Source: Candidatus Nanohalobium constans
GTDB taxonomy: Archaea > Nanohalarchaeota > Nanosalinia > Nanosalinales > Nanosalinaceae
Direction of reading: 5' to 3'
Assembly: GCF_009617975.1 (NCBI RefSeq)
Contig: NZ_CP040089.1
Coordinates: 941,464-973,463 of the forward strand
Length of the DNA stretch: 32,000 bases
Shown here: piece by piece, positions 1 to 32,000 of the stretch
How the letters are laid out: every line of letters begins with the position of its first letter
Position numbering within the stretch: position 1 is the first letter of the stretch
Notes under the pieces: generated by a model
Told to the model about the DNA's origin: nothing
What the model saw: only the letters and a program-made list of their open reading frames with translations
Database searches by the model: none
Program-made: the position numbers and the translations under genes

Positions 1-855
1 TGCAAATAATGCTGCACCCGCCAGGTATGTGAATGAATCACCCGGAAGCATTGAAGCCGGATAGTAATTGTACCTGAGGAAAGCTAAGGTCGTGGCACTT
101 AGTGAAAGTGCTATAACTGCTGCTTCAAACCTGTTATTCATTAAAGCAAATACGCCAACTGCAGCGGAAGTTACAAGAGTAAGAGTTGTTGATAATCCGT
201 TTGTCCCTGCCAGTATGTTAACAGCGTTAGTCACAAAGAAGAAGCCTCCAGGCATCAACACCAGTGGATAGATCAAGCCCCAGTTTACAGTATAAGAAGT
301 GAGCGGGACGGACATTGTCCATGAGCCTGCTCCTACAGCGATAAGCGGTAGAAGTGCCGGCAATACAAAGAGCATCTTTGGAACTTGGCTTAAACCCTCC
401 CTATGCATATCTTCAGAAGTTTCAGATTGACCCGTGACCACAGAAATTTTTTCATGTATTACCTGGTGAGGAAAGTCAATCTCAGCTACCTTCTGCCCCA
501 GATCAAGCGTAAACTCAGTGTCAGCTGTCTCCTCTCGTATAATACCTTCTATATCTATATGTATATCATCTATTAGACCTATCAACGCAATTATATTTAC
601 TGAGGTAAGTGCTGCTAAAAGCATTGTTATATCGGAATCTGTGCCTGTAACAGTTGTCAGCGCCATGTAGAGAGTTACAGAAAAAATAAAGCCGAAGAGG
701 ACCGGAAGACCGCCTGAAGTAGGTAGTTTTGGTCTCGTTTCTTTCTGCTGGTCTATACCGTATATCCCTGACGCCAGAAGATACTTCTTAGCGTAAGGAG
801 TGGCGATATAGACGGATGTGAACCCTGCTATCAATGAAAGCAGTAGTGCTATCAT
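1..855 (-). CDS. aglH: Dolichyl-phosphate HexNAc-1-phosphate transferase (AglH/Alg7, MraY-WecA superfamily). Partial: the C-terminal part lies beyond the left edge.
   Basis: Absent from the ORF track because it is edge-truncated. Hand translation of the minus strand from ATG 855-853 gives 285 sense codons down to nt 1: MIALLLSLIAGFTSVYIATPYAKKYLLASGIYGIDQQKETRPKLPTSGGLPVLFGF...NIIALIGLIDDIH...FFVTNAVNILAGTNGLSTT...YYPASMLPGDSFTYLAGAALFA. GLIDD, NxxNxxAGxNGL and xGDxxT/S motifs are family hallmarks. The start overlaps the aglB stop as ATGA (852-855). Confidence 0.85.
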   Translation of the reverse strand, partial: MIALLLSLIAGFTSVYIATPYAKKYLLASGIYGIDQQKETRPKLPTSGGLPVLFGFIFSVTLYMALTTVTGTDSDITMLLAALTSVNIIALIGLIDDIHIDIEGIIREETADTEFTLDLGQKVAEIDFPHQVIHEKISVVTGQSETSEDMHREGLSQVPKMLFVLPALLPLIAVGAGSWTMSVPLTSYTVNWGLIYPLVLMPGGFFFVTNAVNILAGTNGLSTTLTLVTSAAVGVFALMNNRFEAAVIALSLSATTLAFLRYNYYPASMLPGDSFTYLAGAALFA

Positions 856-3521
856 TCTGTGATTTCCCACATCTTGATGTAGCCATTTGAGGCTTCAGGA
901 ACCTTTTCAGCGTAGTCAACACCGCGCCCATCCTGCAGGTATAGCTTGACAAGTGTCGAATCTGTGATCTTCTCAGGAACTAGGATTAGCCGCGACTGCG
1001 TGCCTGCTGCACCCCTTTCCAAACTGTAGAAAGGATCTTCAACAGCACAGAATCCTAGGTCTCTTTCAACATCAAAGTCTTCTCTGCCGTCCTCTGTAAG
1101 CAGACAGCCTACTTCAGCAGTTTGACCATCTGCAAACCGGACAGTTGGCGGACCTGAAAGCCCTGCCGAGGAATTTGTAAACTCTACCGGAGCATAGATT
1201 GACACAGGGTCTCTGCCCAGCCTTCCTCGGAACTGAGCCACAGTCTGACCGTCTTCCTCGCTCAAAGAGCTTTGTAGCGCGCCAGGAGTACTGAACTGTG
1301 CCATAGCCTGGTAGTCTTGGTTATCCTTATTTGCTATCTGACTTACTGCTGAAAACTTGCCTATCATGCTGTGATCAAGCCAGATGTAATCAGCTGAGGT
1401 CTGCTCAAGATAGTCTGTGTCATTAGCGGTCGTCGAGTTAAGGTAGCTAGCTAACCTGTAGTTCATGTGATCTCCTTCACTTGTGTAGTATCTTAGGTTT
1501 CCTCCATCGGCTACAGATGCTCTGTTCCCTAATGTCTGGAAGTTGTAACCGTAGTCCCACCATGAAAGCACTACAGAACCATTCGGCGTCTCATCCTCCA
1601 TGTAGTCTAGGCTCTGTTCCCAGAGCTGAGGTGAAGGTGTTGGAGATCCTCTTATCCCTTGAGACATGCTGAAACCTGAGAAGAAGTTCATGCCTAAAAC
1701 CAGTGCCAGAACAAGCAGTAAACTTGCTGTTTTCAGATTATCTGAGTCTATATTATCTGACCAGTCGTAATCCAATGCTCTTAGCTTTGATATTACTATG
1801 TTTAAACCATGACCTGCGCCAAGAGCTACCGCAAATGTTGATAGGAATACGAGCCGTGATCTAGTTGTACCTCCGTAAAGATTGGAGCCTATCCATACTA
1901 GAGGTATGATCATGTACCATCTACAGGTTATTTCTCTTTCAGGGAAGTGGTCTAGGTAGTTGAGTATTGCCGATCCTGCTACTGCAGCTAAGGTAGGCCA
2001 TAGAGTCAGGTAGGCGAATGAAGTGAATAAACCGCCTGTAAATCTGAATGATGCTATTGACAGCCCTACTGCCGTTCCCAGAAGCATCAAAGTGGATATG
2101 CTGAACGCTGAGTCTTCATCTAGGAAATAGACTGTGGCTAGGATTGTAGCAGCCACTATTGCAGCTGCGAACGCCGAGATAAACACGAAGTTCAAGACCA
2201 GTCCAACCATGAATATTATTGTGGCTACGAAGACTGCCTGAGTATAGGCAATATGCTTTTTGCCCGGAATAACGTCACCGAAGACACCGTACTTCTTTCC
2301 AAGCATCATCATTAGGGCTGTTGATGTAGCGACGATTGAAACTATCATGAATGTCCAAGGACTTAGCAGCATGGAGAAAATTTCCAGTCCTGCCGGGACT
2401 CTACCAGCTAGCACCGATCCAAGGCTTGTTGCAAGGCTGTTTACTCCCGGTGCTGCATTTTCCTGTACTGTTTTACCTATAACGCTGTTACCTGTCTTTC
2501 CTAGTGCCAGACTGACAAGCCTTAGAATTTTGTCAGCGACCCATTGAGAGTAGATGGGTGAGAGTACTGCCATAAAGAACCCTAGGACACCCATCGAAGG
2601 CACGAAGTAAGGAAGATACTTTTCCTGGACTACTTCGAATTCTTCGACAAGGTATCTTAGCCATAGGAGTCCTAATGCTGCTGACGCTATAAGGAATAAA
2701 GAGTCTGTGAACCAGAACCTTCCTGGATTGGTGAATGCTGCGAAGAATCCTCCTATCAATACTGTTGGAGTGTATGCAGCTATAAGAGATCTTATTTCGA
2801 TGTTTAGGAACAGTGTGATACCTGTTAGTATCGGATATAGTAGCCAGAGCATTTGGCTGCCTCCCCAGCTGATTGTAAATATTCCTAGAGTTAGACCCGC
2901 CATTATGCCATTCTCCCAGCTTTCTCGTTTCCATGCTCTCGTGAAGAAAAGCAGTGAAGTAACCATCAGGAATGTTCCAAGCGGTTCTTTCTCGAAGAAT
3001 CCTGCCGAAGTTCTTCTAAGTGCTCCAGAGATAACTGCTAGGAAGAATGCTGCTGCAAGCCCCGTATTCTTGTTGAAGTGTTCCTTACCTAGGAAGTACA
3101 TTACCACTGTTGAAGCAGCTCCTAGAAGCGCTGGGTAGAACTGTGCCCATTCCAGGTAGTTCTCGAAGAACAGTGAGAACCCTAAATTGTACAGTACTGC
3201 AGGGACGATGAAGTCTCCTATCTGAAGCGAGTAAGTCGGTGCCGCGTATGGGAAATAACGCATGAAATCTACTTGTGGCATGGTGCCTTCGAGTGCGAGG
3301 TGTTGGCTCATGCGGAAGATGAAGTATGGATCAGCGGCTTGGAGGTACTGCATGCCTTTTTCCGGCATGTAGCGTAACATGAATGCAAGTAAAAATACGA
3401 GTGTTAGACCTCCTAAGTGCCAATTTTCCTTAAGCTTCGTTAGAATGGTTTCTCTATCTAAATTATCACTGTACTCTTTGACTTTGTTGGCTGGATCCAT
3501 CCTTGCATGGGTTTTATGCAT
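852..3521 (-). CDS. aglB: Archaeal oligosaccharyltransferase AglB (STT3 family)
   Basis: 889-aa ORF with a multi-TM N-terminal half and a soluble C-terminal domain. It carries the canonical WWDYGY motif (SVVLSWWDYGYNFQ). An alternative start at M8 (3500) fits an AT-rich box at 3527-3534 about 30 nt upstream. Confidence 0.95.
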   Translation of the reverse strand: MHKTHARMDPANKVKEYSDNLDRETILTKLKENWHLGGLTLVFLLAFMLRYMPEKGMQYLQAADPYFIFRMSQHLALEGTMPQVDFMRYFPYAAPTYSLQIGDFIVPAVLYNLGFSLFFENYLEWAQFYPALLGAASTVVMYFLGKEHFNKNTGLAAAFFLAVISGALRRTSAGFFEKEPLGTFLMVTSLLFFTRAWKRESWENGIMAGLTLGIFTISWGGSQMLWLLYPILTGITLFLNIEIRSLIAAYTPTVLIGGFFAAFTNPGRFWFTDSLFLIASAALGLLWLRYLVEEFEVVQEKYLPYFVPSMGVLGFFMAVLSPIYSQWVADKILRLVSLALGKTGNSVIGKTVQENAAPGVNSLATSLGSVLAGRVPAGLEIFSMLLSPWTFMIVSIVATSTALMMMLGKKYGVFGDVIPGKKHIAYTQAVFVATIIFMVGLVLNFVFISAFAAAIVAATILATVYFLDEDSAFSISTLMLLGTAVGLSIASFRFTGGLFTSFAYLTLWPTLAAVAGSAILNYLDHFPEREITCRWYMIIPLVWIGSNLYGGTTRSRLVFLSTFAVALGAGHGLNIVISKLRALDYDWSDNIDSDNLKTASLLLVLALVLGMNFFSGFSMSQGIRGSPTPSPQLWEQSLDYMEDETPNGSVVLSWWDYGYNFQTLGNRASVADGGNLRYYTSEGDHMNYRLASYLNSTTANDTDYLEQTSADYIWLDHSMIGKFSAVSQIANKDNQDYQAMAQFSTPGALQSSLSEEDGQTVAQFRGRLGRDPVSIYAPVEFTNSSAGLSGPPTVRFADGQTAEVGCLLTEDGREDFDVERDLGFCAVEDPFYSLERGAAGTQSRLILVPEKITDSTLVKLYLQDGRGVDYAEKVPEASNGYIKMWEITE

Positions 3522-3561
3522 ACATGTTTTTTATTGGCTTGCACACGCATGGAAAGGGATG

Positions 3562-3569
3562 TTTATAAA
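3562..3569 (+). promoter_or_regulatory. Putative TATA box (TTTATAAA) for secF-secD
   Basis: Palindromic TTTATAAA lies about 28 nt upstream of GTG 3594. The same spacing recurs upstream of most first-in-operon genes in this window. Confidence 0.4.
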
Positions 3570-3593
3570 CATTCTAAGACAGGAAGTTATGCT

Positions 3594-4511
3594 GTGAGCC
3601 TAGAACAGAGACTGGAAAAACGTTACTCCGAAATATACAACAACCATCAAAAATATTTCCTAGTCCCTCTAGCACTGCTTATGCTGGCAGTAGCAGTACT
3701 GGGCTTCAGCTACACTCAAAACGGAGAATTCTTTCAGAAAGGAACAGACTTCACCGGAGGAACCGAAGCACAGTTTCAGATAAACGGCTCATTCCCAACA
3801 ACAGAAATCGAGCAAGCGTTCTCAGATGCTGGAAAACCTGGAGCCAACGCAATAACACAGCAGACCAGCGAAGGAAAAAACTTACTAGTCGAAATACCGC
3901 CTCCAGACATCAATCAAAGCGAAGCAGAAGATATACTAACAGACGCAGGCTACCAAGTAGAAGTACTGCAGTTTAACTCGATTTCAGCTTCTGTATCCAA
4001 CCAGTTCTTCCTTCAGGCACAGATAGCATTTGTGCTAGCATTCACAGTCATGAGCCTAGTAATATTCATCGCATTCAAAGATATAACGCCCTCAATGGCC
4101 GTAATATTTGCAGCAGCAGGAGATATAATTATAGCAGGAGCTGGAATGGCTTTGTTAGGCATACCACTTACTCTAGGTTCGTTAGCAGCACTTCTAATGC
4201 TTATAGGTTACTCTGTCGACACAGATATCGTCCTATCAAGCAGAACACTGAAGAGAGAGAAAGACTCACTCCAATCTAGAATGTGGGAATCACTCAAAAC
4301 AGGAGTAACAATGAGCTCAGGAGGTATAGCAGGATTTACACTGCTCTACATAGTATCTTACGTCATAGTTGGTCCTTCAGAACTTTCCAACATTGCAGCA
4401 GTGATGGTAATCGGATTACTAGCCGACATGCCACTGACATGGCTTGGAAACACAGCAATACTGAAATCATACATTGAAGGAGAAGACTTGATCTACAGAG
4501 GTGGAGCATAA
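3594..4511 (+). CDS. secF: Protein-export membrane protein SecF
   Basis: The ORF is open from 3507 and has a C-terminal SecD/F-type TM core (LLMLIGYSVDTDIVLSSR). The start is uncertain. GTG 3594 lies about 28 nt downstream of a TTTATAAA box (3562-3569). ATG 3549 and ATG 3507 are alternatives; 3507 would overlap the aglB start. Confidence 0.85.
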   Translation: MSLEQRLEKRYSEIYNNHQKYFLVPLALLMLAVAVLGFSYTQNGEFFQKGTDFTGGTEAQFQINGSFPTTEIEQAFSDAGKPGANAITQQTSEGKNLLVEIPPPDINQSEAEDILTDAGYQVEVLQFNSISASVSNQFFLQAQIAFVLAFTVMSLVIFIAFKDITPSMAVIFAAAGDIIIAGAGMALLGIPLTLGSLAALLMLIGYSVDTDIVLSSRTLKREKDSLQSRMWESLKTGVTMSSGGIAGFTLLYIVSYVIVGPSELSNIAAVMVIGLLADMPLTWLGNTAILKSYIEGEDLIYRGGA

Positions 4512-4512
4512 A

Positions 4513-6189
4513 ATGGATAAGAAAGATTTATTGAAAGAATGGCGTATCTGGGTTCTTGTACTAGCATTAATAGCTTCAACAGCACTTCTAATCCCGTGGA
4601 ACAGCTCTACTCTGTTCTTCGATACAAGTGGAGACGAGGTTGGGTTCCAGACCAATCTGGATAACCGTACAAGCATAGACTTCAGCGGAGGAACCCGGAT
4701 GCTTCTAGAACTTCAGTCCAACGCAACTGGAGAAGAATTACAGACTCAGGCAGATGACGTGCGACAGACACTGGAGATAAGGCTCTCTAACCTGAATATT
4801 CCTGATCCGAGTGTCCGTGTAGTAGACATAGGTGGCGGCAACTACCGAATTCAGGTCGAGGCATCCAGCAGCAACCAGACAAGGCTGAGAAATGTAATCC
4901 AGCGAGAAGGAAGCTTCGAAGCACGCATGCCAGTGCCAGTACAGAACGAGAAAAACTTCACCTTAGGCAGCAACACATACAGCTTCCAGGTCCAGAACCA
5001 GTCAGTAGAAGTAACAGGACTTGACAACAGCTACTCAAAACTAGTCGGTCCTAACGAAAGATTCCAAATAGAGGATAACGGAATAGACAACTACAACACC
5101 TCATTTATCTACCAAGTATACAACGAATCAACCGAAACAGCAGATATAGAAGTTGTAGCTTACTCAGGAGACGACATACAATCAGTAGTAGACAGTGATT
5201 CCCGATTAGAGGGAGGTGCAGGAAACTACCAGTTCAGTTTCCCCGTAATAATTTCTACAGCATCAGCCAACAATGTGCTTCATGTAGCTGAGAATTACGG
5301 TAGCTCCGTAGGACAGGAATCAGACCTTACACTAGAGAACGGAGAGTTCGCTCGTTTAGGACTTTATGTCGACGGAGAAAGACAAACTGCATTGAGGATG
5401 GGATCAGAATTCGCCAGACAGGTAGTCACAAAGCCACGGATTCAAGGTGGAGCAGAATCCAGAAGCCAAGCACAGGCAGAGATGGAAGAGTTACAAGTCA
5501 TACTTGAATCAGGTAGCCTGGCAACACCTGTAGAAGTAGTAAGCTCCAGCACCTTGAGCGCAGCAAGAGGAAGCCAGTTCATGACCGCTGCAATACTATC
5601 GATAATCGGTTCATTAGTGGCAGTTGGGTTCGCAGTATTCGCACGCTACAAAGACCCAAGAGTAGTAATTCCGATCGTATTCACAGGTGCATCAGAAGTC
5701 TACATCCTGCTCGGGGCATACTTCACAACACTAGGCACATTAAGCCTTTCAGCAGTGGCAGGAATAATAGCAGCAGTTGGAACAGGAGTAGACGACCAGA
5801 TAATCATTACAGATGAATCAGGAAGAGAAGAGCTTCAAGGATGGCAGCAGAAGATGAAGAACGCGTTCTTCGTAATCTTCACTTCCGCAGCATCCACAAT
5901 TGGTGCAATGCTTCCAATCCTGTCACCAGGAAGCATTTCCTACCTGATCGGGGCAGCAGGAGTCGGATTGATGGGTTACACGCTGTACACCAAGGGCAGG
6001 AACAAGCACTACATCGCGATCGGAGCATTCGCCATAATGGTCGGCGTATTCACATCAACACTAGGACCTTCCGGCGCAGCACTAAGCACAATCCACGAAT
6101 TCGCCCGAACAACAATCCTAGGAATCCTAGTCGGAATAACAATCACCAGGCCAGCATTCGCGAAGACTATCGAATTCATCAAGGAATAA
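4513..6189 (+). CDS. secD: Protein-export membrane protein SecD
   Basis: The ORF is open from 4501, and ATG 4513 is preceded by GGTGGAG. It has an N-terminal TM, a large ectodomain, and a C-terminal SecD/F core (GIIAAVGTGVDDQIIITDE). It directly follows secF (stop at 4511). Confidence 0.9.
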   Translation: MDKKDLLKEWRIWVLVLALIASTALLIPWNSSTLFFDTSGDEVGFQTNLDNRTSIDFSGGTRMLLELQSNATGEELQTQADDVRQTLEIRLSNLNIPDPSVRVVDIGGGNYRIQVEASSSNQTRLRNVIQREGSFEARMPVPVQNEKNFTLGSNTYSFQVQNQSVEVTGLDNSYSKLVGPNERFQIEDNGIDNYNTSFIYQVYNESTETADIEVVAYSGDDIQSVVDSDSRLEGGAGNYQFSFPVIISTASANNVLHVAENYGSSVGQESDLTLENGEFARLGLYVDGERQTALRMGSEFARQVVTKPRIQGGAESRSQAQAEMEELQVILESGSLATPVEVVSSSTLSAARGSQFMTAAILSIIGSLVAVGFAVFARYKDPRVVIPIVFTGASEVYILLGAYFTTLGTLSLSAVAGIIAAVGTGVDDQIIITDESGREELQGWQQKMKNAFFVIFTSAASTIGAMLPILSPGSISYLIGAAGVGLMGYTLYTKGRNKHYIAIGAFAIMVGVFTSTLGPSGAALSTIHEFARTTILGILVGITITRPAFAKTIEFIKE

Positions 6190-6214
6190 AACCACATTTT
6201 CCCCATATTTTTCT

Positions 6215-6967
6215 ATGAAAGTGCTGATAACCGGAGGCAGCAACGGCATAGGCAAAGCCACAGCCCAGAAACTGCAGCAGGAAGACCATGAAGCAATAAT
6301 TTTCGACAAGGAAAGACCGGATTACAGAGTTGATTTCTATCAGGGTGATGTCAGAGACGACGAAAGAGTCAAGGAAGTCGCCGAAAAAGCCGATTTCGAT
6401 GTACTGGTTAACTGCGCCGGTTTCTATGAATTAGGTAGCGTCGAAGACATGGAGAAAGAAACAGCAGAGAAAATATTCGACACAAATGTCCACGGATACC
6501 TCAACTTCATCAGACACTCAATGCCAACGCTAAGAGAAAAGAACGGGCGAATAGTAAACATCACCTCCGTAGCTGGAAGAGTTTCGATTCCCTTCTTCGG
6601 CACTTACTGCGGATCTAAGCACGCTGTCGAATCCATCAGCGACTCACTTAGAAGAGAACAAGACGAAGTAGAAGTCGCAATCGTAGAACCTGGAGTAATT
6701 GAGACAGGTTTCAACGAGAGAGCTAGAGAAGCTTTGGAAAAGTATCTGCCAGACTCATTTTATTCTGAAGAGTATGAAGAAATACTATTAGAAGATGGCC
6801 TAGATGGCGTCGATGCGGAGAAAGCGGCTGAAAAAGTTTTTAAAGCAGTTACAGATAAGAGGGCGAAGAGAAGATATCAGGTTCCATTCAGAGCAAAGTT
6901 TGCGATCCTAACAGGACTCATGCCTGCTGTTGTTCAGGATTGGATAATAGAGAAAGTAATGAGATAA
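6215..6967 (+). CDS. Short-chain dehydrogenase/reductase (classical SDR), substrate unknown
   Basis: Rossmann motif TGGSNGIGKA at the N-terminus, YCGSK (YxxxK) active-site motif, about 250 aa. An AATAAAA box lies about 27 nt upstream. Confidence 0.85.
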   Translation: MKVLITGGSNGIGKATAQKLQQEDHEAIIFDKERPDYRVDFYQGDVRDDERVKEVAEKADFDVLVNCAGFYELGSVEDMEKETAEKIFDTNVHGYLNFIRHSMPTLREKNGRIVNITSVAGRVSIPFFGTYCGSKHAVESISDSLRREQDEVEVAIVEPGVIETGFNERAREALEKYLPDSFYSEEYEEILLEDGLDGVDAEKAAEKVFKAVTDKRAKRRYQVPFRAKFAILTGLMPAVVQDWIIEKVMR

Positions 6968-6975
6968 GGGAAAAA

Positions 6976-7284
6976 TTATTGTACTTCTATGACTGCTTCG
7001 GCTACATCGTCCGCATTCTTCAGTGCTTCTCTTGCTTCATCTTCGCTGCAGTCTGTTTTTTCCTGTACTAGTTCAATGTCTTCCTGTGAAGGACCTTGTT
7101 CTTCTTTAGTGTAGTCCCCCTGCAGTTGGAACATTTCCTGACCTTGCATGTCGATTTTACTGACTTGTGGGGATTTGAATACAAATTTTTGGTCTCCAAC
7201 ATGGATTTCGACCTTGTCTGCGTCAATTTCGTCCATGTCCATTCCCATCTGCTTCATCATCTGCTGCATGTTTCCGCCGAACAT
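6976..7284 (-). CDS. nac: Nascent polypeptide-associated complex protein (archaeal NAC, with C-terminal UBA-like domain)
   Basis: MFGGNMQQMMKQMGMDMDEIDADKVEIH... is a typical archaeal NAC N-terminus, and the C-terminal SEDEAREALKNADDVAEAVIE is UBA-like. The track ORF (to 7323) begins at a TTG. ATG 7284 lies about 26 nt from a TTTAAA box. Confidence 0.9.
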   Translation of the reverse strand: MFGGNMQQMMKQMGMDMDEIDADKVEIHVGDQKFVFKSPQVSKIDMQGQEMFQLQGDYTKEEQGPSQEDIELVQEKTDCSEDEAREALKNADDVAEAVIEVQ

Positions 7285-7306
7285 AACCTCTAATGCCACG
7301 CCATTC

Positions 7307-7312
7307 TTTAAA
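7307..7312. promoter_or_regulatory. Shared symmetric TATA element (TTTAAA) of the divergent nac / tctA-like pair
   Basis: The hexamer centre (7309.5) is 25.5 nt from ATG 7284 (minus strand) and 25.5 nt from ATG 7335 (plus strand). Confidence 0.45.
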
Positions 7313-7334
7313 TGAATAAGCAAAAACCGCGTAC

Positions 7335-8498
7335 ATGCTGGAAATCCTGGCCTACAGCCTGACAGGAGTTCTCCTCGGAGTATTCACAGGGCTGATTCCC
7401 GGAATACATCCAAACACAGTGATTTTCAGCTCTATTCCGTTCTACTTAACCTCTGAAATAGAGTTTATACTCTACGCCGCTCTAATTTCAGGTCTTTCGA
7501 TCAGCCACACCTTCCACGACTTCATACCTGCATTCTATCTCCAGGCACCCGAAGGAGGAACAGCACTGTCGATGAGCGTCGGCTCAGAAATGGCTTCAAA
7601 CGGCAGAGGATTCGAAGCATTCAATTCTACGCTTATAGGAGGAATTACTTCGCTCTTCGTCTTTATCCTGATGCTGCCCGTGCTTTACTTCTTTCTGAAA
7701 AATGTTTATGCTGCTGTGGAACCTTTTATGGCTCCTTTTCTTGCGTTCTTCCTTTTCTTCCTTATTTTTCGCTCAGGACGTAAAGAGGCATTTATAGTTG
7801 CTGGATTAGCCGGAACCCTAGGCCTGCTTACCTTGAACAGCAGTATCGCCGGCAGCTTCATATTGATGCCGATTTTCTCTGGTTTATTCGCTGTTCCTGC
7901 TGTCCTGTCTTCAATCGGCTCTGGTGCAGAGATTCCTGGGCAGGAGGAAAGTTTTGAGTTCGAAGGAGTTAGAGGAGGTGCCGTTGGTTTTCTGGCTGGT
8001 ACTATGGCAGGCGTTTTTCCAGGTTTAGGTGCAGCTGGTTCTACTAGTTTTCTTATGCCTCTGCTTGAGGACAAGAAGGATTTCTTGGCTGGCATGGGTG
8101 GTGTCAATACTTCTGATATTGCGATGTCGCTGGTTTCTCTCCTGGTGATTGGTAAGGCACGTTCCGGGAGTTCTGTTGCTTTAAGCAGTTTGACTCAGAC
8201 TGTGGAATGGGAGATTTTCCTGCTTATCGGTGTTTCTATTTTCTGTGCTGGTATTTCTGCTTTGACTGCTTTGCGCTCTCACAATTTGTTTTTGCAAGTC
8301 TTTGAGTTGGTGAGTTTTCGTTTTGTAGGATTTCTGGTGCTTGCTGTTTTGCTCGGCGTTAGTTTTGTGTTTTCAGGTGTGTTTGGTGTATTGGTTTTGT
8401 TGGTTGCTTCTTTGGTTGGTGGTTATAGTTTTTTGGTTGATTGTCGTAGTGTTTGTATGGCTGTTTTGTTGGTGCCTGCGATTTTCTTTTTCCTGTAG
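7335..8498 (+). CDS. TctA/DUF112-family polytopic membrane protein (putative transporter subunit)
   Basis: 387 aa and highly hydrophobic, with repeated GxxPGxG-like motifs (GLIPGIHPNT, GVFPGLGAAGS) as in TctA/DUF112 proteins. The family call is from memory of these motifs only. Confidence 0.6.
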   Translation: MLEILAYSLTGVLLGVFTGLIPGIHPNTVIFSSIPFYLTSEIEFILYAALISGLSISHTFHDFIPAFYLQAPEGGTALSMSVGSEMASNGRGFEAFNSTLIGGITSLFVFILMLPVLYFFLKNVYAAVEPFMAPFLAFFLFFLIFRSGRKEAFIVAGLAGTLGLLTLNSSIAGSFILMPIFSGLFAVPAVLSSIGSGAEIPGQEESFEFEGVRGGAVGFLAGTMAGVFPGLGAAGSTSFLMPLLEDKKDFLAGMGGVNTSDIAMSLVSLLVIGKARSGSSVALSSLTQTVEWEIFLLIGVSIFCAGISALTALRSHNLFLQVFELVSFRFVGFLVLAVLLGVSFVFSGVFGVLVLLVASLVGGYSFLVDCRSVCMAVLLVPAIFFFL

Positions 8499-8540
8499 GA
8501 GTGCAAGTATTTTTATCTGTCGTGTTTGTAATTTTGTGTT

Positions 8541-9542
8541 ATGAATTCTCAGCGGGGTTTTGTTCTGGTTTTGACCGCGGTTTTTTTGCTGATGGCAGGG
8601 CTGATGTTGAAGCCTTTTGTAGGGTATTTGTTGGGTAGTTTGGTTCTTGCTTTTGTTTTGCATCCCGCTCAGAAGTATTTGCGGAGGTTTATTGATGAGA
8701 GGATTTCAGCTTTTTTCTTGACTATTTTGAGTGTGCTGGTTTTCTTGCTGCCTTTTGCTATTATTGTGAGTACTGTTGCGGGAGATGCTTCCGGAGTAAT
8801 TAATGATGTTACTCAGAATGAGGTTGTTGATATTGATCAGTTGGAAGCGTTGATGGCAGAGTATACGGATGAAGATATAGATATTAGAACTCAGTTGAGA
8901 GATGCCGTCAACAGTTTTGTTTCCACAGCGCTTGGAGGATTTTCCCAAATTCTCGGCATTCTTACTGCAGTAAGTATAGGTGTGTCGATAATGTTGTTCG
9001 TGATTTTCTACCTGTTGAAAGATGGTGAGGAGTTTGCAGATTATTTGAAAGACTTGATGCCTCTACCTGAGGATATTGCAGATAGTCTTTACGCTAAGAC
9101 CTACAGTACTACCTGGGCTGTTATTAAGGGTCATGTGTTGGTTGCTTTGGCTCAGGGAGCTATTGCCGGTATCGGTTTGTGGGTTGCTGGAGTTCCAAAC
9201 TTTGTGTTCTGGACATTTGTGATGATTATGCTTTCGTTTATCCCTTTGATTGGTTCGTTCTTGGTTTGGGGTCCGGCAGGAATTTATCTTGTTGCTCTTG
9301 GAGAAGTTCATGCAGGAATATTTTTGCTTATTTACGGCGTTGTAATTGTTAATCTTACTGATAACTTTCTTAGACCATTTGTTGTAGATGAAAGTGCCGA
9401 TCTTCATCCCGCTGTGATATTAATCGGCGTTATTGGCGGTGTGTATGTTTTCGGTGCTTCAGGCTTGTTTATCGGCCCGGTTGTTTTCGGTACTTTGAAG
9501 GCAGTTCTTGAGGTTTTTAACAAGCATTATCAAGAACTTTGA
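8541..9542 (+). CDS. AI-2E family transporter (PerM/UPF0118-like membrane protein)
   Basis: 333 aa with about 8 TM segments. The C-terminal FGASGLFIGPVVFGTLKAVLEVF resembles the conserved PerM-family end. A TATTTTTAT box lies about 29 nt upstream. Confidence 0.7.
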   Translation: MNSQRGFVLVLTAVFLLMAGLMLKPFVGYLLGSLVLAFVLHPAQKYLRRFIDERISAFFLTILSVLVFLLPFAIIVSTVAGDASGVINDVTQNEVVDIDQLEALMAEYTDEDIDIRTQLRDAVNSFVSTALGGFSQILGILTAVSIGVSIMLFVIFYLLKDGEEFADYLKDLMPLPEDIADSLYAKTYSTTWAVIKGHVLVALAQGAIAGIGLWVAGVPNFVFWTFVMIMLSFIPLIGSFLVWGPAGIYLVALGEVHAGIFLLIYGVVIVNLTDNFLRPFVVDESADLHPAVILIGVIGGVYVFGASGLFIGPVVFGTLKAVLEVFNKHYQEL

Positions 9543-9579
9543 ACCTGTTTTATAATATATACGTGAGACAGTTTGGATT

Positions 9580-10365
9580 ATGACTAGTCATCGTGAATCA
9601 GTTGTTTTAGCTGTTATAGCCGTTATTTTGGTTTCCATTCCTGCGGCATCTCAGAATGTTGAAATCAGCGGAGAGGAAAATAAGCAGGGTGTGATCGATT
9701 CGAAGTTTTCTGATCGTTTTGAAGTTGATTTTGAGCCAGGTAAGGTTGTTAATGATTTGATGGATAGTGATGCGAGACTTGAGGTCAATCAAAGTTTTAG
9801 TAGAGATGTGAAGAGGCTTCAGACTTCTAAAGGTTTTGTTAAGATAGTTAGGACAAATGATTCTATTGAGAAAACTGTTCAGACTCCTTACGGTCGTTTT
9901 GAGTTTGGAGTGAAAGATGGCGATAATTACAGCGAGTTTTCTGGGAACAGCGGTTCTAGAGATGAGGCTGAAGAGGTTAGGGAGAACTTGATGGATGAGA
10001 TGAGTCAAAGGTCTTCGGAGTTAAGTGAGAAGCATAGTGTCGTGGTTCAGGAAATGCTTCCGGATGTCAGTGCTTCGGTTGAGGATAATTCAGAGACAGA
10101 GCATTTGAATTTGACGAATAACGAGGAGGAGGCAGTTGATATTTCTGGTTGGAAAGCAGTTTCTATCAGTGGAGATAGTATGGAATACATGAACTTAACC
10201 GGCAAGCTGGAGCCTGGTGAGACTAAGACCTTCTTTGCAGGTGACGAAGGCAGGATGGAAAATTTCGGAGACAATACTGTTTTTAAAGACGTGAATATTT
10301 ACAGTAATGCCTTAGTAAAGGTTTATAACGCTGGAGAGAAAGAAATAGTAAGTTTAGAGTATTAA
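9580..10365 (+). CDS. Secreted/anchored acidic protein with a C-terminal lamin-tail-domain-like module
   Basis: N-terminal hydrophobic signal/anchor (VVLAVIAVILVSIPAASQ). The C-terminal EHLNLTNNEEEAVDISGWKAVSISGDSMEYMNLTGKLEPGETKTFFAG resembles the LTD pattern (xVELxN...vDLSGWxL...L.PG). It has several N-x-S/T sequons. Confidence 0.55.
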   Translation: MTSHRESVVLAVIAVILVSIPAASQNVEISGEENKQGVIDSKFSDRFEVDFEPGKVVNDLMDSDARLEVNQSFSRDVKRLQTSKGFVKIVRTNDSIEKTVQTPYGRFEFGVKDGDNYSEFSGNSGSRDEAEEVRENLMDEMSQRSSELSEKHSVVVQEMLPDVSASVEDNSETEHLNLTNNEEEAVDISGWKAVSISGDSMEYMNLTGKLEPGETKTFFAGDEGRMENFGDNTVFKDVNIYSNALVKVYNAGEKEIVSLEY

Positions 10366-10685
10366 AGTTTCTCTACTTCCCCATTTACTTTGTATTCTTC
10401 TCCCGTAACCAGTTTCTTCAGCTTCATCTCTTCTCCTTCAGCTACAACCACTATTCTCTTCAAGAGAGGGAGCGATACTTCAGGAATTTCTGGTTTTGCA
10501 GTTATGAGAATTGCTGAGATTATGTATAGATAGAGTAGTGCTGAAAGCGTCACCGGGTTATAACCCATGAAGTTAACCGTTATATAAGCGGTAGATGCTG
10601 TGAGAACTCCGTATGTCGTTCCCTCAATAATTTGCTGCTTCATATAGACATAAAATGGGCTTAAACAAAAAAAGTGTTTTGCCAT
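10362..10685 (-). CDS. Small hypothetical membrane protein
   Basis: The ORF is open to 10709 (GTG). ATG 10685 or ATG 10643 is the more likely start. It has a hydrophobic core (LSALLYLYIISAILITA) and I recognise no family. Its stop overlaps the stop of the convergent gene (TTAA at 10362-10365). Confidence 0.4.
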   Translation of the reverse strand: MAKHFFCLSPFYVYMKQQIIEGTTYGVLTASTAYITVNFMGYNPVTLSALLYLYIISAILITAKPEIPEVSLPLLKRIVVVAEGEEMKLKKLVTGEEYKVNGEVEKL

Positions 10686-10767
10686 ATATTTTATCTCCAT
10701 AAATTTCACTCTTTATTCCGTCACAGTTTTACGGAGAGTTAGGAGGTATGGAGACCTCCTTATCGAA

Positions 10768-11709
10768 CTATTTTTGCTTGTAGAACTCTACTGTTTTCCT
10801 TAGTCCTTCTTCAAAGCTGTGTTCTGGACTCCATCCAAGGACTTCTTCAGTTCTTGAGATGTCGGCGTTGTGTTGCATAACATAGTTGTCACGCGGGTTT
10901 TCAATCCTCTCCGGCTCAATATCAGTTCCAAGAACTTTGTTGAGTTTTTCTACTACTTGGTTGAAGGTTTGTGGATCTCCTTTACCGACATTGAAGACTT
11001 CGCCGTCCGCTTCTTCGATTCTCTGTGCGGCGGCGATGTTGGCCTCTGCCACATCTTCAACATAGATGAGGTCTCTCTCCTGGTCGCCCTCTCCCCATAT
11101 GACAGGTCTTTCTCCATCCTGCATCTTCCAGAGGAACTGGGTGACCACATTGGCATACTTTCCCTTCGCCTTCTCATGAGGACCGAAAACGGAGAAGAAC
11201 CTGAGTCCGGTAAATTGGACATCAGTCTGAACACTGTAGGTCTTGGCATAAAGTTCTCGGGACATTTTAGAAGCTGTGTAGAGATTCATCGGATACTCTC
11301 CCGAGTCAACTTCATGAGGTGGTTCGATGCTGCCATACATGGAAGATGTAGATGCATAGACTACTTTTTCCACTTCCTCTTCTTTAGCTGCTTCTGCAAC
11401 ATTGACGAAGCCTTCTATGTTAACTCTAGCTCCTTCAGCTGCGTCTTCCTTATGCATTGGAGATGAGCTTCTGGCTGCGAGATGGAAAACAGTGTCTACT
11501 CCGTTGACGGCTTCCTGTATTTTTTCTTCGTCTAGTACAGAGCCTTCGATTAACTCTATTTTGTCTTCTATTTTTTCCAGGTTTTCAGGAGTTCCGAGGT
11601 ACATGCTGTCTAGTACTGTGACTTCTACATCTTTTTCTACCAGTTTTTCTACTATGTTGGAGCCTATGAATCCTGCTCCTCCTGTGACTAAGGCCTTTTC
11701 CATCTGCAT
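10768..11709 (-). CDS. NAD-dependent nucleotide-sugar epimerase/dehydratase (extended SDR; UDP-hexose/hexuronate 4-epimerase-like)
   Basis: VTGGAGFIGSNIV Rossmann motif, YTASK (YxxxK) motif, 313 aa. An A-rich box lies about 28 nt upstream of ATG 11709. Confidence 0.88.
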   Translation of the reverse strand: MQMEKALVTGGAGFIGSNIVEKLVEKDVEVTVLDSMYLGTPENLEKIEDKIELIEGSVLDEEKIQEAVNGVDTVFHLAARSSSPMHKEDAAEGARVNIEGFVNVAEAAKEEEVEKVVYASTSSMYGSIEPPHEVDSGEYPMNLYTASKMSRELYAKTYSVQTDVQFTGLRFFSVFGPHEKAKGKYANVVTQFLWKMQDGERPVIWGEGDQERDLIYVEDVAEANIAAAQRIEEADGEVFNVGKGDPQTFNQVVEKLNKVLGTDIEPERIENPRDNYVMQHNADISRTEEVLGWSPEHSFEEGLRKTVEFYKQK

Positions 11710-11796
11710 AATTGATTTTGTTTAGCAGTGATTTTTTTAGCTGTTGAACCGGTTTTTAGAAAGGATTTTTATGGAGTGTTTGATAGAGTCTGATGT

Positions 11797-12204
11797 GTGG
11801 GAAGAGAAAGAGATTATCTCCAGAGTTTGTTAGCAGGTGAGTCCCGTGCTTATGGTTTCACTATTGCTTTTTGGGGTTCCGGGGCTATGTTGATCGGTCA
11901 GTATGGTATGCCTGATTTTATCCAGGCTGCTGCCTACGGGGCTGGAGCAGTGACAGGTTTCGGTCTTCTGGCTTTGATCGCTTTCAAGAATACTTTTTCC
12001 GCTATAGAAGATACTAAGAGCACTATGGTTGTCTTATCTATGATGCACTACTTGGCTGCGTTAATCCCTCTTATGATTTCGAAAGTGATCGTAGAGAATG
12101 TTTCTGTCCCTGCTTACGGGTTTTTCATGGCAGGAATGTCTGTCTCAGTTGTCTACAACGCCCTTTCTGTTTTAGAAGAAGATATAGCTGAGCTATTGAG
12201 TTAG
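11797..12204 (+). CDS. Hypothetical 4-TM membrane protein
   Basis: 135-aa ORF with a GTG start and a TTTTTAT box about 27 nt upstream. It is hydrophobic and I recognise no family. Confidence 0.5.
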   Translation: MGRERDYLQSLLAGESRAYGFTIAFWGSGAMLIGQYGMPDFIQAAAYGAGAVTGFGLLALIAFKNTFSAIEDTKSTMVVLSMMHYLAALIPLMISKVIVENVSVPAYGFFMAGMSVSVVYNALSVLEEDIAELLS

Positions 12205-12302
12205 TTAGGAAAGATCTATCCATTTACCCCTCCCTCCGATGTAGACCGATAATTTGGTTGTGACAGGATTTTACTCTACTGGCTATTAAGTTGCTGTTTT
12301 CT

Positions 12303-12977
12303 CTACCTTGTGTCATCCGGAACTATATCCAGTTCTAGGTGGTACTTCTTCCCGTTTCTCTCTATATAGGCGTTACGATGTGGAGGATAGGTCAAAGCCC
12401 TTAACTCATCTATGAAATCTTCCTTCGATGTTTCTTCATTAAGCTTTATCCTTCTCTCATCTTCCAAGTCTTTCTTGTAGTGTGTGGTGCCTCTTCCAGG
12501 GCTTTGTTGTGTTTTCTGTATATTTCCTTGTTTGATATCAGCCCAGTTTTCCTTGAACTGCTGGACTTGCTCCCTCATCAATCTTTCATGCAAACTTTTC
12601 CCTGTGTCGTCAGGATATACCGGCACCTCTCTTCGGTCTATTATCGGACCGTGATCTATTTCTTCTGTCATTTGGTGTATTGATACGCCGGCAGGAGTAT
12701 CCTCGATTATAGGCCAGATATACGGATGTGCCCCTCTGTTATACGGCAGAAAGGATGGATGGAGATTGATTATTCCTTTTTCAGGGACTTCGATTATCTC
12801 TTTAGGTACTTTGTGTTCGAAGCCTGCTGAGATAACTATTTCTGGCTCCAGTTTTTCTATCAGCGATAGTTGGTCTTTCTCTGTAAGTAGTGCGAGGACA
12901 TCAGTGTCTTCTCTCTGGTTCAGCCAGTTGTAGATTTCTTCGCCCGCCTGATTTTGTCCCAGGAAAACTGCCTCCAT
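12303..12977 (-). CDS. Formyltransferase-family protein (Fmt/ArnA N-terminal-domain-like; probable sugar N-formyltransferase)
   Basis: INLHPSFLPYNRGAHP matches the N-10-formyl-THF transferase core (HxSLLPxxRG). At 224 aa it lacks the tRNA-binding C-terminal domain of Fmt. It sits between two nucleotide-sugar SDR genes. Confidence 0.75.
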   Translation of the reverse strand: MEAVFLGQNQAGEEIYNWLNQREDTDVLALLTEKDQLSLIEKLEPEIVISAGFEHKVPKEIIEVPEKGIINLHPSFLPYNRGAHPYIWPIIEDTPAGVSIHQMTEEIDHGPIIDRREVPVYPDDTGKSLHERLMREQVQQFKENWADIKQGNIQKTQQSPGRGTTHYKKDLEDERRIKLNEETSKEDFIDELRALTYPPHRNAYIERNGKKYHLELDIVPDDTR

Positions 12978-13075
12978 ACAGTATTCTTTCTCCGATAAAC
13001 TATAACAGGTTTTCTATTCAGAGACCAGAGTAAATCGAACAGTTATTTTACATTTGTTTAGAATAACTGTAAAGC

Positions 13076-13972
13076 ATGGAAATCGCAGTAACCGGAGGCG
13101 CCGGATTCATCGGCAGCCATCTAGCAGAAAAACTAATCGAAAAAGGTCACGACCTAACACTAATCGACAACCTCTCCTCCGGAGAACAAAAAAACATGCC
13201 CGAAGAAGCAGATTTTGAAAAAATAGACATCAAAGAAGATGATCTAACATGTCTAAGCGGGATAGATGTAGTTTTCCATCTTGCAGCCAACCCTAAAGTC
13301 AATACTTTTCCAGAAGACAGGGACAAAGACTTTGAGGAGAATTTGAAAGGTACAAAAAATGTTTTGGAAGCCTGCGAGAAATATGAAGTTGGAGAACTTA
13401 TTTTTGCTTCTTCTTCAGTTGTATATGGCGAAGATGCCGAAATTCCAACTCCTGAAGACGCTAACATGAGCCCTATATCGATGTACGGCGCCACAAAATG
13501 CGGAGGAGAGCACATGTGCCAAGTCTACCAGCAGATCTTCGACATAGATCTAACTATCGTTAGACTGGCAAATATTGTCGGCGGCAGAAACCAGAAAGGA
13601 GTAATATACGACTTCATCCACAAACTGAAAGACAATCCAGAAAAACTAGTGATACTAGGCAACGGAAAACAGAGGAAAAGTTATCTGCATGTCGAAGACA
13701 CGGTAGAAGGGATACTCGCTGCCCGGAAGTCAGATAAAACCGTTTTCAACATCGGTTCAGAGGACTCCATCGATGTAGATGGAATAGCCGACATAGTAGC
13801 AGACGAACTAGACCTAAGCCCGGATTACGAATACACTGGCGGAGAGAAAGGCTGGGAGGGCGATGTACCAGAAATGAGATTGAGTATTGAAAAATTGAAG
13901 TCGGAAGGCTGGAATCCAGAGAAAAATTCCGCTGAATCAGTGCGGAAAACTGTTCGAGAACTCCTGATTTAA
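13076..13972 (+). CDS. NAD-dependent nucleotide-sugar epimerase/dehydratase (extended SDR)
   Basis: VTGGAGFIGSHLAEKL motif, YGATK (YxxxK) motif, 298 aa. A TTATTTTA box lies about 29 nt upstream. Confidence 0.88.
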   Translation: MEIAVTGGAGFIGSHLAEKLIEKGHDLTLIDNLSSGEQKNMPEEADFEKIDIKEDDLTCLSGIDVVFHLAANPKVNTFPEDRDKDFEENLKGTKNVLEACEKYEVGELIFASSSVVYGEDAEIPTPEDANMSPISMYGATKCGGEHMCQVYQQIFDIDLTIVRLANIVGGRNQKGVIYDFIHKLKDNPEKLVILGNGKQRKSYLHVEDTVEGILAARKSDKTVFNIGSEDSIDVDGIADIVADELDLSPDYEYTGGEKGWEGDVPEMRLSIEKLKSEGWNPEKNSAESVRKTVRELLI

Positions 13973-14010
13973 GGCAAGTCAGTCAAAGGCACTTCAGAAG
14001 AGGAAATTAG

Positions 14011-14370
14011 CTAATCTTCAAGTTCTCTAGTCTCAGAGTATTCTCTGTAATCTTTGTCGCTGGAAACTATCTTTTCTTCTCCAGATGCTACGAGATGTAG
14101 TGCATCGAAAGGAGTGAAGTCTTCCTCCTCTACATAGCTTGCTGCGGCTTCTACCTCTTTAATCTCTCCTTTTACATCAATCAACTCTATTGCTTCAGCT
14201 ACTACCCTCAACACATTCATATTTTCCCTGTATGCGATCAACATAAGTTCAATCAGGGTGTAGCGGGAAGTCCAAAGATCATCATTTTTCTTGTAAATTT
14301 CTCTGGCATTTTCCTGCAGCCAGTCATCATCTTTCAGTAGTGCCAGTACAAAATCTGTCTCAGCATACAT
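14011..14370 (-). CDS. PIN-domain toxin (VapC-like)
   Basis: 119 aa with acidic PIN residues in ETDFVLAL, FDALHL and SSDKDY. It lies 1 nt downstream of the AbrB-type antitoxin gene. Confidence 0.8.
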   Translation of the reverse strand: MYAETDFVLALLKDDDWLQENAREIYKKNDDLWTSRYTLIELMLIAYRENMNVLRVVAEAIELIDVKGEIKEVEAAASYVEEEDFTPFDALHLVASGEEKIVSSDKDYREYSETRELED

Positions 14371-14371
14371 T

Positions 14372-14596
14372 CTATCGGCCTGCCTCTTCCATAGCAGTCT
14401 CTAAAGCACCTTTCTTAAGCTCTTCTACAGACTTATCAGTGCCTTCAAACTCTTCTCTTAGTGCCTCAAGAGGATCATCAGAGACAGGGACCAGCATTAT
14501 CTTATCCCCTCTATCTATAATATGGAACTTCTCACCGAACTTCTCCCTCATCTCCTTGGGAATGTATACTCTACCATTATCTGCAGTAGTAGTCAT
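14372..14596 (-). CDS. AbrB/SpoVT-type antitoxin (VapB-like)
   Basis: MTTTADNGRVYIPKEMREKFG... is a swapped-hairpin AbrB-like N-terminus. ATG 14596 is preferred over the track start 14635 because a TTTAAA box at 14619-14624 lies about 25 nt upstream. Confidence 0.75.
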   Translation of the reverse strand: MTTTADNGRVYIPKEMREKFGEKFHIIDRGDKIMLVPVSDDPLEALREEFEGTDKSVEELKKGALETAMEEAGR

Positions 14597-14628
14597 AAAA
14601 CAAGAATATTTGTCAAAATTTAAAAATC

Positions 14629-14670
14629 TTACCAATAAGGGGGGGAAACGCCTATTCTTTTAATTGGTAA
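14629..14670. promoter_or_regulatory. Inverted repeat TTACCAAT-N26-ATTGGTAA in the control region shared by two divergent TA operons
   Basis: Perfect 8-bp arms at 14629-14636 and 14663-14670. TTTAAA (14619-14624) and TTTTAAT (14657-14663) boxes serve the two start codons. A further palindrome, AGTCATTATGACT (14680-14692), spans ATG 14687. Confidence 0.4.
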
Positions 14671-14686
14671 TGAGTAATTAGTCATT

Positions 14687-14896
14687 ATGACTACTGTTAC
14701 TATCAGCGAAGATACCCATAGAAAGTTGAAGAAGTTGAAGGAGAAAGAAAAAATCAGCTCTTTTGACGAACTTCTGGATAATATTGCAGAGGAGAAACTG
14801 GACATACCTTCATCCGAAGAGATGTTCGGCTCCATGGAAATTGAAGACAAAGAAGAGATTAGAGATCACGACGACAGAGCCGATAGATATGAGTGA
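14687..14896 (+). CDS. Archaeal VapB-type antitoxin (MTTVTISEDTHRKLKKLK family)
   Basis: 69 aa. The N-terminal TISEDTHRKLKKLKEKEKISSFDELL pattern is typical of small archaeal PIN-associated antitoxins, and the tail is acidic. Its stop overlaps the downstream PIN start. Confidence 0.7.
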   Translation: MTTVTISEDTHRKLKKLKEKEKISSFDELLDNIAEEKLDIPSSEEMFGSMEIEDKEEIRDHDDRADRYE

Positions 14897-15284
14897 ATAC
14901 TTGCTTGACACATGGGCGTGGATAGAGTTCTACATCGGAAGCGAGAAAGGGAAAGAAATTTACCAGAAAATAGAGGAAGCGAAGTGTTACACCTCAATAG
15001 TATCCTTAGCGGAAATGTCTGACAATTACCAGTCAGGAAACCTAAAATCAGACAATAAATGGAGCGAAATTAGAGGCTTTGTAGAGTCTAAAACAGAAGT
15101 AGTGACTTTAACGCCCGAAATATGCGGAAATGCAGGAAAAATAAAACAGCAAGAAAGAGAAAAATTCTCAGACTTCGGACTAATGGATGCAATAATACTG
15201 TCAACCGCCAGAAAAAACGACCTAGAATTAATTACAGGAGACAAACACCTAAAAGATAAAGAAAGAGCAAAAAAGTTAGAATAA
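14889..15284 (+). CDS. PIN-domain toxin (VapC-like)
   Basis: Starting at MSEYLLDTWAWIEF, it has PIN acidic residues in LLDT, SLAE, MDAIIL and TGDKHL. The track ORF start (14763) is an upstream extension that overlaps the antitoxin. Confidence 0.8.
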   Translation: MSEYLLDTWAWIEFYIGSEKGKEIYQKIEEAKCYTSIVSLAEMSDNYQSGNLKSDNKWSEIRGFVESKTEVVTLTPEICGNAGKIKQQEREKFSDFGLMDAIILSTARKNDLELITGDKHLKDKERAKKLE

Positions 15285-15298
15285 AGAGCTGGAATTCA

Positions 15299-16147
15299 TT
15301 ATTGCTTTCTTCTATCCAAGACAGGATTTACATTATCGAAAAATCTGTTTGAACTTGATTTTGCTACCCATACATTATTTTGCTGTATGTTACATTCTAC
15401 ATTGAGATTTTGAAGTATTTGCTGCACCATTTTCTTCTCTTGTTCATCATAGGAGCAGATTCTGGGCGACCCGCAAGGATGAAGATTTCCATCTGAATCG
15501 TATTGTCCTTCGATATATTTCCAGGCCTTCCCTTCTTCAAAAAGCCAATCCACTTTATTTTCCAAATTTTGTAGCCATTCAGCAAGTACTTGTGATGATG
15601 CCCAAACAGCGTCTTTGCCTTCTTTCTGTCCTGTATTAGGATTTAGACCTAAGGCTTTCAGGTTTTCTACAAATTTTTCAGCAAATTCTGAATCTTTGAC
15701 TTCAAGCCCTATTGTGCCGTTATTATCATGAAATCCATCTCCATCAATAACTCCTAGAATATAAGATAAAGATTCAGTTTGCCCGAATTTGACATCAATT
15801 TCATTTTCTTCGGCAAGTTTTCTGCATTTCTCAGCGACCTCTTCACTATTCCTGTATTCTTCTTGGTTTCTTGCTAAACCTAGATCCATTGCCTTGAGCT
15901 TTATGGCATTCCAACTTCTCTCTGGAAGTAATTCTGAAATCTCGGATTTATCTCCAGGATAATTTTCCCTCAATATCCGCTTTTCTTCTTCTGACCACGG
16001 GTCAGCGATATCCGACTTAATATCATATTCGCTCATCCATTTAGAGACAGAAGACTGTGTAACTCCTAATTTTTCACCAATCTGTCTTTGACTCAAATCC
16101 TCATCGTGGTATAACCTGTAAAGCTCTTCAGCGCTTACCTTAGACAT
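15299..16147 (-). CDS. Free-standing LAGLIDADG homing-endonuclease-like protein with N-terminal HTH and Myb/SANT-like modules
   Basis: Two LAGLIDADG-type motifs (YILGVIDGDGF and YIEGQYDSDGN) lie about 90 aa apart. The N-terminus has an HTH (LSQRQIGEKLGVTQSSVSKWM) followed by WSEEEKRILRENYPG...SWNAIKLKAMDLGL (Myb/SANT-like). The gene is AT-rich with T-ending codons, unlike its neighbours. There is no intein or intron host. Confidence 0.75.
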   Translation of the reverse strand: MSKVSAEELYRLYHDEDLSQRQIGEKLGVTQSSVSKWMSEYDIKSDIADPWSEEEKRILRENYPGDKSEISELLPERSWNAIKLKAMDLGLARNQEEYRNSEEVAEKCRKLAEENEIDVKFGQTESLSYILGVIDGDGFHDNNGTIGLEVKDSEFAEKFVENLKALGLNPNTGQKEGKDAVWASSQVLAEWLQNLENKVDWLFEEGKAWKYIEGQYDSDGNLHPCGSPRICSYDEQEKKMVQQILQNLNVECNIQQNNVWVAKSSSNRFFDNVNPVLDRRKQ

Positions 16148-16187
16148 AAATCAAATTAGAAAAAAGAGAATAAAAAAGTTTAGCTAT

Positions 16188-17156
16188 TTAGAATGTTCCC
16201 GAAGCCATCAAAGGAACTTTAGACCCTGCTGCCGCAATAGGAACGGCCATGTACCCCAATTTTCTCAATTTATCCATAATCTCCTTGTCGTCTTTGTTTT
16301 GGGCTCTTCCTGCTCTTTCTTTGGTGTTTTCTACATCTTGTAGCCATGCAGGGATTTCATCGCTTTTGTCTGTGGATACTTCGCTTCCTAGGCTTCTGAA
16401 TCCTGCCCAGTACTTTGGTGAAATCGGTACATCGTCTTTGTTGAGTCCTTCCGGCAGATCTTCTTCTGTTTCCGGGTAGCTGTTGATTTCTACTCCTGTG
16501 ATGTCTGGCACCATGTGGAACCAGGATACATCCCATACATCTCTTTCGTCTAGTTGTAGGATGGGGTGTACTCTGATGTGGTCTGGGTCGCTTCTTGGAC
16601 TGTAGAAGTCTTCGTCACCTCTACTTTCGTGTTCGTCCCATCTTACTCCGTTGATCACTGCTTCAATATTGTGGTTTTCAAGCAGTTCGTGCATTGGAAC
16701 TGTTTTGAGAAGGTGGTTTCCTGCTTCTGTATCCATGAGCCATGGTACTTCTTCGTAGTCTCCTACTTCTTCAGCTGCTTCCTGATTTCTGTCGTTGAGT
16801 TCTGCCACAGGTACTTTGTCTCCTGGTTGGTCTGCTTTTTCTATTAGGTCTTCGTTTTTGGCCGTCATTACTTCGAATCCCCAGTTGTCGGCTAGTCTTT
16901 CGACATAGTCTTCGAGTTCGTCGAAGTGTTGTCCGTGGTCTACGAACATGAACTTGGGTTTGTCGAAGCCGTGTTCTTCGCAGACTCTTTTGACAAGCCA
17001 TGCTGTCAGTGTGGAGTCTTTCCCCCCTGTGAATCCGATTACTACATTGTCGGTGTCGTATTCTTCTAGTGCTTGTTTGACGACTTCTTCTCCTGCTCTG
17101 ATTTTAGCTTTTATCGGTGCGTTCTCAATTTCGTCTCGTGTTACAGGTGCTTCCAT
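16188..17156 (-). CDS. PP-loop ATP pyrophosphatase of the PAPS-reductase/CysD family (CysD-like)
   Basis: PP-loop GFTGGKDST. NGVRWDEHESRGDEDFYSPR and IRVHPILQLDERDVWD resemble CysD (GARRDEEKSRAKERxxSFR, RVFPLSNWTExDIW). ERAGRAQNKDDKEIMDKLRKLGYM resembles the CysD C-terminus (ERxGR..DRD...GYF). It has no CysH-type ECG[IL]H motif. ATG 17156 is preferred over TTG 17168. Confidence 0.8.
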   Translation of the reverse strand: MEAPVTRDEIENAPIKAKIRAGEEVVKQALEEYDTDNVVIGFTGGKDSTLTAWLVKRVCEEHGFDKPKFMFVDHGQHFDELEDYVERLADNWGFEVMTAKNEDLIEKADQPGDKVPVAELNDRNQEAAEEVGDYEEVPWLMDTEAGNHLLKTVPMHELLENHNIEAVINGVRWDEHESRGDEDFYSPRSDPDHIRVHPILQLDERDVWDVSWFHMVPDITGVEINSYPETEEDLPEGLNKDDVPISPKYWAGFRSLGSEVSTDKSDEIPAWLQDVENTKERAGRAQNKDDKEIMDKLRKLGYMAVPIAAAGSKVPLMASGTF

Positions 17157-17174
17157 AGATAGTATCAACTCTGT

Positions 17175-17366
17175 TTATTCTAGATATCCTAATTGTCTCA
17201 GTTTATCCGCGATCTCCTTTGCCTGATCATCGTCAAGCTCCTCTTGCTGGTTCTCTGAATCAGCCAGTTCTCTAAGCTTGTCTTGTACGAATCTTGATAG
17301 ATTGATGTGATTCTCATCGACAAACTCTGCCAAATCCTCAGGCAAAGAAATAGTCTTCCTCGGCAT
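17175..17366 (-). CDS. Ribbon-helix-helix (CopG-like) small DNA-binding protein, first gene of an operon with the CysD-like gene
   Basis: MPRKTISLPEDLAEFVDENHINLSRFVQDKLRE is an RHH pattern (beta strand followed by two helices); 63 aa. The track ORF (to 17618) is an extension that overlaps the flippase gene. A perfect 17-bp palindrome abuts the start codon. Confidence 0.7.
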   Translation of the reverse strand: MPRKTISLPEDLAEFVDENHINLSRFVQDKLRELADSENQQEELDDDQAKEIADKLRQLGYLE

Positions 17367-17367
17367 A

Positions 17368-17384
17368 ATGCATAACTTATGCAT
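17368..17384. promoter_or_regulatory. Perfect 17-bp palindrome ATGCATAA-C-TTATGCAT: putative RHH operator
   Basis: It lies 1 nt upstream of the RHH start codon (17366), between that codon and a TTATTAA box (17390-17396, about 27 nt upstream). Confidence 0.5.
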
Positions 17385-17407
17385 ATTGGTTAATAAGTGG
17401 TTGGTGA

Positions 17408-17420
17408 AGTTTAAACAGTT
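17408..17420 (+). promoter_or_regulatory. AGTTTAAACAGTT box: putative flippase promoter (TATA core 17410-17415)
   Basis: The TTTAAA centre is 28.5 nt upstream of ATG 17441. The 13-mer is 12/13 identical to 27761-27773. Confidence 0.4.
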
Positions 17421-17440
17421 CTTATCTTCAAACTTCAGGT

Positions 17441-18997
17441 ATGGGAGATGCCGATCAAAAAGCATTGAACGCACTGGCAAAGGGTGCTGGCGTGACTGCG
17501 ATAGGGATGGGTATTTCCAAGGTATTGACTTATCTTTACCGGGTTTCAATTGCCCGTTTTGTTGGTCCTGAGGCGTACGGTCAGTTGTCAACTGCTTTGA
17601 TGGTTGTCGGTATTGCAAGCACTGTCGCCTACCTGGCTCTGGGCTCAGGTTTGAAGAAGTTTATACCAGAATTCAGAAGTAGAGATGATTTTGCAAGTAT
17701 TAAGGGCATAGTTATCAGTGCACTCCAGTTAACCGTTCCTGTATCTATAATCATTTTCCTGGCAGTGTTCTTCGGAGCAGAGTTCATCGCTGTAACTATT
17801 TTTGAAAACCCGAAACTAGTTCCTCTCATAAAGATTCTATCGTTCACTATACCTGCAGGAACCCTTTCCAGACTCTTCTTCGATACAACACTGGGATTCA
17901 ACAAGATAATTTACAAGACCGGGACAGTCAGGATATTTCAAAACATTGTTCAGCTTGGGACAACCCTGATACTTCTTTTAATGGGTTTTAAAGTAGTGAG
18001 TGCTGCTTATGGCTGGTTACTGGGAACCGTAGTTGCTGCCATTCTCGGTTTCTACTTTATGGAGAAAAAAGTAGGTCCAATACTTTTCTCCAAGACTAAA
18101 CCCTCCTATCACCGAAAAAAGCTGCTCAGATTTTCCACCCCACTGCTACTCTCAGGAATAATAGGAACACTGCTCGGCTGGGCAGACACAGGACTGCTAC
18201 AATACTTCATGGAAGACCTTGAAGTAGGACTGTACAACGCAGCCCTGCCTACCGCCATACTGATACTTCTGCCTCACAAAGCAATTGGAAGCCTGGCAAT
18301 CACTTCATTCTCCGAGCTAAAGGAAAGAGACAAAGAAAGCGTAGAGAGCTCCATACAAAGAGCCACATACTGGGTTTTCTCACTTGTATTCCCTACCTTC
18401 CTCATAATGCTCCTATTCTCAGACAAAATACTGCAAATACTCTGGGGATCAGAATACACACAAGCCTCAATAGCACTCTCAATTCTAGCAACAGGATACC
18501 TAATAGACGCCCTAGTAGGCAGAGTAGGAAGCCTCCTCCAATCAGAAGGACACACAAAATACATACTATACAACAACACAGCAGCACTAACACTCAACAT
18601 CATACTCAACATCATACTAATACCTCCATACGGAATAGCTGGAGCAGCAATCGCCACAGCAACCTCCACCATACTAACCAACGTATTAATGTACATCGAA
18701 GTCCGGAAAAAAGAAGGAATAAACAGCATACCCCACAAAAAAATCTCAAAAATAGTACTAACCGGACTAATACCACTATCAATCATAATAACACTAGACA
18801 CAATACTCTTCACAAACACACCATACTGGTTCCTGATCCCAGCAGGAACAACCTACATTACAACCTACATCCTCCTATTCCTCAAAACAATAGGACTTGG
18901 AGAAGAAGAAAAAGAAGTATTTCTCAGGATAGGAGAGATCACAGGAACAAAAGATAAGGTTAAAAAAATACTGGCAACCATAGAGAGAAGAATTTAA
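17441..18997 (+). CDS. Oligosaccharide flippase, MOP/Wzx family (AglR-like)
   Basis: 518 aa with about 14 TM segments, the polysaccharide-biosynthesis-protein architecture and the glycosylation context. A TTTAAA box lies about 28 nt upstream. Confidence 0.8.
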   Translation: MGDADQKALNALAKGAGVTAIGMGISKVLTYLYRVSIARFVGPEAYGQLSTALMVVGIASTVAYLALGSGLKKFIPEFRSRDDFASIKGIVISALQLTVPVSIIIFLAVFFGAEFIAVTIFENPKLVPLIKILSFTIPAGTLSRLFFDTTLGFNKIIYKTGTVRIFQNIVQLGTTLILLLMGFKVVSAAYGWLLGTVVAAILGFYFMEKKVGPILFSKTKPSYHRKKLLRFSTPLLLSGIIGTLLGWADTGLLQYFMEDLEVGLYNAALPTAILILLPHKAIGSLAITSFSELKERDKESVESSIQRATYWVFSLVFPTFLIMLLFSDKILQILWGSEYTQASIALSILATGYLIDALVGRVGSLLQSEGHTKYILYNNTAALTLNIILNIILIPPYGIAGAAIATATSTILTNVLMYIEVRKKEGINSIPHKKISKIVLTGLIPLSIIITLDTILFTNTPYWFLIPAGTTYITTYILLFLKTIGLGEEEKEVFLRIGEITGTKDKVKKILATIERRI

Positions 18998-19722
18998 TCC
19001 CTTAAATCATACTCTCTGTTGGCTTCTCTCAGTCTTTCTGGAGTTCCAACATCTATTCGTGAACCTTGGATTTCATCATATCCCACTTTGTAACCATTTT
19101 CTCTCATCAAGTCTATTGCGTCGGTTAATTGGTACTCATCGCCTTTACCCTTCTCTATATTATCTATAGCCTCGAAGATTTGAGGTCCGAAGACATACAT
19201 ACCTGAGATACACAGATCAGAAGGTGCTTCATCAGCAGACGGCTTCTCAACCATTCCCTCCACCAAGTTATCATCTCCAGGTTCTAGGACGCCATAAGAA
19301 GTCACATCATCTGGCTTGAAAGCTCCGATGGTTGCGTCCATGCTGTTGTGTTTGTGGAACTTGACCAGCTCATTCATAGCCTTCTTATCATCAACATAGT
19401 TGTCTCCCAGAACCACTGCAAAATGTTCATCATTGATTACATGTTCTCCAGCTTTTACTGCTCCAGCTAGACCATTTCTGTCATCCTGAACCACATAAGT
19501 CAACTGTACGCCGTAATCATCACCAGATCCTAAGTAGTCTAGGATTGCGTGCTGTTTCCAGCCAACCACAATTACAATTTCTTCAATACCTGCTTCCTTC
19601 ATATCCTCAATACAGTGTTCGATCACTGCTTTTTCCCCTACAGGAAGAAGTTCCTTCGGATAAGCGTTCGTGAACGGCTCCATTCTAGTGCCTTTCCCAG
19701 CTGCCGGAATCAATCCTTTCAT
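18994..19722 (-). CDS. Sugar-1-phosphate nucleotidyltransferase (glucose-1-P uridylyl/thymidylyltransferase, AglF-like)
   Basis: MKGLIPAAGKGTRMEPFTNAYPKELLPV is the canonical G-x-G-T-R NTP-transferase N-terminus; 242 aa. It is divergent from the UDP-glucose dehydrogenase gene. Confidence 0.88.
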   Translation of the reverse strand: MKGLIPAAGKGTRMEPFTNAYPKELLPVGEKAVIEHCIEDMKEAGIEEIVIVVGWKQHAILDYLGSGDDYGVQLTYVVQDDRNGLAGAVKAGEHVINDEHFAVVLGDNYVDDKKAMNELVKFHKHNSMDATIGAFKPDDVTSYGVLEPGDDNLVEGMVEKPSADEAPSDLCISGMYVFGPQIFEAIDNIEKGKGDEYQLTDAIDLMRENGYKVGYDEIQGSRIDVGTPERLREANREYDLRD

Positions 19723-19747
19723 GATAATACCACATATTACCGATATC

Positions 19748-19753
19748 TTTTAT
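19748..19753. promoter_or_regulatory. Central AT-rich box (TTTTAT) of the divergent aglF-like / ugd pair
   Basis: The centre is 28.5 nt from ATG 19722 (minus strand) and 26.5 nt from ATG 19777 (plus strand), within a 54-bp intergenic region. Confidence 0.4.
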
Positions 19754-19776
19754 CCTTATCTCGGCAAACAAAAAGT

Positions 19777-21072
19777 ATGCACATCTCAGTCGTAGGAACA
19801 GGCTATGTCGGTTTGCCGGCAGGAACAGGATTGGCATCCAGAGGAAACCAAGTCACATGTATAGATATAGACGAAGAAAAAGTAGAGAAGATCAACAATG
19901 GAGACTGTCCAATCTACGAAGAAGATCTTCCAGAATTACTTGAAGAGATGGTTTCTCAAGGAAAACTTTCTGCTACTACAAACACTGCTGAAGCTGTAGC
20001 CGACTCAGATATTACTTTTCTGGCTGTCGGAACGCCGATGAACAATGATGGAAGCATAAATCTAGAGTATATTAAACAGGCTGCTGAAGACGCAGCAGAA
20101 GGAATAAAGGAAAAAGACGGATACCACGTATTCGTCGTTAAATCTACTGTAGTTCCTACAACGACCGAAGAAGAAATAATCCCTATACTAGAAGTAGTTT
20201 CCGGCAAAAAAGCCGGTGAAGACTTCGGGGTATGCATGAACCCGGAATTCCTGAGAGAAGGAACCGCACTAAACGACTTCCTAGAACCAGACAGAATAGT
20301 AATCGGCGAACTAGATGAGAAATCCGGAGACACACTGGAGAAAGTATACTCGGAATTTGATGCACCAATTATGAGAACTTCTCTGAAGGCGGCCGAACTG
20401 ATTAAATATGCTTCCAACTCTCTGCTAGCAACTAAAATTTCATTTATCAACGAGATCGGCAACCTGTGTAAAGAACTTGGTATAGATGTCTACGAAGTAG
20501 CAGACGGAGTTGGAATGGATCACAGAGTCAAAAGAGACTTCCTAGACTCGGGGGCCGGCTTCGGCGGGAGTTGTTTCCCAAAAGATGTGAGAGCACTTGC
20601 TTCATTTATGGAAGATCAAGGAGAAGAACCACGTATACTTGAAGATACAATCTCCGTCAACGAAGACCAGAAAACCAAACTAGTCGAACAGCTCGAAGAC
20701 CACTACCCTGACCTCTCAGGAAAGAAGATCGCAGTATTAGGCCTCTCATTTAAGCCTGGGACTGATGATATCAGACAAAGTCCAGCAATCGATATCATCT
20801 CAGAACTGAAAGAACTCGGAGCACAAATCAAGGCCTATGATCCAAAAGCGATCGAAAACATGAAAGAAAAACATCCGGATGTAGAATACACCTCCAGCTA
20901 CGAAGAAGCTCTGGAAGATACAGACGCAGGTCTCATAGTAACAGACTGGGACGAATTCAACGCCATCGATCGTGGAGACCTACAGACCATGAACAAAGCC
21001 TTACTGCTTGAAGGTCGCAGAATGAGCTACGATGTAGATGAAGAAAACAGAGAGGGTATTACATGGCCATGA
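19777..21072 (+). CDS. ugd: UDP-glucose 6-dehydrogenase (AglM/Ugd-like)
   Basis: MHISVVGTGYVGLPAG NAD-binding motif and catalytic GFGGSCFPKD motif; 431 aa from ATG 19777. The track start at 19549 is an extension that is antisense to the neighbouring gene. Confidence 0.92.
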   Translation: MHISVVGTGYVGLPAGTGLASRGNQVTCIDIDEEKVEKINNGDCPIYEEDLPELLEEMVSQGKLSATTNTAEAVADSDITFLAVGTPMNNDGSINLEYIKQAAEDAAEGIKEKDGYHVFVVKSTVVPTTTEEEIIPILEVVSGKKAGEDFGVCMNPEFLREGTALNDFLEPDRIVIGELDEKSGDTLEKVYSEFDAPIMRTSLKAAELIKYASNSLLATKISFINEIGNLCKELGIDVYEVADGVGMDHRVKRDFLDSGAGFGGSCFPKDVRALASFMEDQGEEPRILEDTISVNEDQKTKLVEQLEDHYPDLSGKKIAVLGLSFKPGTDDIRQSPAIDIISELKELGAQIKAYDPKAIENMKEKHPDVEYTSSYEEALEDTDAGLIVTDWDEFNAIDRGDLQTMNKALLLEGRRMSYDVDEENREGITWP

Positions 21073-21926
21073 GCGAAAACTCTGTACTAGTAATCGCTTT
21101 TGACGGTCTTGACAAAGAACTGATAGAGGAGTTTGATTTAGAGCATGTGAAGCAGGAAGAATACGGCTCTATAGATAACAAGACTGGAATGTCAAGTATA
21201 AAGACTTCAGAACTATTTGCTTCTTTCATAACCGGCAAAACAAGAGAAGAACACGGGATAAAAGGTTTAAAGAAAGAAGAACACTGGCTTCCTTCTTTAA
21301 TACCAAGCAAAGTCGCTCAAAAAGTTAGAGGCGGATATACTGTTAAACAGATTTTAAGAGATATTGCCAAACAAGGCGATAGACAATTCGATAAAAGAGA
21401 TCTAGAGGGCGATAGCATATTCGAAGAAATAGAGAATTCTAAAGCCATGTACGTTCCTGGATATAACCCAAGTCCATTCTGGACTAAACACGGAACAGGA
21501 AGAGATCTCAGAGACTTAAGCATGGAGAAAAGGCCTTGGGGTTACTTTTGGGACGCACATGAACATACCAGACGAAAGAACGAGATTTTTAGACCAGTGA
21601 ATAAATGGCACGACTTCCTGATGGTTCATATATTCAGGCCTGACATGCATCAGCACTGTTATGGAGATCCTAATTTATCGACTTACGATGAAAATAAACT
21701 GGAAGAGTTATACAAAGATACAGATGACCTAGCCGAGGAAATCTTAGAATACTTCTCCGAAGACTACGATACAATTATTTTTATGTCCGATCATGGTTTG
21801 CCTACGGAGAATGGGCATAACGAAAATGCTTTCTACAGTTCCAATAGAGAGTTATTTGGAGAGGAAGTTCCTAAGATTACGGACTTCTATGATAAGATCT
21901 TGGAGATTCAGGACGCTAGGTTATAG
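21063..21926 (+). CDS. Alkaline-phosphatase-superfamily protein, nucleotide pyrophosphatase/phosphodiesterase (NPP)-like, soluble
   Basis: VLVIAFDGLD (metal-site Asp strand), IKTSELFASFITGKTREEHG (aligns with the NPP TxPxHxSxxTGxxPxxHG motif, with Thr kept) and IIFMSDHG. A second ATG at 21069 forms ATGA with the ugd stop. Confidence 0.65.
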   Translation: MAMSENSVLVIAFDGLDKELIEEFDLEHVKQEEYGSIDNKTGMSSIKTSELFASFITGKTREEHGIKGLKKEEHWLPSLIPSKVAQKVRGGYTVKQILRDIAKQGDRQFDKRDLEGDSIFEEIENSKAMYVPGYNPSPFWTKHGTGRDLRDLSMEKRPWGYFWDAHEHTRRKNEIFRPVNKWHDFLMVHIFRPDMHQHCYGDPNLSTYDENKLEELYKDTDDLAEEILEYFSEDYDTIIFMSDHGLPTENGHNENAFYSSNRELFGEEVPKITDFYDKILEIQDARL

Positions 21927-23103
21927 TTTTTCTGAAGCTCTCCTCTATAACCTCAATATTTTTGGCAATATCATAGTCCTCAACTATTTTTCTTCGAGCC
22001 TCTCCACCCATTTCCTCTCTTGTCTCTTTTGACTGTATAAGTTTGGAGAGTTTCTCGCTTAGTACTTCAGGGTTCTTTGGCTCTGCCAAGAGACCATCTT
22101 TTCCGTCTTCTATCAGTTCCGGTATGGCTGATACAGTGGTTGATACAGAAGGTGTTTCTAAAGCCATTGCTTCTTTGAGAACCATCGGCATAGCGTCGAG
22201 ATCACCGCTCTCTGCTTCTACGCATGGGAGGATGAAGGCCTTTGCTTCTTCTATCTGTTTCTTTAGTTCTTGGTCGGAGATATAGCCCATGAAGTTGATA
22301 TCCTCTCTTACTCCAAGCTCCTCCGATAGTTGTTTGAGTTCGTTTTCGAGTTCTCCCTCTCCAATAATAGTGTACTCGAGTTCTGGATAGTCTTCTTTCA
22401 ACTCTGCGAAGGCCTTTATTCCATATTTGAATCCTTTTTTCTCTACAAGCCGGCCTACAGAGACTATCTTGTTTTTCTCTTTAAGGCCTTTAGGTTCGAA
22501 CTTTTCAGGTCTTATAGATACGGGCACTATATCAATAGATTTTTCAAGCGAGAATTCTTCTCTGAGATAGTTTCTGTTGTACTCTGAAACTGTGACTATC
22601 TTTTGAGGATATCGTAGTAATTTGCTGCCTTGTTCTTTTCTTCCCTTCTTGAATATATCTGCGGCGTGTACCTCAATAACCCAAGGTACAGAATAAATCG
22701 AAGAAAGGTGTTCTACAGAATATTTATTGTTATGGGCAAAATGAGTCATTAAAATGTCTGGATCATAATCTGAGCCATCCAAAATTTTGCTCATCTGTTT
22801 GGTACGATAGAGATTCTTTATCTTCTCTTTAATCATCGTTTCCGTTTTTGGCAAGCTAACTAGCGCCTTTACATCTTTTTTAGTTGTAGGTAGAGCTTTA
22901 TAGATACTCTTCTTTCTTATAGAATCTATATAATGAACTTCTGCTGCTATGTTAGACAGTTCATCGTGTTCAATATCCTCTTCGGGATTATTGAAGGCAA
23001 TAATTTTTATCCGATGACCTCTCTTCTCTAACTGATAAATTTCATTTAGAATAAAGGTCTCTGAAACTTTTGGGAAGTTACCGAGAATATATAGTATCTT
23101 CAT
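21916..23103 (-). CDS. Glycosyltransferase family 4 (GT-B, Glycos_transf_1)
   Basis: The C-terminal EAESGDLDAMPMVLKEAMALETPSVSTTVSAIPELIEDGKDGLL is the E-x7-E retaining GT4 signature; 395 aa. Confidence 0.9.
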   Translation of the reverse strand: MKILYILGNFPKVSETFILNEIYQLEKRGHRIKIIAFNNPEEDIEHDELSNIAAEVHYIDSIRKKSIYKALPTTKKDVKALVSLPKTETMIKEKIKNLYRTKQMSKILDGSDYDPDILMTHFAHNNKYSVEHLSSIYSVPWVIEVHAADIFKKGRKEQGSKLLRYPQKIVTVSEYNRNYLREEFSLEKSIDIVPVSIRPEKFEPKGLKEKNKIVSVGRLVEKKGFKYGIKAFAELKEDYPELEYTIIGEGELENELKQLSEELGVREDINFMGYISDQELKKQIEEAKAFILPCVEAESGDLDAMPMVLKEAMALETPSVSTTVSAIPELIEDGKDGLLAEPKNPEVLSEKLSKLIQSKETREEMGGEARRKIVEDYDIAKNIEVIEESFRKTIT

Positions 23104-23927
23104 TTTTTCAAACCTTTAATTTTCTCAATTGTTCTTTCAATAGTTTCTTTTATACCATACCACTTTAGCGCGGAATATAGTTTATCCCAAGACCTTGGGT
23201 TGATTTTTTTGATTTTTAGATTATTTCTTTTGAGATAATGGACTCTTGAACTTGTTTTATTGTTGAGTTGTTTTTGAGCTTTTTCTGGCATTACTGTGAA
23301 TCTGTACCCTATTGTATCAAATTTGTCTAGTCTTCCGTGTAGTATTTTTGCCTCGTTGTAGAGGTATCCTGGTATTCCGAATCTGCAGTTGTATTCAGAG
23401 GGTATTGTTGTAAAGTCTACATCGGAGTAATATAGGGCTTTCCTGAATACTGGTTGGTCTCTGTGGCTTTCGTATGACCGGTCTTCATATAGTTCTTTCC
23501 AGTCATCGAAGAGCTGTTGAACGTCGTCCGTCTTACGGTAGCTTATCACTCCCGTATTTAGTTCCGAAAATGTTGGTGGAACATCCTCCATCTCTTCTGA
23601 TGCTCTCTGAGGCGCTCTTCTAATCGCTAGCTCAAATTGATTTAGCACATCAAAGAGTTCATTGATCTCGTCTACTACATAGGTGTCAGTATCAAGGTAT
23701 AGTGTTCTATCATAAGGTGTTTTTTCCAATAAGTAAATCTTATCGCTTCCTTTCCCGGGATCATCAACAACTATATTTTCATCAATAAAGTCATACTGCT
23801 TCTCTTCTAAAGTTATTAGAGTTATAGGCACATCATTTGTCTTTTTCAGCTGCTTAGCTGATTTTTCAAATTCTCTAAAGTAGTTTTCTTCAGTGACTAT
23901 ATAGACAACTCCTTCTGAATCTTTCAT
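23100..23927 (-). CDS. GT-A nucleotide-diphospho-sugar transferase, GT8-like
   Basis: YDRTLYLDTDTYVVDEINELF (DxD) and LNTGVISYRK resemble GT8. It has no TM segment; 275 aa. Confidence 0.6.
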   Translation of the reverse strand: MKDSEGVVYIVTEENYFREFEKSAKQLKKTNDVPITLITLEEKQYDFIDENIVVDDPGKGSDKIYLLEKTPYDRTLYLDTDTYVVDEINELFDVLNQFELAIRRAPQRASEEMEDVPPTFSELNTGVISYRKTDDVQQLFDDWKELYEDRSYESHRDQPVFRKALYYSDVDFTTIPSEYNCRFGIPGYLYNEAKILHGRLDKFDTIGYRFTVMPEKAQKQLNNKTSSRVHYLKRNNLKIKKINPRSWDKLYSALKWYGIKETIERTIEKIKGLKK

Positions 23928-23932
23928 TTTTA

Positions 23933-25258
23933 CTATTCAACTCTCCATTCATACAGTACTTTTGCTTTGCTTTTCAATTCAGTGGCTTTATCCAGATCCA
24001 TTTTTTCGTTTTCTGTTAAGACCTCTGATTTCCAGACGTATTCACCTTCTGTGGTTAGGTCATATTTTATTTCTGAATTAATTAAAGAGAAGCTTTTGCG
24101 GTTGTAGATTTGTTCGCATCCTTCCGGTATTTTTCTTCCAAATTGTTGGACGAACCCTTTTCTGCCGAAGTATTCTGAGTTAAGTATTTCCCGGGATTCT
24201 ACCTCGCTGTCTTGAATGAGGCCGTGAATTATGTCTATCATTTCTGTGTGGCTGTAGAGACCTCTTTCATCAATCTCCAAGTCTAGTTCTCTACCTTTGC
24301 TGAAGATGATGCAAGGTACTTCTACGAGTTCTTTGTAGGTGCCGAGGTGGTGGCCTATTAGCTTGGTTCCTTGCTTTTCGTATTCTCCTATCAGTTCTCC
24401 ATGATCACCAAGAACAATGAAGACTGTATTCTCTGGAGCTTCTCTGTAGAAGTTTCTTATTTTTCTGTCGGCATATCTTATCGAGGCCTTGTATGCTTTC
24501 TGTCGTATATCGAGCTTGGTGTCCGAGAATCCTTCCGGCAGGTAATCTTCGAGGACCTTAGTCTGTGAGGCGTCTAGTACCTCTTCTTCAGAATAATCGG
24601 ATAGATATGACTCCCTGTCTTCTTCGTCAAATGTGTAAGGCGAGTGTACCGGCATGATGTTGGCGAATACGAATTCATCTTTCTCGGATTTGAGTTTCTT
24701 GTTCGCTTCTTCTAGAGTTCTTACTGTTTTCCCCGAGTTGTGGTCTGCTTCTCTTGAGGTGAACTTATCGGTTATGTGTCGGAAGAAACTTTTAGCTGAA
24801 TCAATATCTCGTTTCTTTATAGTCTTCTTGAAGAAGTAGCTGTATTTTTCTTTTCTGCCGGAGAATTCGTCGTCTTTCTGCCAGATCTCTTTCCAAGTAT
24901 CTCCTCCGAGGTCTTCAGTTGTCTGTACAAACTGCTGGAATCCCTCGCTGAACCCTGTTTCCTCTGTTATCAAATGGTTCTCTGTGAAGGCAGAGGTACT
25001 AAATCCTTTTGACACAAGCATCGATGTCAACATGTTCTCTTCGCTGAAATAGGTGTTTTCTGTCGTTGTTCCATGTTCTGAGGATAGCTTCCCTGAGAAA
25101 AGTGATGCGTGCGCTGGCACAGTCCAGGGAGAGTTAGCGTAGTAGTTTTCCAAATGAAGACCTTCTTCCGATTTCTCAGATAGGAATGGAGCTATCGAAT
25201 TATCTTTTACAAAATCTTTCTTTCTCCAGGTATCGACAACTAAGAGAACTATATTCAT
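23933..25258 (-). CDS. Sulfatase-fold alkaline-phosphatase-superfamily protein with Thr nucleophile motif (phosphodiesterase/phosphotransferase-like, not a formylglycine sulfatase)
   Basis: NIVLLVVDTWR, NSPWTVPAHASLFSGKLSSEHG (TxPxH...G....EHG as in NPP-type enzymes, with no C/S-x-P-x-R motif) and FIVLGDHGELIGE; 441 aa with no TM segment. Confidence 0.7.
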   Translation of the reverse strand: MNIVLLVVDTWRKKDFVKDNSIAPFLSEKSEEGLHLENYYANSPWTVPAHASLFSGKLSSEHGTTTENTYFSEENMLTSMLVSKGFSTSAFTENHLITEETGFSEGFQQFVQTTEDLGGDTWKEIWQKDDEFSGRKEKYSYFFKKTIKKRDIDSAKSFFRHITDKFTSREADHNSGKTVRTLEEANKKLKSEKDEFVFANIMPVHSPYTFDEEDRESYLSDYSEEEVLDASQTKVLEDYLPEGFSDTKLDIRQKAYKASIRYADRKIRNFYREAPENTVFIVLGDHGELIGEYEKQGTKLIGHHLGTYKELVEVPCIIFSKGRELDLEIDERGLYSHTEMIDIIHGLIQDSEVESREILNSEYFGRKGFVQQFGRKIPEGCEQIYNRKSFSLINSEIKYDLTTEGEYVWKSEVLTENEKMDLDKATELKSKAKVLYEWRVE

Positions 25259-26175
25259 TTGAAAACCCTTTTGACCTTCACAGCTATATTTATGAGATCT
25301 TTACCTGTCAGTCTCCTGAAAAGATATAGAACAAATAAAGCATAAGCCTCTAGCTCTAGAGAGTTATTTCTGATAGTTTTAGACAAGTGTTTTTCAGTTC
25401 CTCTGTTATCTCTCAGAGTGTACTGTTTCTTGGCTCTGTTAAGGTGGTGCCGGGCCTTTACTTTTGATCCGGCTTTTTCTAGTAGATCTGAGTGTTTTTC
25501 TGTTATCTTTTCTCGTCCTTCTGTTGCTACGTCCACCTGGCTGCTTTTGGAGTCGTCGCTTTGATGATAACGAACTAGAGGTTCATTGATATAGCCGAAC
25601 TCTGCTTCGTTTTCTATCAGTCTTATCCATAGGTCCCAGTCTTCTCCACTTGGAATATCTTCATCAAAACCGTTTATTTCTTCTAGAACCTCTTTCTTAA
25701 CTGAAACTTTGGAGGGCGAACCTATTTTGTCTCTTTCAAGTATCTGTTCAAGACCTAGCTTTTCTTCCTTCCTTACGATATCTTGAACCTCTCCGTCTCT
25801 GTACGCCTCTATAGCTGAGTATACTGCATCGTAATTGTTTTGCTTGAAATCTTCTGCTTCTTTCTCTAGCTTTTCTGGTTTCCATTCATCATCGTCATCT
25901 AGGAAAGCAATATATTTTCCAGAAGCATTTTGTATGCCGAGGTTTCTGGCAGATGAAACACCTTGCGCATTGTCGTTAATGTGTCTTTCCAGGTCAATAT
26001 CCTTGTCAAGACTTTCAACTATCTCTTTAACCTTCTCTTTATCTTCTTGTTCAGGATTGTCATCTACCACTATCAGCTCAAAGTCGGTGTAGGTCTGTGA
26101 TATAATACTTTCAAGAGCTCTCTCCAGCTTTTCATCTCTCTTATAGGTTGGAACTATTACGGAGAACTTAATCAT
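25255..26175 (-). CDS. Glycosyltransferase family 2 (GT-A)
   Basis: FSVIVPTYKRDEKLERALESIISQTYTDFELIVVDDNP and FLDDDDEW (DxD). ATG 26175 is preferred over GTG 26184. Confidence 0.9.
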   Translation of the reverse strand: MIKFSVIVPTYKRDEKLERALESIISQTYTDFELIVVDDNPEQEDKEKVKEIVESLDKDIDLERHINDNAQGVSSARNLGIQNASGKYIAFLDDDDEWKPEKLEKEAEDFKQNNYDAVYSAIEAYRDGEVQDIVRKEEKLGLEQILERDKIGSPSKVSVKKEVLEEINGFDEDIPSGEDWDLWIRLIENEAEFGYINEPLVRYHQSDDSKSSQVDVATEGREKITEKHSDLLEKAGSKVKARHHLNRAKKQYTLRDNRGTEKHLSKTIRNNSLELEAYALFVLYLFRRLTGKDLINIAVKVKRVFK

Positions 26176-27013
26176 CAACCGCACCTTTCACTTCTAACCA
26201 AGGCACTTCAACAAGTTCTTTTTCTTTTCTTCCTATGCTGTGGCCCCATCCTCCTTCTCCTAGTAGTTCTCCGTGGTCTGATGTGACTATTATTTTGCCT
26301 TCTAGTTGTTCTACTAGTTTTTCTACTTGTTCTAAGGCTAGCCTGAGGTCTTCTGTGTAGTATTGTTTGACTTGTTCTTCGCCTTGTTCTCTGGCTAGTT
26401 TTTCGTAGTTGTTTCCTAGCCCCAGTATTTCCTTAACTTTGGTCTGGAATCTGTAAGGTGTTAATTCGAATAAAGGGTTCCAGATCGGCCTTGTTGTATC
26501 CAGTATTTTCCTCAGTGTTGATTCTTCTTCGTCTTCTAGTTTGTTTTTTGGCGCCCAGTCGAAGTCTGTTTCTCCTAGTGAGATGAACGGTCTGTGTGGC
26601 TGTATGAAGTGTATTATCGTCTTTGAACCATCTAGGTTTTCTTCAGCTGTCTTCCTGAAGTCTTCTGGTCTTACTGTGTTTATTTCTTCGTCCCAGTCGT
26701 GTATCCAGGAGTCGACTATGTTCGTGAATTTGTCGGCTGCACTCCAGTCCCGGTCTTGACCGCTGACAAGATCTCCCAGTGACAGACCTTGGCCGTTGAT
26801 GTATGGGTTGGCGGAGATGTAGTTGTAGTTATATCTTCTGCCGTCGAAAGTGTTCCACAGCCATTCTGGTGTTGCGGAGCCTCTACTCTTGACTTTCTTC
26901 AGGTCGCCCTCTAGAAAGCCCTCATAGTTGTCTCTGAAGTAGTCGTATCTACATGCGTCTAGGATGATGAGGTAGTCCCAGTCTGTTCCGTGGATGTCTT
27001 GTTTCTGCGTCAT
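26168..27013 (-). CDS. Alkaline-phosphatase-superfamily protein (sulfatase/NPP-like), soluble
   Basis: From MTQKQDIHGTDWDYLIILDACRYDYF: SATPEWLWNTFDG (T-x5-N-x3-G) and IIVTSDHGELLGEGGWGHS. ATG 27013 forms ATGA with the PIN stop. The track start at 27136 is an extension across the PIN gene. Confidence 0.6.
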   Translation of the reverse strand: MTQKQDIHGTDWDYLIILDACRYDYFRDNYEGFLEGDLKKVKSRGSATPEWLWNTFDGRRYNYNYISANPYINGQGLSLGDLVSGQDRDWSAADKFTNIVDSWIHDWDEEINTVRPEDFRKTAEENLDGSKTIIHFIQPHRPFISLGETDFDWAPKNKLEDEEESTLRKILDTTRPIWNPLFELTPYRFQTKVKEILGLGNNYEKLAREQGEEQVKQYYTEDLRLALEQVEKLVEQLEGKIIVTSDHGELLGEGGWGHSIGRKEKELVEVPWLEVKGAVDD

Positions 27014-27420
27014 TCTTGTCCTCTCAATTCTAAGAATTTTTGTGGCTTTACTATTGTTATATTTTCGTATTCTTTTAGTTCTAGTAGGTCCGAGTCTCCG
27101 GAAATTATGTAGTCTGCATTGGCGGATACTGCGCATTCGAGAAATTTGTTGTCTTCAGGATCTTGTGATTTATCTATAGACTCTTCTGAACTGATGAATA
27201 GGAATTCAGATACCAGTATTTCCAGGAACTTTTGCTGCTCTTTTTCCGAAAAGTCAAACTTGTCGTATTCCAGGACTTCTGATACCTCATCAATCATTGA
27301 CTGTGTGGCAAAAGCATCTATTTCTTCTCCGAGAGCTAGTTCTAGGCATTCTTCTGGTTTGGCGTCCCAACCAATAGCTGAAATCAAGACATTTGTGTCT
27401 AAAACTACTTTCTCGCCCAT
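27010..27420 (-). CDS. PIN-domain toxin (PIN_3/TIGR00305-like)
   Basis: VVLDTNVLISAI...DPEDNKFLECAVSANADYIISGDSDLLEL is the characteristic family pattern; 136 aa. Confidence 0.85.
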   Translation of the reverse strand: MGEKVVLDTNVLISAIGWDAKPEECLELALGEEIDAFATQSMIDEVSEVLEYDKFDFSEKEQQKFLEILVSEFLFISSEESIDKSQDPEDNKFLECAVSANADYIISGDSDLLELKEYENITIVKPQKFLELRGQE

Positions 27421-27659
27421 TCTATCGCGTCCTCAATCTCTTCTTTCTCTAAACCTTCTTCCTGGAATCTTTCCTGGACTTTGTTGCTCAGTTTCTCATA
27501 CTCCTCTTTAACATCAAAGCTGATTTTCTTGAACATCACACCATCTTCAACCTGGACTGCTATGAAGCGATCAGAAGGGCTGAAATCAGCCTTGTCACGG
27601 ATATCCTTAGGTACAACGAGCTGACCCTTGGGCGACATCTTCACTATATCCTCACTCAT
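27405..27659 (-). CDS. AbrB/MazE/SpoVT-type antitoxin
   Basis: MSPKGQLVVPKDIRDKADF is a swapped-hairpin motif; 84 aa. It overlaps the PIN start by 16 nt. Its promoter region has a palindromic operator. Confidence 0.8.
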   Translation of the reverse strand: MSEDIVKMSPKGQLVVPKDIRDKADFSPSDRFIAVQVEDGVMFKKISFDVKEEYEKLSNKVQERFQEEGLEKEEIEDAIEWARK

Positions 27660-27676
27660 AGTTTAACAGTTAAACT
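27660..27676. promoter_or_regulatory. 17-bp palindrome AGTTTAAC-A-GTTAAACT: putative AbrB antitoxin operator
   Basis: It directly abuts the antitoxin start codon (27657-27659) and lies between that codon and the TTTAAA box at 27685-27690. Confidence 0.5.
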
Positions 27677-27684
27677 GTAAAACA

Positions 27685-27690
27685 TTTAAA
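27685..27690 (-). promoter_or_regulatory. Putative TATA box (TTTAAA) of the AbrB-PIN-glycan operon
   Basis: The centre is 28.5 nt upstream of ATG 27659. It lies in the only sizeable non-coding gap (27660-27805) upstream of seven tightly packed genes. Confidence 0.45.
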
Positions 27691-27760
27691 TCTTAGGCTA
27701 ATTTCACAGCAGTTATAACCCGATATAAGAATCATGCCAAGCAGGTTTTAACCCTACTAA

Positions 27761-27773
27761 AGTTTAAACTGTT
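27761..27773. promoter_or_regulatory. AGTTTAAACTGTT box (self-palindromic AGTTTAAACT core), function unknown
   Basis: It is 12/13 identical to the flippase-promoter box at 17408-17420 and shares TTAAACTGT with the operator at 27660-27676. Confidence 0.3.
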
Positions 27774-27805
27774 CCTACTCTAACCCTGCCAAAATTTAGA
27801 AAGTA

Positions 27806-28624
27806 TTATTTCTCAAATTTCTCAATCAAATCCTTGAAAGATTTATCAGCCACAACCTTAACATTCTCATACTTTTCTGACAGCCATTCTGCGAAGTTTT
27901 CCTGGTGTCCTCCTGCATGATCCGATGGTCTTACCAAGACTTTTTCTGCAAGGTTTGCTGCTTCGTAAGAAGCCATTCCTCCACGAGTTACAACTGTCTC
28001 AGTCCTACCCATAAGGTCAAGGAACTCTTCATGTGATATGTCCTTCCAGTATTTTTCCTGTAGTTCCGGGTCGTTGCTGGAGGGTATGACAAGCAGTTCA
28101 TTGTCTTTTTCATCGGATTCATGTTCTGAAAAGTCCCTGTACTGTATTATCTGCTTGTTCTCAACTTTGTCAGTGTGATACTTGTCAAGTAGTTCGTCTT
28201 GTGAAACCCAGACTCTGACAGATGAGAATCTGCTGAGGATTTTTGGTGTCAGGCTAGGCTGTTTTGTCCTGTTTTCTGCTTCTACTGCTATAACTTCTAT
28301 CCTTTTTAGAGCAGCTATTAAACCGATCGGAAAAGAGGTGTTGGCTCCGTAAACTGCTACTTTCTCTGGTTTCTCTTTCTTAAGTATTTTCCAGCTTCGA
28401 TAGAAGTTCTTCAAAGCCCTTATAGGCCTGTAGAACTTTCCGCCTGTAGGTCTCCAGCTAGGTGCTCTGTAAACTTTTTGTGCAAAATCGTAGTCATATT
28501 CATCGTCTCGATCTGTAACCACGATATACTCTGGATCTTCTATTTCTTCCTCTATCCTAGCTTTGACTGCTGGCGTTGCTGTTGCGTGCCCACTGTGCCT
28601 AGAACCTAGAATGATTTTTGTCAT
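27806..28624 (-). CDS. Fused Alg14-like / Alg13-like (Glyco_tran_28_C) glycosyltransferase
   Basis: The N-terminal half (IILGSRHSGHATAT, KPEKVAVYGANTSFPIGLIAALKRIEVIAVEAENRTKQPSLTPKIL) follows the Alg14 pattern (GSGGHT...kPd.vi.nGp....P....a.......yvES.aRv...SltGK). The C-terminal half (TVVTRGGMASYEAANLAEKVLVRPSDHAGGHQENFAEWL) follows the Alg13/MurG C-terminal pattern (shaGagsi.Eal..gkP.ivvP......HQ..nA). 272 aa with no TM segment. Confidence 0.6.
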   Translation of the reverse strand: MTKIILGSRHSGHATATPAVKARIEEEIEDPEYIVVTDRDDEYDYDFAQKVYRAPSWRPTGGKFYRPIRALKNFYRSWKILKKEKPEKVAVYGANTSFPIGLIAALKRIEVIAVEAENRTKQPSLTPKILSRFSSVRVWVSQDELLDKYHTDKVENKQIIQYRDFSEHESDEKDNELLVIPSSNDPELQEKYWKDISHEEFLDLMGRTETVVTRGGMASYEAANLAEKVLVRPSDHAGGHQENFAEWLSEKYENVKVVADKSFKDLIEKFEK

Positions 28625-29355
28625 GGTTTCAGCTTCTTCAAGTAGTTCTTAGCGACATTTACTATTGAGCTGCCGGCTGCTTGTTCTATGTGATATATAT
28701 TTGCGTCCGGGATTTTCTCGTTGTTCCATTCGAATACATGTTCTTTCTTAGTCATGGGCTGAGTGTGATGTCCTGAAACAGCTAGTGCTAAAGCGTACTG
28801 TTCGTGATGGTTGACCTTGCCCTGGCTTTCAAGATCAGAGTTCACATATCTGACCCATTTATCCTGTATTTCCTGATGGAGACCGTTCTTGAATATCAAG
28901 AACCCTGCGTTCGGCATCCAGTCCATGTATTCCTCACCGTGTTCCTCGAACAGGTCTTCCCAGTTCTCCAGATCGGCTGAACCGGGTCGGGCCTTGAACT
29001 CGAAGTCTCCTTCTATTACTTCCCATATATCGTTGCCTATTACTGTATCGCAGTCCAGAAATACGACATTCTCCGACTCTAGAGAACAAAGGTTGATTTT
29101 CTCACCGTAGTGGCTTTCTGGTAAACTTCTGGAGACATTGAATGCTTCCGTCTGGTTCTCTTTTTTGATTATTTCTGCCCCAGTATCCTTCAAAGCTTCT
29201 TCGTCTTCTTTGTCGTATGGTGGAGTGTAGAATATCTTGATTTTCTCCGGTTCTACATGTTGTTTGAGTGTGGCTATGCTTCTGAGGCATTGTTGAACCA
29301 TGTTTTTCCTGCTGGATAGTGTGTATACGAAGACGGTGTTTTGTTTAATTTCCAT
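28621..29355 (-). CDS. GT-A nucleotide-diphospho-sugar transferase, GT8-like (paralogous in type to 23100-23927)
   Basis: ENVVFLDCDTVIGNDIWEV (DxD) and WMPNAGFLIFKNG; 244 aa. ATGA overlap with the downstream Alg14/13-like gene. Confidence 0.55.
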   Translation of the reverse strand: MEIKQNTVFVYTLSSRKNMVQQCLRSIATLKQHVEPEKIKIFYTPPYDKEDEEALKDTGAEIIKKENQTEAFNVSRSLPESHYGEKINLCSLESENVVFLDCDTVIGNDIWEVIEGDFEFKARPGSADLENWEDLFEEHGEEYMDWMPNAGFLIFKNGLHQEIQDKWVRYVNSDLESQGKVNHHEQYALALAVSGHHTQPMTKKEHVFEWNNEKIPDANIYHIEQAAGSSIVNVAKNYLKKLKP

Positions 29356-29367
29356 TGTAATATCTGT

Positions 29368-29748
29368 TTATGAGCTTGTTATCTCTTTCATTTCTTGAAT
29401 GAATTTTTCGGCATTGTCTCTCATATCGAGTTTATCGTATTCTATTTTTGCATCAGGATCGTAGTCTATTTCCTCCCTTGCTGTTTTTATTCTGGAAAAG
29501 AACTTGGCATCTTCACTTTCTATTAGATTTTCATCCTTGTAGAGAACTTTGCCTACTAGGCTGTCAACACCTTCGTGAGTCTTAGGTTCGAAACCTTTGC
29601 TTAGTAAGACAGATTTAGCTGCATAGAAGATAGAATAGTAAAGCGAGTTCCAGTACATCCTATCTGATATTCCTTTAACTCTTTTGAGGTCATTTAGTGA
29701 CTCTTCAGCTAAATCCATAAATTTCTCAGATTCAGACATATAGTTCAC
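29368..29748 (-). CDS. HEPN-domain protein (toxin partner of MNT)
   Basis: 126 aa, all-helical, with YYSIFYAAKSVLLSKGFEPKTHEG and a C-terminal R-x-x-x-D-Y region typical of HEPN. It overlaps the upstream nucleotidyltransferase gene by 17 nt. Confidence 0.75.
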   Translation of the reverse strand: MNYMSESEKFMDLAEESLNDLKRVKGISDRMYWNSLYYSIFYAAKSVLLSKGFEPKTHEGVDSLVGKVLYKDENLIESEDAKFFSRIKTAREEIDYDPDAKIEYDKLDMRDNAEKFIQEMKEITSS

Positions 29749-30055
29749 CGGTCGATCTGACCTCTCGTCCGTATACCGTGTTCTTCATTTCTTCGTATTC
29801 TTTTTCAGTCTTTACTATAGGTGAGAAAGATATGCCGTACTGAATACCTATTTCAAAAGCTATGTCTCGGAGTTTTTCCTTTTGATCAGTGACCTCAACC
29901 ACTGCGAGAATATCTACATCTGACTGCTCTGTCTGTTGATCACAGGCCACGCTACCATACAGGAACAGTTTATCCAGTGAATCGCCTAGTTCTTTCTGTG
30001 CTTGTTCTGCGAATTGTTCAAATGCTTTTCTGTGAGGTAGTTCCGACATAATCAA
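29732..30055 (-). CDS. Minimal nucleotidyltransferase (MNT) antitoxin partner of HEPN
   Basis: LFLYGSVACDQQTEQSDVDILAVV is the GS-x(n)-DxD pol-beta nucleotidyltransferase motif; 107 aa. Confidence 0.85.
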   Translation of the reverse strand: MIMSELPHRKAFEQFAEQAQKELGDSLDKLFLYGSVACDQQTEQSDVDILAVVEVTDQKEKLRDIAFEIGIQYGISFSPIVKTEKEYEEMKNTVYGREVRSTGELYV

Positions 30056-30132
30056 TATTGCTGAACAGAATATTATATGGATTTTTACATATGGATGACA
30101 GGAATGAGAATCTCAGTTTTCTCTTGGCATGG

Positions 30133-30429
30133 TTAAAATCTGTCAGATATTTCTTCCTCAGGATAACCAGGTTCTCTGTAGAATATGCTGTAAATCCTTA
30201 TGTTGCCATTTTCTATATCATATATGGCTATGTGGTCGTTTTTGCCCATTCTTTCTTCTTTTATTTCTAACCTGTATATGTCTCTTCCTTTAATCTGGAT
30301 TAGTTTGGCGTCAGCATGGTTTGTTGGATCGTCTTTGAGTTCCTCAATCTTTTCTTTAATAACCTTTAGTTGTTCTTTCTCTAACTCTTTAAGCTCTTTT
30401 TCTGCTCCTTCAACGAAGTCAATGTTCAT
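30133..30429 (-). CDS. RelE/ParE-family toxin
   Basis: 98 aa. The pattern IDFVEGAEKELKELEKEQLKVIKEKIEELKDDP...IYRLEIKE...HIAIYDIENGNIRIYSIFYRE matches the ParE/RelE fold pattern. ATGA overlap with the upstream RHH gene. Confidence 0.7.
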   Translation of the reverse strand: MNIDFVEGAEKELKELEKEQLKVIKEKIEELKDDPTNHADAKLIQIKGRDIYRLEIKEERMGKNDHIAIYDIENGNIRIYSIFYREPGYPEEEISDRF

Positions 30430-30674
30430 TCCTTGATCCCTAGATTTTCCCAGACTTCATCTGCTGGAGTAGTCTCAAGCTCTCCCTTCTTTTCTTTCTC
30501 CCAGACTTCCAAAATCCTTTCAACTTCTTTAGGGTATAGTTTTGTCTCTCGTTTCAGTTTCTCTCTTATAGCCTCTCGCACCCACTCAGAGGGAGAAGGA
30601 TAGTTCTCTTTCTCAGCTGTTTCTTCTATCTGTTTTTTCTGGTCATCCGGTACTCTAACATTTATCGAACCCAT
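30426..30674 (-). CDS. Ribbon-helix-helix (CopG) antitoxin
   Basis: GSINVRVPDDQKKQIEETAEKENYPSPSEWVREAIREKL is a classic RHH; 82 aa. Confidence 0.8.
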   Translation of the reverse strand: MGSINVRVPDDQKKQIEETAEKENYPSPSEWVREAIREKLKRETKLYPKEVERILEVWEKEKKGELETTPADEVWENLGIKE

Positions 30675-30884
30675 TCAAAACCACATGTAACACAGATACT
30701 TCACAAATGTTTTACATCTTATGTTTCTTTGTAGTCTTCGTGACTTGTTCCTTTATACTCTACTCCCTCATTTTTATCTCTGATAATTTCTTCTACTTCT
30801 CCATCGAACTGAGAAAGGTCTTCCTTATCTCTATCGAGGTAATCGAACTAGAAAACCAATAAGACTTCTCATTAGTTGAACTAT

Positions 30885-31040
30885 TTAGGCCATCCTGGAC
30901 AGTATTCCGAAGATTGTGCCGAAGATTGAGATCAGTGTTCTGAAGAATCCGACGATTAGTGTTGATATGAAGTTGGCGAGCATTTTCTTGTTTCGAGAAG
31001 GTCCATGATCTGAATGACCGTGATCTCCGTGTCCGCTCAC
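30885..31040 (-). CDS. Unlisted 51-aa His-rich single-TM mini-protein (hypothetical)
   Basis: Hand translation gives (GTG)MSGHGDHGHSDHGPSRNKKMLANFISTLIVGFFRTLISIFGTIFGILSRMA*. A TAAAAA box (31065-31070 on the + strand) lies about 27 nt upstream of the GTG. The codons are A/C-ending like the core genes. At under 60 aa it is absent from the track. Confidence 0.35.
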   Translation of the reverse strand: MSGHGDHGHSDHGPSRNKKMLANFISTLIVGFFRTLISIFGTIFGILSRMA

Positions 31041-31110
31041 TAAGTTAGTTAGGAAATACTAATGTTTTTAATGTATCGTAGAGGCTCTGAGGAGTAGCAA
31101 CAACCCAAAG

Positions 31111-31130
31111 TTCCACATGAAATCAGGGGG
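31111..31130. repeat. Left arm of an 18/20 inverted repeat (TTCCACATGAAATCAGGGGG)
   Basis: Its reverse complement CCCCCTGATTTCATGTGGAA matches 31869-31888 (CCCCCTGATTTCGTATGGAA) at 18 of 20 positions, including 12 contiguous. Confidence 0.6.
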
Positions 31131-31373
31131 TCGAGAAGTTCTATATAGATCGAACACATTCAAAGAAGTATACAAAAGATTCGAGTAAATTCGAAAAGAG
31201 TTTAGAATAGTTTATTGAGAACAAAGTAATTTTTCTAGCTAAATTAGAATCAATATCCGTCAGAAAGTTTTCGAAACAAGAGTTGTAACCCACTGGTAAA
31301 CCAGTTTAAAAGAGGTTCATTGTTCGCTAAGAATTAACTTTAGAGAAGTCTAAAACAAAGATTATGACCTGGT

Positions 31374-31817
31374 CTAGAAATCAGTTAAAGCCATATTTGA
31401 ACCTCCAAATGAGCTAAATTTGAGATCCTTAAAGTTTGATTTATACTCAGAGTACTTATCCAACTGTTCAGAATCCTTAGGAACCCATAAACACTGGACA
31501 CTTGGTATATTTTCTGGAGAAAAAACCAAAGAGTACAATCTCTGCAATTTTTTGTCCATACAAAGCACAACCAAGTTTAAACCTTCATAACGGACATCCA
31601 AGCGACCATTTTTGCTACCGGATGCTGTTATATTCTTTTTAGTATTACCATCCGTGTAAATAACTGTCTTTATTTGAATAAGTGCTATTTCATTATCTTT
31701 CACTGCCAACATGTCTACACCCTGATCTATGTCAGGCTTAACTGTTGAATATCCCTTTGAAGCCATTATCTTTGCCAATTCATGATAGCCTATTTCGCCT
31801 CTAGAAGCGTCAATCAT
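31374..31817 (-). CDS. PD-(D/E)XK-fold nuclease-like protein (Hjc/DUF4365-like core)
   Basis: GEIGYHELAKIMASKGYSTVKPDIDQGVDMLAVKDNEIALIQIKT fits E...D-x(n)-(E/Q)-x-K with a DxGvD...vQ(I/V)K pattern. 147 aa. An AT-rich box lies about 29 nt upstream. Confidence 0.55.
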   Translation of the reverse strand: MIDASRGEIGYHELAKIMASKGYSTVKPDIDQGVDMLAVKDNEIALIQIKTVIYTDGNTKKNITASGSKNGRLDVRYEGLNLVVLCMDKKLQRLYSLVFSPENIPSVQCLWVPKDSEQLDKYSEYKSNFKDLKFSSFGGSNMALTDF

Positions 31818-31868
31818 GTACTATAGTGCAGATTATACACTAAAATACTAATTGAATTTGACCTGCCA

Positions 31869-31888
31869 CCCCCTGATTTCGTATGGAA
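31869..31888. repeat. Right arm of the 18/20 inverted repeat
   Basis: See the left arm. Both arms lie in non-coding DNA on either side of the PD-(D/E)XK gene. Confidence 0.6.
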
Positions 31889-32000
31889 GAGAGTTTCTTA
31901 GATAGCAAAAGCAAAAATAACACTGCTATCAAAAGATAACATACTTATCATATGATCACACTGTTATCTCAGTAAAACGTTGAACTCTTAGTAGTTCTAC

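Follow-up and report, generated by a model that had tools for sequence, protein, structure and literature searches.

Strand compositional asymmetry normally shows up as a faint signal of replication or transcription at the scale of the whole chromosome. The question taken up here is why synonymous codon usage should change within a single gene, the tctA-like gene (7335-8498) of the tiny, salt-loving archaeon Candidatus Nanohalobium constans LC1Nh. The window, by which we mean the whole stretch of DNA that was analysed, covers 32 kb of a genome of 973 kb. GT3 denotes the share of third codon positions that are G or T, keto denotes G+T, and L-numbers (L001, L008, L017 and so on) are labels for the related lineages or contigs compared with LC1Nh.

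Codon usage in the tctA region of LC1Nh

An earlier note on this DNA had counted by hand 22 G/T-ending codons among the first 58 of TctA and 50 among the last 58; these counts are exact (Fisher p=1.1e-7), and GT3 for the whole gene is 0.61. The downstream + strand genes continue to favour G/T-ending codons as it had described (GT3 0.74 in the AI-2E gene, 0.71 in the LTD gene and 0.64 in a 135-aa membrane-protein gene), and the core genes that it named are indeed A/C-ending (aglB 0.42, secF 0.33, secD 0.31, nac 0.39, the CysD-like gene 0.25 and the epimerase 0.35), with all window genes other than TctA, AI-2E, LTD and the 135-aa gene lying between 0.25 and 0.58. Profile matches to Pfam (TctA to PF01970, E=6e-34; AI-2E to PF01594, E=7e-55; LTD slightly below the Pfam cut-off) indicate that the three genes of the TctA-LTD block are real genes.

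The change is not the one-step switch at 7650-7700 that had been proposed. GT3 runs low, high, low and high again along TctA, and the best single maximum-likelihood change point is at 7983 (support interval 7860-8037). Heterogeneity of GT3 within genes is seen at p<0.05 in 17 of the 24 window genes, so intragenic switches are common here; the strongest in the window is in the flippase gene at 18134, where GT3 falls from 0.52 to 0.15, in the direction opposite to TctA, and the segment that follows includes a run of 46 A/C-ending codons. Within the window, + strand genes remain G/T-ending over kilobases only in the TctA-LTD block, where the codon switch in TctA forms the left boundary of a keto tract of ~2.5 kb on the + strand (~7650-10150; Table 1).

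Table 1. Compositional features of the LC1Nh window (coordinates within the window).
Feature	Coordinates	Strand	Composition
TctA 5' third, usual A/C-ending codons	7335..7649	+	GT3 0.27-0.40
First G/T-ending patch in TctA	7650..7780	+	GT3 ~0.65-0.70
Tract interruption in TctA	7785..7900	+	GT3 0.40-0.47
Keto tract core: TctA 3' half, 8499-8540 spacer, first ~100 codons of AI-2E	7900..8850	+	GT3 0.8-0.93
Dip in AI-2E	8856..8990	+	GT3 0.50-0.57
Weaker tail: AI-2E 3' part, 9543-9579 spacer, first ~190 codons of LTD gene	8990..10153	+	GT3 0.62-0.83
Separate small G/T-rich patch: 11710-11796 spacer, 135-aa membrane-protein gene	11700..12204	+	
Mirror-image segment, flippase gene 3' half	18134..18900	+ strand A/C-rich	GT3 0.03-0.10; total G+T 0.30

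In the tract core total G+T reaches 0.78-0.86, codon positions 1 and 2 are also G/T-rich, and the TctA/AI-2E spacer has a G+T of 0.76. GT3 drops within AI-2E at 8844 (0.89 to 0.67), and the right edge of the tract at 10153 is marked by a fall from 0.77 to 0.53 (p=0.004). For the TctA 5' third, the closest protein sequence is that of L098, a lineage without the tract (82-88% identity). In the separate patch the spacer has a G+T of 0.71 and T occupies 0.57 of the four-fold sites of the 135-aa gene, whose orthologue sits within a much longer tract in L017.

Tracts in related lineages

A G/T-rich TctA is present at the same syntenic locus in at least six other independently assembled sources (L008-L013, L014/L017/L018, L016, L019 and L099), and the tracts of LC1Nh, the L008 and L017 groups, L016, L019 and L099 range from 1.7 to 12.4 kb; L016 has 119 G/T-ending codons in a row. 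The tract is missing in L098, L094, L095, L097 and L001, although gene order is the same. We conclude that Ca. Nanohalobium constans and its closest relatives inherited the tract as a property of this locus. The tract-bearing alleles are 12-18% apart and still have G or T at ~0.9 of third positions, and of the differences between L014 and L017, 36% are G-T interchanges. Among the six L008-group strains there is one SNP in 1.4 kb of tract, and no ongoing hypermutation is visible.

In L017, whose TctA is 74% identical to that of LC1Nh, the tract extends for 12.4 kb (~450-12850) between flanks of normal composition. Its + genes (secF, secD, TctA, AI-2E and LTD) have G or T on the + strand at 0.76-0.92 of third positions, and so do its - genes when the same strand is read (aglB 0.88, NAC 0.87, a 114-aa gene 0.82 and fmt 0.79); the only two genes outside this range are adh (0.55) and a 138-aa gene (0.61). 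At the four-fold sites of aglB the + strand has T 0.70, G 0.23, A 0.04 and C 0.03, and amino-acid composition in the tract moves in opposite ways for + and - genes. The bias thus tracks the DNA strand irrespective of gene direction; the LC1Nh tract holds + genes only, so this strand specificity is established in the relatives and not in LC1Nh itself. The skew of LC1Nh and L008 peaks at the 3' end of TctA and the 5' end of AI-2E and decays to both sides, and that of L017 forms a plateau broken by holes, without a monotonic gradient; one hole of normal composition coincides with a divergent block carried by the L008 strains at secD 3'/adh.

Nature of the compositional shift

The two codon patterns had been described as differing only by third-position transitions, a description that does not survive closer counting: four-fold sites shift mainly from A (0.45 to 0.15) to T (0.22 to 0.57), and codon positions 1 and 2 and intergenic DNA are shifted likewise (intergenic G+T 0.71-0.76 in tracts versus 0.50 outside). 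Two-fold sites show an excess of the changes expected of single-strand deamination skew, with T rising from 0.36 to 0.80-0.89 (C to T) and G from 0.33 to 0.75-0.84 (A to G). Polarisation of positions 1 and 2 against the consensus of tract-free lineages gives 8-11 C>T and 0-2 T>C changes in TctA, and 13:0 for C>T in L017 secD; L017 aglB, which lies on the - strand, has the complementary pattern, with 27:11 for G>A and 17:7 for T>C. At nonsynonymous sites of TctA, A>G only weakly exceeds G>A. The + strand therefore loses C, and less clearly A. No motif enrichment was found.

Recombination at the locus

A recombination breakpoint, as had been suggested for the TctA switch, is a plausible origin of the sharp, patchy edges, though in LC1Nh it is not proven. 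L014 and L017 are near-identical to ~8560, beyond which their divergence inside TctA reaches 30% in some 100-bp stretches (~11% overall), so that recombination within the gene, at about codon 65-95, can be read directly from this alignment; the divergent secD 3'/adh block in the L008 strains has been noted above. LC1Nh has its affinity with tract-free L098 outside the tract and with tract-bearing L008 inside it, the amino-acid max-chi2 test placing the switched segment at 7572-9691 (p=0.003), and beyond 10153 RY-coded sites favour grouping with L098 by 14:0. The signal in LC1Nh largely fades under transversion-only coding, and common mutation pressure could imitate it. The tract does co-exist with frequent homologous recombination at this locus, which probably shapes its patchy edges.

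Origin of the tract

Of the explanations first offered for the switch, a local strand-asymmetric regime is supported in substance, since the bias lies on the DNA strand and affects intergenic DNA and protein composition. A feature that is inherited, tied to one strand, extends to spacers and to codon positions 1 and 2, and is absent from syntenic lineages points to a directional mutation pressure that acts on DNA and has done so for a long time. Neither codon selection nor foreign DNA nor misassembly explains the tract. We consider it reasonably probable that it is a local keto-skew island produced by long-lived, locus-specific, strand-asymmetric mutation pressure, with single-strand exposure as the presumed source and edges shaped by recombination. 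The + strand may be repeatedly single-stranded, with deamination of its cytosines and adenines (C to T, A to G); equivalently, it could be resynthesised repeatedly by an error-prone polymerase making G-T mispairs. The strand might be exposed by R-loops or transcription of the TctA/AI-2E/LTD unit, by strand displacement or break-induced synthesis at the locus, or by transfer of single-stranded DNA. The abrupt, patchy edges in LC1Nh would reflect homologous recombination of alleles with the tract and alleles lacking it. The window yielded no deaminase, reverse transcriptase, nickase or replication origin.

Import of the tract by recombination from an unsampled lineage with extreme genome-wide or replichore-wide skew, with no local regime at all, would fit the frequent recombination here, the switch of LC1Nh between L098 and L008, the normal-composition patches that break up the tracts, and the mild locus-wide strand skews in the nanohaloarchaea L002 and L101. 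We nonetheless regard it as improbable, because no contig was seen with such a skew away from this locus, the flanks of both L017 and L018 are normal, and at least six diverged alleles hold the bias in the same place. Between tract-bearing lineages the tract genes are no more similar than the flanking genes, and third-position identity is only modestly above compositional expectation, so a recent donor common to them is excluded. A horizontally acquired island was likewise rejected, the closest homologues being nanohaloarchaeal and the NAC-TctA-AI-2E-LTD synteny conserved; no tRNA genes, flanking repeats or mobility genes were found. A misjoined assembly or sequencing artefact at ~7.68 kb has a negligible chance of being correct, since sister lineages carry same-locus tracts on independently assembled metagenome contigs, the reading frame stays intact through the junction and the Pfam match of TctA spans it; two DNA preparations of LC1Nh also gave identical assemblies (PMC7443923).

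Selection on codons or mRNA, favouring non-optimal G/T-ending codons in TctA, AI-2E and LTD for slow membrane-protein translation or low expression, for example, draws on the observations that the optimal codons appear to be those ending in A or C, that the first 30-100 codons of many genes are G/T-richer in the manner of a 5' ramp, and that TctA alone is moderately G/T-ending in the distant clades L025 (0.70, with neighbouring + genes at 0.33-0.43), L023, L041 and L003. It seems unlikely, because a bias carried by the DNA strand, by spacers and by amino acids in strand-dependent directions is not confined to synonymous sites or bound to the coding strand, the - genes in the L017 tract carry the complementary bias, secF and secD are converted there too, and other membrane-protein genes of LC1Nh (secD, secF, aglB and the flippase) are A/C-ending. 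The complementary coding-strand bias of the L017 - genes also speaks against a transcription-associated skew with polarity set by gene direction. A G+T-rich strand that is independent of gene orientation is the classical signature of replication skew, and a leading/lagging asymmetry limited to a short domain of fixed fork direction would fit this and the mild skews of L002 and L101. We regard it as unlikely: the profile is zero, plus, zero over 2.5-12 kb with no change of sign, tracts span kilobases between unskewed flanks and do not extend over a replichore, neither the 32 kb of LC1Nh examined nor the edges of the L017 tract contain an Orc1/Cdc6 gene or origin-like repeats, and the bias in L017 aglB is far above the mild skews of other nanohaloarchaea (~0.6). 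A diversity-generating retroelement or other templated hypermutation was rejected, as there are no repeat pairs, the window ORFs that were scanned encode no RT domain, and the changes are not adenine-specific.

A more specific form of the local mutation pressure is put forward tentatively, and we think it rather less likely than not to be right: this envelope-gene locus would be a fixed site at which one strand is chronically single-stranded or resynthesised with errors, a mitochondrial-type regime in a DPANN clade, with the flippase segment a second site affecting the other strand. Such a site might hold a persistent R-loop, serve as a fixed starting point for strand-displacement or break-induced synthesis, or be where single-strand DNA transfer originates, and it would have turned up to 12 kb nearly 100% G/T at silent sites and reshaped the encoded proteins.

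Comparison with other asymmetric systems

In the literature we found no earlier account of a local G/T tract like this in a cellular chromosome. The closest likeness is to the heavy and light strands of vertebrate mitochondrial DNA, in which one strand is enriched in G+T, silent sites have lost C and A to a similarly extreme degree, and the skew is independent of gene orientation and spills into amino-acid composition; deamination of C and A on the strand left single-stranded is the proposed cause (for the vertebrate heavy strand). Here, however, the skew is an island of 1.7-12.4 kb, flanked by normal DNA within a cellular chromosome of 0.97 Mb and varying in extent among sister lineages, and a gradient tied to a known origin was not found. 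Where replication skews the strands, as between leading- and lagging-strand genes of Borrelia burgdorferi, the DNA strand on which a gene lies sets its codon usage, with G/T-ending codons on one strand, but that skew is genome-wide, changes sign at origin and terminus and is much weaker; the tract is local, near saturation and shows no sign change. The CPR bacterium Ch65 is also an ultra-small prokaryote of host-dependent type with a drastic strand disparity, C making up 29.8% and G 15.0% of one strand whatever the orientation of the genes, although it affects the whole chromosome and G/C only, with no A/T disparity, and is attributed to unidirectional replication (PMC7143001).

Transcribed and R-loop-forming regions (mammalian introns, CpG-island promoters and immunoglobulin switch regions) share the G+T excess of the non-template strand and are bounded near promoters or terminators, much as the edges of the L017 tract coincide with the 5' ends of genes, and positive GC skew could favour R-loops. 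They differ in that the L017 polarity ignores annotated gene direction and its magnitude is far larger, and other window genes, including secD/secF and nac, are oppositely A/C-ending. Kataegis, APOBEC/ADAR hypermutation and fungal RIP also produce clustered deamination-type changes on one strand over kilobases, but as single events that hit coding positions too, whereas positions 1 and 2 are largely kept here and recent mutation clusters between strains are not seen; this preservation, together with a bias retained across such divergent alleles, indicates slow build-up under purifying selection.

A kilobase-scale island with sharp edges, a fixed locus, lineage-specific extent and silent sites up to 100% G/T implies that some strand-specific DNA transaction is strongly localised here, in an archaeon about whose replication, repair and DNA exchange almost nothing is known. 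The cause, once found, could reveal a replication origin, a hotspot of R-loops, a site of nicking or a start of DNA transfer in DPANN archaea; LC1Nh is kept in co-culture, so the cause is testable. The mutation pressure overrides an apparently strong codon preference and changes the composition of proteins encoded by essential genes (secDF and aglB in L017). The tracts also imitate recombination and horizontal-transfer signals in phylogenies, and they deplete stop codons on both strands, which gives rise to long spurious ORFs.

A G+T-rich tract spanning the TctA, AI-2E and LTD genes

By gene content the window is devoted to the cell envelope and to glycosylation; it encodes aglB, secF, secD, a short-chain dehydrogenase, nac, a TctA-family permease, an AI-2E-family transporter and an LTD-domain protein, together with epimerases, a formyltransferase, a flippase, glycosyltransferases, a sulfatase and several toxin-antitoxin-type genes. 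The fraction of third codon positions that are G or T (GT3) is 0.25-0.58 in all window genes except TctA, AI-2E (0.74), LTD (0.71) and a separate 135-aa gene; these last three stay G/T-ending, as the earlier note had observed. Its counts of G/T-ending codons in TctA (22 of the first 58 and 50 of the last 58) are exact (p=1.1e-7). The switch that it saw within TctA is real, but it is not the proposed single step at 7650-7700: the profile is patchy, and the best single change point is at 7983 (support 7860-8037). Plus-strand G+T rises from ~0.46 (7350-7650) to 0.78 (8251-8550) and returns to ~0.54 by 10200, with maxima of +0.44 for GC skew and +0.66 for T-over-A skew, and the right edge of the tract lies within LTD at 10153. 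At the tract core codon positions 1 and 2 are 0.83-0.87 G/T. Between normal and tract sequence two-fold sites change from C to T (0.36 to 0.80) and from A to G (0.33 to 0.75). The suggestion that only transitions are involved is inaccurate, as four-fold sites shift mainly from A (0.45 to 0.15) to T (0.22 to 0.57).

Coordinates of features in the window
Feature	Coordinates	Strand	Composition or remark
nac	6976-7323
TctA	7335-8498	+	GT3 0.61 as whole gene
Tract profile	7335-7640	+	GT3 low
Tract profile	7650-7780	+	GT3 high
Tract profile	7785-7900	+	GT3 low
Tract profile	7900-8850	+	GT3 0.8-0.93
Tract profile	8856-8990	+	GT3 dip
Tract profile	after 8990 to ~10100	+	GT3 0.62-0.82
Spacer	8499-8540		G+T 0.76
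Antisense ORF	7706-8107	-	133 aa
Antisense ORF	9607-10008	-	133 aa
135-aa gene	11797-12204	+	GT3 0.64
GT3 heterogeneity within genes (examples)	3507-3597, 4501-4819, 14763-14988, 21916-23103
PIN, HEPN/nucleotidyltransferase and HTH/LAGLIDADG-like genes	14011-15284, 15299-16147, 29368-30055
PAPS-reductase-like gene	16188-17168	-	GT3 0.25
147-aa ORF	17175-17618	-	no family match
Flippase	17441-18997	+	GT3 0.52 to 0.15 at 18134
Flippase segment	18134-18900	+	total G+T 0.30
A/C-ending codon run	18487-18622	+	46 codons

The TctA, AI-2E and LTD genes are real genes and not artefacts of stop-codon depletion; TctA matches its Pfam family over residues 5-369 (E=6e-34), and AI-2E matches its own with E=7e-55. 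Because all three stop codons contain T and A, stops are few on an A-poor strand or its T-poor complement. The long antisense ORFs within tracts, two in the window and one of 303 aa in the relative L017 (9443-10354, minus strand), have low-complexity, A/C-codon translations and are probably spurious.

Heterogeneity of GT3 within genes is common (p<0.05 in 17 of the 24 window genes). Usually the initial 30-100 codons are G/T-richer and the remainder A/C-ending. The arrangement resembles a 5' ramp of non-optimal codons, an indication that translation favours the A/C-ending codons; this preference leaves protein composition unaltered. TctA runs contrary to the usual pattern, with GT3 going up from 5' to 3'. 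Spacers beyond the tract are unskewed (G+T 0.50). The most extreme A/C-ending gene of the window is PAPS-reductase-like; its plus-strand third positions are 0.70-0.85 G/T, and the composition changes abruptly at either end of the gene, its neighbours being at ~0.5.

Distribution of the tract among relatives

The comparison covered 32 kb of the N. constans genome and syntenic loci of nanohaloarchaeal relatives drawn from genome and metagenome collections. In the L008 group, six contigs from different samples, TctA is 76% identical to that of N. constans and has a GT3 of 0.72, and G+T again peaks (0.73-0.83) where TctA ends and AI-2E begins. L099 has GT3 values of 0.91, 0.76 and 0.65 in TctA, AI-2E and LTD, and L016 contains 119 G/T-ending codons in a row, with four successive 40-codon windows at 1.00. 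The decisive case is that of L017, L018 and L014, where the tract extends for 12.4 kb (~450-12850) with normal composition on both flanks, and plus-strand third positions are 0.76-0.92 G/T in most genes. This holds for plus-strand genes (secF 0.80, secD 0.76, TctA 0.90, AI-2E 0.92, LTD 0.78) and, read on the plus strand, for minus-strand genes (aglB 0.88, NAC 0.87, a 114-aa gene 0.82, fmt 0.79); adh (0.55) and a 138-aa gene (0.61) are weaker. Four-fold sites of this aglB, read on the plus strand, are T 0.70, G 0.23, A 0.04 and C 0.03.

The tract is absent from L098, L094, L095, L097 and L001, all of which have the same gene order; TctA of L098, whose gene order is as in N. constans, is 70% identical. 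In distant clades a moderate G/T-ending bias is confined to TctA (in L025, 0.70 versus 0.33-0.43 for adjacent plus-strand genes), a hint that the focus may be intrinsic to this gene. Across L025, L023, L041 and L003 it is the top or near-top G/T-ending gene locally (0.60-0.70 versus 0.33-0.61). Among other nanohaloarchaea we also note a mild locus-wide strand skew regardless of gene orientation in L002 (Nanosalina J07AB43), L032 and L101 (plus-strand third-position G/T ~0.6 in the first two and ~0.42 in L101); it resembles ordinary skew of the replication type.

Recombination at the locus

Alignments of close relatives show that the locus recombines. From aglB to nac, L014 and L017 differ by no more than ~1% (0-10 differences per kb), whereas from about codon 65-95 of TctA onward divergence reaches 30% per 100 bp and is ~11% overall. 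The divergent block (L017 coordinates ~8560-9900) starts near the position of the switch in N. constans. The L008 strains have a divergent block at the secD 3' end and adh (L008 2500-4200), and the L017 tract has a hole of normal composition (6950-7900) coinciding with it.

The N. constans proteins are close to those of tract-free L098 in TctA residues 1-100 (82-88% identity), NAC (93%) and the AI-2E 3' end (82-97%). Identity in the C-terminal part of TctA is 47-62% to L098 versus 70-85% to tract-bearing L008. A maximum chi-squared analysis of amino-acid informative sites delimits an L008-like segment at 7572-9691 (p=0.003). When positions 1 and 2 are coded for transversions only, the L008/L098 contrast inside the tract is weak and in the same direction, and a sharp L098-like run (14:0) lies just past the right edge at 10144-10283. 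The tract edges in N. constans thus probably have a mosaic origin, but this falls short of proof, because shared mutation pressure can produce the same affinities. Synonymous identity to L098 in the 5' part of TctA is only 0.4-0.5, so any exchange between these two would be old.

Nature and possible origin of the bias

Four properties point to mutation pressure at the DNA level and against codon or mRNA selection. The bias tracks the DNA strand independently of gene direction, as seen in the relatives (the N. constans tract holds plus-strand genes only), and it extends to spacers inside tracts (G+T 0.71-0.76). Amino acids change in a strand-dependent manner: residues with G/T-rich codons make up 0.44 of TctA in L001, 0.48 in N. 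constans and 0.56 in L017, and in the minus-strand aglB product of L017 the share of residues encoded by A/C-rich codons increases from 0.21 to 0.29. Finally, changes at codon positions 1 and 2, used because third positions are near saturation between lineages and polarised against the unanimous consensus of tract-free lineages, are directional. In TctA of L008, L017, L016 and L099 there are 8-11 C>T and 0-2 T>C changes, C>T is 13:0 in secD of L017, and aglB of L017 shows the complement of this, with G>A at 27:11 and T>C at 17:7; C>G and A>T are in excess too, to a smaller degree. The bias is purely compositional, and no oligonucleotide motif or k-mer is enriched in tracts. A U-bias of membrane proteins is rejected as the explanation, since other genes for such proteins (secD, secF, aglB and flippase) use A/C-ending codons.

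The bias appears to be maintained and not a decaying relic: tract alleles 12-18% apart are still ~0.9 G/T, and G-T interchanges make up 36% of the L014/L017 differences. A single hypermutation burst is rejected in view of the largely conserved positions 1 and 2 and of the retention of the bias across diverged alleles. Six L008-group strains differ at a single SNP over 1.4 kb of the tract, which also speaks against a burst and is too little for a spectrum of ongoing hypermutation; their other SNPs are mostly in recombinant blocks.

We consider it fairly probable that the tract results from a chronic mutation pressure, specific to this locus and strand-asymmetric, of the kind produced by single-strand deamination, and that recombination has reshaped the tract edges. 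One strand has lost C and A whatever the gene direction, and the loss approaches saturation; on the mitochondrial model the plus strand would be left single-stranded and deaminate; repeated error-prone resynthesis of that strand via G-T mispairs would give an equal pattern. Exposure of the strand by sense transcription fits N. constans and L008, and the L017 tract edges lie at gene 5' ends, but there it would need a long plus-sense transcript over minus-strand genes. Ordinary replication skew is a quite unlikely cause, as the profile runs from zero through plus to zero without a change of sign and no origin features were found in the window or at the L017 tract edges. Defence-system and Pfam scans of the window revealed no deaminase, reverse transcriptase or nickase, the sole match being the LAGLIDADG/HTH protein ~5 kb away. 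Scans for Rfam families, tRNAs, promoters and terminators gave nothing relevant and no tRNA gene, and searches for flanking direct or inverted, attachment-like or template/variable-type repeats gave only low-complexity chance matches.

Mutational strand asymmetry as such is a known kind of phenomenon, occurring in mitochondria and Borrelia. In vertebrate mitochondria the depletion of C and A on one strand, which the tract shares, is attributed to deamination of that strand while single-stranded. The CPR bacterium Ch65 has a G/C strand disparity over its whole chromosome (PMC7143001), whereas the tract is a kilobase-scale island. In a literature search we did not find the feature described for Nanohaloarchaeota, nor the combination of a kilobase-scale island, near-saturated silent sites, a fixed locus with lineage-varying extent and normal flanks in an archaeal chromosome.

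Other features of the window

The flippase gene contains the strongest intragenic switch in the window, and relatives L100 and L101 have a weaker GT3 dip at the same codons. The segment is a mirror image of the TctA switch and may or may not be the same phenomenon. The flippase ORF and the divergent 147-aa ORF overlap by 178 bp, and one or the other probably has a wrongly placed start codon. The glycosylation cluster also contains two PIN-domain genes, a HEPN/nucleotidyltransferase pair and a gene for a protein with HTH and LAGLIDADG-like (homing-endonuclease-like) parts; the LAGLIDADG-like gene is conserved in L008 as well. Lastly, the third positions of nac are unusually well conserved even though the gene lies beside or inside tracts, with 68-76% identity between lineages versus 33-61% for its neighbours.

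Follow-up and report, generated by a model that had tools for sequence, protein, structure and literature searches.

Small ribbon-helix-helix (RHH) proteins serve as autorepressors (Arc, CopG and MetJ) and as antitoxins (CcdA, RelB and ParD). Their features include a small N-terminal strand-helix-helix core, two symmetric operator sub-sites one helical turn apart that overlap the core promoter, and a gene that stands first in the operon; antitoxins have in addition a flexible linker that leads to a C-terminal peptide, and with this peptide they bind the protein encoded alongside and adjust repression. The locus described here resembles these systems in layout, the strand-helix-helix core being putative. 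It differs in that the partner gene downstream codes for a conserved enzyme of metabolism and no toxin, that the C-terminal tail is also carried by several non-homologous enzymes, and that Pfam RHH models were matched below threshold only.

The enzyme itself is closest to CysD of CysDN (NodP), which in E. coli ends with ...ELKKRQGYF. Both possess a PP-loop, the PF01507 fold, an [FY]RSLG motif and an ERxGR...GY[FM] C-terminus, whereas our enzyme lacks a CysN in its own and related loci, scores far under the CysD cut-offs and belongs to a distinct clade. With regard to pathway position, the locus corresponds to Sat-CysC pairs and fused PAPS synthases, and the kinase of several such related loci (L015 and L026-L029) ends in the same LGY tail; however, the window contains the non-homologous CysD-type enzyme and no kinase. 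A parallel in concept is offered by the cysteine synthase complex, in which the C-terminal tail of CysE docks into CysK, and CysK is also used by CdiA-CT and CymR. There, too, a short C-terminal peptide on different proteins docks onto a sulfur-metabolism enzyme and ties regulator activity to that enzyme, although the proteins and the peptide are different and, in our case, the peptide is found on enzymes as well as the regulator and the docking site is putative. Among literature searched on RHH regulators of sulfate activation, the CysD C-terminus, haloarchaeal PAPS-reductase-like proteins and DUF2061, only the presence of DUF2061 in a Mesorhizobium nodH/nodP/nodQ locus was useful, and the comparative-genomics literature searched on the phylum made no mention of sulfate activation.

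In this study, we analysed a 32,000-nt stretch of the Candidatus Nanohalobium constans genome (hereafter the window), with emphasis on a pair of adjacent genes whose products share a C-terminal motif. The ORF check agreed with an earlier sequence-only reading on the identity of the pair, its boundaries and the 18-nt gap between the RHH stop codon and the ATG of the enzyme. The features are as follows (window coordinates):

17175..17366, minus strand: RHH-type regulator gene LC1Nh_1186 (ORF, 63 aa)
16188..17156, minus strand: CysD-like PP-loop enzyme gene of the PAPS_reduct family, likely ATP-sulfurylase-type (ORF, 322 aa)
17368..17384, no strand: candidate operator, 17-bp palindrome ATGCATAACTTATGCAT (exact match), downstream of the TATA box and ahead of the RHH start codon
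17389..17397, minus strand: TATA-like box CTTATTAAC of the RHH promoter, about -30 to -22 from the ATG (sequence reading)
17409..17417, plus strand: TATA-like box GTTTAAACA, placed for the divergent flippase gene (sequence reading)
17441..18997, plus strand: Wzx/MurJ-type glycan flippase, divergent neighbour (Pfam Polysacc_synt, Polysacc_synt_3 and MurJ)
17223..17258, minus strand: acidic, poorly conserved linker SENQQEELDDDQ of the RHH protein (residues 37-48), at the junction of core and tail (homologue alignment)
17181..17219, minus strand: RHH C-terminal tail KEIADKLRQLGYL, shared LGY motif
16248..16286, minus strand: enzyme tail KEIMDKLRKLGYM, shared LGY motif
16191..16247, minus strand: 19-residue enzyme extension AVPIAAAGSKVPLMASGTF past LGYM, attributed to stop-codon loss
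17013..17036, minus strand: PP-loop ATP-pyrophosphatase motif GFTGGKDS of the enzyme, residues 41-48 (sequence)

The regulator ends with ...DDDQAKEIADKLRQLGYLE, is a 100% match to P0121 and is annotated at its sources as a CopG/Arc-MetJ RHH protein; JGI and NCBI name its homologues Arc/MetJ-type or CopG. At least 287 homologues were present among the matches listed, the top ones being 76-97% identical. Its layout comprises an N-terminal strand and two helices, the acidic linker and a C-terminal tail helix; in the AF2 monomer these correspond to an extended segment (residues 1-9), helices 10-18 and 23-40, a break and helix 46-58, with pLDDT below 50 at linker residues 40-43, while the ribbon itself needs a dimer. 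The Pfam CcdA model was matched with E=0.0022 and 18.8 bits, under its cut-off of 22.4, NCBIfam gave no match, and hhalign against an RHH_1 domain from a protein encoded nearby gave E=0.15. Foldseek with the monomer model returned no match, and a PDB profile search returned insignificant matches in the tail region only. The protein is thus a putative RHH member on the basis of its secondary-structure pattern, the source annotations and the sub-threshold CcdA match.

The perfect 17-bp palindrome that had been noticed between the TATA-like box and the RHH start was found exactly there, and no second copy was detected in the 32-kb window with up to 3 mismatches allowed. It consists of two ATGCAT boxes (ATGCATAA-S-TTATGCAT) 11 bp apart from centre to centre. 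The palindrome precedes the RHH gene in about 17 nanohaloarchaeal loci, where it shows 0-2 mismatches per locus (3 for L002 and L014), and in L002 the change is symmetric, affecting both arms (G3 to A, C15 to T). The element is also mobile: where the enzyme gene is unlinked from RHH (L018, L030/31 and L032/33; L030/31 and L009 are the same MAG), a perfect copy with its own TATA box precedes the enzyme gene. The information content is 1.73 bits per position in the operator versus 0.24 in the 5' flank, and the distance from palindrome to ATG varies (-6, 1, 3, 4 and 5 nt), which shows that the palindrome is not coding. Other loci have a TTTATTAA/TTTAAA/TTAATAAA element within about 10 nt 5' of the palindrome (TATA zone, 0.78 bits per position), and the position of the RHH TATA box implies a leaderless or near-leaderless transcript. 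Judged from these alignments, the palindrome is a true phylogenetic footprint and its role as the RHH operator is well supported, so that the early suggestion of an RHH-type regulator with a palindromic operator is strengthened by about 17 RHH promoters and three independent enzyme promoters. No operator copies were found in non-nanohaloarchaeal loci, and neither an RHH gene nor the palindrome was found near haloarchaeal homologues of the enzyme, which implies that the regulator is specific to the nanohaloarchaeal clade. The divergent arrangement of RHH and flippase genes recurs in L003, L008, L009, L010 and L020; we regard the flippase as context of the module.

The enzyme matched Pfam PF01507 with E=5e-22 and has both the PAPS_reduct domain and the SGGKDS-type PP-loop motif that are looked for in a CysD, the residues T43 G44 G45 K46 D47 S48 being invariant in 30 homologues. 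Its best NCBIfam matches were CysD models, all of them far under the cut-off (PRK05253, 75.4 vs 195 bits; TIGR02039, 49.2 vs 396.6; PRK12563, 49.2 vs 413), and it also missed those of CysH (PRK02090, 46 vs 154 bits; TIGR00434, 35 vs 165). As the sequence-only reading had stated, a CysN-like partner and the CysH redox motif are both missing: no EF-Tu-like GTPase was present among the Pfam-scanned ORFs of the window or in the related loci listed, and the enzyme lacks the catalytic cysteine of ECG[LI]H, its single cysteine (C59) not being invariant itself. The best PDB sequence match was CysD 1zun_A (204 residues modelled), and in phmmer searches FAD synthase (2e-4) was weaker than CysD (2.7e-6). 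The AF2 model (mean pLDDT 84.7) had 8ron and 3g5a as its top Foldseek matches (TM 0.45-0.53, 14-18% identity), FAD synthase, APS/PAPS reductases and CysD being equally near, so these classes are not separable by fold. Among the matches listed, only Nanohaloarchaea and Halobacteria have members of this clade, and in the alignment the proteins of one group are 50-54% identical to those of the other.

Homologues are mostly 304-305 aa long in Nanohaloarchaea and about 320 aa in Halobacteria, and in nearly all of them the tail is the true C-terminus, ending in ...LGYM followed by the stop. In the window, the enzyme reads ...NKDDKEIMDKLRKLGYM and continues for the 19 further residues that had been pointed out before. 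Relatives have TAA, TAG or TGA straight after the ATG codon of LGYM; the extensions in the window and L030 share GCCGTTCC and then diverge, whereas those of L014 and L032 are independent. Since residues 306-322 have pLDDT below 50, the extension, by sequence comparison a lineage-specific loss of the stop codon, is modelled as disordered. That several lineages tolerate such extension means that a free C-terminus exactly after LGYM is not needed.

Direct adjacency of the two genes is rare (the window, L002 and L003). The usual nanohaloarchaeal operon has the order RHH, DUF2061, Phosphodiest (255 aa) and CysD-like. Of about 18 loci that offered enough sequence, 15 have the enzyme gene (or, at one locus, Sat-CysC) 3' of RHH. 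Hence the expectation that CysD-like genes of related archaea are preceded by an RHH gene was borne out for linkage but not for adjacency, as DUF2061 and Phosphodiest usually lie between. By tblastn, the window lacks APS kinase, DUF2061 and the 255-aa Phosphodiest gene, and it contains no canonical sulfotransferase; it does contain AglB, glycosyltransferases, the flippase, and sulfatase and Phosphodiest genes. The pair, which is single-copy, syntenic and 65-97% conserved among nanohaloarchaeal genera within the glycan cluster, is a reduced form of this operon in an AglB-type glycan cluster.

In L015, from a nanohaloarchaeon, the CysD-like gene is displaced: RHH and DUF2061 are followed by ATP sulfurylase (PF01747, E=3.5e-88) and APS kinase (PF01583, E=9e-59), and a gene for a PHP phosphoesterase lies beside them. 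L026-L029 also pair classical ATP sulfurylase with APS kinase. Among them, the Aenigmatarchaeota locus L029 has a tailed RHH-like gene and then Sat, tailed CysC and Phosphodiest, and the Halorubrum locus L028 has sulfotransferase, Sat and tailed CysC inside a glycan cluster. The replacement in L015 points to sulfate activation and not to Dnd/Ssp defence, and this pathway context is well supported. The supply of activated sulfate for glycan sulfation, which the sequence-only reading had named last among its options, fits the Sat/CysC swap and the glycan cluster best. It is most likely, as far as sequence can indicate, that the enzyme is a CysD-type adenylyltransferase making adenosine 5'-phosphosulfate for glycan or lipid sulfation without CysN.

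The RHH protein and the enzyme have in common the motif KEIxDKLRxLGY[LM], with 10 of 13 residues and 29 of 39 nt identical (16248-16286 vs 17181-17219), the same nucleotide count as had been obtained by hand. Their similarity exceeds chance in sequence searches: BLASTP of one against the other gave E=2e-5 with 16/32 identities, and hhalign of the two family profiles gave E=1.5e-4 across 15 tail columns. On the other hand, ten identical residues already give 2-3 matching nucleotides per codon, so the DNA-level match, once cited as proof of homology, is what the shared residues predict and gives no further ground for assuming a recent duplication of DNA. E51, I52, K55, L56, L59, G60 and Y61 of the RHH tail are invariant in 20 homologues, and M294, L297, R298, G301, Y302 and M303 of the enzyme tail are invariant in 30. 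Conservation of the tail in RHH homologues has its limit in more distant relatives: a representative-library search with the RHH profile yielded only two full-length clusters, some matches being uninformative repeat proteins, and the distant relatives lacked the tail. In the enzyme model, the tail forms a short helix (residues 291-299, pLDDT about 68) whose packing is not confident, as would be expected of a segment that needs a partner.

The motif is not private to this pair. In its general form, an acidic linker followed by a C-terminal [IV]xx[KR]LxxLGY[LM], it was found on at least five protein families, namely CysD-like, APS kinase, sulfatase-like and two small RHH-like families, and the other families that carry the tail likewise have the acidic run in front of it. 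Tailed APS kinases occur in Nanohaloarchaea, Aenigmatarchaeota, Halobacteria and Bipolaricaulota; no description of such a C-terminal extension was found in the literature searched. A comparison of RHH-A with RHH-B gave E=2.5e-5 spanning helix B, linker and tail. Of the two alternatives proposed earlier, a docking peptide shared by the pair or a partial duplication, the second gained no specific support between the two genes, and the first has to be widened to a portable motif. No single candidate receptor was present across all tail-bearing contexts, the Bipolaricaulota loci consisting of Sat and tailed CysC only; a common receptor, if there is one, would therefore be a housekeeping protein, or the tails would bind one another.

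Taken as a whole, we favour, with a little better than even confidence, a reading in which the RHH protein is the autorepressor of a glycan-sulfation module and the tail is a portable docking helix common to the enzymes of the pathway. The pair would be the stripped-down core of a nanohaloarchaeal sulfate-activation operon in an AglB-type cell-surface glycosylation cluster. A pair of RHH dimers would occupy the two ATGCAT boxes, 11 bp (one helical turn) apart; as the operator has the TATA box on one side and the transcription start on the other, its occupation would keep RNA polymerase from being recruited to the promoter of the RHH gene and the enzyme gene. An enzyme gene that is found elsewhere has the same operator in its own promoter. 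The enzyme would yield adenosine 5'-phosphosulfate for glycan or lipid sulfation with no CysN GTPase. The tail would mark CysD-like, APS kinase and sulfatase-like enzymes and the two RHH-like families, joining these proteins mutually or onto one common receptor, and on the repressor it would make DNA binding depend on the quantity or condition of the enzymes, comparable to RHH antitoxins, which contact the partner protein with their tails. Being common to a regulator and to unrelated sulfation enzymes, the tail is probably a docking tag that ties gene control to the enzymes.

A different identity of the enzyme would leave the RHH and operator part unchanged. It might act on FMN, as an FMN adenylyltransferase of the eukaryotic FAD synthase type, or be some other adenylyltransferase that activates phosphate or carboxylate for the modification of glycans, with the AlkP-like Phosphodiest as the transferase. 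Human and yeast FAD synthases are indeed the top structural matches, every CysD, CysH and related model was matched below threshold, CysN is missing, the enzyme is highly conserved in reduced genomes, and in Halobacteria it adjoins either HTH_10 and a Dph6-like PP-loop gene or an AbrB-PhoU regulator and not sulfur genes. However, by sequence the enzyme matches CysD models and CysD 1zun best, it carries the CysD-type [FY]RSLG motif and ERxGR...GY[FM] ending, the same RHH-DUF2061 operon holds Sat and CysC in L015, Phosphodiest travels with Sat-CysC in L029, and APS kinase bears the same tail; we therefore consider this alternative unlikely. Far less credible, and already largely refuted, is a role in defence, the pair being a module for DNA modification or one that resembles a toxin-antitoxin system, with a Dnd/Ssp-type enzyme and an RHH antitoxin or regulator; the sequence-only reading had allowed for a non-metabolic role. 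The architecture of a small tailed RHH gene, an 18-nt gap and a promoter palindrome resembles type II toxin-antitoxin systems, and the window contains PIN toxin-antitoxin pairs and an HTH-LAGLIDADG gene alongside the pair (PADLOC reported a homing-endonuclease match for the neighbour gene). But PADLOC matched the enzyme to SspD with 20.5 bits over residues 39-102 only, that is, the PP-loop alone, and the partner genes DndA/D/E or SspA/B/C were not found in the window. The pair is conserved and syntenic across genera inside the glycan cluster, and DUF2061 and Phosphodiest part RHH from the enzyme in most genomes, for which reason a type II toxin-antitoxin pair was rejected. The toxin-antitoxin and endonuclease genes vary by locus and break the operon at differing points, and this marks them as insertions instead of partners.

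With regard to the tail, its hydrophobic residues (I/V, L, L and M/L) have 4-3-3 spacing, and it could be a generic amphipathic, coiled-coil-like helix for self-association, which forms only a protein's own oligomers (an RHH tetramer, enzyme dimers) without cross-talk and has been reused convergently or as a module. The two-box operator requires dimer-dimer contacts, no receptor gene is common to all contexts, and the helix is modelled in both proteins without being confidently packed on the enzyme. Yet L-G-Y is strictly invariant over non-homologous families in four phyla, more than a generic helix demands; 50 of 53 C-terminal [LIMV]GY ORFs in the examined loci are in tail-bearing families of one pathway; and two unrelated RHH-like families in two phyla are tailed precisely when they head sulfate-activation operons. 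Self-association alone is in our view a minority option. We think it improbable that the tail is a membrane-targeting helix, like the C-terminal membrane-targeting sequences of MinD and FtsA, that would bring the enzymes to the site of lipid-linked glycans and sequester the repressor, possibly via DUF2061. It is short, basic, amphipathic and at the extreme C-terminus after a flexible acidic linker, the 2-TM protein DUF2061 follows RHH in both the CysD-like and the Sat/CysC versions of the operon, and the substrate of the pathway would be membrane-linked glycans. Such helices tolerate wide variation, though, while G and Y of the tail are invariant; DUF2061 is missing from the window, L002, L003, L013, L021, L022 and the Bipolaricaulota and Halorubrum loci; and bacterial CysD, with its related ending, is a soluble enzyme. 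Very improbable is a possible role of the tail, in organisms that lack CysN, in bringing in a translational GTPase such as aEF1-alpha as a substitute; this is suggested by its likeness to the tail of the archaeal ribosomal stalk, which likewise consists of an acidic linker and a hydrophobic helix.

Within the favoured reading of an autorepressed sulfation module with a docking tail, a broader proposal can be put forward tentatively, and we would expect it to fail more readily than to hold. The tail may be an unrecognised docking peptide of prokaryotic sulfation pathways, which assembles the non-homologous CysD-like and APS kinase enzymes and sulfatase-like transferases into a single complex; two unrelated DPANN RHH-like repressor families would have captured the same peptide, so as to read the occupancy of the complex and set transcription. 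If the tail docks, it would be a prokaryotic short linear motif that links non-homologous pathway enzymes with their transcription factor in phyla of both Archaea and Bacteria, and the LGY tail would be a simple sequence flag for sulfation machinery. The operator definition (two ATGCAT boxes with 11-bp spacing) is precise enough for direct testing, and a biochemical question is raised as to how a CysD-type ATP sulfurylase functions without the CysN GTPase. Nanohaloarchaea live as obligate symbionts, and contact with the haloarchaeal hosts is plausibly made through their surface glycans; if the reading is true, the locus would be the first to offer a candidate regulator, operator and set of enzymes for the sulfation of nanohaloarchaeal surface glycans.

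Both the enzyme and the RHH protein have 100% identical counterparts in Candidatus Nanohalobium constans LC1Nh, where the RHH protein is LC1Nh_1186. On re-checking, the two ORFs (17175-17366 and 16188-17156), the 18-nt gap between them, both C-terminal tails, the 19-residue extension of the enzyme and the palindrome described by the sequence-only reading were all exact. The tails of the RHH protein and the CysD-like enzyme are identical at 10 of 13 residues and 29 of 39 nucleotides; the two proteins match in BLASTP (E=2e-5), as do their families in a profile-profile alignment over 15 tail columns (E=1.5e-4). The identical residues alone impose that much nucleotide identity, and a recent duplication gains no separate support from it.

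The AF2 monomer model of the RHH protein has an RHH-like strand-helix-helix, then an acidic linker that leads to a C-terminal helix. Its only Pfam match, to CcdA, was sub-threshold, and its homologues are labelled Arc/MetJ- or CopG-type by JGI and NCBI. Among the 287 homologues listed, the top matches were all nanohaloarchaeal (76-97% identical), with tail residues E51, I52, K55, L56, L59, G60 and Y61 invariant, and a profile search against 1.8 billion representatives gave only two full-length clusters. Since distant relatives have the core (ISLPxDLxxFVxExxINLSRFVQxKL) and lack the tail, the tail was a later addition to a pre-existing RHH core in the nanohaloarchaeal clade.

The palindrome (ATGCATAACTTATGCAT, 17368-17384) has no second copy in the window, even at three mismatches. 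Upstream of the RHH gene it is conserved in 17 loci to within 0-2 mismatches (L002 and L014 have 3), always a few bases past a TATA-like box and at -6 to +5 nt relative to the start codon. Its information content is 1.73 bits per position versus 0.24 for the 5' flank. In three lineages the enzyme gene does not lie behind the RHH gene (loci L018, L030/31, from the same MAG as L009, and L032/33); here a separate TATA box and, after it, an exact copy of the palindrome precede the enzyme gene, so the operator follows the enzyme gene. No other observation argues as strongly as this mobility that RHH protein, palindrome and enzyme belong to one regulatory unit, and with the conservation in 17 loci it bears out the proposed regulatory site near the RHH start.

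The palindrome consists of two ATGCAT hexamers, each symmetric, 11 bp apart, a layout expected to fit two RHH dimers on one DNA face by analogy with Arc, CopG and MetJ. Since the TATA box is centred ~27 nt before the ATG, a leaderless transcript is expected, with the operator at about -18 to -2; protein bound at this position would block polymerase recruitment. Against an RNA role, the 8-bp stem would leave a loop of just 1 nt, too short for a hairpin. The in-frame extension 'MHKLCI' of some annotations is not coding, as the palindrome-to-start spacing varies and breaks the reading frame. The operator of Ca. Nanohalococcus occultus (L002:5781-5797) is ATACATAACTTAAGTAT: G3 of the left arm has become A and, symmetrically, C15 of the right arm has become T, a hint of co-evolution with the slightly divergent RHH protein of that locus (MARKTISLPDELAEF...). 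The divergent intergenic region (17367-17440, 74 bp) contains two back-to-back TATA-like boxes:
17389-17397, minus strand, TATA-like box of the RHH operon
17409-17417, plus strand, TATA-like box of the flippase, ~28 nt before its ATG
The divergent RHH/flippase layout recurs in L003, L008, L009, L010 and L020, and co-regulation of the flippase with the RHH operon is thus possible.

A linkage scan, limited to one genome per species, yielded 22 loci from Nanohaloarchaea. A CysD-like gene, or in L015 the Sat-CysC pair (ATP sulfurylase and APS kinase), was present downstream of the RHH gene in 15 of the ~18 loci with enough sequence. The pairing suggested earlier thus holds as linkage, but direct adjacency is not the usual arrangement, being limited to the window, L002 and L003. 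The order in most loci is RHH, DUF2061 (69 aa, PF09834), a 255-aa AlkP-like Phosphodiest protein (PF01663) and the CysD-like enzyme, and in some loci toxin-antitoxin modules or extra AlkP-like genes are inserted. Two haloarchaeal loci with enzyme homologues of about 52% identity (L001:5214-7755 and L025:3953-5972) have neither RHH gene nor palindrome. In Haloplanus the homologue is flanked by a divergent HTH_10 regulator and a Dph6-like (Diphthami_syn_2) PP-loop gene, and in Halodesulfurarchaeum it directly follows an AbrB-PhoU regulator.

The enzyme is a PP-loop protein (PAPS_reduct PF01507, E=5e-22) whose top curated matches are CysD models, far under the cut-off (75 vs 195 bits), and whose closest solved structure by sequence is CysD 1zun_A. 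A CysH-type reductase was ruled out, as the single cysteine is not conserved across homologues and the ECGLH motif is absent from the sequence. The AF2 model has a confident core (mean pLDDT 84.7); in the tail, residues 291-299 form a short helix at pLDDT about 68, and the extension (residues 306-322) is below 50. The homologue search gave 1248 matches; among the best 120, all named ones belong to Nanohaloarchaea or Halobacteria. Of 16 sequences compared, all but a few with a short extension end in ...ERAGRAQ[ND]K..[IL]M.[KR]LR.LGYM before the stop; the LGYM tail is ancestral and terminal. This family ending matches that of CysD, which in E. coli terminates in ...ELKKRQGYF. The N. constans extension arose when the stop codon was lost and the frame ran on into what had been the 3' region, and independent extensions occur in L014, L032 and the haloarchaeal sequence P0090. 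Another homologue, P0083 (haloarchaeal metagenome protein, 404 aa), has an ~85-residue internal tandem duplication that takes in the PP-loop segment, so that GLEQYENPAVMWTGGKDSTLTLYFINQVAEK... is present twice.

By the domain content of its ORFs, the window is an AglB-type glycosylation cluster:
1-870, GT4 phosphotransferase
852-3521, STT3/AglB oligosaccharyltransferase
3507-6189, SecF/SecD
12303-12977, N-formyltransferase
17441-18997, flippase
18994-19722, NTP_transferase, with no RHH part
19768-21072, UDP-glucose dehydrogenase
21063-21926, Phosphodiest protein
23933-25258, sulfatase-family protein
26168-27136, distant AlkP-like protein (Sulfatase E=0.012)
Nucleotide-sugar enzymes, epimerases and several glycosyltransferases (GT1/GT2/GT8-like) are also present; no APS kinase, canonical sulfotransferase, DUF2061 or 255-aa Phosphodiest gene was found within the 32,000 nt. 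In the nanohaloarchaeal locus L015, RHH-DUF2061 is followed by ATP sulfurylase (PF01747, E=3.5e-88; PUA_2) and APS kinase (PF01583, E=9e-59), with a PHP phosphoesterase beside them, a non-orthologous displacement of the CysD-like enzyme inside one operon. An Aenigmatarchaeota locus has a different small RHH-like protein, then Sat, CysC, a cytidylyltransferase-like protein and a 257-aa Phosphodiest; Halorubrum has a sulfotransferase, Sat and CysC within a glycan cluster; and in a Mesorhizobium nod locus DUF2061 occurs together with nodH, nodP and nodQ. Together with the glycosylation cluster, these contexts make sulfate activation the likely role of the module, serving to sulfate surface glycans or lipids, in line with the glycan sulfation that the sequence-only reading had offered as an alternative.

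Two further features were observed in these glycan clusters. An RHH_1 domain (E=1e-5) is fused N-terminally to a sugar nucleotidyltransferase (PF00483), joining a DNA-binding domain straight to a nucleotide-sugar enzyme:
L003:7164-7910; L019:7164-7910; L030:7340-8083; L032:4070-4816, RHH_1-PF00483 fusions
In addition, many Phosphodiest paralogues have their own acidic C-terminus, ...E[ED][IL][DES][VF] before the stop (for example EDIEV, ESIEV, EDISV, VEDISF, ELDNLDF and SGIDF), a second family-wide C-terminal motif distinct from the LGY tail:
L004:2083-2946; L005:2598-3677; L006:2599-3666; L009:671-2149; L010:1010-2404; L013:2428-3294; L015:959-2383; L017:5217-6653; L019:2518-3960, acidic-ending Phosphodiest paralogues

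We scanned 2295 stop-to-stop ORFs in the loci examined for [LIMV]GY plus 0-3 residues at the end. Such an ending was present in 53, all but three of which belong to five families:
RHH-A, the RHH protein family
CysD-like enzyme
RHH-B, a second small RHH-like family, 66-74 aa
Sulfatase/AlkP-like proteins, 411 and 479 aa, plus fragments
APS kinase
Their shared pattern is [EK]-[IV]-x-[EDQK]-[KR]-L-x-x-L-G-Y-[LMIVK], with an acidic run before it and 0-2 further residues after it. Tailed APS kinases occur in Nanohaloarchaea, Aenigmatarchaeota, Halobacteria (Halorubrum, Haloparvum) and the bacterial Bipolaricaulota. The LGY motif thus marks sulfate-pathway proteins and their regulators, in several phyla and on non-homologous folds. 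RHH-A and RHH-B are similar through helix B, linker and tail (E=2.5e-5), and the two families gained the tail exactly where they head sulfate-activation operons. P0453, a 1350-aa protein of the representative library whose host looks like a high-GC bacterium, also contains the string ERLRELGY, here as part of a repeated helical domain with ~12 tandem units of ~75 residues, each ending ...SAQRVAERLRELGY[DH]xP.

Anatomy, tail conservation, operator mobility and operon context were observed directly. We propose that the RHH protein acts as a repressor of the enzyme gene and of its own operon, that the enzyme would make APS, and that the tail may be a docking helix by which proteins of the pathway bind one another or a common receptor; the tail would then let the repressor sense the enzymes, much as RHH antitoxins do with their partner proteins. 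No gene is common to all tail contexts (Bipolaricaulota have Sat and tailed CysC only), so a dedicated receptor is a less economical assumption than a housekeeping one or association between tails, and DUF2061 is a candidate receptor for the archaeal operons only. We consider the regulator, operator and sulfate-module part of this explanation quite probable; docking and coupling are tentative, at best evenly balanced, and the tail might instead act only in each protein's own oligomerisation or be a membrane-targeting helix. In Foldseek, FAD synthases, APS/PAPS reductases and CysD were equally close to the enzyme model, so the fold leaves the substrate undecided; given these matches, FMN would be the obvious alternative if the enzyme adenylylates a non-sulfate substrate.

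A defence (Dnd/Ssp-like) or toxin-antitoxin role, also raised earlier, is not supported: PADLOC yields only a 20-bit PP-loop match, and the RHH-enzyme pair is syntenic and conserved; PIN/VapB, PIN/AbrB and HTH-LAGLIDADG genes vary by locus and break the operon at differing places. PIN/VapB, PIN/AbrB, HEPN/MNT-like, AbiEii and HTH-LAGLIDADG genes were seen in or beside the operon:
Window 14011-16147; L006:5416-6082; L010:4836-5461; L023:2364-3021; L030:1783-3941 and 4963-6605; L032:1715-2305, toxin-antitoxin/HTH-LAGLIDADG insertions
An HTH-LAGLIDADG gene lies right after the enzyme in the window (15299-16147) and in L030 (4963-5814), where it overlaps the enzyme's extended end. Insertions seem to favour the 3' end of the enzyme gene, and such a hot spot may be the reason for the repeated stop-codon loss there.

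RHH autorepressors with two-box operators are ordinary. Our literature search found no description of a regulator module of this kind in Nanohaloarchaea, a CysN-free CysD-type enzyme or the shared peptide. What appears to be new is a nanohaloarchaeal sulfate-activation module that carries its own regulator, a CysD-type enzyme that, judged from gene content, would work without CysN and, above all, a portable C-terminal peptide common to a regulator and non-homologous pathway enzymes.

Follow-up and report, generated by a model that had tools for sequence, protein, structure and literature searches.

Local strand bias at silent sites changes polarity within an intact flippase gene of Candidatus Nanohalobium constans

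The window analyzed here, a 32,000-nucleotide stretch of the Candidatus Nanohalobium constans genome, contains at 17441-18997 on the plus strand an intact gene encoding a 518-aa MOP/Wzx-type oligosaccharide flippase with matches to the Pfam families Polysacc_synt, Polysacc_synt_3, MatE, and MurJ. The locus is a surface-glycosylation cluster that includes AglB, glycosyltransferases, and sulfatases. Upstream, on the minus strand, lie a PAPS-reductase-family (CysD-like) gene recognized by a Pfam-type domain match (16188-17168) and a small RHH-like gene of 63 aa that is divergent from the flippase gene (17175-17366); a gene of 62 to 63 aa is called at the position of the latter in L063 and L065 to L067. 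On the other side, a minus-strand nucleotidyltransferase gene (18994-19722) converges on the flippase gene with a 4-bp overlap, and a plus-strand gene identified by domain match as UDP-glucose 6-dehydrogenase (ugd) occupies 19780-21072. Directly beyond the nucleotidyltransferase stop codon, an A7 run (18962-18968), which reads as T7 on the minus strand, looks like a terminator.

A preliminary description of this DNA had reported a change from keto (G+T) to amino (A+C) polarity inside the flippase gene, and the change was upheld. Recounting gave exactly the same values: 40 of 60 nucleotides are G or T at 17521-17580, 47 of 60 are A or C at 18541-18600, and 19 of the first 30 nucleotidyltransferase codons end in G or T. 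We use K3 for the proportion of codons with G or T at the third position. Profiled in 40-codon windows on the flippase ORF, K3 was 0.62 to 0.72 at 17.44 to 17.6 kb, 0.38 to 0.42 at 17.7 to 17.9 kb, 0.57 at 17.9 to 18.0 kb, 0.25 to 0.30 at 18.07 to 18.3 kb, and 0.00 to 0.10 at 18.4 to 18.85 kb, so that the drop is spread over about 700 bp (approximately 17.7 to 18.4 kb) with a rebound midway. The maximum-likelihood change point fell at codon 231 (nt 18134). Because the likelihood plateau spans 18.01 to 18.16 kb, the change is a gradient rather than a step. Along the plus strand, the profile thus comprises a 5' segment rich in G/T-ending codons (17441-17710, codons 1 to 90; K3 0.53 to 0.73, z +1.8 to +3.7); a second, weaker G/T-ending sub-block just before the inter-lobe loop (17891-18070; K3 0.50 to 0.57), where K3 is 0.20 to 0.24 higher than in orthologs; a transition zone containing the change point, in which K3 goes from 0.30 to 0.20 (18071-18400); and an extreme A/C patch with K3 of 0.00 to 0.10 (18401-18910), also apparent in third-position composition and at codon positions 1 and 2.

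G/T endings accounted for 106 of 204 codons among codons 1 to 210 versus 38 of 281 among codons 231 to 518 (Fisher p = 7e-20). Codons 331 to 480 had 7 such endings in 147, compared with 37% for the remainder of the window (binomial p = 3e-20), and codons 1 to 90 had 53 in 87, versus 37% elsewhere (p = 7e-6). Amino acid composition fails to explain this pattern: the K3 expected from composition was 0.37 to 0.45 in all 30-codon bins, whereas the observed values lay above it in the first two bins (z-scores of +2.0 to +3.7) and below it in all five bins covering codons 331 to 480 (-3.4 to -4.5). Two earlier characterizations needed tempering. The 3' part is indeed A/C-rich, but its use of CTA, ATA, ACA, and CTC is not almost exclusive, as CTG supplies 11 of 46 Leu codons; the preference for G/T endings in the 5' part is present but only moderate (52% over codons 1 to 200). 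Third positions in the A/C patch are 0.57 A, 0.36 C, 0.04 G, and 0.03 T, and the 150-codon K3 minimum of 0.053 was the lowest among the approximately 750 genes examined. The third-position purine fraction changes from 0.47 to 0.61; the shift therefore does not consist of transitions only, and simple deamination is insufficient. A 181-aa open frame antisense to the gene (18274-18819, minus strand) is missing from the SG9, VS9-1, and L066 orthologs, which still have the dip in K3; it is no gene but a consequence of the G/T richness of the minus strand. The silent-site strand bias of the flippase gene is real, very unusual, and local.

The protein encoded in the window is 100% identical to the Candidatus Nanohalobium constans flippase. 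Homologs numbered 423, over 400 of which align colinearly with the uninterrupted ORF; the top non-self matches are nanohaloarchaeal, with 74 to 76% identity over the full length. The gene is kept across Nanohaloarchaea, protein divergence is even along its whole length, and every segment has the same nearest relatives at similar identity. The N. constans branch is 1.2 to 1.4 times that of its relatives in every segment except codons 481 to 518, a short C-terminal tail with a ratio of 0.84. Synteny around the gene is conserved among relatives, and the nearby gene order varies between genera. The switch junction contains neither repeats nor mobile elements, G+C content does not shift along with K3, and we found no mosaic, mobile-element, or mis-assembly sign in the gene. 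Mis-assembly and recombination, both considered in the preliminary description, thus left no trace. From the even identity, the uniform N. constans branch, the kept synteny, and the unbiased orthologs of the AI-2E and LTD genes described below, we conclude that the flippase gene is ordinary, was inherited vertically, and acquired its bias in place.

The window as a whole is patchy. Codons ending in A or C are the norm on both strands (K3 of about 0.37; TTC 233 versus TTT 87, TAC 182 versus TAT 111, AAA 342 versus AAG 181) and are not, as had been proposed, a property of the plus strand. Instead of a single switch, the 32 kb contain at least six extreme K3 patches of both polarities. The biased patches span 0.1 to 2.5 kb, the end compositions of the two polarities are mirror images, and the standard deviation of K3 in 40-codon windows is 0.17, versus a binomial expectation of 0.078. 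A plus-strand block of the opposite polarity at 7600-10365 (K3 0.6 to 0.93) covers the 3' two-thirds of TctA, an AI-2E transporter gene, and an LTD protein gene, and contains what the preliminary description called a first switch. K3 is 0.7 to 0.93 over 2.5 kb of this block, its transmembrane helices are encoded by codons made up of G and T alone (for Val, Gly, Phe, Leu, Trp, and Cys), the DNA at 8.3 to 8.7 kb is G/T-rich at all three codon positions, and a 42-nt intergenic spacer (8499-8540) is about 76% G+T by hand count. The L066 orthologs of the AI-2E and LTD genes are unbiased (K3 0.44 and 0.47), indicating that the N. constans lineage acquired this bias itself. Other nanohaloarchaeal genes had no general 5'-to-3' trend in K3. 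An unrelated Methanosarcinales MAG reaches an equally extreme end composition that is clearly strand-based over 13 kb.

The genes flanking the flippase gene did not bear out strand-wide blocks on either side. The proposed continuous G/T-rich plus strand upstream is interrupted by the RHH-like gene, which has a K3 of 0.59. The CysD-like gene has a K3 of 0.25, falling to 0.10 to 0.14 near its 5' end (orthologs, 0.34 to 0.52). Downstream, where a strand-based A/C block had been suggested, the nucleotidyltransferase gene has a coding K3 of 0.53, equivalent to a near-neutral 0.47 on the plus strand, and ugd has a K3 of 0.34; both match orthologs in other genera (0.48 to 0.62 and 0.31 to 0.34, respectively), and this holds also for a genome that carries the nucleotidyltransferase gene 2.5 kb from the flippase gene. 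In related genomes, the coding-sense K3 values of opposite-orientation neighbors are anticorrelated (permutation p = 0.0002, with syntenic and hence pseudo-replicated loci), which hints at a regional strand-based component. In VS9-1 and M3_22, an A/C-rich plus strand is common to the flippase gene and the minus-strand genes that follow it.

The dip at codons 360 to 450 recurs at the same codons, in shallower form, in six other nanohaloarchaeal lineages: Nanohalovita, L065, L066, SG9, VS9-1, and, weakly, L067. It is present in L066 although the downstream genes there are co-oriented. Over the first 90 codons, N. constans K3 lies 0.08 to 0.23 above the mean of seven orthologs (+0.2 over the first 60). 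We compared N. constans with each of five orthologs at discordant sites by codon position. Across codons 331 to 480, N. constans is A/C-shifted at position 1 (6 to 8 versus 18 to 23 sites), position 2 (5 to 8 versus 16 to 19), and position 3 (3 to 6 versus 32 to 51). Across codons 1 to 90, it is G/T-shifted at position 3, significantly so against four of the five, with only a slight, nonsignificant G/T excess at positions 1 and 2. At otherwise conserved positions within 331 to 480, N. constans-specific amino acid replacements run 12:1 toward A/C from G/T. Since positions 1 and 2 and these lineage-specific replacements shift the same way, the pressure extends beyond codon choice. Four-fold sites are saturated, and A-versus-C identity within the patch stays close to the chance level in three of four orthologs, reaching 0.72 in SG9, so the patch is not due to sequence conservation. 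The dip overlaps N386-S409, the densest cluster of invariant residues; the N-terminal 100 residues and residues 234 to 270 are equally conserved and have no dip. None of the sampled lineages has a K3 near 0.05. Sulfatase orthologs have a common K3 dip too. N. constans amplifies the shape of the flippase profile of its orthologs.

A search for replication origins, as the preliminary description had advised, located an ORB-like inverted pair, TTCCACATGAAATCAGGGGGT, at 31111-31131 (plus strand) and 31868-31888 (minus strand), with 0 chance matches expected. Three copies of this motif lie directly upstream of orc1/cdc6 in the relative M3_22, and the segment bounded by the boxes, 31111-31888, is a probable origin. 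It lies 12 to 13 kb from the flippase switch. We rejected the switch itself as an origin, and a terminus so near the predicted one is implausible. The gene lies about 7 to 13 kb from an origin or chromosome-record end in N. constans, M3_22, Nanohalovita, and VS9-1, and in all four it faces the oncoming fork.

These positions bear on the replication-type polarity switch that had been proposed, in which the switch would mark a leading/lagging change at an origin, terminus, or fork barrier. Replication GC/keto skew shares the chemistry of this bias (G+T versus A+C), and its orientation independence has a partial counterpart in the anticorrelated neighbors at related loci and the shared A/C-rich plus strand of VS9-1 and M3_22; the Methanosarcinales MAG indicates that very strong orientation-independent skew can exist, and the nearness of the gene to origins would fit. 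This explanation is nevertheless very improbable: the ORB pair is at 31.1 to 31.9 kb and not at 18 kb, there are at least six reversals of K3 sign in 32 kb, genes on both strands mostly have A/C endings, the M3_22 origin has no K3 polarity switch across it, and the nucleotidyltransferase and ugd genes equal their orthologs elsewhere. To our knowledge, the K3 amplitude is also far above that of known replication skews. An assembly or sequencing artefact, such as a strain-variant chimera or systematic base-calling error, has nothing in its favor and is scarcely credible, given the intact, colinear ORF, the nearly all synonymous or conservative changes, and the same dip in assemblies made independently for other genera; the genome was published as a closed chromosome (PMC7443923). 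Recombination or gene conversion could instead have swapped the 3' (or 5') part for a related allele with another codon regime, leaving an old junction in a glycan-cluster hotspot. Surface-glycosylation clusters are known as recombination-prone, gene order here differs among genera, and the whole window is patchy. We nonetheless regard such a mosaic as improbable: each segment has the same nearest relatives at similar identity, the branch ratio is uniform outside the C-terminal tail, the change is gradual with a rebound, G+C content is steady, the junction lacks repeats and mobile elements, no sampled lineage could have donated a K3 near 0.05, and the lineage-specific amino acid changes carry the direction of the patch.

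Selection on translation or mRNA is unlikely but deserves more weight. On this view, a reduced tRNA set would read codons ending in A or C by Watson-Crick pairing, making them optimal. Selection for fast and accurate decoding, or for A/C-rich mRNA free of structure, would be strongest in the 3' part, where the most conserved motif lies, and the 5' part would keep slow, wobble-decoded codons, for example allowing membrane targeting. Both strands of the window prefer A/C endings, the exact partners of G34/U34 anticodons. The N. constans genome carries just 39 tRNA genes (PMC7443923), from which standard archaeal decoding rules imply that it lacks several C34 tRNAs. Whole-gene K3 and dips within genes are kept between synonymously saturated genera, and the flippase dip persists whichever way the downstream gene points and overlaps the invariant cluster. 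As in known intragenic codon heterogeneity (ramps, or optimal codons at conserved sites), codon choice varies along the gene, at a position conserved among orthologs. Unlike with translational ramps, however, nonsynonymous positions move in the same direction, other genes have no general ramp, and the magnitude is far beyond typical. Equally conserved regions lack the dip, the 2.5-kb G/T-rich block would need anti-optimal selection and is unbiased in L066, and a codon bias of about 95% would be exceptional for a flippase of a small-population symbiont.

We tentatively favor, as possible rather than probable, a local strand-asymmetric mutation pressure, possibly transcription-linked, superimposed on a preference for A/C-ending codons throughout the genome; this mechanism is putative. 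Such directional pressure on nucleotide composition would act on the flippase gene in place, driving the plus strand of its 3' third nearly to A/C fixation wherever the protein tolerates it and acting in reverse on the first 90 codons. The most likely cause would be asymmetric damage or repair with one DNA strand preferentially exposed. The mutational nature of the pressure and the control of its polarity by transcription are inferred. Polarity and strength would depend on local conditions, probably on which way net transcription runs (sense versus internal or antisense), on R-loops, or on head-on conflicts with forks from the nearby origin. Several observations sit uneasily with a mutational reading. 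The T7 run disfavors long antisense read-through from the nucleotidyltransferase gene, which is itself much less biased than the A/C patch. Most window genes are A/C-rich on the coding strand, and transcription-associated asymmetry usually turns that strand G/T-rich. The change in purine fraction means that deamination alone would not be enough, and a dip at the same codons across synonymously saturated genera would be simpler as a gene-intrinsic, selective effect. An equilibrium K3 of about 0.05 implies a rate asymmetry of about 19-fold (estimated as (1-K3)/K3), which exceeds any replication or transcription bias that we know of.

Known systems offer partial parallels to the favored mutation pressure. 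In vertebrate mitochondrial DNA, one strand is long single-stranded and silent sites are A+C-driven, with G and T nearly absent; this asymmetry, which breaks Chargaff's second parity rule and is attributed to damage of the exposed single strand, resembles the patch (A 0.57, C 0.36), and there, too, amino acid composition follows the bias and its strength is graded along the DNA. The N. constans bias differs in occupying patches of 0.1 to 2.5 kb on a cellular chromosome, reversing polarity within a gene and between neighbors, having no tie to a replication origin, and including transversions. Transcription-associated asymmetry in enterobacteria and mammals is likewise strand-specific at the scale of genes or kilobases, affects silent and replacement sites alike, and may differ between adjacent transcription units. 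Published examples are weak, with a G+T-rich coding strand, unlike the mostly A+C-rich coding strands, near-saturated amplitude, and sign flip inside one transcription unit found here. The dip shared with other genera suggests that the pressure is persistent as well as local, and the N. constans lineage has amplified the shallower profile seen there and made other patches, of either polarity, in neighboring genes.

The open reading frame at 17441-18997 on the plus strand is 100% identical to the annotated flippase of Candidatus Nanohalobium constans. This DPANN nanohaloarchaeon has a closed chromosome of 973,463 bp and only 39 tRNA genes (PMC7443923). The protein belongs to the MOP/Wzx flippases. 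With a full-length profile match as the membership criterion, all four of its Pfam matches exceeded the gathering scores (Polysacc_synt, 3e-25; Polysacc_synt_3, 3e-23; MatE, 4e-12; MurJ, 1e-11). The reading frame is unbroken over 518 amino acids, and colinear nanohaloarchaeal homologs cover 99-100% of it at 40-76% identity. The gene sits in a surface-glycosylation cluster, among genes for AglB/STT3, SecDF, sugar epimerases, ugd, glycosyltransferases, and sulfatases. Its immediate surroundings, PAPS-reductase (CysD-like; 16188-17168, minus), RHH (17175-17366, minus), flippase (plus), NTP-transferase (18994-19722, minus), and ugd (19780-21072, plus), are kept in the same order and orientation in the relative Nanohalovita and in the fetched locus L065. 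The flippase and convergent NTP-transferase genes overlap by 4 bp. An A7 run at 18962-18968 (T7 on the minus strand) lies inside the 3' end of the flippase gene, 26 nt beyond the NTP-transferase stop codon, and is likely an archaeal oligo-T terminator embedded in the flippase coding sequence.

Farther from the flippase gene, AglB/STT3 (852-3521, minus) has an orientation relative to the flippase opposite to that in Nanohalovita, L065, and M3_22 (compared loci: L063, 1-1468; L065, 1-1384; L001, from M3_22, 85-2751, plus). In N. constans, SecF, SecD, SDR, TctA, AI-2E, and LTD genes lie between the two, so this lineage has undergone a rearrangement of the glycosylation cluster. Between a PIN gene and the CysD-like gene is a free-standing 282-aa LAGLIDADG_3 protein with an N-terminal HTH (15299-16147, minus); it resembles a homing endonuclease, and the fetched relatives lack it at this site. 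Toxin-antitoxin-like pairs are dense in the window: a PIN gene with an AbrB/MazE-like gene (14011-14635), a second PIN gene (14763-15284), HEPN with a minimal nucleotidyltransferase (29368-30055), and two small ORFs (30133-30674).

We measured codon bias as K3, the fraction of codons with G or T at the third position. The preliminary description had reported a switch from G/T- to A/C-ending codons at about 18060-18080 inside the flippase gene, and its three hand counts were all reproduced exactly. The location was fair, but the change is a gradient rather than a step. In 40-codon windows, K3 was 0.62-0.72 at 17.44-17.6 kb, 0.38-0.42 at 17.7-17.9 kb, 0.57 at 17.9-18.0 kb, 0.25-0.30 at 18.07-18.3 kb, and 0.00-0.10 at 18.4-18.85 kb. 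The likelihood-ratio change point fell at nt 18134, on a broad plateau spanning 18.01-18.16 kb. Within codons 331-480, referred to here as the patch, 7 of 147 informative codons end in G or T, versus 37% elsewhere in the window (p = 3e-20), and the two halves of the gene differ in G/T endings (Fisher p = 7e-20). The 150-codon minimum of the flippase, 0.053, was the lowest among the approximately 750 genes of all fetched loci; the minimum in the 243 other nanohaloarchaeal genes was 0.14. Third positions in the patch are A 0.57, C 0.36, G 0.04, and T 0.03. The third-position purine fraction moves from 0.47 to 0.61, which excludes a signature of transitions (deamination) only.

Several local explanations were rejected. 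Amino acid composition predicts a K3 of 0.37-0.45 all along the gene. A bias peculiar to membrane proteins does not fit, since SecD, SecF, and AglB are A/C-ending and low-K3 patches affect soluble and membrane proteins alike. A conserved overlapping antisense gene was likewise rejected. An embedded RNA or DNA element under nucleotide-level conservation was discarded because identity at 4-fold sites was near chance, and Rfam and tRNA searches for such an element gave no matches. A DGR locus is unique to N. constans, but DGR mutagenesis is specific to adenines, which is at odds with a patch rich in A. A "like-with-like" rule, by which third positions follow the first two and mRNA pairing is minimized, gave r = 0.30 in N. 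constans and r = 0.08 in relatives and is therefore not a general rule.

Comparison with orthologs revealed that the shape of the K3 profile is partly conserved. The mean K3 of seven flippase orthologs was 0.39-0.50 at the 5' end and dropped to 0.19-0.26 over codons 361-450. This dip was clear in Nanohalovita (0.13-0.27), L066 (0.10-0.20), SG9 (0.10-0.20), and VS9-1 (0.07-0.17). It was less pronounced in L065, L067, and M3_22, and higher-GC lineages lacked it. Synonymous sites are saturated between the compared genera, and A-versus-C identity within the dip was near chance for three of four orthologs (SG9, 0.72); composition, rather than sequence, is therefore shared. The dip is present in L066 although the genes downstream are co-oriented there; it thus does not require a convergent neighbor. 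A convergent downstream gene, or antisense read-through, is accordingly weakened as its cause, both by L066 and by the T7 run beyond the stop codon of the NTP-transferase gene.

N. constans amplifies this shape. Its flippase K3 lies about 0.2 above the ortholog mean at 17441-17620 and 17891-18070 and 0.2-0.3 below it at 18341-18880. In codons 331-480, N. constans is shifted toward A/C at all three codon positions against each of five orthologs. In codons 1-90 it is shifted toward G/T at position 3, with a slight, nonsignificant excess at positions 1 and 2 (five orthologs). Lineage-specific replacements at otherwise conserved positions of the patch run 12:1 from G/T to A/C and include F to L, V to I, I to T, W to R, and G to T.

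The flippase patch has counterparts elsewhere in the window, where at least six extreme K3 patches of both signs were found and the standard deviation of 40-codon K3 was 0.17, versus 0.078 expected. The largest, at 7.6-10.4 kb, has the opposite polarity (K3 0.6-0.93) and covers the 3' two-thirds of TctA, AI-2E, and LTD. This block (7600-10365) corresponds to the first switch of the preliminary description; it continues more weakly to 12204. The K3 of hyp135 is in the same 0.6-0.93 range. At 8.3-8.7 kb, G and T prevail at all three codon positions, giving helices of Val, Gly, Phe, Leu, Trp, and Cys, and the one spacer examined (42 nt, counted by hand) is about 76% G+T. The L066 orthologs are unbiased (K3 0.43-0.47; AI-2E, 0.44; LTD, 0.47), and the block therefore arose in the N. 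constans lineage. The two polarities are mirror-image ends: the composition of the flippase patch on one side and, on the other, T at about 0.5 and G at 0.3-0.4 with A and C rare. Further patches with K3 of 0.10 or less over 40 codons are found at the 3' end of SecD (6001-6150), the 5' end of an epimerase gene (13076-13195), the CysD-like gene (16870-16988), and a gene for a 322-aa hypothetical protein (26210-26416). Sulfatase orthologs provide a second case of a conserved intragenic dip: in three genera, K3 falls to 0.03-0.23 at about codons 280-360, directly after the GDHGE motif (window 24090-24360; L066, 18005-19324; L063, 16384-17703). Antitoxin-like genes have consistently high K3 (0.6-0.8) in several genera.

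The change in the flippase had also been read as part of a strand-wide polarity switch, with a plus strand rich in G/T upstream and in A/C downstream regardless of coding sense. Our results for the most part do not bear this out. Endings in A or C are the norm on both strands, with K3 of 0.25-0.45 in most genes of either strand, so the CysD-like gene and ugd merely follow this norm. Upstream, the proposed G/T-rich block is broken by the RHH gene (K3 0.59), located between the CysD-like gene and the flippase. Downstream, the NTP-transferase gene is indeed G/T-ending relative to the baseline (K3 0.53; z = +3.5), but projected on the plus strand its K3 is essentially neutral (0.47). Nor is the downstream pattern particular to N. 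constans: the same K3 is seen in other genera for NTP-transferase (0.48-0.62, including the L066 gene, 2.5 kb from the flippase) and ugd (0.31-0.34). Among flippase, NTP-transferase, and ugd, only the flippase is shifted in N. constans.

Two ORB-like boxes, TTCCACATGAAATCAGGGGGT, form an inverted pair at 31111-31131 (plus) and 31868-31888 (minus), where none is expected by chance, and the motif TTCCACATGAAATCAGGGGGT is present in three copies immediately upstream of orc1/cdc6 in Nanohaloarchaea archaeon M3_22 (L001, 17923-18306). The pair at 31111-31888 probably marks the N. constans origin, which would therefore be 12-13 kb to the right of the switch. It flanks a 147-aa minus-strand ORF, and a palindrome is present at 31934-31969. 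No cdc6 gene or ORB was found near 18 kb. In M3_22, Nanohalovita, and VS9-1, too, only about 7-12 kb separate the flippase from the origin or from the point where the chromosome record ends, and K3 polarity does not change across the M3_22 origin. Long orientation-independent skew domains do not flank the switch, which is neither an origin nor a plausible terminus; replication-associated strand asymmetry is thus a very unlikely account of it.

In related loci, coding-sense K3 deviations were anticorrelated between opposite-orientation neighbors and correlated between same-orientation neighbors (permutation p = 0.0002 each), a test that is pseudo-replicated, given the synteny of the loci and the conservation of K3 at the level of genes. 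In VS9-1 and M3_22, the plus strand is A/C-rich both in the flippase and in the minus-strand genes that follow it. These observations are suggestive only, and K3 in the related loci may have a strand-based component. Very strong orientation-independent skew was seen in an uncultured Methanosarcinales MAG (CAZCCU010000001.1; L051, 1-13186). Its plus-strand genes have K3 of 0.66-0.77, except for two adjacent, near-neutral genes at 3332-6083 (0.53-0.55), and its minus-strand genes are mostly at 0.15-0.29, with one neutral gene at 11888-12604 (0.50). Third positions of its most biased minus-strand genes are A 0.5, C 0.3, G 0.1, and T 0.08. The MAG thus reaches the same end state as the N. constans patch, but its skew spans at least 13 kb.

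If the flippase were a mosaic assembled by recombination, its segments should have different histories, and we found evidence of neither recombination nor misassembly in the gene. Identity to relatives is even along its length, with the same nearest relatives for each segment, and the branch specific to N. constans is 1.2-1.4 times as long as that of the relatives in every segment except a short C-terminal tail (0.84). The change extends over about 700 bp without an abrupt junction, G+C stays at 0.39-0.45 throughout, and repeats and mobile elements were looked for at the junction and not found. Together with the gene order kept in Nanohalovita and L065, these results make a mosaic distinctly improbable; an assembly or sequencing artifact is hardly credible. 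The conserved order and orientation also exclude, at this locus, a small inversion preserving an older skew, as does the intactness of both genes with switches. A stronger case can be made for selection alone, as translational selection or a codon ramp. The endings in the patch are the preferred ones (elsewhere the window has a K3 of 0.37), with C over T in Phe, Tyr, Asn, and His codons and A over G in Lys and Glu codons; the dip occurs at the same codons across genera; and most genes are A/C-rich on the coding strand. Under standard decoding rules, a set of only 39 tRNA genes makes the A- and C-ending codons the ones that are paired exactly. The effect is not confined to synonymous choice, however, since codon positions 1 and 2 and amino acid replacements shift likewise. 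There is no general 5'-to-3' trend, the meta-gene K3 profile of 128 soluble-protein genes being flat within ±0.02, and preferred codons cannot explain stretches in which K3 reaches 0.9. The fetched loci contained no highly expressed marker genes for calibrating K3 against expression. On balance, selection by itself is an unlikely cause.

We tentatively favor, at somewhat less than an even chance, a local strand-distinguishing pressure on nucleotide composition that arose or was amplified in place, because replacement sites are affected, both polarities share an end state, and a K3 of 0.9 defies selection for preferred codons. The asymmetry is observed at silent and replacement sites, with the 42-nt spacer as the only noncoding sequence examined. 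In vertebrate mitochondrial DNA, an asymmetric strand is attributed to prolonged single-strandedness, and its end composition recalls that of the patch. Our best guess is that the exposed strand would be set by the net direction of transcription, through internal or antisense promoters and R-loops. The T7 terminator-like run after the NTP-transferase gene, which limits antisense read-through, is the only, indirect clue on transcription. Forks from the origin meeting the flippase head-on may be a further factor; the gene faces origin-derived forks in four lineages with an origin or chromosome-record end nearby. Against a purely mutational pressure stand the dip conserved at the same codons across genera, the A/C-rich coding strand of most genes, and the exact pairing of A- and C-ending codons with the tRNA set. 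It is therefore plausible that selection for A/C endings and an asymmetric mutation process specific to this lineage act together. Rather doubtful is the broader proposal that N. constans, and other nanohaloarchaea to a lesser degree, harbor an undescribed kilobase-scale, strand-specific mutational process whose polarity can reverse within a gene. One strand would lose nearly all G and T at tolerated sites, reshaping codon usage and the amino acid makeup of membrane helices. Candidate causes would be persistent R-loops or antisense transcription, head-on conflicts beside the origin, recombination-dependent synthesis with long single-stranded intermediates, and lineage-specific loss of a repair function.

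Asymmetry between strands and heterogeneous codon usage within genes are already known kinds of features. Our search for literature on skew or codon usage in Nanohaloarchaea found nothing relevant, and we did not find described for this group a near-saturated patch, shorter than a gene, whose polarity reverses inside an intact gene of vertical descent. Such patches yield long spurious antisense ORFs and can mimic horizontal transfer in island detectors based on codon usage. If the cause is selective, the flippase would represent unusually strong position-specific codon optimization in a genome with few tRNA genes. If it is mutational, the patches record, on a scale finer than the gene, which DNA strand is chronically exposed in an organism cultivable only in coculture, and transcription-replication conflicts, R-loops, and reduced DPANN repair would become testable from sequence and one strand-specific transcriptome. 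Local nucleotide pressure can also choose the hydrophobic residues of transmembrane helices, with Val, Gly, Phe, and Trp in one patch and Ile, Thr, Ala, Pro, and Asn in another.

Follow-up and report, generated by a model that had tools for sequence, protein, structure and literature searches.

Analyses of a 32,000-nucleotide stretch of the Candidatus Nanohalobium constans genome (hereafter the window) showed that three genes of a glycosylation island, designated ORFs A, B and C, encode soluble proteins of the alkaline phosphatase (AP) superfamily with conserved catalytic residues, that they overlap genes of glycan biosynthesis in operons and that related genes recur in glycan clusters of other archaea. 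We propose, with a probability of about 0.45, that the three proteins are cytoplasmic metal-dependent group-transfer enzymes which tailor the lipid-linked oligosaccharide, most likely by O-sulfation of sugars. They would join, as a further member, a kind of AP-fold glycan-tailoring enzyme that was recognised only recently, the transferred group being probably sulfate. The closest experimental precedent is the set of AP-superfamily proteins of the Halobacterium salinarum AglB gene cluster, which the first-pass annotation of this DNA had overlooked.

Table 1. Positions of the three genes and of their island neighbours in the window
Feature	Coordinates	Strand	Description
ORF A	21063..21926	+	287 aa (285 aa from second ATG at 21069); soluble NPP-like AP-superfamily enzyme
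ORF B	23933..25258	-	441 aa; soluble 'sulfatase-like hydrolase/transferase', Thr replacing formylglycine
ORF C	26168..27013	-	281 aa; soluble; compact AP-superfamily family of ~280 aa, no Pfam model, PEtN-transferase-like fold
GT2 glycosyltransferase	25255..26184	-	Between C and B, overlapping both; Pfam Glycos_transf_2 1.7e-33
GT8-like nucleotide-sugar transferase	23100..23927	-	5 nt downstream of B; weak Pfam Glyco_transf_8 / Nucleotid_trans matches
GT4-type (Glycos_transf_1) glycosyltransferase	21916..23103	-	Pfam 2.8e-40; last gene of the minus-strand operon
UDP-glucose/GDP-mannose 6-dehydrogenase (UGDH)	19777..21072	+	Pfam, three domains; stop codon overlaps A start
Wzx/MurJ-type oligosaccharide flippase	17441..18997	+	Pfam Polysacc_synt, MurJ
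Sugar-1-phosphate nucleotidyltransferase	18994..19722	-	Pfam NTP_transferase 2.6e-45
Two more glycosyltransferases	27806..29355	-	PssD/Alg14-like (27806-28624) and GT8-like (28621-29355); upstream, same orientation
AglB/STT3 oligosaccharyltransferase	852..3521	-	Far end of the island; Pfam STT3 4e-19
PAPS-reductase-family PP-loop protein	16188..17168	-	FTGGKDS motif; Pfam PAPS_reduct 5.5e-22

Fold and catalytic residues of the three proteins

The three genes that the first-pass annotation had assigned to the AP superfamily were recovered as open reading frames, their products being identical to N. constans database entries (QGA81056.1 for A, QGA81059.1 for B and QGA81061.1 for C), and Pfam searches, structures and profile comparisons agreed with that assignment. 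The metal-binding Asp and the DHG motif are retained in each protein, and each has a conserved Thr where the nucleophile of the superfamily lies. As had been claimed, no TM segment was found in A, B or C, the maximum 19-residue Kyte-Doolittle mean being below 0.8 in all three, and none of them carries a signal peptide.

The conserved residues of ORF A, invariant in 35 homologues, are D14, T48 (codon 21204-21206), D194, H198, D243, H244 and H252. The Pfam model Phosphodiest matched A at 37.9 bits (cut-off 23), and the A family profile matched ENPP4 (4.9e-8) with the catalytic motifs aligned, T48 standing opposite the nucleophile Thr of the ENPP4 KTFPNH motif and the EPDASGH and SDHG motifs pairing with D194/H198 and D243/H244, respectively. 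Foldseek searches with the AlphaFold model of A (pLDDT 90.6) returned ENPP1, Xac NPP and ENPP4 at E values of about 4e-7. In the ORF B family, D9, T46 (codon 25121-25123), P48, H50, H205, D285, H286 and H303 are conserved, being invariant in 21 homologues. The Pfam model Sulfatase matched B at 89.6 bits (cut-off 25), and alignment with solved sulfatases (5g2v, 9koq) revealed that T46 occupies their formylglycine Cys/Ser position, with H50 opposite their Arg.

ORF C, whose start at 27013 is supported by the N-termini of homologues and by the ATGA that it shares with the gene upstream, gave only sub-threshold Sulfatase and PglZ matches in Pfam; profile comparison linked it to B with 97% probability. 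Its conserved residues are D19, R22, T48 (codon 26870-26872), H135, H140, D246, H247 and H258. The family is represented by 1656 clusters (50% identity) at E<=1e-30, and among 150 representatives sharing less than 50% identity the T48 position holds Thr 147 times and Ser twice, with D19, H135, H140, D246/H247 and H258 conserved alongside. The AlphaFold model of C (pLDDT 91) found its best matches in the catalytic domains of MCR-1, EptA and EptC, with sulfatases following. In the models of both A and C the Thr begins the helix after strand 2 in a superfamily-like manner.

The alignments with sulfatases and ENPP4 and the conservation within the C family uphold the view that these proteins have a Thr at the nucleophile position and not the C/S-x-P-x-R motif. 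The full NPP-type pattern (T-x-P-x-H...S-G...E-H-G) ascribed to all three is present in B, is partial in A (T...S..TG....EHG) and is reduced in C to T-P. Profile searches and structure prediction, suggested at first pass as a check, placed the Thr at the nucleophile position and revealed metal sites that are intact and not degenerate. The intact and strongly conserved catalytic residues of the three families argue for active enzymes.

Gene junctions and recurrence in other archaea

Analysis of the gene junctions agreed with the expectation that two of the three genes are coupled to a glycosyltransferase gene, B and C both overlapping the GT2 gene, while A instead overlaps the stop codon of the UGDH gene. 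The GT2 stop and the B start share an ATGA, and the stop codon of C overlaps the start of the GT2 gene (ATGATTAA), whose ATG is probably at 26175. Further ATGA overlaps join the stop of a PIN gene to the C start and the UGDH stop to the second ATG of A. The GT4-type gene is convergent with A and has an ATGA overlap with the GT8-like gene.

The gene order C-GT2-B is kept in the loci that we label L001, L002 and L003, and C-GT2 is kept in a Methanohalarchaeum locus; the PssD/Alg14-like and GT8-like pair is found upstream of C also in L001 and L002. The C-GT2-B and UGDH-(A- or C-like)-GT4 arrangements, the Wzx-type flippase and the NTP-transferase all recur in other nanohaloarchaea. In L002 and L003 the UGDH gene is followed by an AP-like gene which is C-like and not A-like, arguing that these genes are interchangeable tailoring modules. 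A Wzx/MurJ-type flippase gene adjoins B-, C- and A-like genes in six loci, and two to seven A/B/C-like paralogues lie beside Wzx and glycosyltransferase genes in Halomicrococcus, Haloferax namakaokahaiae, Halorubrum and Methanohalarchaeum.

The PAPS-reductase-family protein of the island is a possible candidate partner making the activated donor, and PAPS_reduct genes abut A- or C-like genes in four other loci, one nanohaloarchaeal and three viral. The protein fell far short of the cut-offs for CysD and CysH, its nearest solved relative being CysD (1zun, 2.9e-6). A genuine sulfate-activation gene was not identified, which counts against the sulfation proposed below. Since it falls in a cluster of at least 90% identity and is more conserved than A, B and C, it may be a housekeeping gene.

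Proposed function and alternative explanations

The H. salinarum AglB gene cluster encodes three AP-superfamily proteins, Agl30 (VNG1056C), Agl31 (VNG1057C) and VNG1063H (Zaretsky et al., mBio 2025, PMC11980604). [quoted passage not shown] Deletion of VNG1063H gave no sulfation phenotype (PMC11980604). These proteins were compared with ours through short peptides derived from the primers given in PMC11980604, with reading frames assumed. The VNG1063H peptide, VHYFQPH, carries the motif H[YFW]xQPH, which was present in 274 of 286 C-family sequences and in none of 3086 others. The C-terminal ends of Agl30 (HLEDLGYL) and Agl31 (LEELGYT) represent a tail that was found in 78 of 126 non-nanohaloarchaeal B-like ORFs and in 6 of 2778 unrelated ORFs, and Agl30 reads TLDTWI where B reads VVDTWR. 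On the strength of these peptides, VNG1063H apparently belongs to the C family and Agl30 and Agl31 appear to fit the B-like clade. The B profile also matched 6hhm and 5g2t/5g2u, solved sulfatases reported as structural neighbours of Agl31 and Agl30 (PMC11980604).

Since these nearest studied counterparts add sulfate to Halobacterium glycoprotein sugars, A, B and C would most likely decorate the cell-surface glycan and not degrade it. We infer as follows which group is transferred, from which donor and to which acceptor. The neighbouring glycosyltransferases would build the lipid-linked oligosaccharide, which A, B and C would modify before it is exported and attached by the Wzx-type flippase and AglB; hexuronic acids arising from the adjacent UDP-glucose dehydrogenase are candidate sulfation targets. 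A metal-activated Thr would attack a nucleotide-activated anionic donor, presumably APS/PAPS and less likely a phospho-alcohol donor, forming a covalent Thr-O-SO3 (or Thr-O-PO2-OR) intermediate from which the group would pass to a sugar hydroxyl, in the ping-pong manner known from EptA and LtaS, which are AP-fold transferases of the Thr type. This proposal is also supported by the lack of TM segments and signal peptides, by the overlaps with GT2, other glycosyltransferase and UGDH genes and by the PAPS_reduct-family genes in the island and next to A- and C-like genes elsewhere. It is weakened by VNG1063H, the apparent C-family member whose loss gave no sulfation phenotype. It also counts against sulfation that, to our knowledge, no Thr-nucleophile AP-fold enzyme has been biochemically proven to transfer sulfate.

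A further point against sulfation is that B and C, in their Thr and His sites, resemble phosphoryl-transfer enzymes (EptA, LtaS, NPP) and not sulfatases with their formylglycine and Lys/Arg sites. Cytoplasmic, soluble counterparts of EptA, LtaS and OpgB, the main idea at first pass, would thus be a possible though rather unlikely alternative, in which the Thr would receive a phospho-alcohol or sugar-phosphate carried by a soluble nucleotide-linked donor and hand it to the lipid-linked glycan. It gains from the closeness of the C model to the MCR-1, EptA and EptC catalytic domains, from the alignment of the DHGE...H segment of C with the EptA segment DHGESLGENGMYLH, from the Thr, Asp, Asp-His and two-His constellation of B and C and from the NPP-type two-metal site of A, and a PAPS_reduct/FAD-synthetase-type adenylyltransferase could supply an ADP-linked donor. 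We know of no phosphate-containing substituent on an archaeal N-glycan, whereas sulfate is well documented in halophile glycans, and the characterised Thr-type transferases of this fold known to us all use membrane phospholipid donors by means of a TM domain, which is absent here. Moreover, the only experimentally tested AP-fold proteins of an archaeal agl cluster affect sulfation (PMC11980604).

Hydrolases serving the pathway are a more doubtful explanation, A being, for example, a pyrophosphatase or phosphodiesterase of nucleotide sugars, APS/PAPS or by-products and B and C esterases that strip a transient group from the lipid-linked glycan. Although A passes the Pfam NPP model, finds its best structural matches in nucleotide pyrophosphatases (including NPP3 bound to UDP-GlcNAc) and is coupled to UGDH and not to a glycosyltransferase, and although transient methylation of the H. 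salinarum lipid-linked glycan is on record (PMC11980604), the C-like occupant of the UGDH-GT4 slot in L002 and L003 speaks for interchangeable modules, the two to seven paralogues per cluster exceed the needs of a housekeeping hydrolase, and wasting activated sugars would make little sense for an energy-limited symbiont. Catabolic sulfatases or phosphatases for nutrient scavenging, present in the island by chance, would fit the database names 'arylsulfatase A family' and 'alkaline phosphatase family'; the absence of both the C/S-x-P-x-R motif and a signal peptide, the start and stop codons overlapping biosynthetic genes and the synteny with glycosyltransferases and flippase kept across phyla make this highly improbable. 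Hardly credible is the trimming of Dol-PP-linked intermediates to Dol-P-linked ones, raised at first pass, for which the general pyrophosphatase ancestry of A and the PssD/Alg14-like glycosyltransferase of the operon, of a type that elsewhere uses PP-linked acceptors, could be cited. The phosphate to be removed is internal in Dol-P-P-sugar, so that by established chemistry hydrolysis would free the sugar instead of shortening the linker. The polyprenyl-PP phosphatases known so far are integral to the membrane and act once the glycan has been transferred, unlike the soluble, cytoplasmic A, B and C, and the window ORFs that were scanned included no gene of the AglH type.

Comparison with known systems

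ORF A resembles the NPPs (Xac NPP, ENPP1, ENPP4; PF01663) in passing the Pfam cut-off and in having T48, D194-x3-H198 and D243-H244 at catalytic positions, but it is intracellular and about 100 residues shorter, the Pro and His at +2 and +4 of the NPP motif are replaced (T-S-E-L-F) and TM-scores with NPP structures are about 0.45-0.5. The usual third His of NPP metal site 1 lies past its C-terminus, and H252 may be the substitute. ORF B passes the model of the type I sulfatases (PF00884) and its profile matches many solved ones (best 9koq, 1.3e-21), but their C/S-x-P-x-R motif is T-V-P-A-H throughout the B family, B is not secreted and its gene context is biosynthetic. EptA, MCR-1, EptC and LtaS, the group giving the best structural matches of C, likewise have a nucleophilic Thr, a metal site made of an acidic residue and Asp-His, and two more His; they transfer a group to glycoconjugates by way of a covalent intermediate on the Thr. 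Unlike the members of this group, which are periplasmic or extracellular, the window proteins are cytoplasmic, stand-alone proteins of about 280-440 aa without an N-terminal TM domain; Foldseek TM-scores with this group are only 0.41-0.52 and sequence E-values exceed 0.01.

H. salinarum and N. constans are both extreme halophiles with three AP-superfamily genes in a glycan cluster linked to AglB. Agl31 is soluble (PMC11980604), cytoplasmic and about the size of B, and hexuronic acids are common to both systems, through UGDH in N. constans and as three GlcA residues in the H. salinarum glycan. The systems differ in that A, B and C are all soluble while Agl30 is membrane-bound (PMC11980604), in that A is NPP-like while the Halobacterium trio has no reported NPP-like member, and in the L-[ED]-[ED]-LGY C-terminal tail of Agl30 and Agl31, which is absent from the window proteins.

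Organization of the glycan-assembly island

Analysis of the open reading frames (ORFs) of the window located the three alkaline-phosphatase (AP)-superfamily genes, the NPP-like A, the sulfatase-like B and the compact C of about 280 residues, exactly where the first-pass annotation had placed them. For A and C the identity to deposited N. constans proteins is 100%, and the exact sequences of all three are present in the public collection. The glycan genes span about 10.7 kb to 29.4 kb, and AglB, sugar epimerases/dehydratases and a formyltransferase complete the set, so that AP-like core domain proteins occur here in an AglB-linked N-glycosylation cluster, a feature taken from PMC11980604 to define the Agl30/Agl31 type.

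Features of the island in window coordinates
Feature	Position	Strand	Remarks
AglB/STT3	852-3521		followed in island order by sugar epimerases/dehydratases and formyltransferase
Composition-biased segment	8001-10000		AI-2E transporter gene and start of lamin-tail-domain gene
VapC-like PIN toxin ORF	14763-15284		low-GC stretch (37%) in mid-island
HTH/LAGLIDADG-like ORF	15299-16147		same low-GC stretch
PAPS-reductase-family PP-loop gene	16188-17168	-	FTGGKDS motif
Wzx-type flippase	17441-18997		precedes sugar-1-P nucleotidyltransferase
UDP-glucose dehydrogenase (UGDH)	19777-21072	+	followed by A
A	21063-21926	+	QGA81056.1, type I phosphodiesterase/nucleotide pyrophosphatase
B	23933-25258	-	QGA81059.1, sulfatase-like hydrolase/transferase
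C	26168-27013	-	QGA81061.1, hypothetical protein
PIN-domain toxin and AbrB/SpoVT-like antitoxin pair	27010-27659	-	inserted at head of C-GT2-B operon

The minus-strand genes form a tightly packed operon, [AbrB-like/PIN pair]-C-GT2-B-GT8-like-GT4, where GT denotes glycosyltransferase, and a PssD/Alg14-like GT and a second GT8-like gene lie further upstream of C-GT2-B. Examination of the junctions showed that A, B and C are translationally coupled to their neighbours: ATGA overlaps join the GT2 stop to the B start, the PIN stop to the C start and the UGDH stop to the second ATG of A, while the GT2 ATG is overlapped by the C stop. The mechanically called UGDH ORF (19549-21072, plus strand) is too long at its 5' end and runs into the divergent nucleotidyltransferase gene; because the Pfam domain starts only at residue 77 of this ORF, the real start was assigned to the ATG at 19777 (MHISVVGTGYVG).

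In a related nanohaloarchaeon (locus L001) a PIN_3 gene with a small upstream ORF occupies the place equivalent to the PIN/AbrB pair, and in locus L002 it is absent. The two ORFs of the low-GC stretch hint at mobile or addiction elements and at plasticity of the island. The segment at 8001-10000 showed a strong strand composition bias, with GC skew of +0.31 to +0.33 and AT skew down to -0.45.

Active sites and fold relationships of A, B and C

Profile searches against Pfam indicated that A passes the threshold of Phosphodiest (PF01663; 37.9 bits, cut-off 23) and B that of Sulfatase (PF00884; 89.6 bits, cut-off 25), while all hits of C were below threshold. Family alignments of 35 (A), 21 (B) and 40 (C) sequences revealed the invariant residues D14, T48, D194, H198, D243, H244 and H252 in A, D9, T46, P48, H50, H205, D285, H286 and H303 in B, and D19, R22, T48, H135, H140, D246, H247 and H258 in C. 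The invariant metal-binding Asp that ends the first beta-strand (D14, D9 and D19, respectively) and the DHG motif are thus shared by the three families. In the AlphaFold models of A and C this Asp comes after strands E8-13 and E14-18, and T48 opens a helix, H48-57 in A (pLDDT 90.6) and H48-55 in C (pLDDT 91.0), as is the case in the superfamily. ORF calls, Pfam, family alignments and models therefore uphold the early assignment of a Thr to the nucleophile position of all three proteins. The NPP-type T-x-P-x-H pattern that had been ascribed to them is complete in B, partly present in A and reduced to T-P in C. The prediction that the proteins are soluble was also confirmed, the maximal hydropathy window being below 0.8, and none carries a membrane-spanning hydrophobic stretch or hydrophobic N-terminus; the catalytic strand opens B and C directly.

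Searched singly against PDB sequences, A and C yielded no meaningful match, and profiles and predicted structures were required. In the profile alignment the ENPP4 motifs KTFPNH, EPDASGH and SDHG correspond to T48, D194/H198 and D243/H244 of A; the distal His of NPPs has no aligned equivalent, and the invariant H252 is a candidate only. Foldseek matches of A were NPPs, with modest TM-scores of 0.4-0.5. NPPs are secreted or ecto-enzymes, whereas A has neither a hydrophobic N-terminus nor a transmembrane segment.

The profile of B matched the solved sulfatases 6hhm and 5g2t/5g2u. The formylglycine Cys/Ser of the solved sulfatases 5g2v and 9koq aligns with T46 of B and their Arg with H50; type I formylglycine sulfatases (SulfAtlas S1) carry C/S-x-P-x-R, whereas B reads T46-V-P-A-H50, with Thr and His invariant in the 21 members, and a role of the three proteins as catabolic sulfatases is unlikely. 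The Thr and metal set of the PEtN-transferase/LtaS type is present both in B (D9, T46, H205, D285, H286, H303) and in C (D19, T48, H140, D246, H247, H258). Foldseek top matches of C were the catalytic domains of MCR-1, MCR-2, EptA and EptC, followed by sulfatases, again with TM-scores of only 0.4-0.5, and the segment DHGESLGENGMYLH of the EptA soluble domain (4kav) aligns with the DHGE...H segment of C. PEtN-transferases and LtaS, however, bind the lipid donor through a multi-pass membrane domain at the N-terminus, and this domain is absent from B and C.

Profile comparison related B to C with 97% probability. A gave low-probability matches to B and C at the motifs only; A as a paralogue of either was therefore rejected, and A forms a separate branch of the superfamily.

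Distribution of the families and the PAPS-reductase-family gene

When 1.84 billion representative proteins were searched with a profile, 1656 clusters (50% identity) of the C family were recovered at E<=1e-30, all of 265-340 residues; in the best 150 of these 1656 clusters the nucleophile position is occupied by Thr in 147 and by Ser in 2. The family comprises thousands of members and has no Pfam model. One-genome-per-species GTDB contigs were scanned with the B-type motif [SA][PS]WT[VA]P[AS]HA[ST] and GDHGE patterns; at least 600 stretches matched and 402 of these were confirmed as relatives, so that the W-T-x-P-x-H clade has at least 402 relatives among GTDB species representatives, drawn from many Halobacteria, Thermoplasmata and bacterial phyla.

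In other nanohaloarchaea C-GT2-B, a UGDH-AP-like-GT4 unit, Wzx, the nucleotidyltransferase and the PAPS-reductase-family gene all recur. In one such genome the slot after UGDH holds a C-like instead of an A-like gene, which suggests that one AP-like gene can take the place of another as a tailoring module. Halophilic archaea carry sets of A-, B- and C-like genes beside flippase and GT genes, namely Wzx-C-A-GT4-B-...-C-GT4-GT4-GT2 in Halomicrococcus, GT2-Wzx-B-C-C-B-...-GT4-GT4 in Haloferax namakaokahaiae and four C-like genes with Wzx, a GT2 and GT4 genes in Methanohalarchaeum. The link to Wzx/GT clusters does not hold for all C-family members: in Halodesulfurarchaeum (L085, 8001-9990) the C-family gene adjoins an LPG_synthase_TM membrane protein gene, away from any obvious glycan cluster. 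The L001 locus carries an extra Sulfatase/SGSH_C-type gene (17599-18840) between genes for NeuB (nonulosonic acid synthase) and a WbqC-like protein; sialic-acid-like sugar pathways are therefore a further setting in which AP-fold genes occur.

Among IMG/VR contigs C-like genes were found in 31 loci and B-like genes in essentially none. Two of these putative viral contigs carry a module of GT2/GT4, radical-SAM/SPASM, C-like, A-like and PAPS_reduct genes (L098, 3015-9019; L113, 224-6128), adjoined in L113 by an anaerobic ribonucleotide reductase. A preprint on nanohaloarchaeal viruses describes sulfatase- and AP-superfamily genes next to GTs in one virus, DNTV-1.

The PAPS-reductase-family gene of the window lies 3.9 kb from A. 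Its product scored 75 bits with the CysD model (cut-off 195) and 47 with that for PAPS reductase (cut-off 154) and has no C-terminal ECGLH-type motif; in view of these low scores and the missing motif it was rejected as a bona fide CysD or CysH. Nor was it accepted as proof of sulfate activation, being retained as an association only. Its conservation also exceeds that of A, B and C, and the link to the AP-fold proteins is therefore suggestive only. Elsewhere, a PAPS_reduct gene adjoins a weakly A-like ORF in another nanohaloarchaeon (L049, 7213-9028), and 4 of the 31 IMG/VR loci with C-like genes have a canonical PAPS_reduct gene no more than 4.3 kb away. In L098 (5962-7991) and L113 (574-3291) it is an immediate neighbour of A-like and C-like genes, placed between or next to them, and GT and radical-SAM/SPASM genes lie there too. 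The IMG/VR locus L100 (2540-6747) likewise has such a gene adjoining or closely flanking AP-fold genes. These arrangements suggest that PAPS_reduct genes are functionally paired with A-like and C-like genes, and a donor activated by a nucleotide, be it APS/PAPS or an ADP-linked phospho-compound, would be in keeping with the association.

Comparison with the Halobacterium proteins and proposed function

The AglB cluster of Halobacterium salinarum encodes three AP-superfamily proteins, the membrane-bound VNG1056C (Agl30), the soluble VNG1057C (Agl31) and VNG1063H, LtaS-like by BLAST (Zaretsky et al., mBio 2025, PMC11980604). Deletion of VNG1056C or VNG1057C abolished sulfation of the iduronic/glucuronic acid on the DolP-linked tetrasaccharide, the Haloferax volcanii glycan became sulfated when either was expressed there, and deletion of VNG1063H had no sulfation phenotype (PMC11980604). 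A follow-up paper placed the Agl30 and Agl31 steps at the cytoplasmic face, ahead of flipping (PMC12624080). The first study is silent on donor and mechanism, the words "catalytic", "donor" and "motif" being absent from its text; it names as structural neighbours the same sulfatases 6hhm and 5g2t/5g2u that match the B profile, and its BLAST scores fit a B-like size for VNG1057C and a C-like size for VNG1063H (PMC11980604). Hfx. volcanii Agl7 (HVO_2046) contributes to DolP-hexose sulfation; the literature consulted does not name its protein family, and the N. constans genome paper makes no mention of sulfate activation, dolichol or the A, B and C genes.

Exact searches gave no match for the VNG1057C start primer in genome contigs, nor for the VNG1057C qPCR reverse and VNG1056C qPCR forward primers in metagenome contigs; the H. 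salinarum species representative probably has no NRC-1-type cluster. The comparison was therefore made with short peptides translated from the primers of PMC11980604 Table 1, with internal frames assumed. The VNG1063H qPCR primer reads VHYFQPH, and the motif H[YFW]xQPH is present in 274 of 286 C-family sequences and in none of 3086 others (173 B-like, 135 A-like and 2778 unrelated ORFs), so that VNG1063H probably belongs to the C family. The cloning primers give the C-termini HLEDLGYL for Agl30 and LEELGYT for Agl31, and 78 of 126 non-nanohaloarchaeal B-like ORFs finish with such an LGY tail, against 6 of 2778 unrelated ORFs; haloarchaeal members of the 78 end in RLEDLGYL or QLEELGYL. The Agl30 qPCR primer gives TLDTWI in one of its frames, where B has VVDTWR. 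Read as partial evidence, these short primer peptides in assumed frames suggest that the three Halobacterium proteins and the window genes share the same B-like and C-like families. Outside nanohaloarchaea, in the haloarchaeal and bacterial loci L010-L083, a conserved tail of the type L-[EDA]-[EDS]-L-G-Y-[LAITR] ends the B-like proteins and some of the C-like and A-like ones. Agl30 and Agl31 end in it, whereas A, B and C of the window do not; KLRKLGYM occurs about 20 residues before the end of the PAPS_reduct protein of the window.

On the evidence as a whole, A, B and C are best read as cytoplasmic enzymes that tailor the lipid-linked glycan built by the adjacent GTs. By analogy with Agl30 and Agl31, the modification would most probably be sulfation, and it may proceed by ping-pong transfer in which a metal-activated Thr carries the group, in the manner of EptA and LtaS. 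The active sites themselves look like those of phosphoryl-transfer enzymes, which counts against sulfation. To our knowledge Thr-based sulfuryl transfer has no biochemical precedent. Since, moreover, the loss of VNG1063H has no phenotype and no sulfate-activation gene was identified in the window, transfer of a phospho-substituent, as proposed in the first-pass annotation, is still a serious rival. A supporting function as hydrolases is a third possibility, especially for the NPP-like A. Trimming of Dol-PP intermediates, the other early proposal, is unlikely.

Cytoplasmic tailoring by sulfation could be carried further: A, B and C would then represent, along with the large families to which they belong, a mechanistically new class of carbohydrate sulfotransferases, in which a metal-activated Thr forms a covalent sulfo-enzyme from APS/PAPS and the donor is supplied or handled by the PAPS-reductase-family protein. 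We put this at roughly one chance in five. Such AP-fold sulfotransferases would have no relationship to the canonical PAPS-binding sulfotransferase fold. The families themselves are widespread and are present in archaea, in bacteria and on putative viral contigs.

The nanohaloarchaeal surface glycan is the face shown to host and viruses, and its tailoring steps are therefore relevant to symbiosis. The three proteins encoded by this locus of a cultivated symbiont are small and soluble, and their Thr and metal site are clearly conserved; they should suit expression, mutation and assay, and with such proteins the choice between sulfate and phosphate transfer could be decided directly. Archaeal glycan sulfation was tied to genes only in 2025, and these were AP-fold proteins rather than classical sulfotransferases. 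Since the proteins are already annotated as AP-superfamily members and an archaeal agl cluster provides a functional precedent, the genes described here are not of a new kind but of one recently recognised, and their remaining interest lies in the chemistry, the clean Thr/metal signature in small soluble proteins, the extent of the unnamed C family and the recurring link to the PAPS-reductase family.

Follow-up and report, generated by a model that had tools for sequence, protein, structure and literature searches.

An AbrB-PIN toxin-antitoxin pair, probably an old passenger in an origin-proximal surface-glycan operon of Candidatus Nanohalobium constans

Genes and Junctions of the Locus

The locus described here lies in a 32-kb stretch of DNA, analysed as a whole and called the window below, from Candidatus Nanohalobium constans, a tiny salt-loving DPANN archaeon in whose GenBank record both toxin-antitoxin (TA) genes are already annotated. 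Seven genes follow one another on the minus strand, beginning with an AbrB/SpoVT-type antitoxin gene (27405-27659, 84 aa) and a PIN_3 (VapC-like) toxin gene (27010-27420, 136 aa). They are followed by genes for an AP-superfamily protein (AP; 26168-27013, 281 aa), a GT2 glycosyltransferase (25255-26175), a sulfatase-fold protein, also of the AP superfamily (23933-25258), a GT8/nucleotide-diphospho-sugar transferase-like protein (23100-23927) and, as the last of the block, a GT4-type glycosyltransferase (21916-23103), which in the ORF layout is convergent with a plus-strand gene (21063-21926). From AbrB to GT4 the junctions measure -16, -4, -8, -4, +5 and -4 nt: AbrB and PIN overlap by 16 nt, the PIN stop and the AP start share an ATGA (27010-27013), AP and GT2 overlap by 8 nt, further ATGA junctions join GT2 to the sulfatase-fold gene (25255-25258) and the GT8-like gene to GT4 (23100-23103), and a gap of 5 nt separates the sulfatase-fold gene from the GT8-like gene. 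The gene order, coordinates and junctions given in an earlier note on this DNA were all confirmed by the ORF layout. Its family assignments stood for PIN_3, GT2 (PF00535, 116 bits), Sulfatase (PF00884, 89.6 bits) and Glycos_transf_1 (PF00534, 138 bits), while AbrB, the AP-like protein (Sulfatase, 15.8 bits) and both GT8-like proteins of the window (Pfam 19.9-20.4 bits for the one within the block) fell under the curated cut-offs. Pfam scans of the window revealed no integrase-like ORF.

The PIN protein matched PF13470 (PIN_3) with 72.8 bits and TIGR00305 with 79.4 bits (cut-off 29.15), and 33 homologues all keep its acidic catalytic residues D8, E45, D90 and D109. Its AF2 model (pLDDT 89) retrieved VapC2 (3zvk), Shigella VapC (5ecw) and M. 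tuberculosis VapCs in Foldseek, with TM scores of 0.60-0.66. For the antitoxin, which ends in an acidic tail and probably begins with an AbrB-like domain at its N-terminus, PF04014 gave 22.9 bits against a cut-off of 24.7, and TIGR01439 gave 27.6 bits against one of 28.3; a PDB profile search placed the archaeal AbrB regulators 5itm, 2l66 and 5itj on top at non-significant E-values of about 0.07-0.08. The protein is identical to the NCBI entry [quoted passage not shown] of Ca. Nanohalobium constans, and several of its close homologues carry a precomputed PF04014 match, so that all signs agree on a probable AbrB assignment, each of them below its curated threshold. The antitoxin-first layout of two small, overlapping, co-oriented genes recurs in four intact nanohaloarchaeal orthologues and in homologues outside this group. 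Together with the PIN fold, the conserved acidic residues and a conserved promoter-operator, it bears out the earlier identification of an AbrB-type/PIN pair of type II; from sequence and model, the PIN protein is presumably toxic.

The AP protein, 100% identical to a hypothetical protein of Ca. N. constans, has the invariant residues D19, T48, D246 and H247, and the best fold matches of its AF2 model (pLDDT 89) were the phosphoethanolamine transferases MCR-1/EptA/EptC, at weak TM scores of 0.40-0.51.

Upstream of the TA pair the minus-strand block runs on via two glycan genes and two further TA pairs to 31040, which refutes the earlier view that the block starts at the TA. An Alg14/PssD-like glycosyltransferase subunit (27806-28624; PF08660 21.7 bits and NF041549 54.5 bits, neither reaching its cut-off) is joined by an ATGA overlap to a GT8-like gene (28621-29355, below the curated cut-off). 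This GT8-like gene is the first of the enzyme genes in the head of the operon and is conserved, all relatives having an orthologue at the equivalent position. Twelve nt upstream of it sits a second TA module (29368-30055), composed of an MNT nucleotidyltransferase (29732-30055; PF01909, 29.8 bits) and a HEPN protein (29368-29748; PF05168, 43.7 bits). A third module (30133-30674) combines an RHH antitoxin (30426-30674; PF01402, 32.9 bits) with a ParE/RelE-like protein of 98 aa (30133-30429), the two genes again sharing an ATGA; the 98-aa protein has no significant match of its own, and its orthology to a 98-aa protein with a ParE_toxin match (24.1 bits) in the related locus L014 is derived from equivalent position and equal length. 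Three co-oriented TA modules of different families thus lie within about 4 kb at the operon head. A 51-aa membrane protein gene (30885-31040) is the orthologue of a conserved 50-aa gene opening the cluster in relatives, and beyond it lies a probable replication origin (31111-31888), bounded by inverted ORB-like boxes, TTCCACATGAAATCAGGGGGT at 31111-31131 and its complement at 31868-31888. In relatives, Orc1/Cdc6 and PolD follow directly past the origin position, and the conserved head order is 50-aa gene, GT8-like, Alg14-like and AP, adjoining oriC/Cdc6.

Promoter, Operator and Transcription

The spacer upstream of AbrB (27660-27805) measures 146 nt and contains, where the earlier note had placed it, a TATA-like TTTAAA box on the minus strand (27685-27690), with 25 nt between box and AbrB ATG, which predicts a leaderless TA transcript. 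A/T-rich boxes at -31 to -25 precede most operon-leading genes in the window, and the AbrB promoter fits that spacing. In four related TA loci (L001, L005, L014, L016) the box is kept as TTTAA(A/G) at equal distance. Between box and ATG we found an operator-like element of three tandem 8-bp repeats (27660-27683, minus strand), with the copies GTTTTACA (27676-27683), GTTTAACT (27668-27675) and GTTAAACT (27660-27667). The copy GTTTAACT occurs as three perfect repeats in L016 and two in L005 and L014, and is recognisable in a homologue from Halobellus (L018). The 38 nt 5' of the ATG show 79-92% identity among lineages; for comparison, 50-65% of the codons for conserved residues are identical, and identity is down to 20-45% farther upstream. 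Adjoining the promoter, the repeats form a putative binding site of the kind on which autoregulation in type II TA systems is based. The 17-bp palindrome that the earlier note had described is present at 27660-27676 (AGTTTAAC-T-GTTAAACT, 8+1+8), inside the tandem-repeat element, but it is confined to the window and missing from the relatives. Among 5000 dinucleotide-shuffled versions of the spacer, only 65 gave arms of at least 8 bp, and only three such palindromes occur across the 32-kb window. As an operator it was rejected, the conserved element in relatives being the three direct repeats; the palindrome is evidently a lineage-specific by-product.

Between 21324 and 31519 no T5 run was found on the sense strand, the first one occurring only at 21323, and no oligo-T run follows PIN, whose junction with AP leaves no room for a terminator. 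The pair has its own promoter and apparently lacks an end of its own. A TATA-like box at -31 to -25 of AP is not conserved in the other TA lineages (L001, L005, L014, L016); the A-rich ACAAAAATT at -30 to -23 of the AP ATG in the window could act as a weak internal promoter for AP. Given that the genes adjoin directly, and that neither an oligo-T run nor a conserved TATA box lies inside the block, AbrB-PIN is most likely co-transcribed with the downstream glycan genes, which is also the likeliest reading of a PIN-AP junction that is tight (ATGA or TAAATG) in all five lineages with this TA. Since the upstream genes are co-stranded and equally free of oligo-T runs, the transcription unit may be longer than AbrB to GT4. 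The proposal that the TA promoter is the promoter of the whole operon therefore holds only in part: the promoter-operator is conserved and the TA is fused to the glycan genes, but the older operon extends upstream.

Distribution and Age of the Insertion

The relatives are mostly metagenomic contigs, assigned to the nanohaloarchaea by synteny and identity. AbrB-PIN occupies the junction between the Alg14-like gene and AP in five lineages (the window, L001-4/L099, L005, L014/15 and L016/17), L005 having an extra AAA_14/DUF4143 gene within the spacer. In seven lineages without the TA (SG9, Haloredivivus G17, L010, L011/12, L013, L101 and L103), the Alg14-like gene abuts or overlaps AP, which in TA-less genomes is always an internal, overlap-coupled cistron. 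This stop-start coupling of AP to the Alg14-like gene contradicts the idea of the TA as ancestral leader of a five-gene operon. Nor is the ATGA junction a trait of the TA: the same ATGA of the resident AP start also ends the Alg14-like gene in the TA-less G17 and L011, and an unrelated HEPN-like gene in L105. In this sixth lineage a different TA (wHTH-MNT plus HEPN-like) occupies the Alg14-like/AP junction, its stop overlapping the AP ATGA, and the two genes of that TA have their orthologues (69% and 80% identity) at the GT8-like/Alg14-like junction of L014.

AP is the sole constant neighbour of the TA, with AbrB-PIN-AP common to all five lineages, and a seven-gene unit from AbrB to GT4 conserved in relatives was rejected. 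The GT2 and sulfatase-fold genes occur in the window and in two of the four other TA lineages, with other genes interposed; their orthologues of about 70% identity were found only in L005 and L001/L003 for GT2 and in L005 and L003 for the sulfatase-fold gene. The last two genes are window-specific among TA lineages, the GT8-like gene (23100-23927) having no close orthologue among the other TA-bearing loci. The suggestion that the TA travels with five glycan genes fails accordingly, as the genes beyond AP vary by lineage.

Across lineages the PIN identity (68-84%) tracks that of AP and the Alg14-like protein (69-83%), and because it matches the flanking genes the insertion is considered old. 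Within the pair the antitoxin is better conserved (83-88% versus 70-75% for PIN), and dN/dS for PIN was 0.12-0.17, with dS near saturation. A frameshift affects the DNA-binding half of AbrB in L001-4, where the arrangement is nonetheless retained. Judged from these comparisons, AbrB-PIN is an old insertion into the Alg14-like/AP junction, common to five lineages, and both TA genes and the operator are evidently under purifying selection; the recent neutral insertion that the earlier note had raised, and which synteny was used to check, disagrees with both. Its distribution is patchy on the flanking-gene tree, where branch supports are low (0.3-0.9), so that a single old insertion with losses and spread by recombination are inseparable.

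Discussion

We propose, with a probability of about 0.72, that a VapBC-type cassette was inserted into a pre-existing, origin-proximal glycan operon and has been tolerated there as a self-maintaining passenger. An AbrB/SpoVT-fold antitoxin and a PIN_3/TIGR00305 toxin would have arrived with their own leaderless TATA promoter and three-repeat operator, entering the Alg14-like/AP intercistronic junction of a conserved nanohaloarchaeal surface-glycan operon. The PIN gene would then read into the resident ATGA of AP and, with the terminator absent behind PIN, transcripts from the TA promoter and any upstream read-through would run on into AP, GT2, the sulfatase-fold gene, the GT8-like gene and GT4. 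Other VapBC/MazEF systems suggest by analogy that AbrB, either by itself or together with PIN, may bind the repeats at about -24 to -1 and repress the promoter; such autoregulation, like any effect on glycan expression, is put forward as presumptive. The cassette may have survived by being co-oriented, by adding promoter activity rather than polarity and by being addictive. Three co-oriented TAs in the operon head of the window and other TA families at the same junctions elsewhere point to a junction behaving as a TA insertion hot spot rather than as a designed regulatory front end, the role that the earlier note had put first and against which this evidence speaks.

A possible, though unlikely, alternative is that the TA and its two neighbours protect the origin-proximal glycan island from deletion or replacement, their fusion to the operon being incidental. 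It would account for three TA families crowded into the first 4 kb or so of a cluster that differs greatly between lineages in its distal part, and the closest outside relatives reside on mobile elements, where TAs serve maintenance. Vibrio chromosomal integrons offer a parallel: TA cassettes with their own promoters lie in promoterless cassette arrays, and are thought to stabilise these large arrays (PMC11014356; PMC13108822). As in the window, these TAs are co-linear in a promoter-dependent gene array, and their dedicated promoters can add downstream transcription; the host of the pair in the window is, however, a conserved biosynthetic operon of stop-start coupled genes in a DPANN archaeon, and neither an integrase nor attC-type recombination sites are apparent there. 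AbrB-PIN also sits inside the conserved head, between the Alg14-like gene and AP, instead of bordering the variable part, and this head is kept equally well in TA-less lineages.

Somewhat less probable is a regulatory role, in which a domesticated, AbrB-controlled promoter would be the main stress-responsive promoter from AP to GT4 and degradation of the antitoxin would derepress glycan remodelling. Long retention under purifying selection of promoter-operator and both genes in five lineages would also be expected of such a domesticated function, and AP is preceded by no conserved internal TATA box. Moreover, L001 and L016 have T5-T6 runs behind the Alg14-like stop and ahead of the TA promoter, and these runs could stop upstream transcription and leave the downstream genes dependent on the TA promoter. 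The window spacer, however, contains only a T4 run, so that read-through is possible there; the same genes run without any TA in seven related lineages, L105 has an unrelated TA at the same junction, further TAs occupy other junctions, the arrangement persists in L001-4 despite the frameshifted DNA-binding half of AbrB, and the genes after AP vary among TA lineages.

Two further readings appear doubtful, and about equally so. AbrB-PIN might be transcribed alone, with a promoter for AP to GT4 inside the 3' end of PIN and an overlap that reflects no more than tight gene packing in a genome of 0.97 Mb. Within its last 60 nt, the PIN gene of the window does contain A/T-rich stretches, AAAATATAAC at about -50 to -41 and the ACAAAAATT described above, but in L001, L005, L014 and L016 neither is kept as a box at the distance expected of a promoter, and both the missing oligo-T run behind PIN and the invariably internal position of AP in TA-less genomes argue against it. 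The pair might instead be an antiviral, abortive-infection module beside receptor-varying glycan genes, PIN being released on infection and the fusion having no regulatory meaning. HEPN/MNT, ParE-like and PIN modules and the AAA_14/DUF4143 ATPase gather beside a variable surface-glycan cluster like a defence and variability island, and the PIN model finds its best fold match in PcrIIC1, a factor associated with Cas9; the argument is one of association, and a phage-sensing component was not identified. Processing of the operon mRNA by the PIN RNase, which might for instance part the TA from the glycan section, is very improbable: its sole supporting point is that the transcript also encodes a protein of RNase fold, the same operon is expressed in TA-less lineages without PIN, and most VapC toxins that have been characterised act on tRNA or rRNA.

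The pair can also be set beside known systems. In TAC (HigBA-SecB-like chaperone) systems the transcript of a TA pair extends into additional genes behind it; there the extra gene serves the TA, whereas the downstream genes of the window are older residents of unrelated function that are TA-independent in relatives. With VapBC-type systems (AbrB/SpoVT antitoxin, PF13470/TIGR00305 PIN) the pair shares the antitoxin-first order, the overlap, the PIN fold, the four acidic residues and operator repeats between promoter box and start codon. It differs in that it is not free-standing, its toxin stop overlapping a glycan gene start with no terminator, in an operator of three direct 8-bp repeats instead of a conserved palindrome, and in an antitoxin more conserved than the toxin. 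Outside the nanohaloarchaea, the nearest homologues (PIN identity 59% and 53%) are free-standing AbrB-PIN bicistrons in mobile contexts, neighboured by the conjugation genes TrbL and TrbC and DUF932 (Halobellus rubicundus) or by a TnpB-like fragment. The pair of Halobellus rubicundus (L018; identity to the window proteins 59% for PIN and 72% for AbrB) shows the same 16-nt overlap and a recognisably related TTTAAA box with GTTTAA-type repeats before a leaderless ATG, while the overlap is 19 nt in a metagenomic pair (L106/L107). Both have a convergent gene or a non-coding stretch of 80-110 nt downstream and, in contrast to the pair of the window, lie outside any biosynthetic operon.

AbrB-PIN looks like one of three tolerated passengers in the operon head of Ca. 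N. constans and not like a purpose-built regulator. It would represent a VapBC-type pair that, unlike its autonomous outside relatives, has become fused into an older glycan operon.

Gene content and setting of the cassette

The seven minus-strand ORFs described in the earlier note and all six of their junctions were found exactly as listed in both the ORF layout and the sequence. The family call is secure for the PIN toxin (27010-27420; PIN_3 with 72.8 bits, TIGR00305 with 79.4 bits against a cut-off of 29.15), and the profile scan also gave secure assignments for the GT2, the 441-aa sulfatase-fold protein and the GT4-type enzyme. The AbrB domain of the antitoxin (27405-27659) scored slightly below two curated cut-offs (PF04014, 22.9 vs. 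24.7; TIGR01439, 27.6 vs. 28.3), and for the 281-aa alkaline-phosphatase-superfamily-like (AP-like) protein (26168-27013) and the GT8-like protein the profile matches were sub-threshold only. The AP-like, PIN and AbrB proteins each match a protein of Candidatus Nanohalobium constans at 100% identity; this DPANN nanohaloarchaeon has a contig of 973,463 bp. The two toxin-antitoxin (TA) genes are individually ordinary and already annotated, carrying the NCBI names 'putative toxin-antitoxin system toxin component, PIN family' for PIN and 'AbrB/MazE/SpoVT family DNA-binding domain-containing protein' for AbrB.

The entire window is a surface-glycan region, including AglB/STT3, a flippase, sugar-nucleotide enzymes and many transferases. 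Upstream of the spacer that precedes the antitoxin, the same minus strand carries an Alg14/PssD-like gene (27806-28624), a GT8-like gene (28621-29355), an MNT/HEPN TA pair (29368-30055) 12 nt further upstream, a TA-like pair (30133-30674) in which the genes of an RHH antitoxin (PF01402, 32.9 bits) and a ParE/RelE-like protein of 98 aa overlap at an ATGA and, at the upstream end of the series, the gene of a 51-aa membrane protein (30885-31040). The MNT/HEPN pair is a second TA 'leading' glycan genes inside one window. Two inverted 21-nt boxes, TTCCACATGAAATCAGGGGGT (31111-31131) and ACCCCCTGATTTCGTATGGAA (31868-31888), lie 736 nt apart and probably mark oriC, given their likeness to archaeal origin-recognition boxes and the presence of Orc1/Cdc6 and PolD just beyond in relatives. 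A 147-aa ORF between the boxes (31374-31817) is without a family match and may be spurious. The glycan region also holds two further PIN-domain ORFs (PF01850; 14011-14370, minus strand, 28.2 bits, and 14763-15284, plus strand, 54.2 bits), with no partner antitoxin recognised for either, and embedded in the cluster on the minus strand are an HTH/LAGLIDADG-like protein (15299-16147) and a PAPS-reductase-fold protein (16188-17168), the latter hinting at sulfur or sulfate chemistry on glycans.

Homologues of the AP-like protein occur widely among archaea (Bathyarchaeia, Thermoplasmata, haloarchaea), and the family passes no Pfam or NCBIfam model; residues D19, T48, D246 and H247 are invariant in alignment A4 of its homologues. 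As a profile search of the PDB returned nothing, a fold search was used instead, in which the predicted model (pLDDT 89) best matched the catalytic domains of the phosphoethanolamine transferases MCR-1, EptA and EptC, weakly, with TM scores of 0.40-0.51; the model suggests a phospho-substituent transferase or hydrolase, and not a formylglycine sulfatase.

Insertion at the Alg14-like/AP junction

Looking up the exact PIN sequence among the indexed contigs produced no match. A scan of genome contigs with the single AP-like protein found no relative, and a profile search with the AP alignment returned mostly distant homologues from other archaea and bacteria, with SG9 as the sole nanohaloarchaeon and no AbrB or PIN near any of these 80 loci. 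A metagenome scan gave seven loci, among them the informative contig L105. Our comparison was made on contigs encoding AP orthologues (57-88% identity), which share a conserved order of PolD, Orc1/Cdc6 (on the opposite strand), a gap of about 0.6 kb, a 50-aa gene, GT8-like, Alg14-like and AP genes, and then variable glycan genes. In six of the seven lineages devoid of the TA (SG9, Haloredivivus G17, L010, L011/12, L013, L101 and L103), the Alg14-like gene runs past the AP start by 4-11 nt, in G17 and L011 through the same ATGA motif (ATGAC) with which AP begins in most lineages. Another use of that junction is seen in L013, where an extra 264-aa AP paralogue (L013:7203-7997) lies between the two genes. 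In five lineages, namely the window, L001-4/L099, L005, L014/15 and L016/17, AbrB-PIN sits at exactly this junction, and in all five the stop codon of PIN either overlaps the AP ATG or lies directly against it. Since the Alg14-like and AP genes are directly coupled in six of the TA-less lineages and AbrB-PIN occupies the same junction in the TA-bearing ones, gene order shows the pair to have been inserted into an older operon whose genes were translationally coupled, and its proposed role as the original leader of that operon is not borne out.

The genes downstream of AP vary among the TA-bearing lineages. L005 and L001/3 contain orthologues of GT2 and the sulfatase-fold protein, about 70% identical, with other genes intervening, and the downstream GT8-like and GT4 genes occur, among TA-bearing loci, in the window only. 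The view that the TA was a regulatory front end built for a five-gene glycan unit thus finds no support, the pair being an insertion and the genes after AP differing from one TA lineage to the next.

The same operon has taken up other cassettes. L105, whose AP N-terminus is the most similar (88% identity), carries a different TA at the same Alg14/AP junction (L105:281-1310), composed of a wHTH-MNT protein of 204 aa and a HEPN-like protein of 145 aa, and both have orthologues (69% and 80% identity) in a pair at the GT8-like/Alg14-like junction of L014 (L014:1830-2863). Further upstream, L014 also has an RHH/ParE-like pair of the same sizes and position as that of the window, with the conserved upstream sequence ATGTAAAACATTTGT.AAGTAT.TGTGTTACA, and in L005 an AAA_14/DUF4143 ATPase gene (L005:8058-9290), inserted in the spacer, separates the Alg14-like gene from the AbrB promoter. 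At the Alg14-like/AP junction the last TA gene, PIN and HEPN-like alike, ends at or overlaps the resident AP start. Because the stop of the HEPN-like gene in L105 overlaps the AP ATG as well, the ATGA junction belongs to the resident AP start and did not evolve with PIN.

Proposed promoter and operator of the cassette

The 146-nt spacer (27660-27805), the TTTAAA box (27685-27690) and the 8+1+8 palindrome (27660-27676) reported earlier are all present. By chance the palindrome is moderately unlikely, being reached in only 65 of 5000 spacer shuffles, with only three palindromes of this kind in the 32-kb window, but its conservation did not hold: an alignment of five lineages, after which the idea of a conserved palindrome was dropped, conserves three tandem 8-bp repeats instead. 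These read GTTTAACT three times in L016, GTTTTACA GTTTAACT GTTTAACT in L005/L014 and GTTTTACA GTTTAACT GTTAAACT in the window, where one T-to-A change in the third repeat produced the palindrome. The shared cassette starts about 38 nt 5' of the AbrB ATG with a TTTAA(A/G) box followed by the repeats, and this region is 79-92% identical among lineages, as against 50-65% identical codons at conserved residues; further upstream, identity falls to 20-45%, the level for unrelated sequence.

For this archaeal host, promoters and terminators were judged by inspecting the sequence for TATA-box spacing and oligo-T runs rather than with a sigma-70 scanner. The 25 nt between the TTTAAA box and the AbrB ATG match the spacing at most other leading genes of the window, whose A/T-rich boxes lie at -31 to -25, which implies a leaderless transcript. 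No run of five or more T occurs on the minus-sense strand of 21324-31519 (10.2 kb, all spacers included), with dozens on the antisense strand, a lack that is in part compositional, the sense strand being A-rich; the whole block is left without an obvious archaeal terminator. The window spacer reaches a T4 run at most, and T5-T6 runs precede the TA promoter in L001 and L016.

Origin, competence and age of the TA pair

Outside the group, the closest homologues form autonomous AbrB-PIN bicistrons. That of Halobellus rubicundus (L018; PIN 59% identical) shares the 16-nt overlap of the window pair, retains discernible 8-bp repeats and adjoins TrbL/TrbC/DUF932 genes, and the other (PIN 53% identical) lies near a TnpB-like fragment, in keeping with the pair having been picked up from mobile DNA within the haloarchaeal community. 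The 84-aa AbrB family (at least 60% identity) is widespread in halophile metagenomes.

PIN has kept D8, E45, D90 and D109, residues that do not vary among 33 homologues, and its predicted model (pLDDT 89) matches VapC toxins in a fold search. The top PDB fold match, above classical VapC, was the Cas9-associated factor PcrIIC1 (8wmm_G, E 8e-6, 21% identity), and a sequence search of the PDB yielded only a PPR-repeat match, dismissed as spurious. In all respects open to sequence comparison save autonomy, AbrB-PIN would be a VapBC-like type II TA.

The antitoxin is broken in L001-4/L099 (L001:6196-6447, L002:7962-8215, also L003, L004 and L099), where a 1-nt deletion after CCTAAA shifts the frame to a TAG stop and destroys the N-terminal DNA-binding domain. 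The deletion is found in five contigs and two sequence variants (GGGG, GGGGG); PIN and the promoter are intact, and a 43-aa C-terminal AbrB ORF is left with GAGGA 9 nt before its ATG. Decay of PIN in this lineage was considered and not concluded, as the two variants differ by just three non-synonymous and no synonymous changes.

Across the five lineages PIN identity (68-84%) tracks that of AP and the Alg14-like protein (69-83%); PIN dN/dS is 0.12-0.17 with dS near saturation, and AbrB pN is 0.07. AbrB is better conserved (83-88% identity) than PIN (70-75% in that comparison) across nanohaloarchaeal lineages. On neighbour-joining trees of the flanking genes, which are poorly resolved with modest branch supports, TA-bearing lineages are interleaved with TA-less ones, and a single clean gain could not be demonstrated. 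An old insertion followed by several losses is indistinguishable here from a cassette that spread by recombination across its conserved flanks.

Implications

Most likely, TBP and TFB would bind the TTTAAA box and transcription would start at or beside the AbrB ATG; AbrB, alone or with PIN, would occupy the three repeats and repress the promoter, and the transcript would pass through PIN into AP and beyond, given that neither a gap nor an oligo-T run nor a conserved internal TATA box intervenes. In the window, read-through from upstream promoters is likely as well, the spacer having a T4 run only. Co-transcription, repression and toxicity are inferred. The SVXNc transcriptome table contains no PIN gene in its origin-proximal glycan cluster. 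Of the earlier proposal, a TA promoter feeding the glycan genes is plausible, and a purpose-built front end is not supported. The closest functional analogue is found in Vibrio chromosomal integrons, in which TA cassettes with their own promoters lie inside promoterless cassette arrays (PMC11014356). AbrB-PIN is better described as a passenger that is tolerated and maintains itself at a hot spot of TA insertion, and the new element is the architecture that comparison of the loci reveals, a conserved, origin-adjacent operon of a reduced DPANN genome that has repeatedly taken up co-oriented TA cassettes of different families at its junctions.

A bolder and rather improbable extension is that glycan-operon junctions of Nanohaloarchaeota serve as landing pads for TAs of unrelated families, co-opted as modular antitoxin-gated promoters. 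Segments of the glycan pathway would then each answer to a TA-controlled switch of their own, responsive to stress or viruses, and the AbrB-PIN promoter would be indispensable for the AP segment, so that its retention in five lineages, including one whose antitoxin has lost its DNA-binding half, would be explained. The loci form a natural series, from junctions lacking a TA, through those with an intact pair and those whose antitoxin is broken, to one occupied by another TA, and this series could be used to ask whether TA promoters feed host-operon transcription, and whether promoter donation, and not addiction or stress control, explains the persistence of chromosomal TAs. The locus is tied to the surface glycans of an obligate ectosymbiont and is likely to be relevant to its contact with host and viruses.
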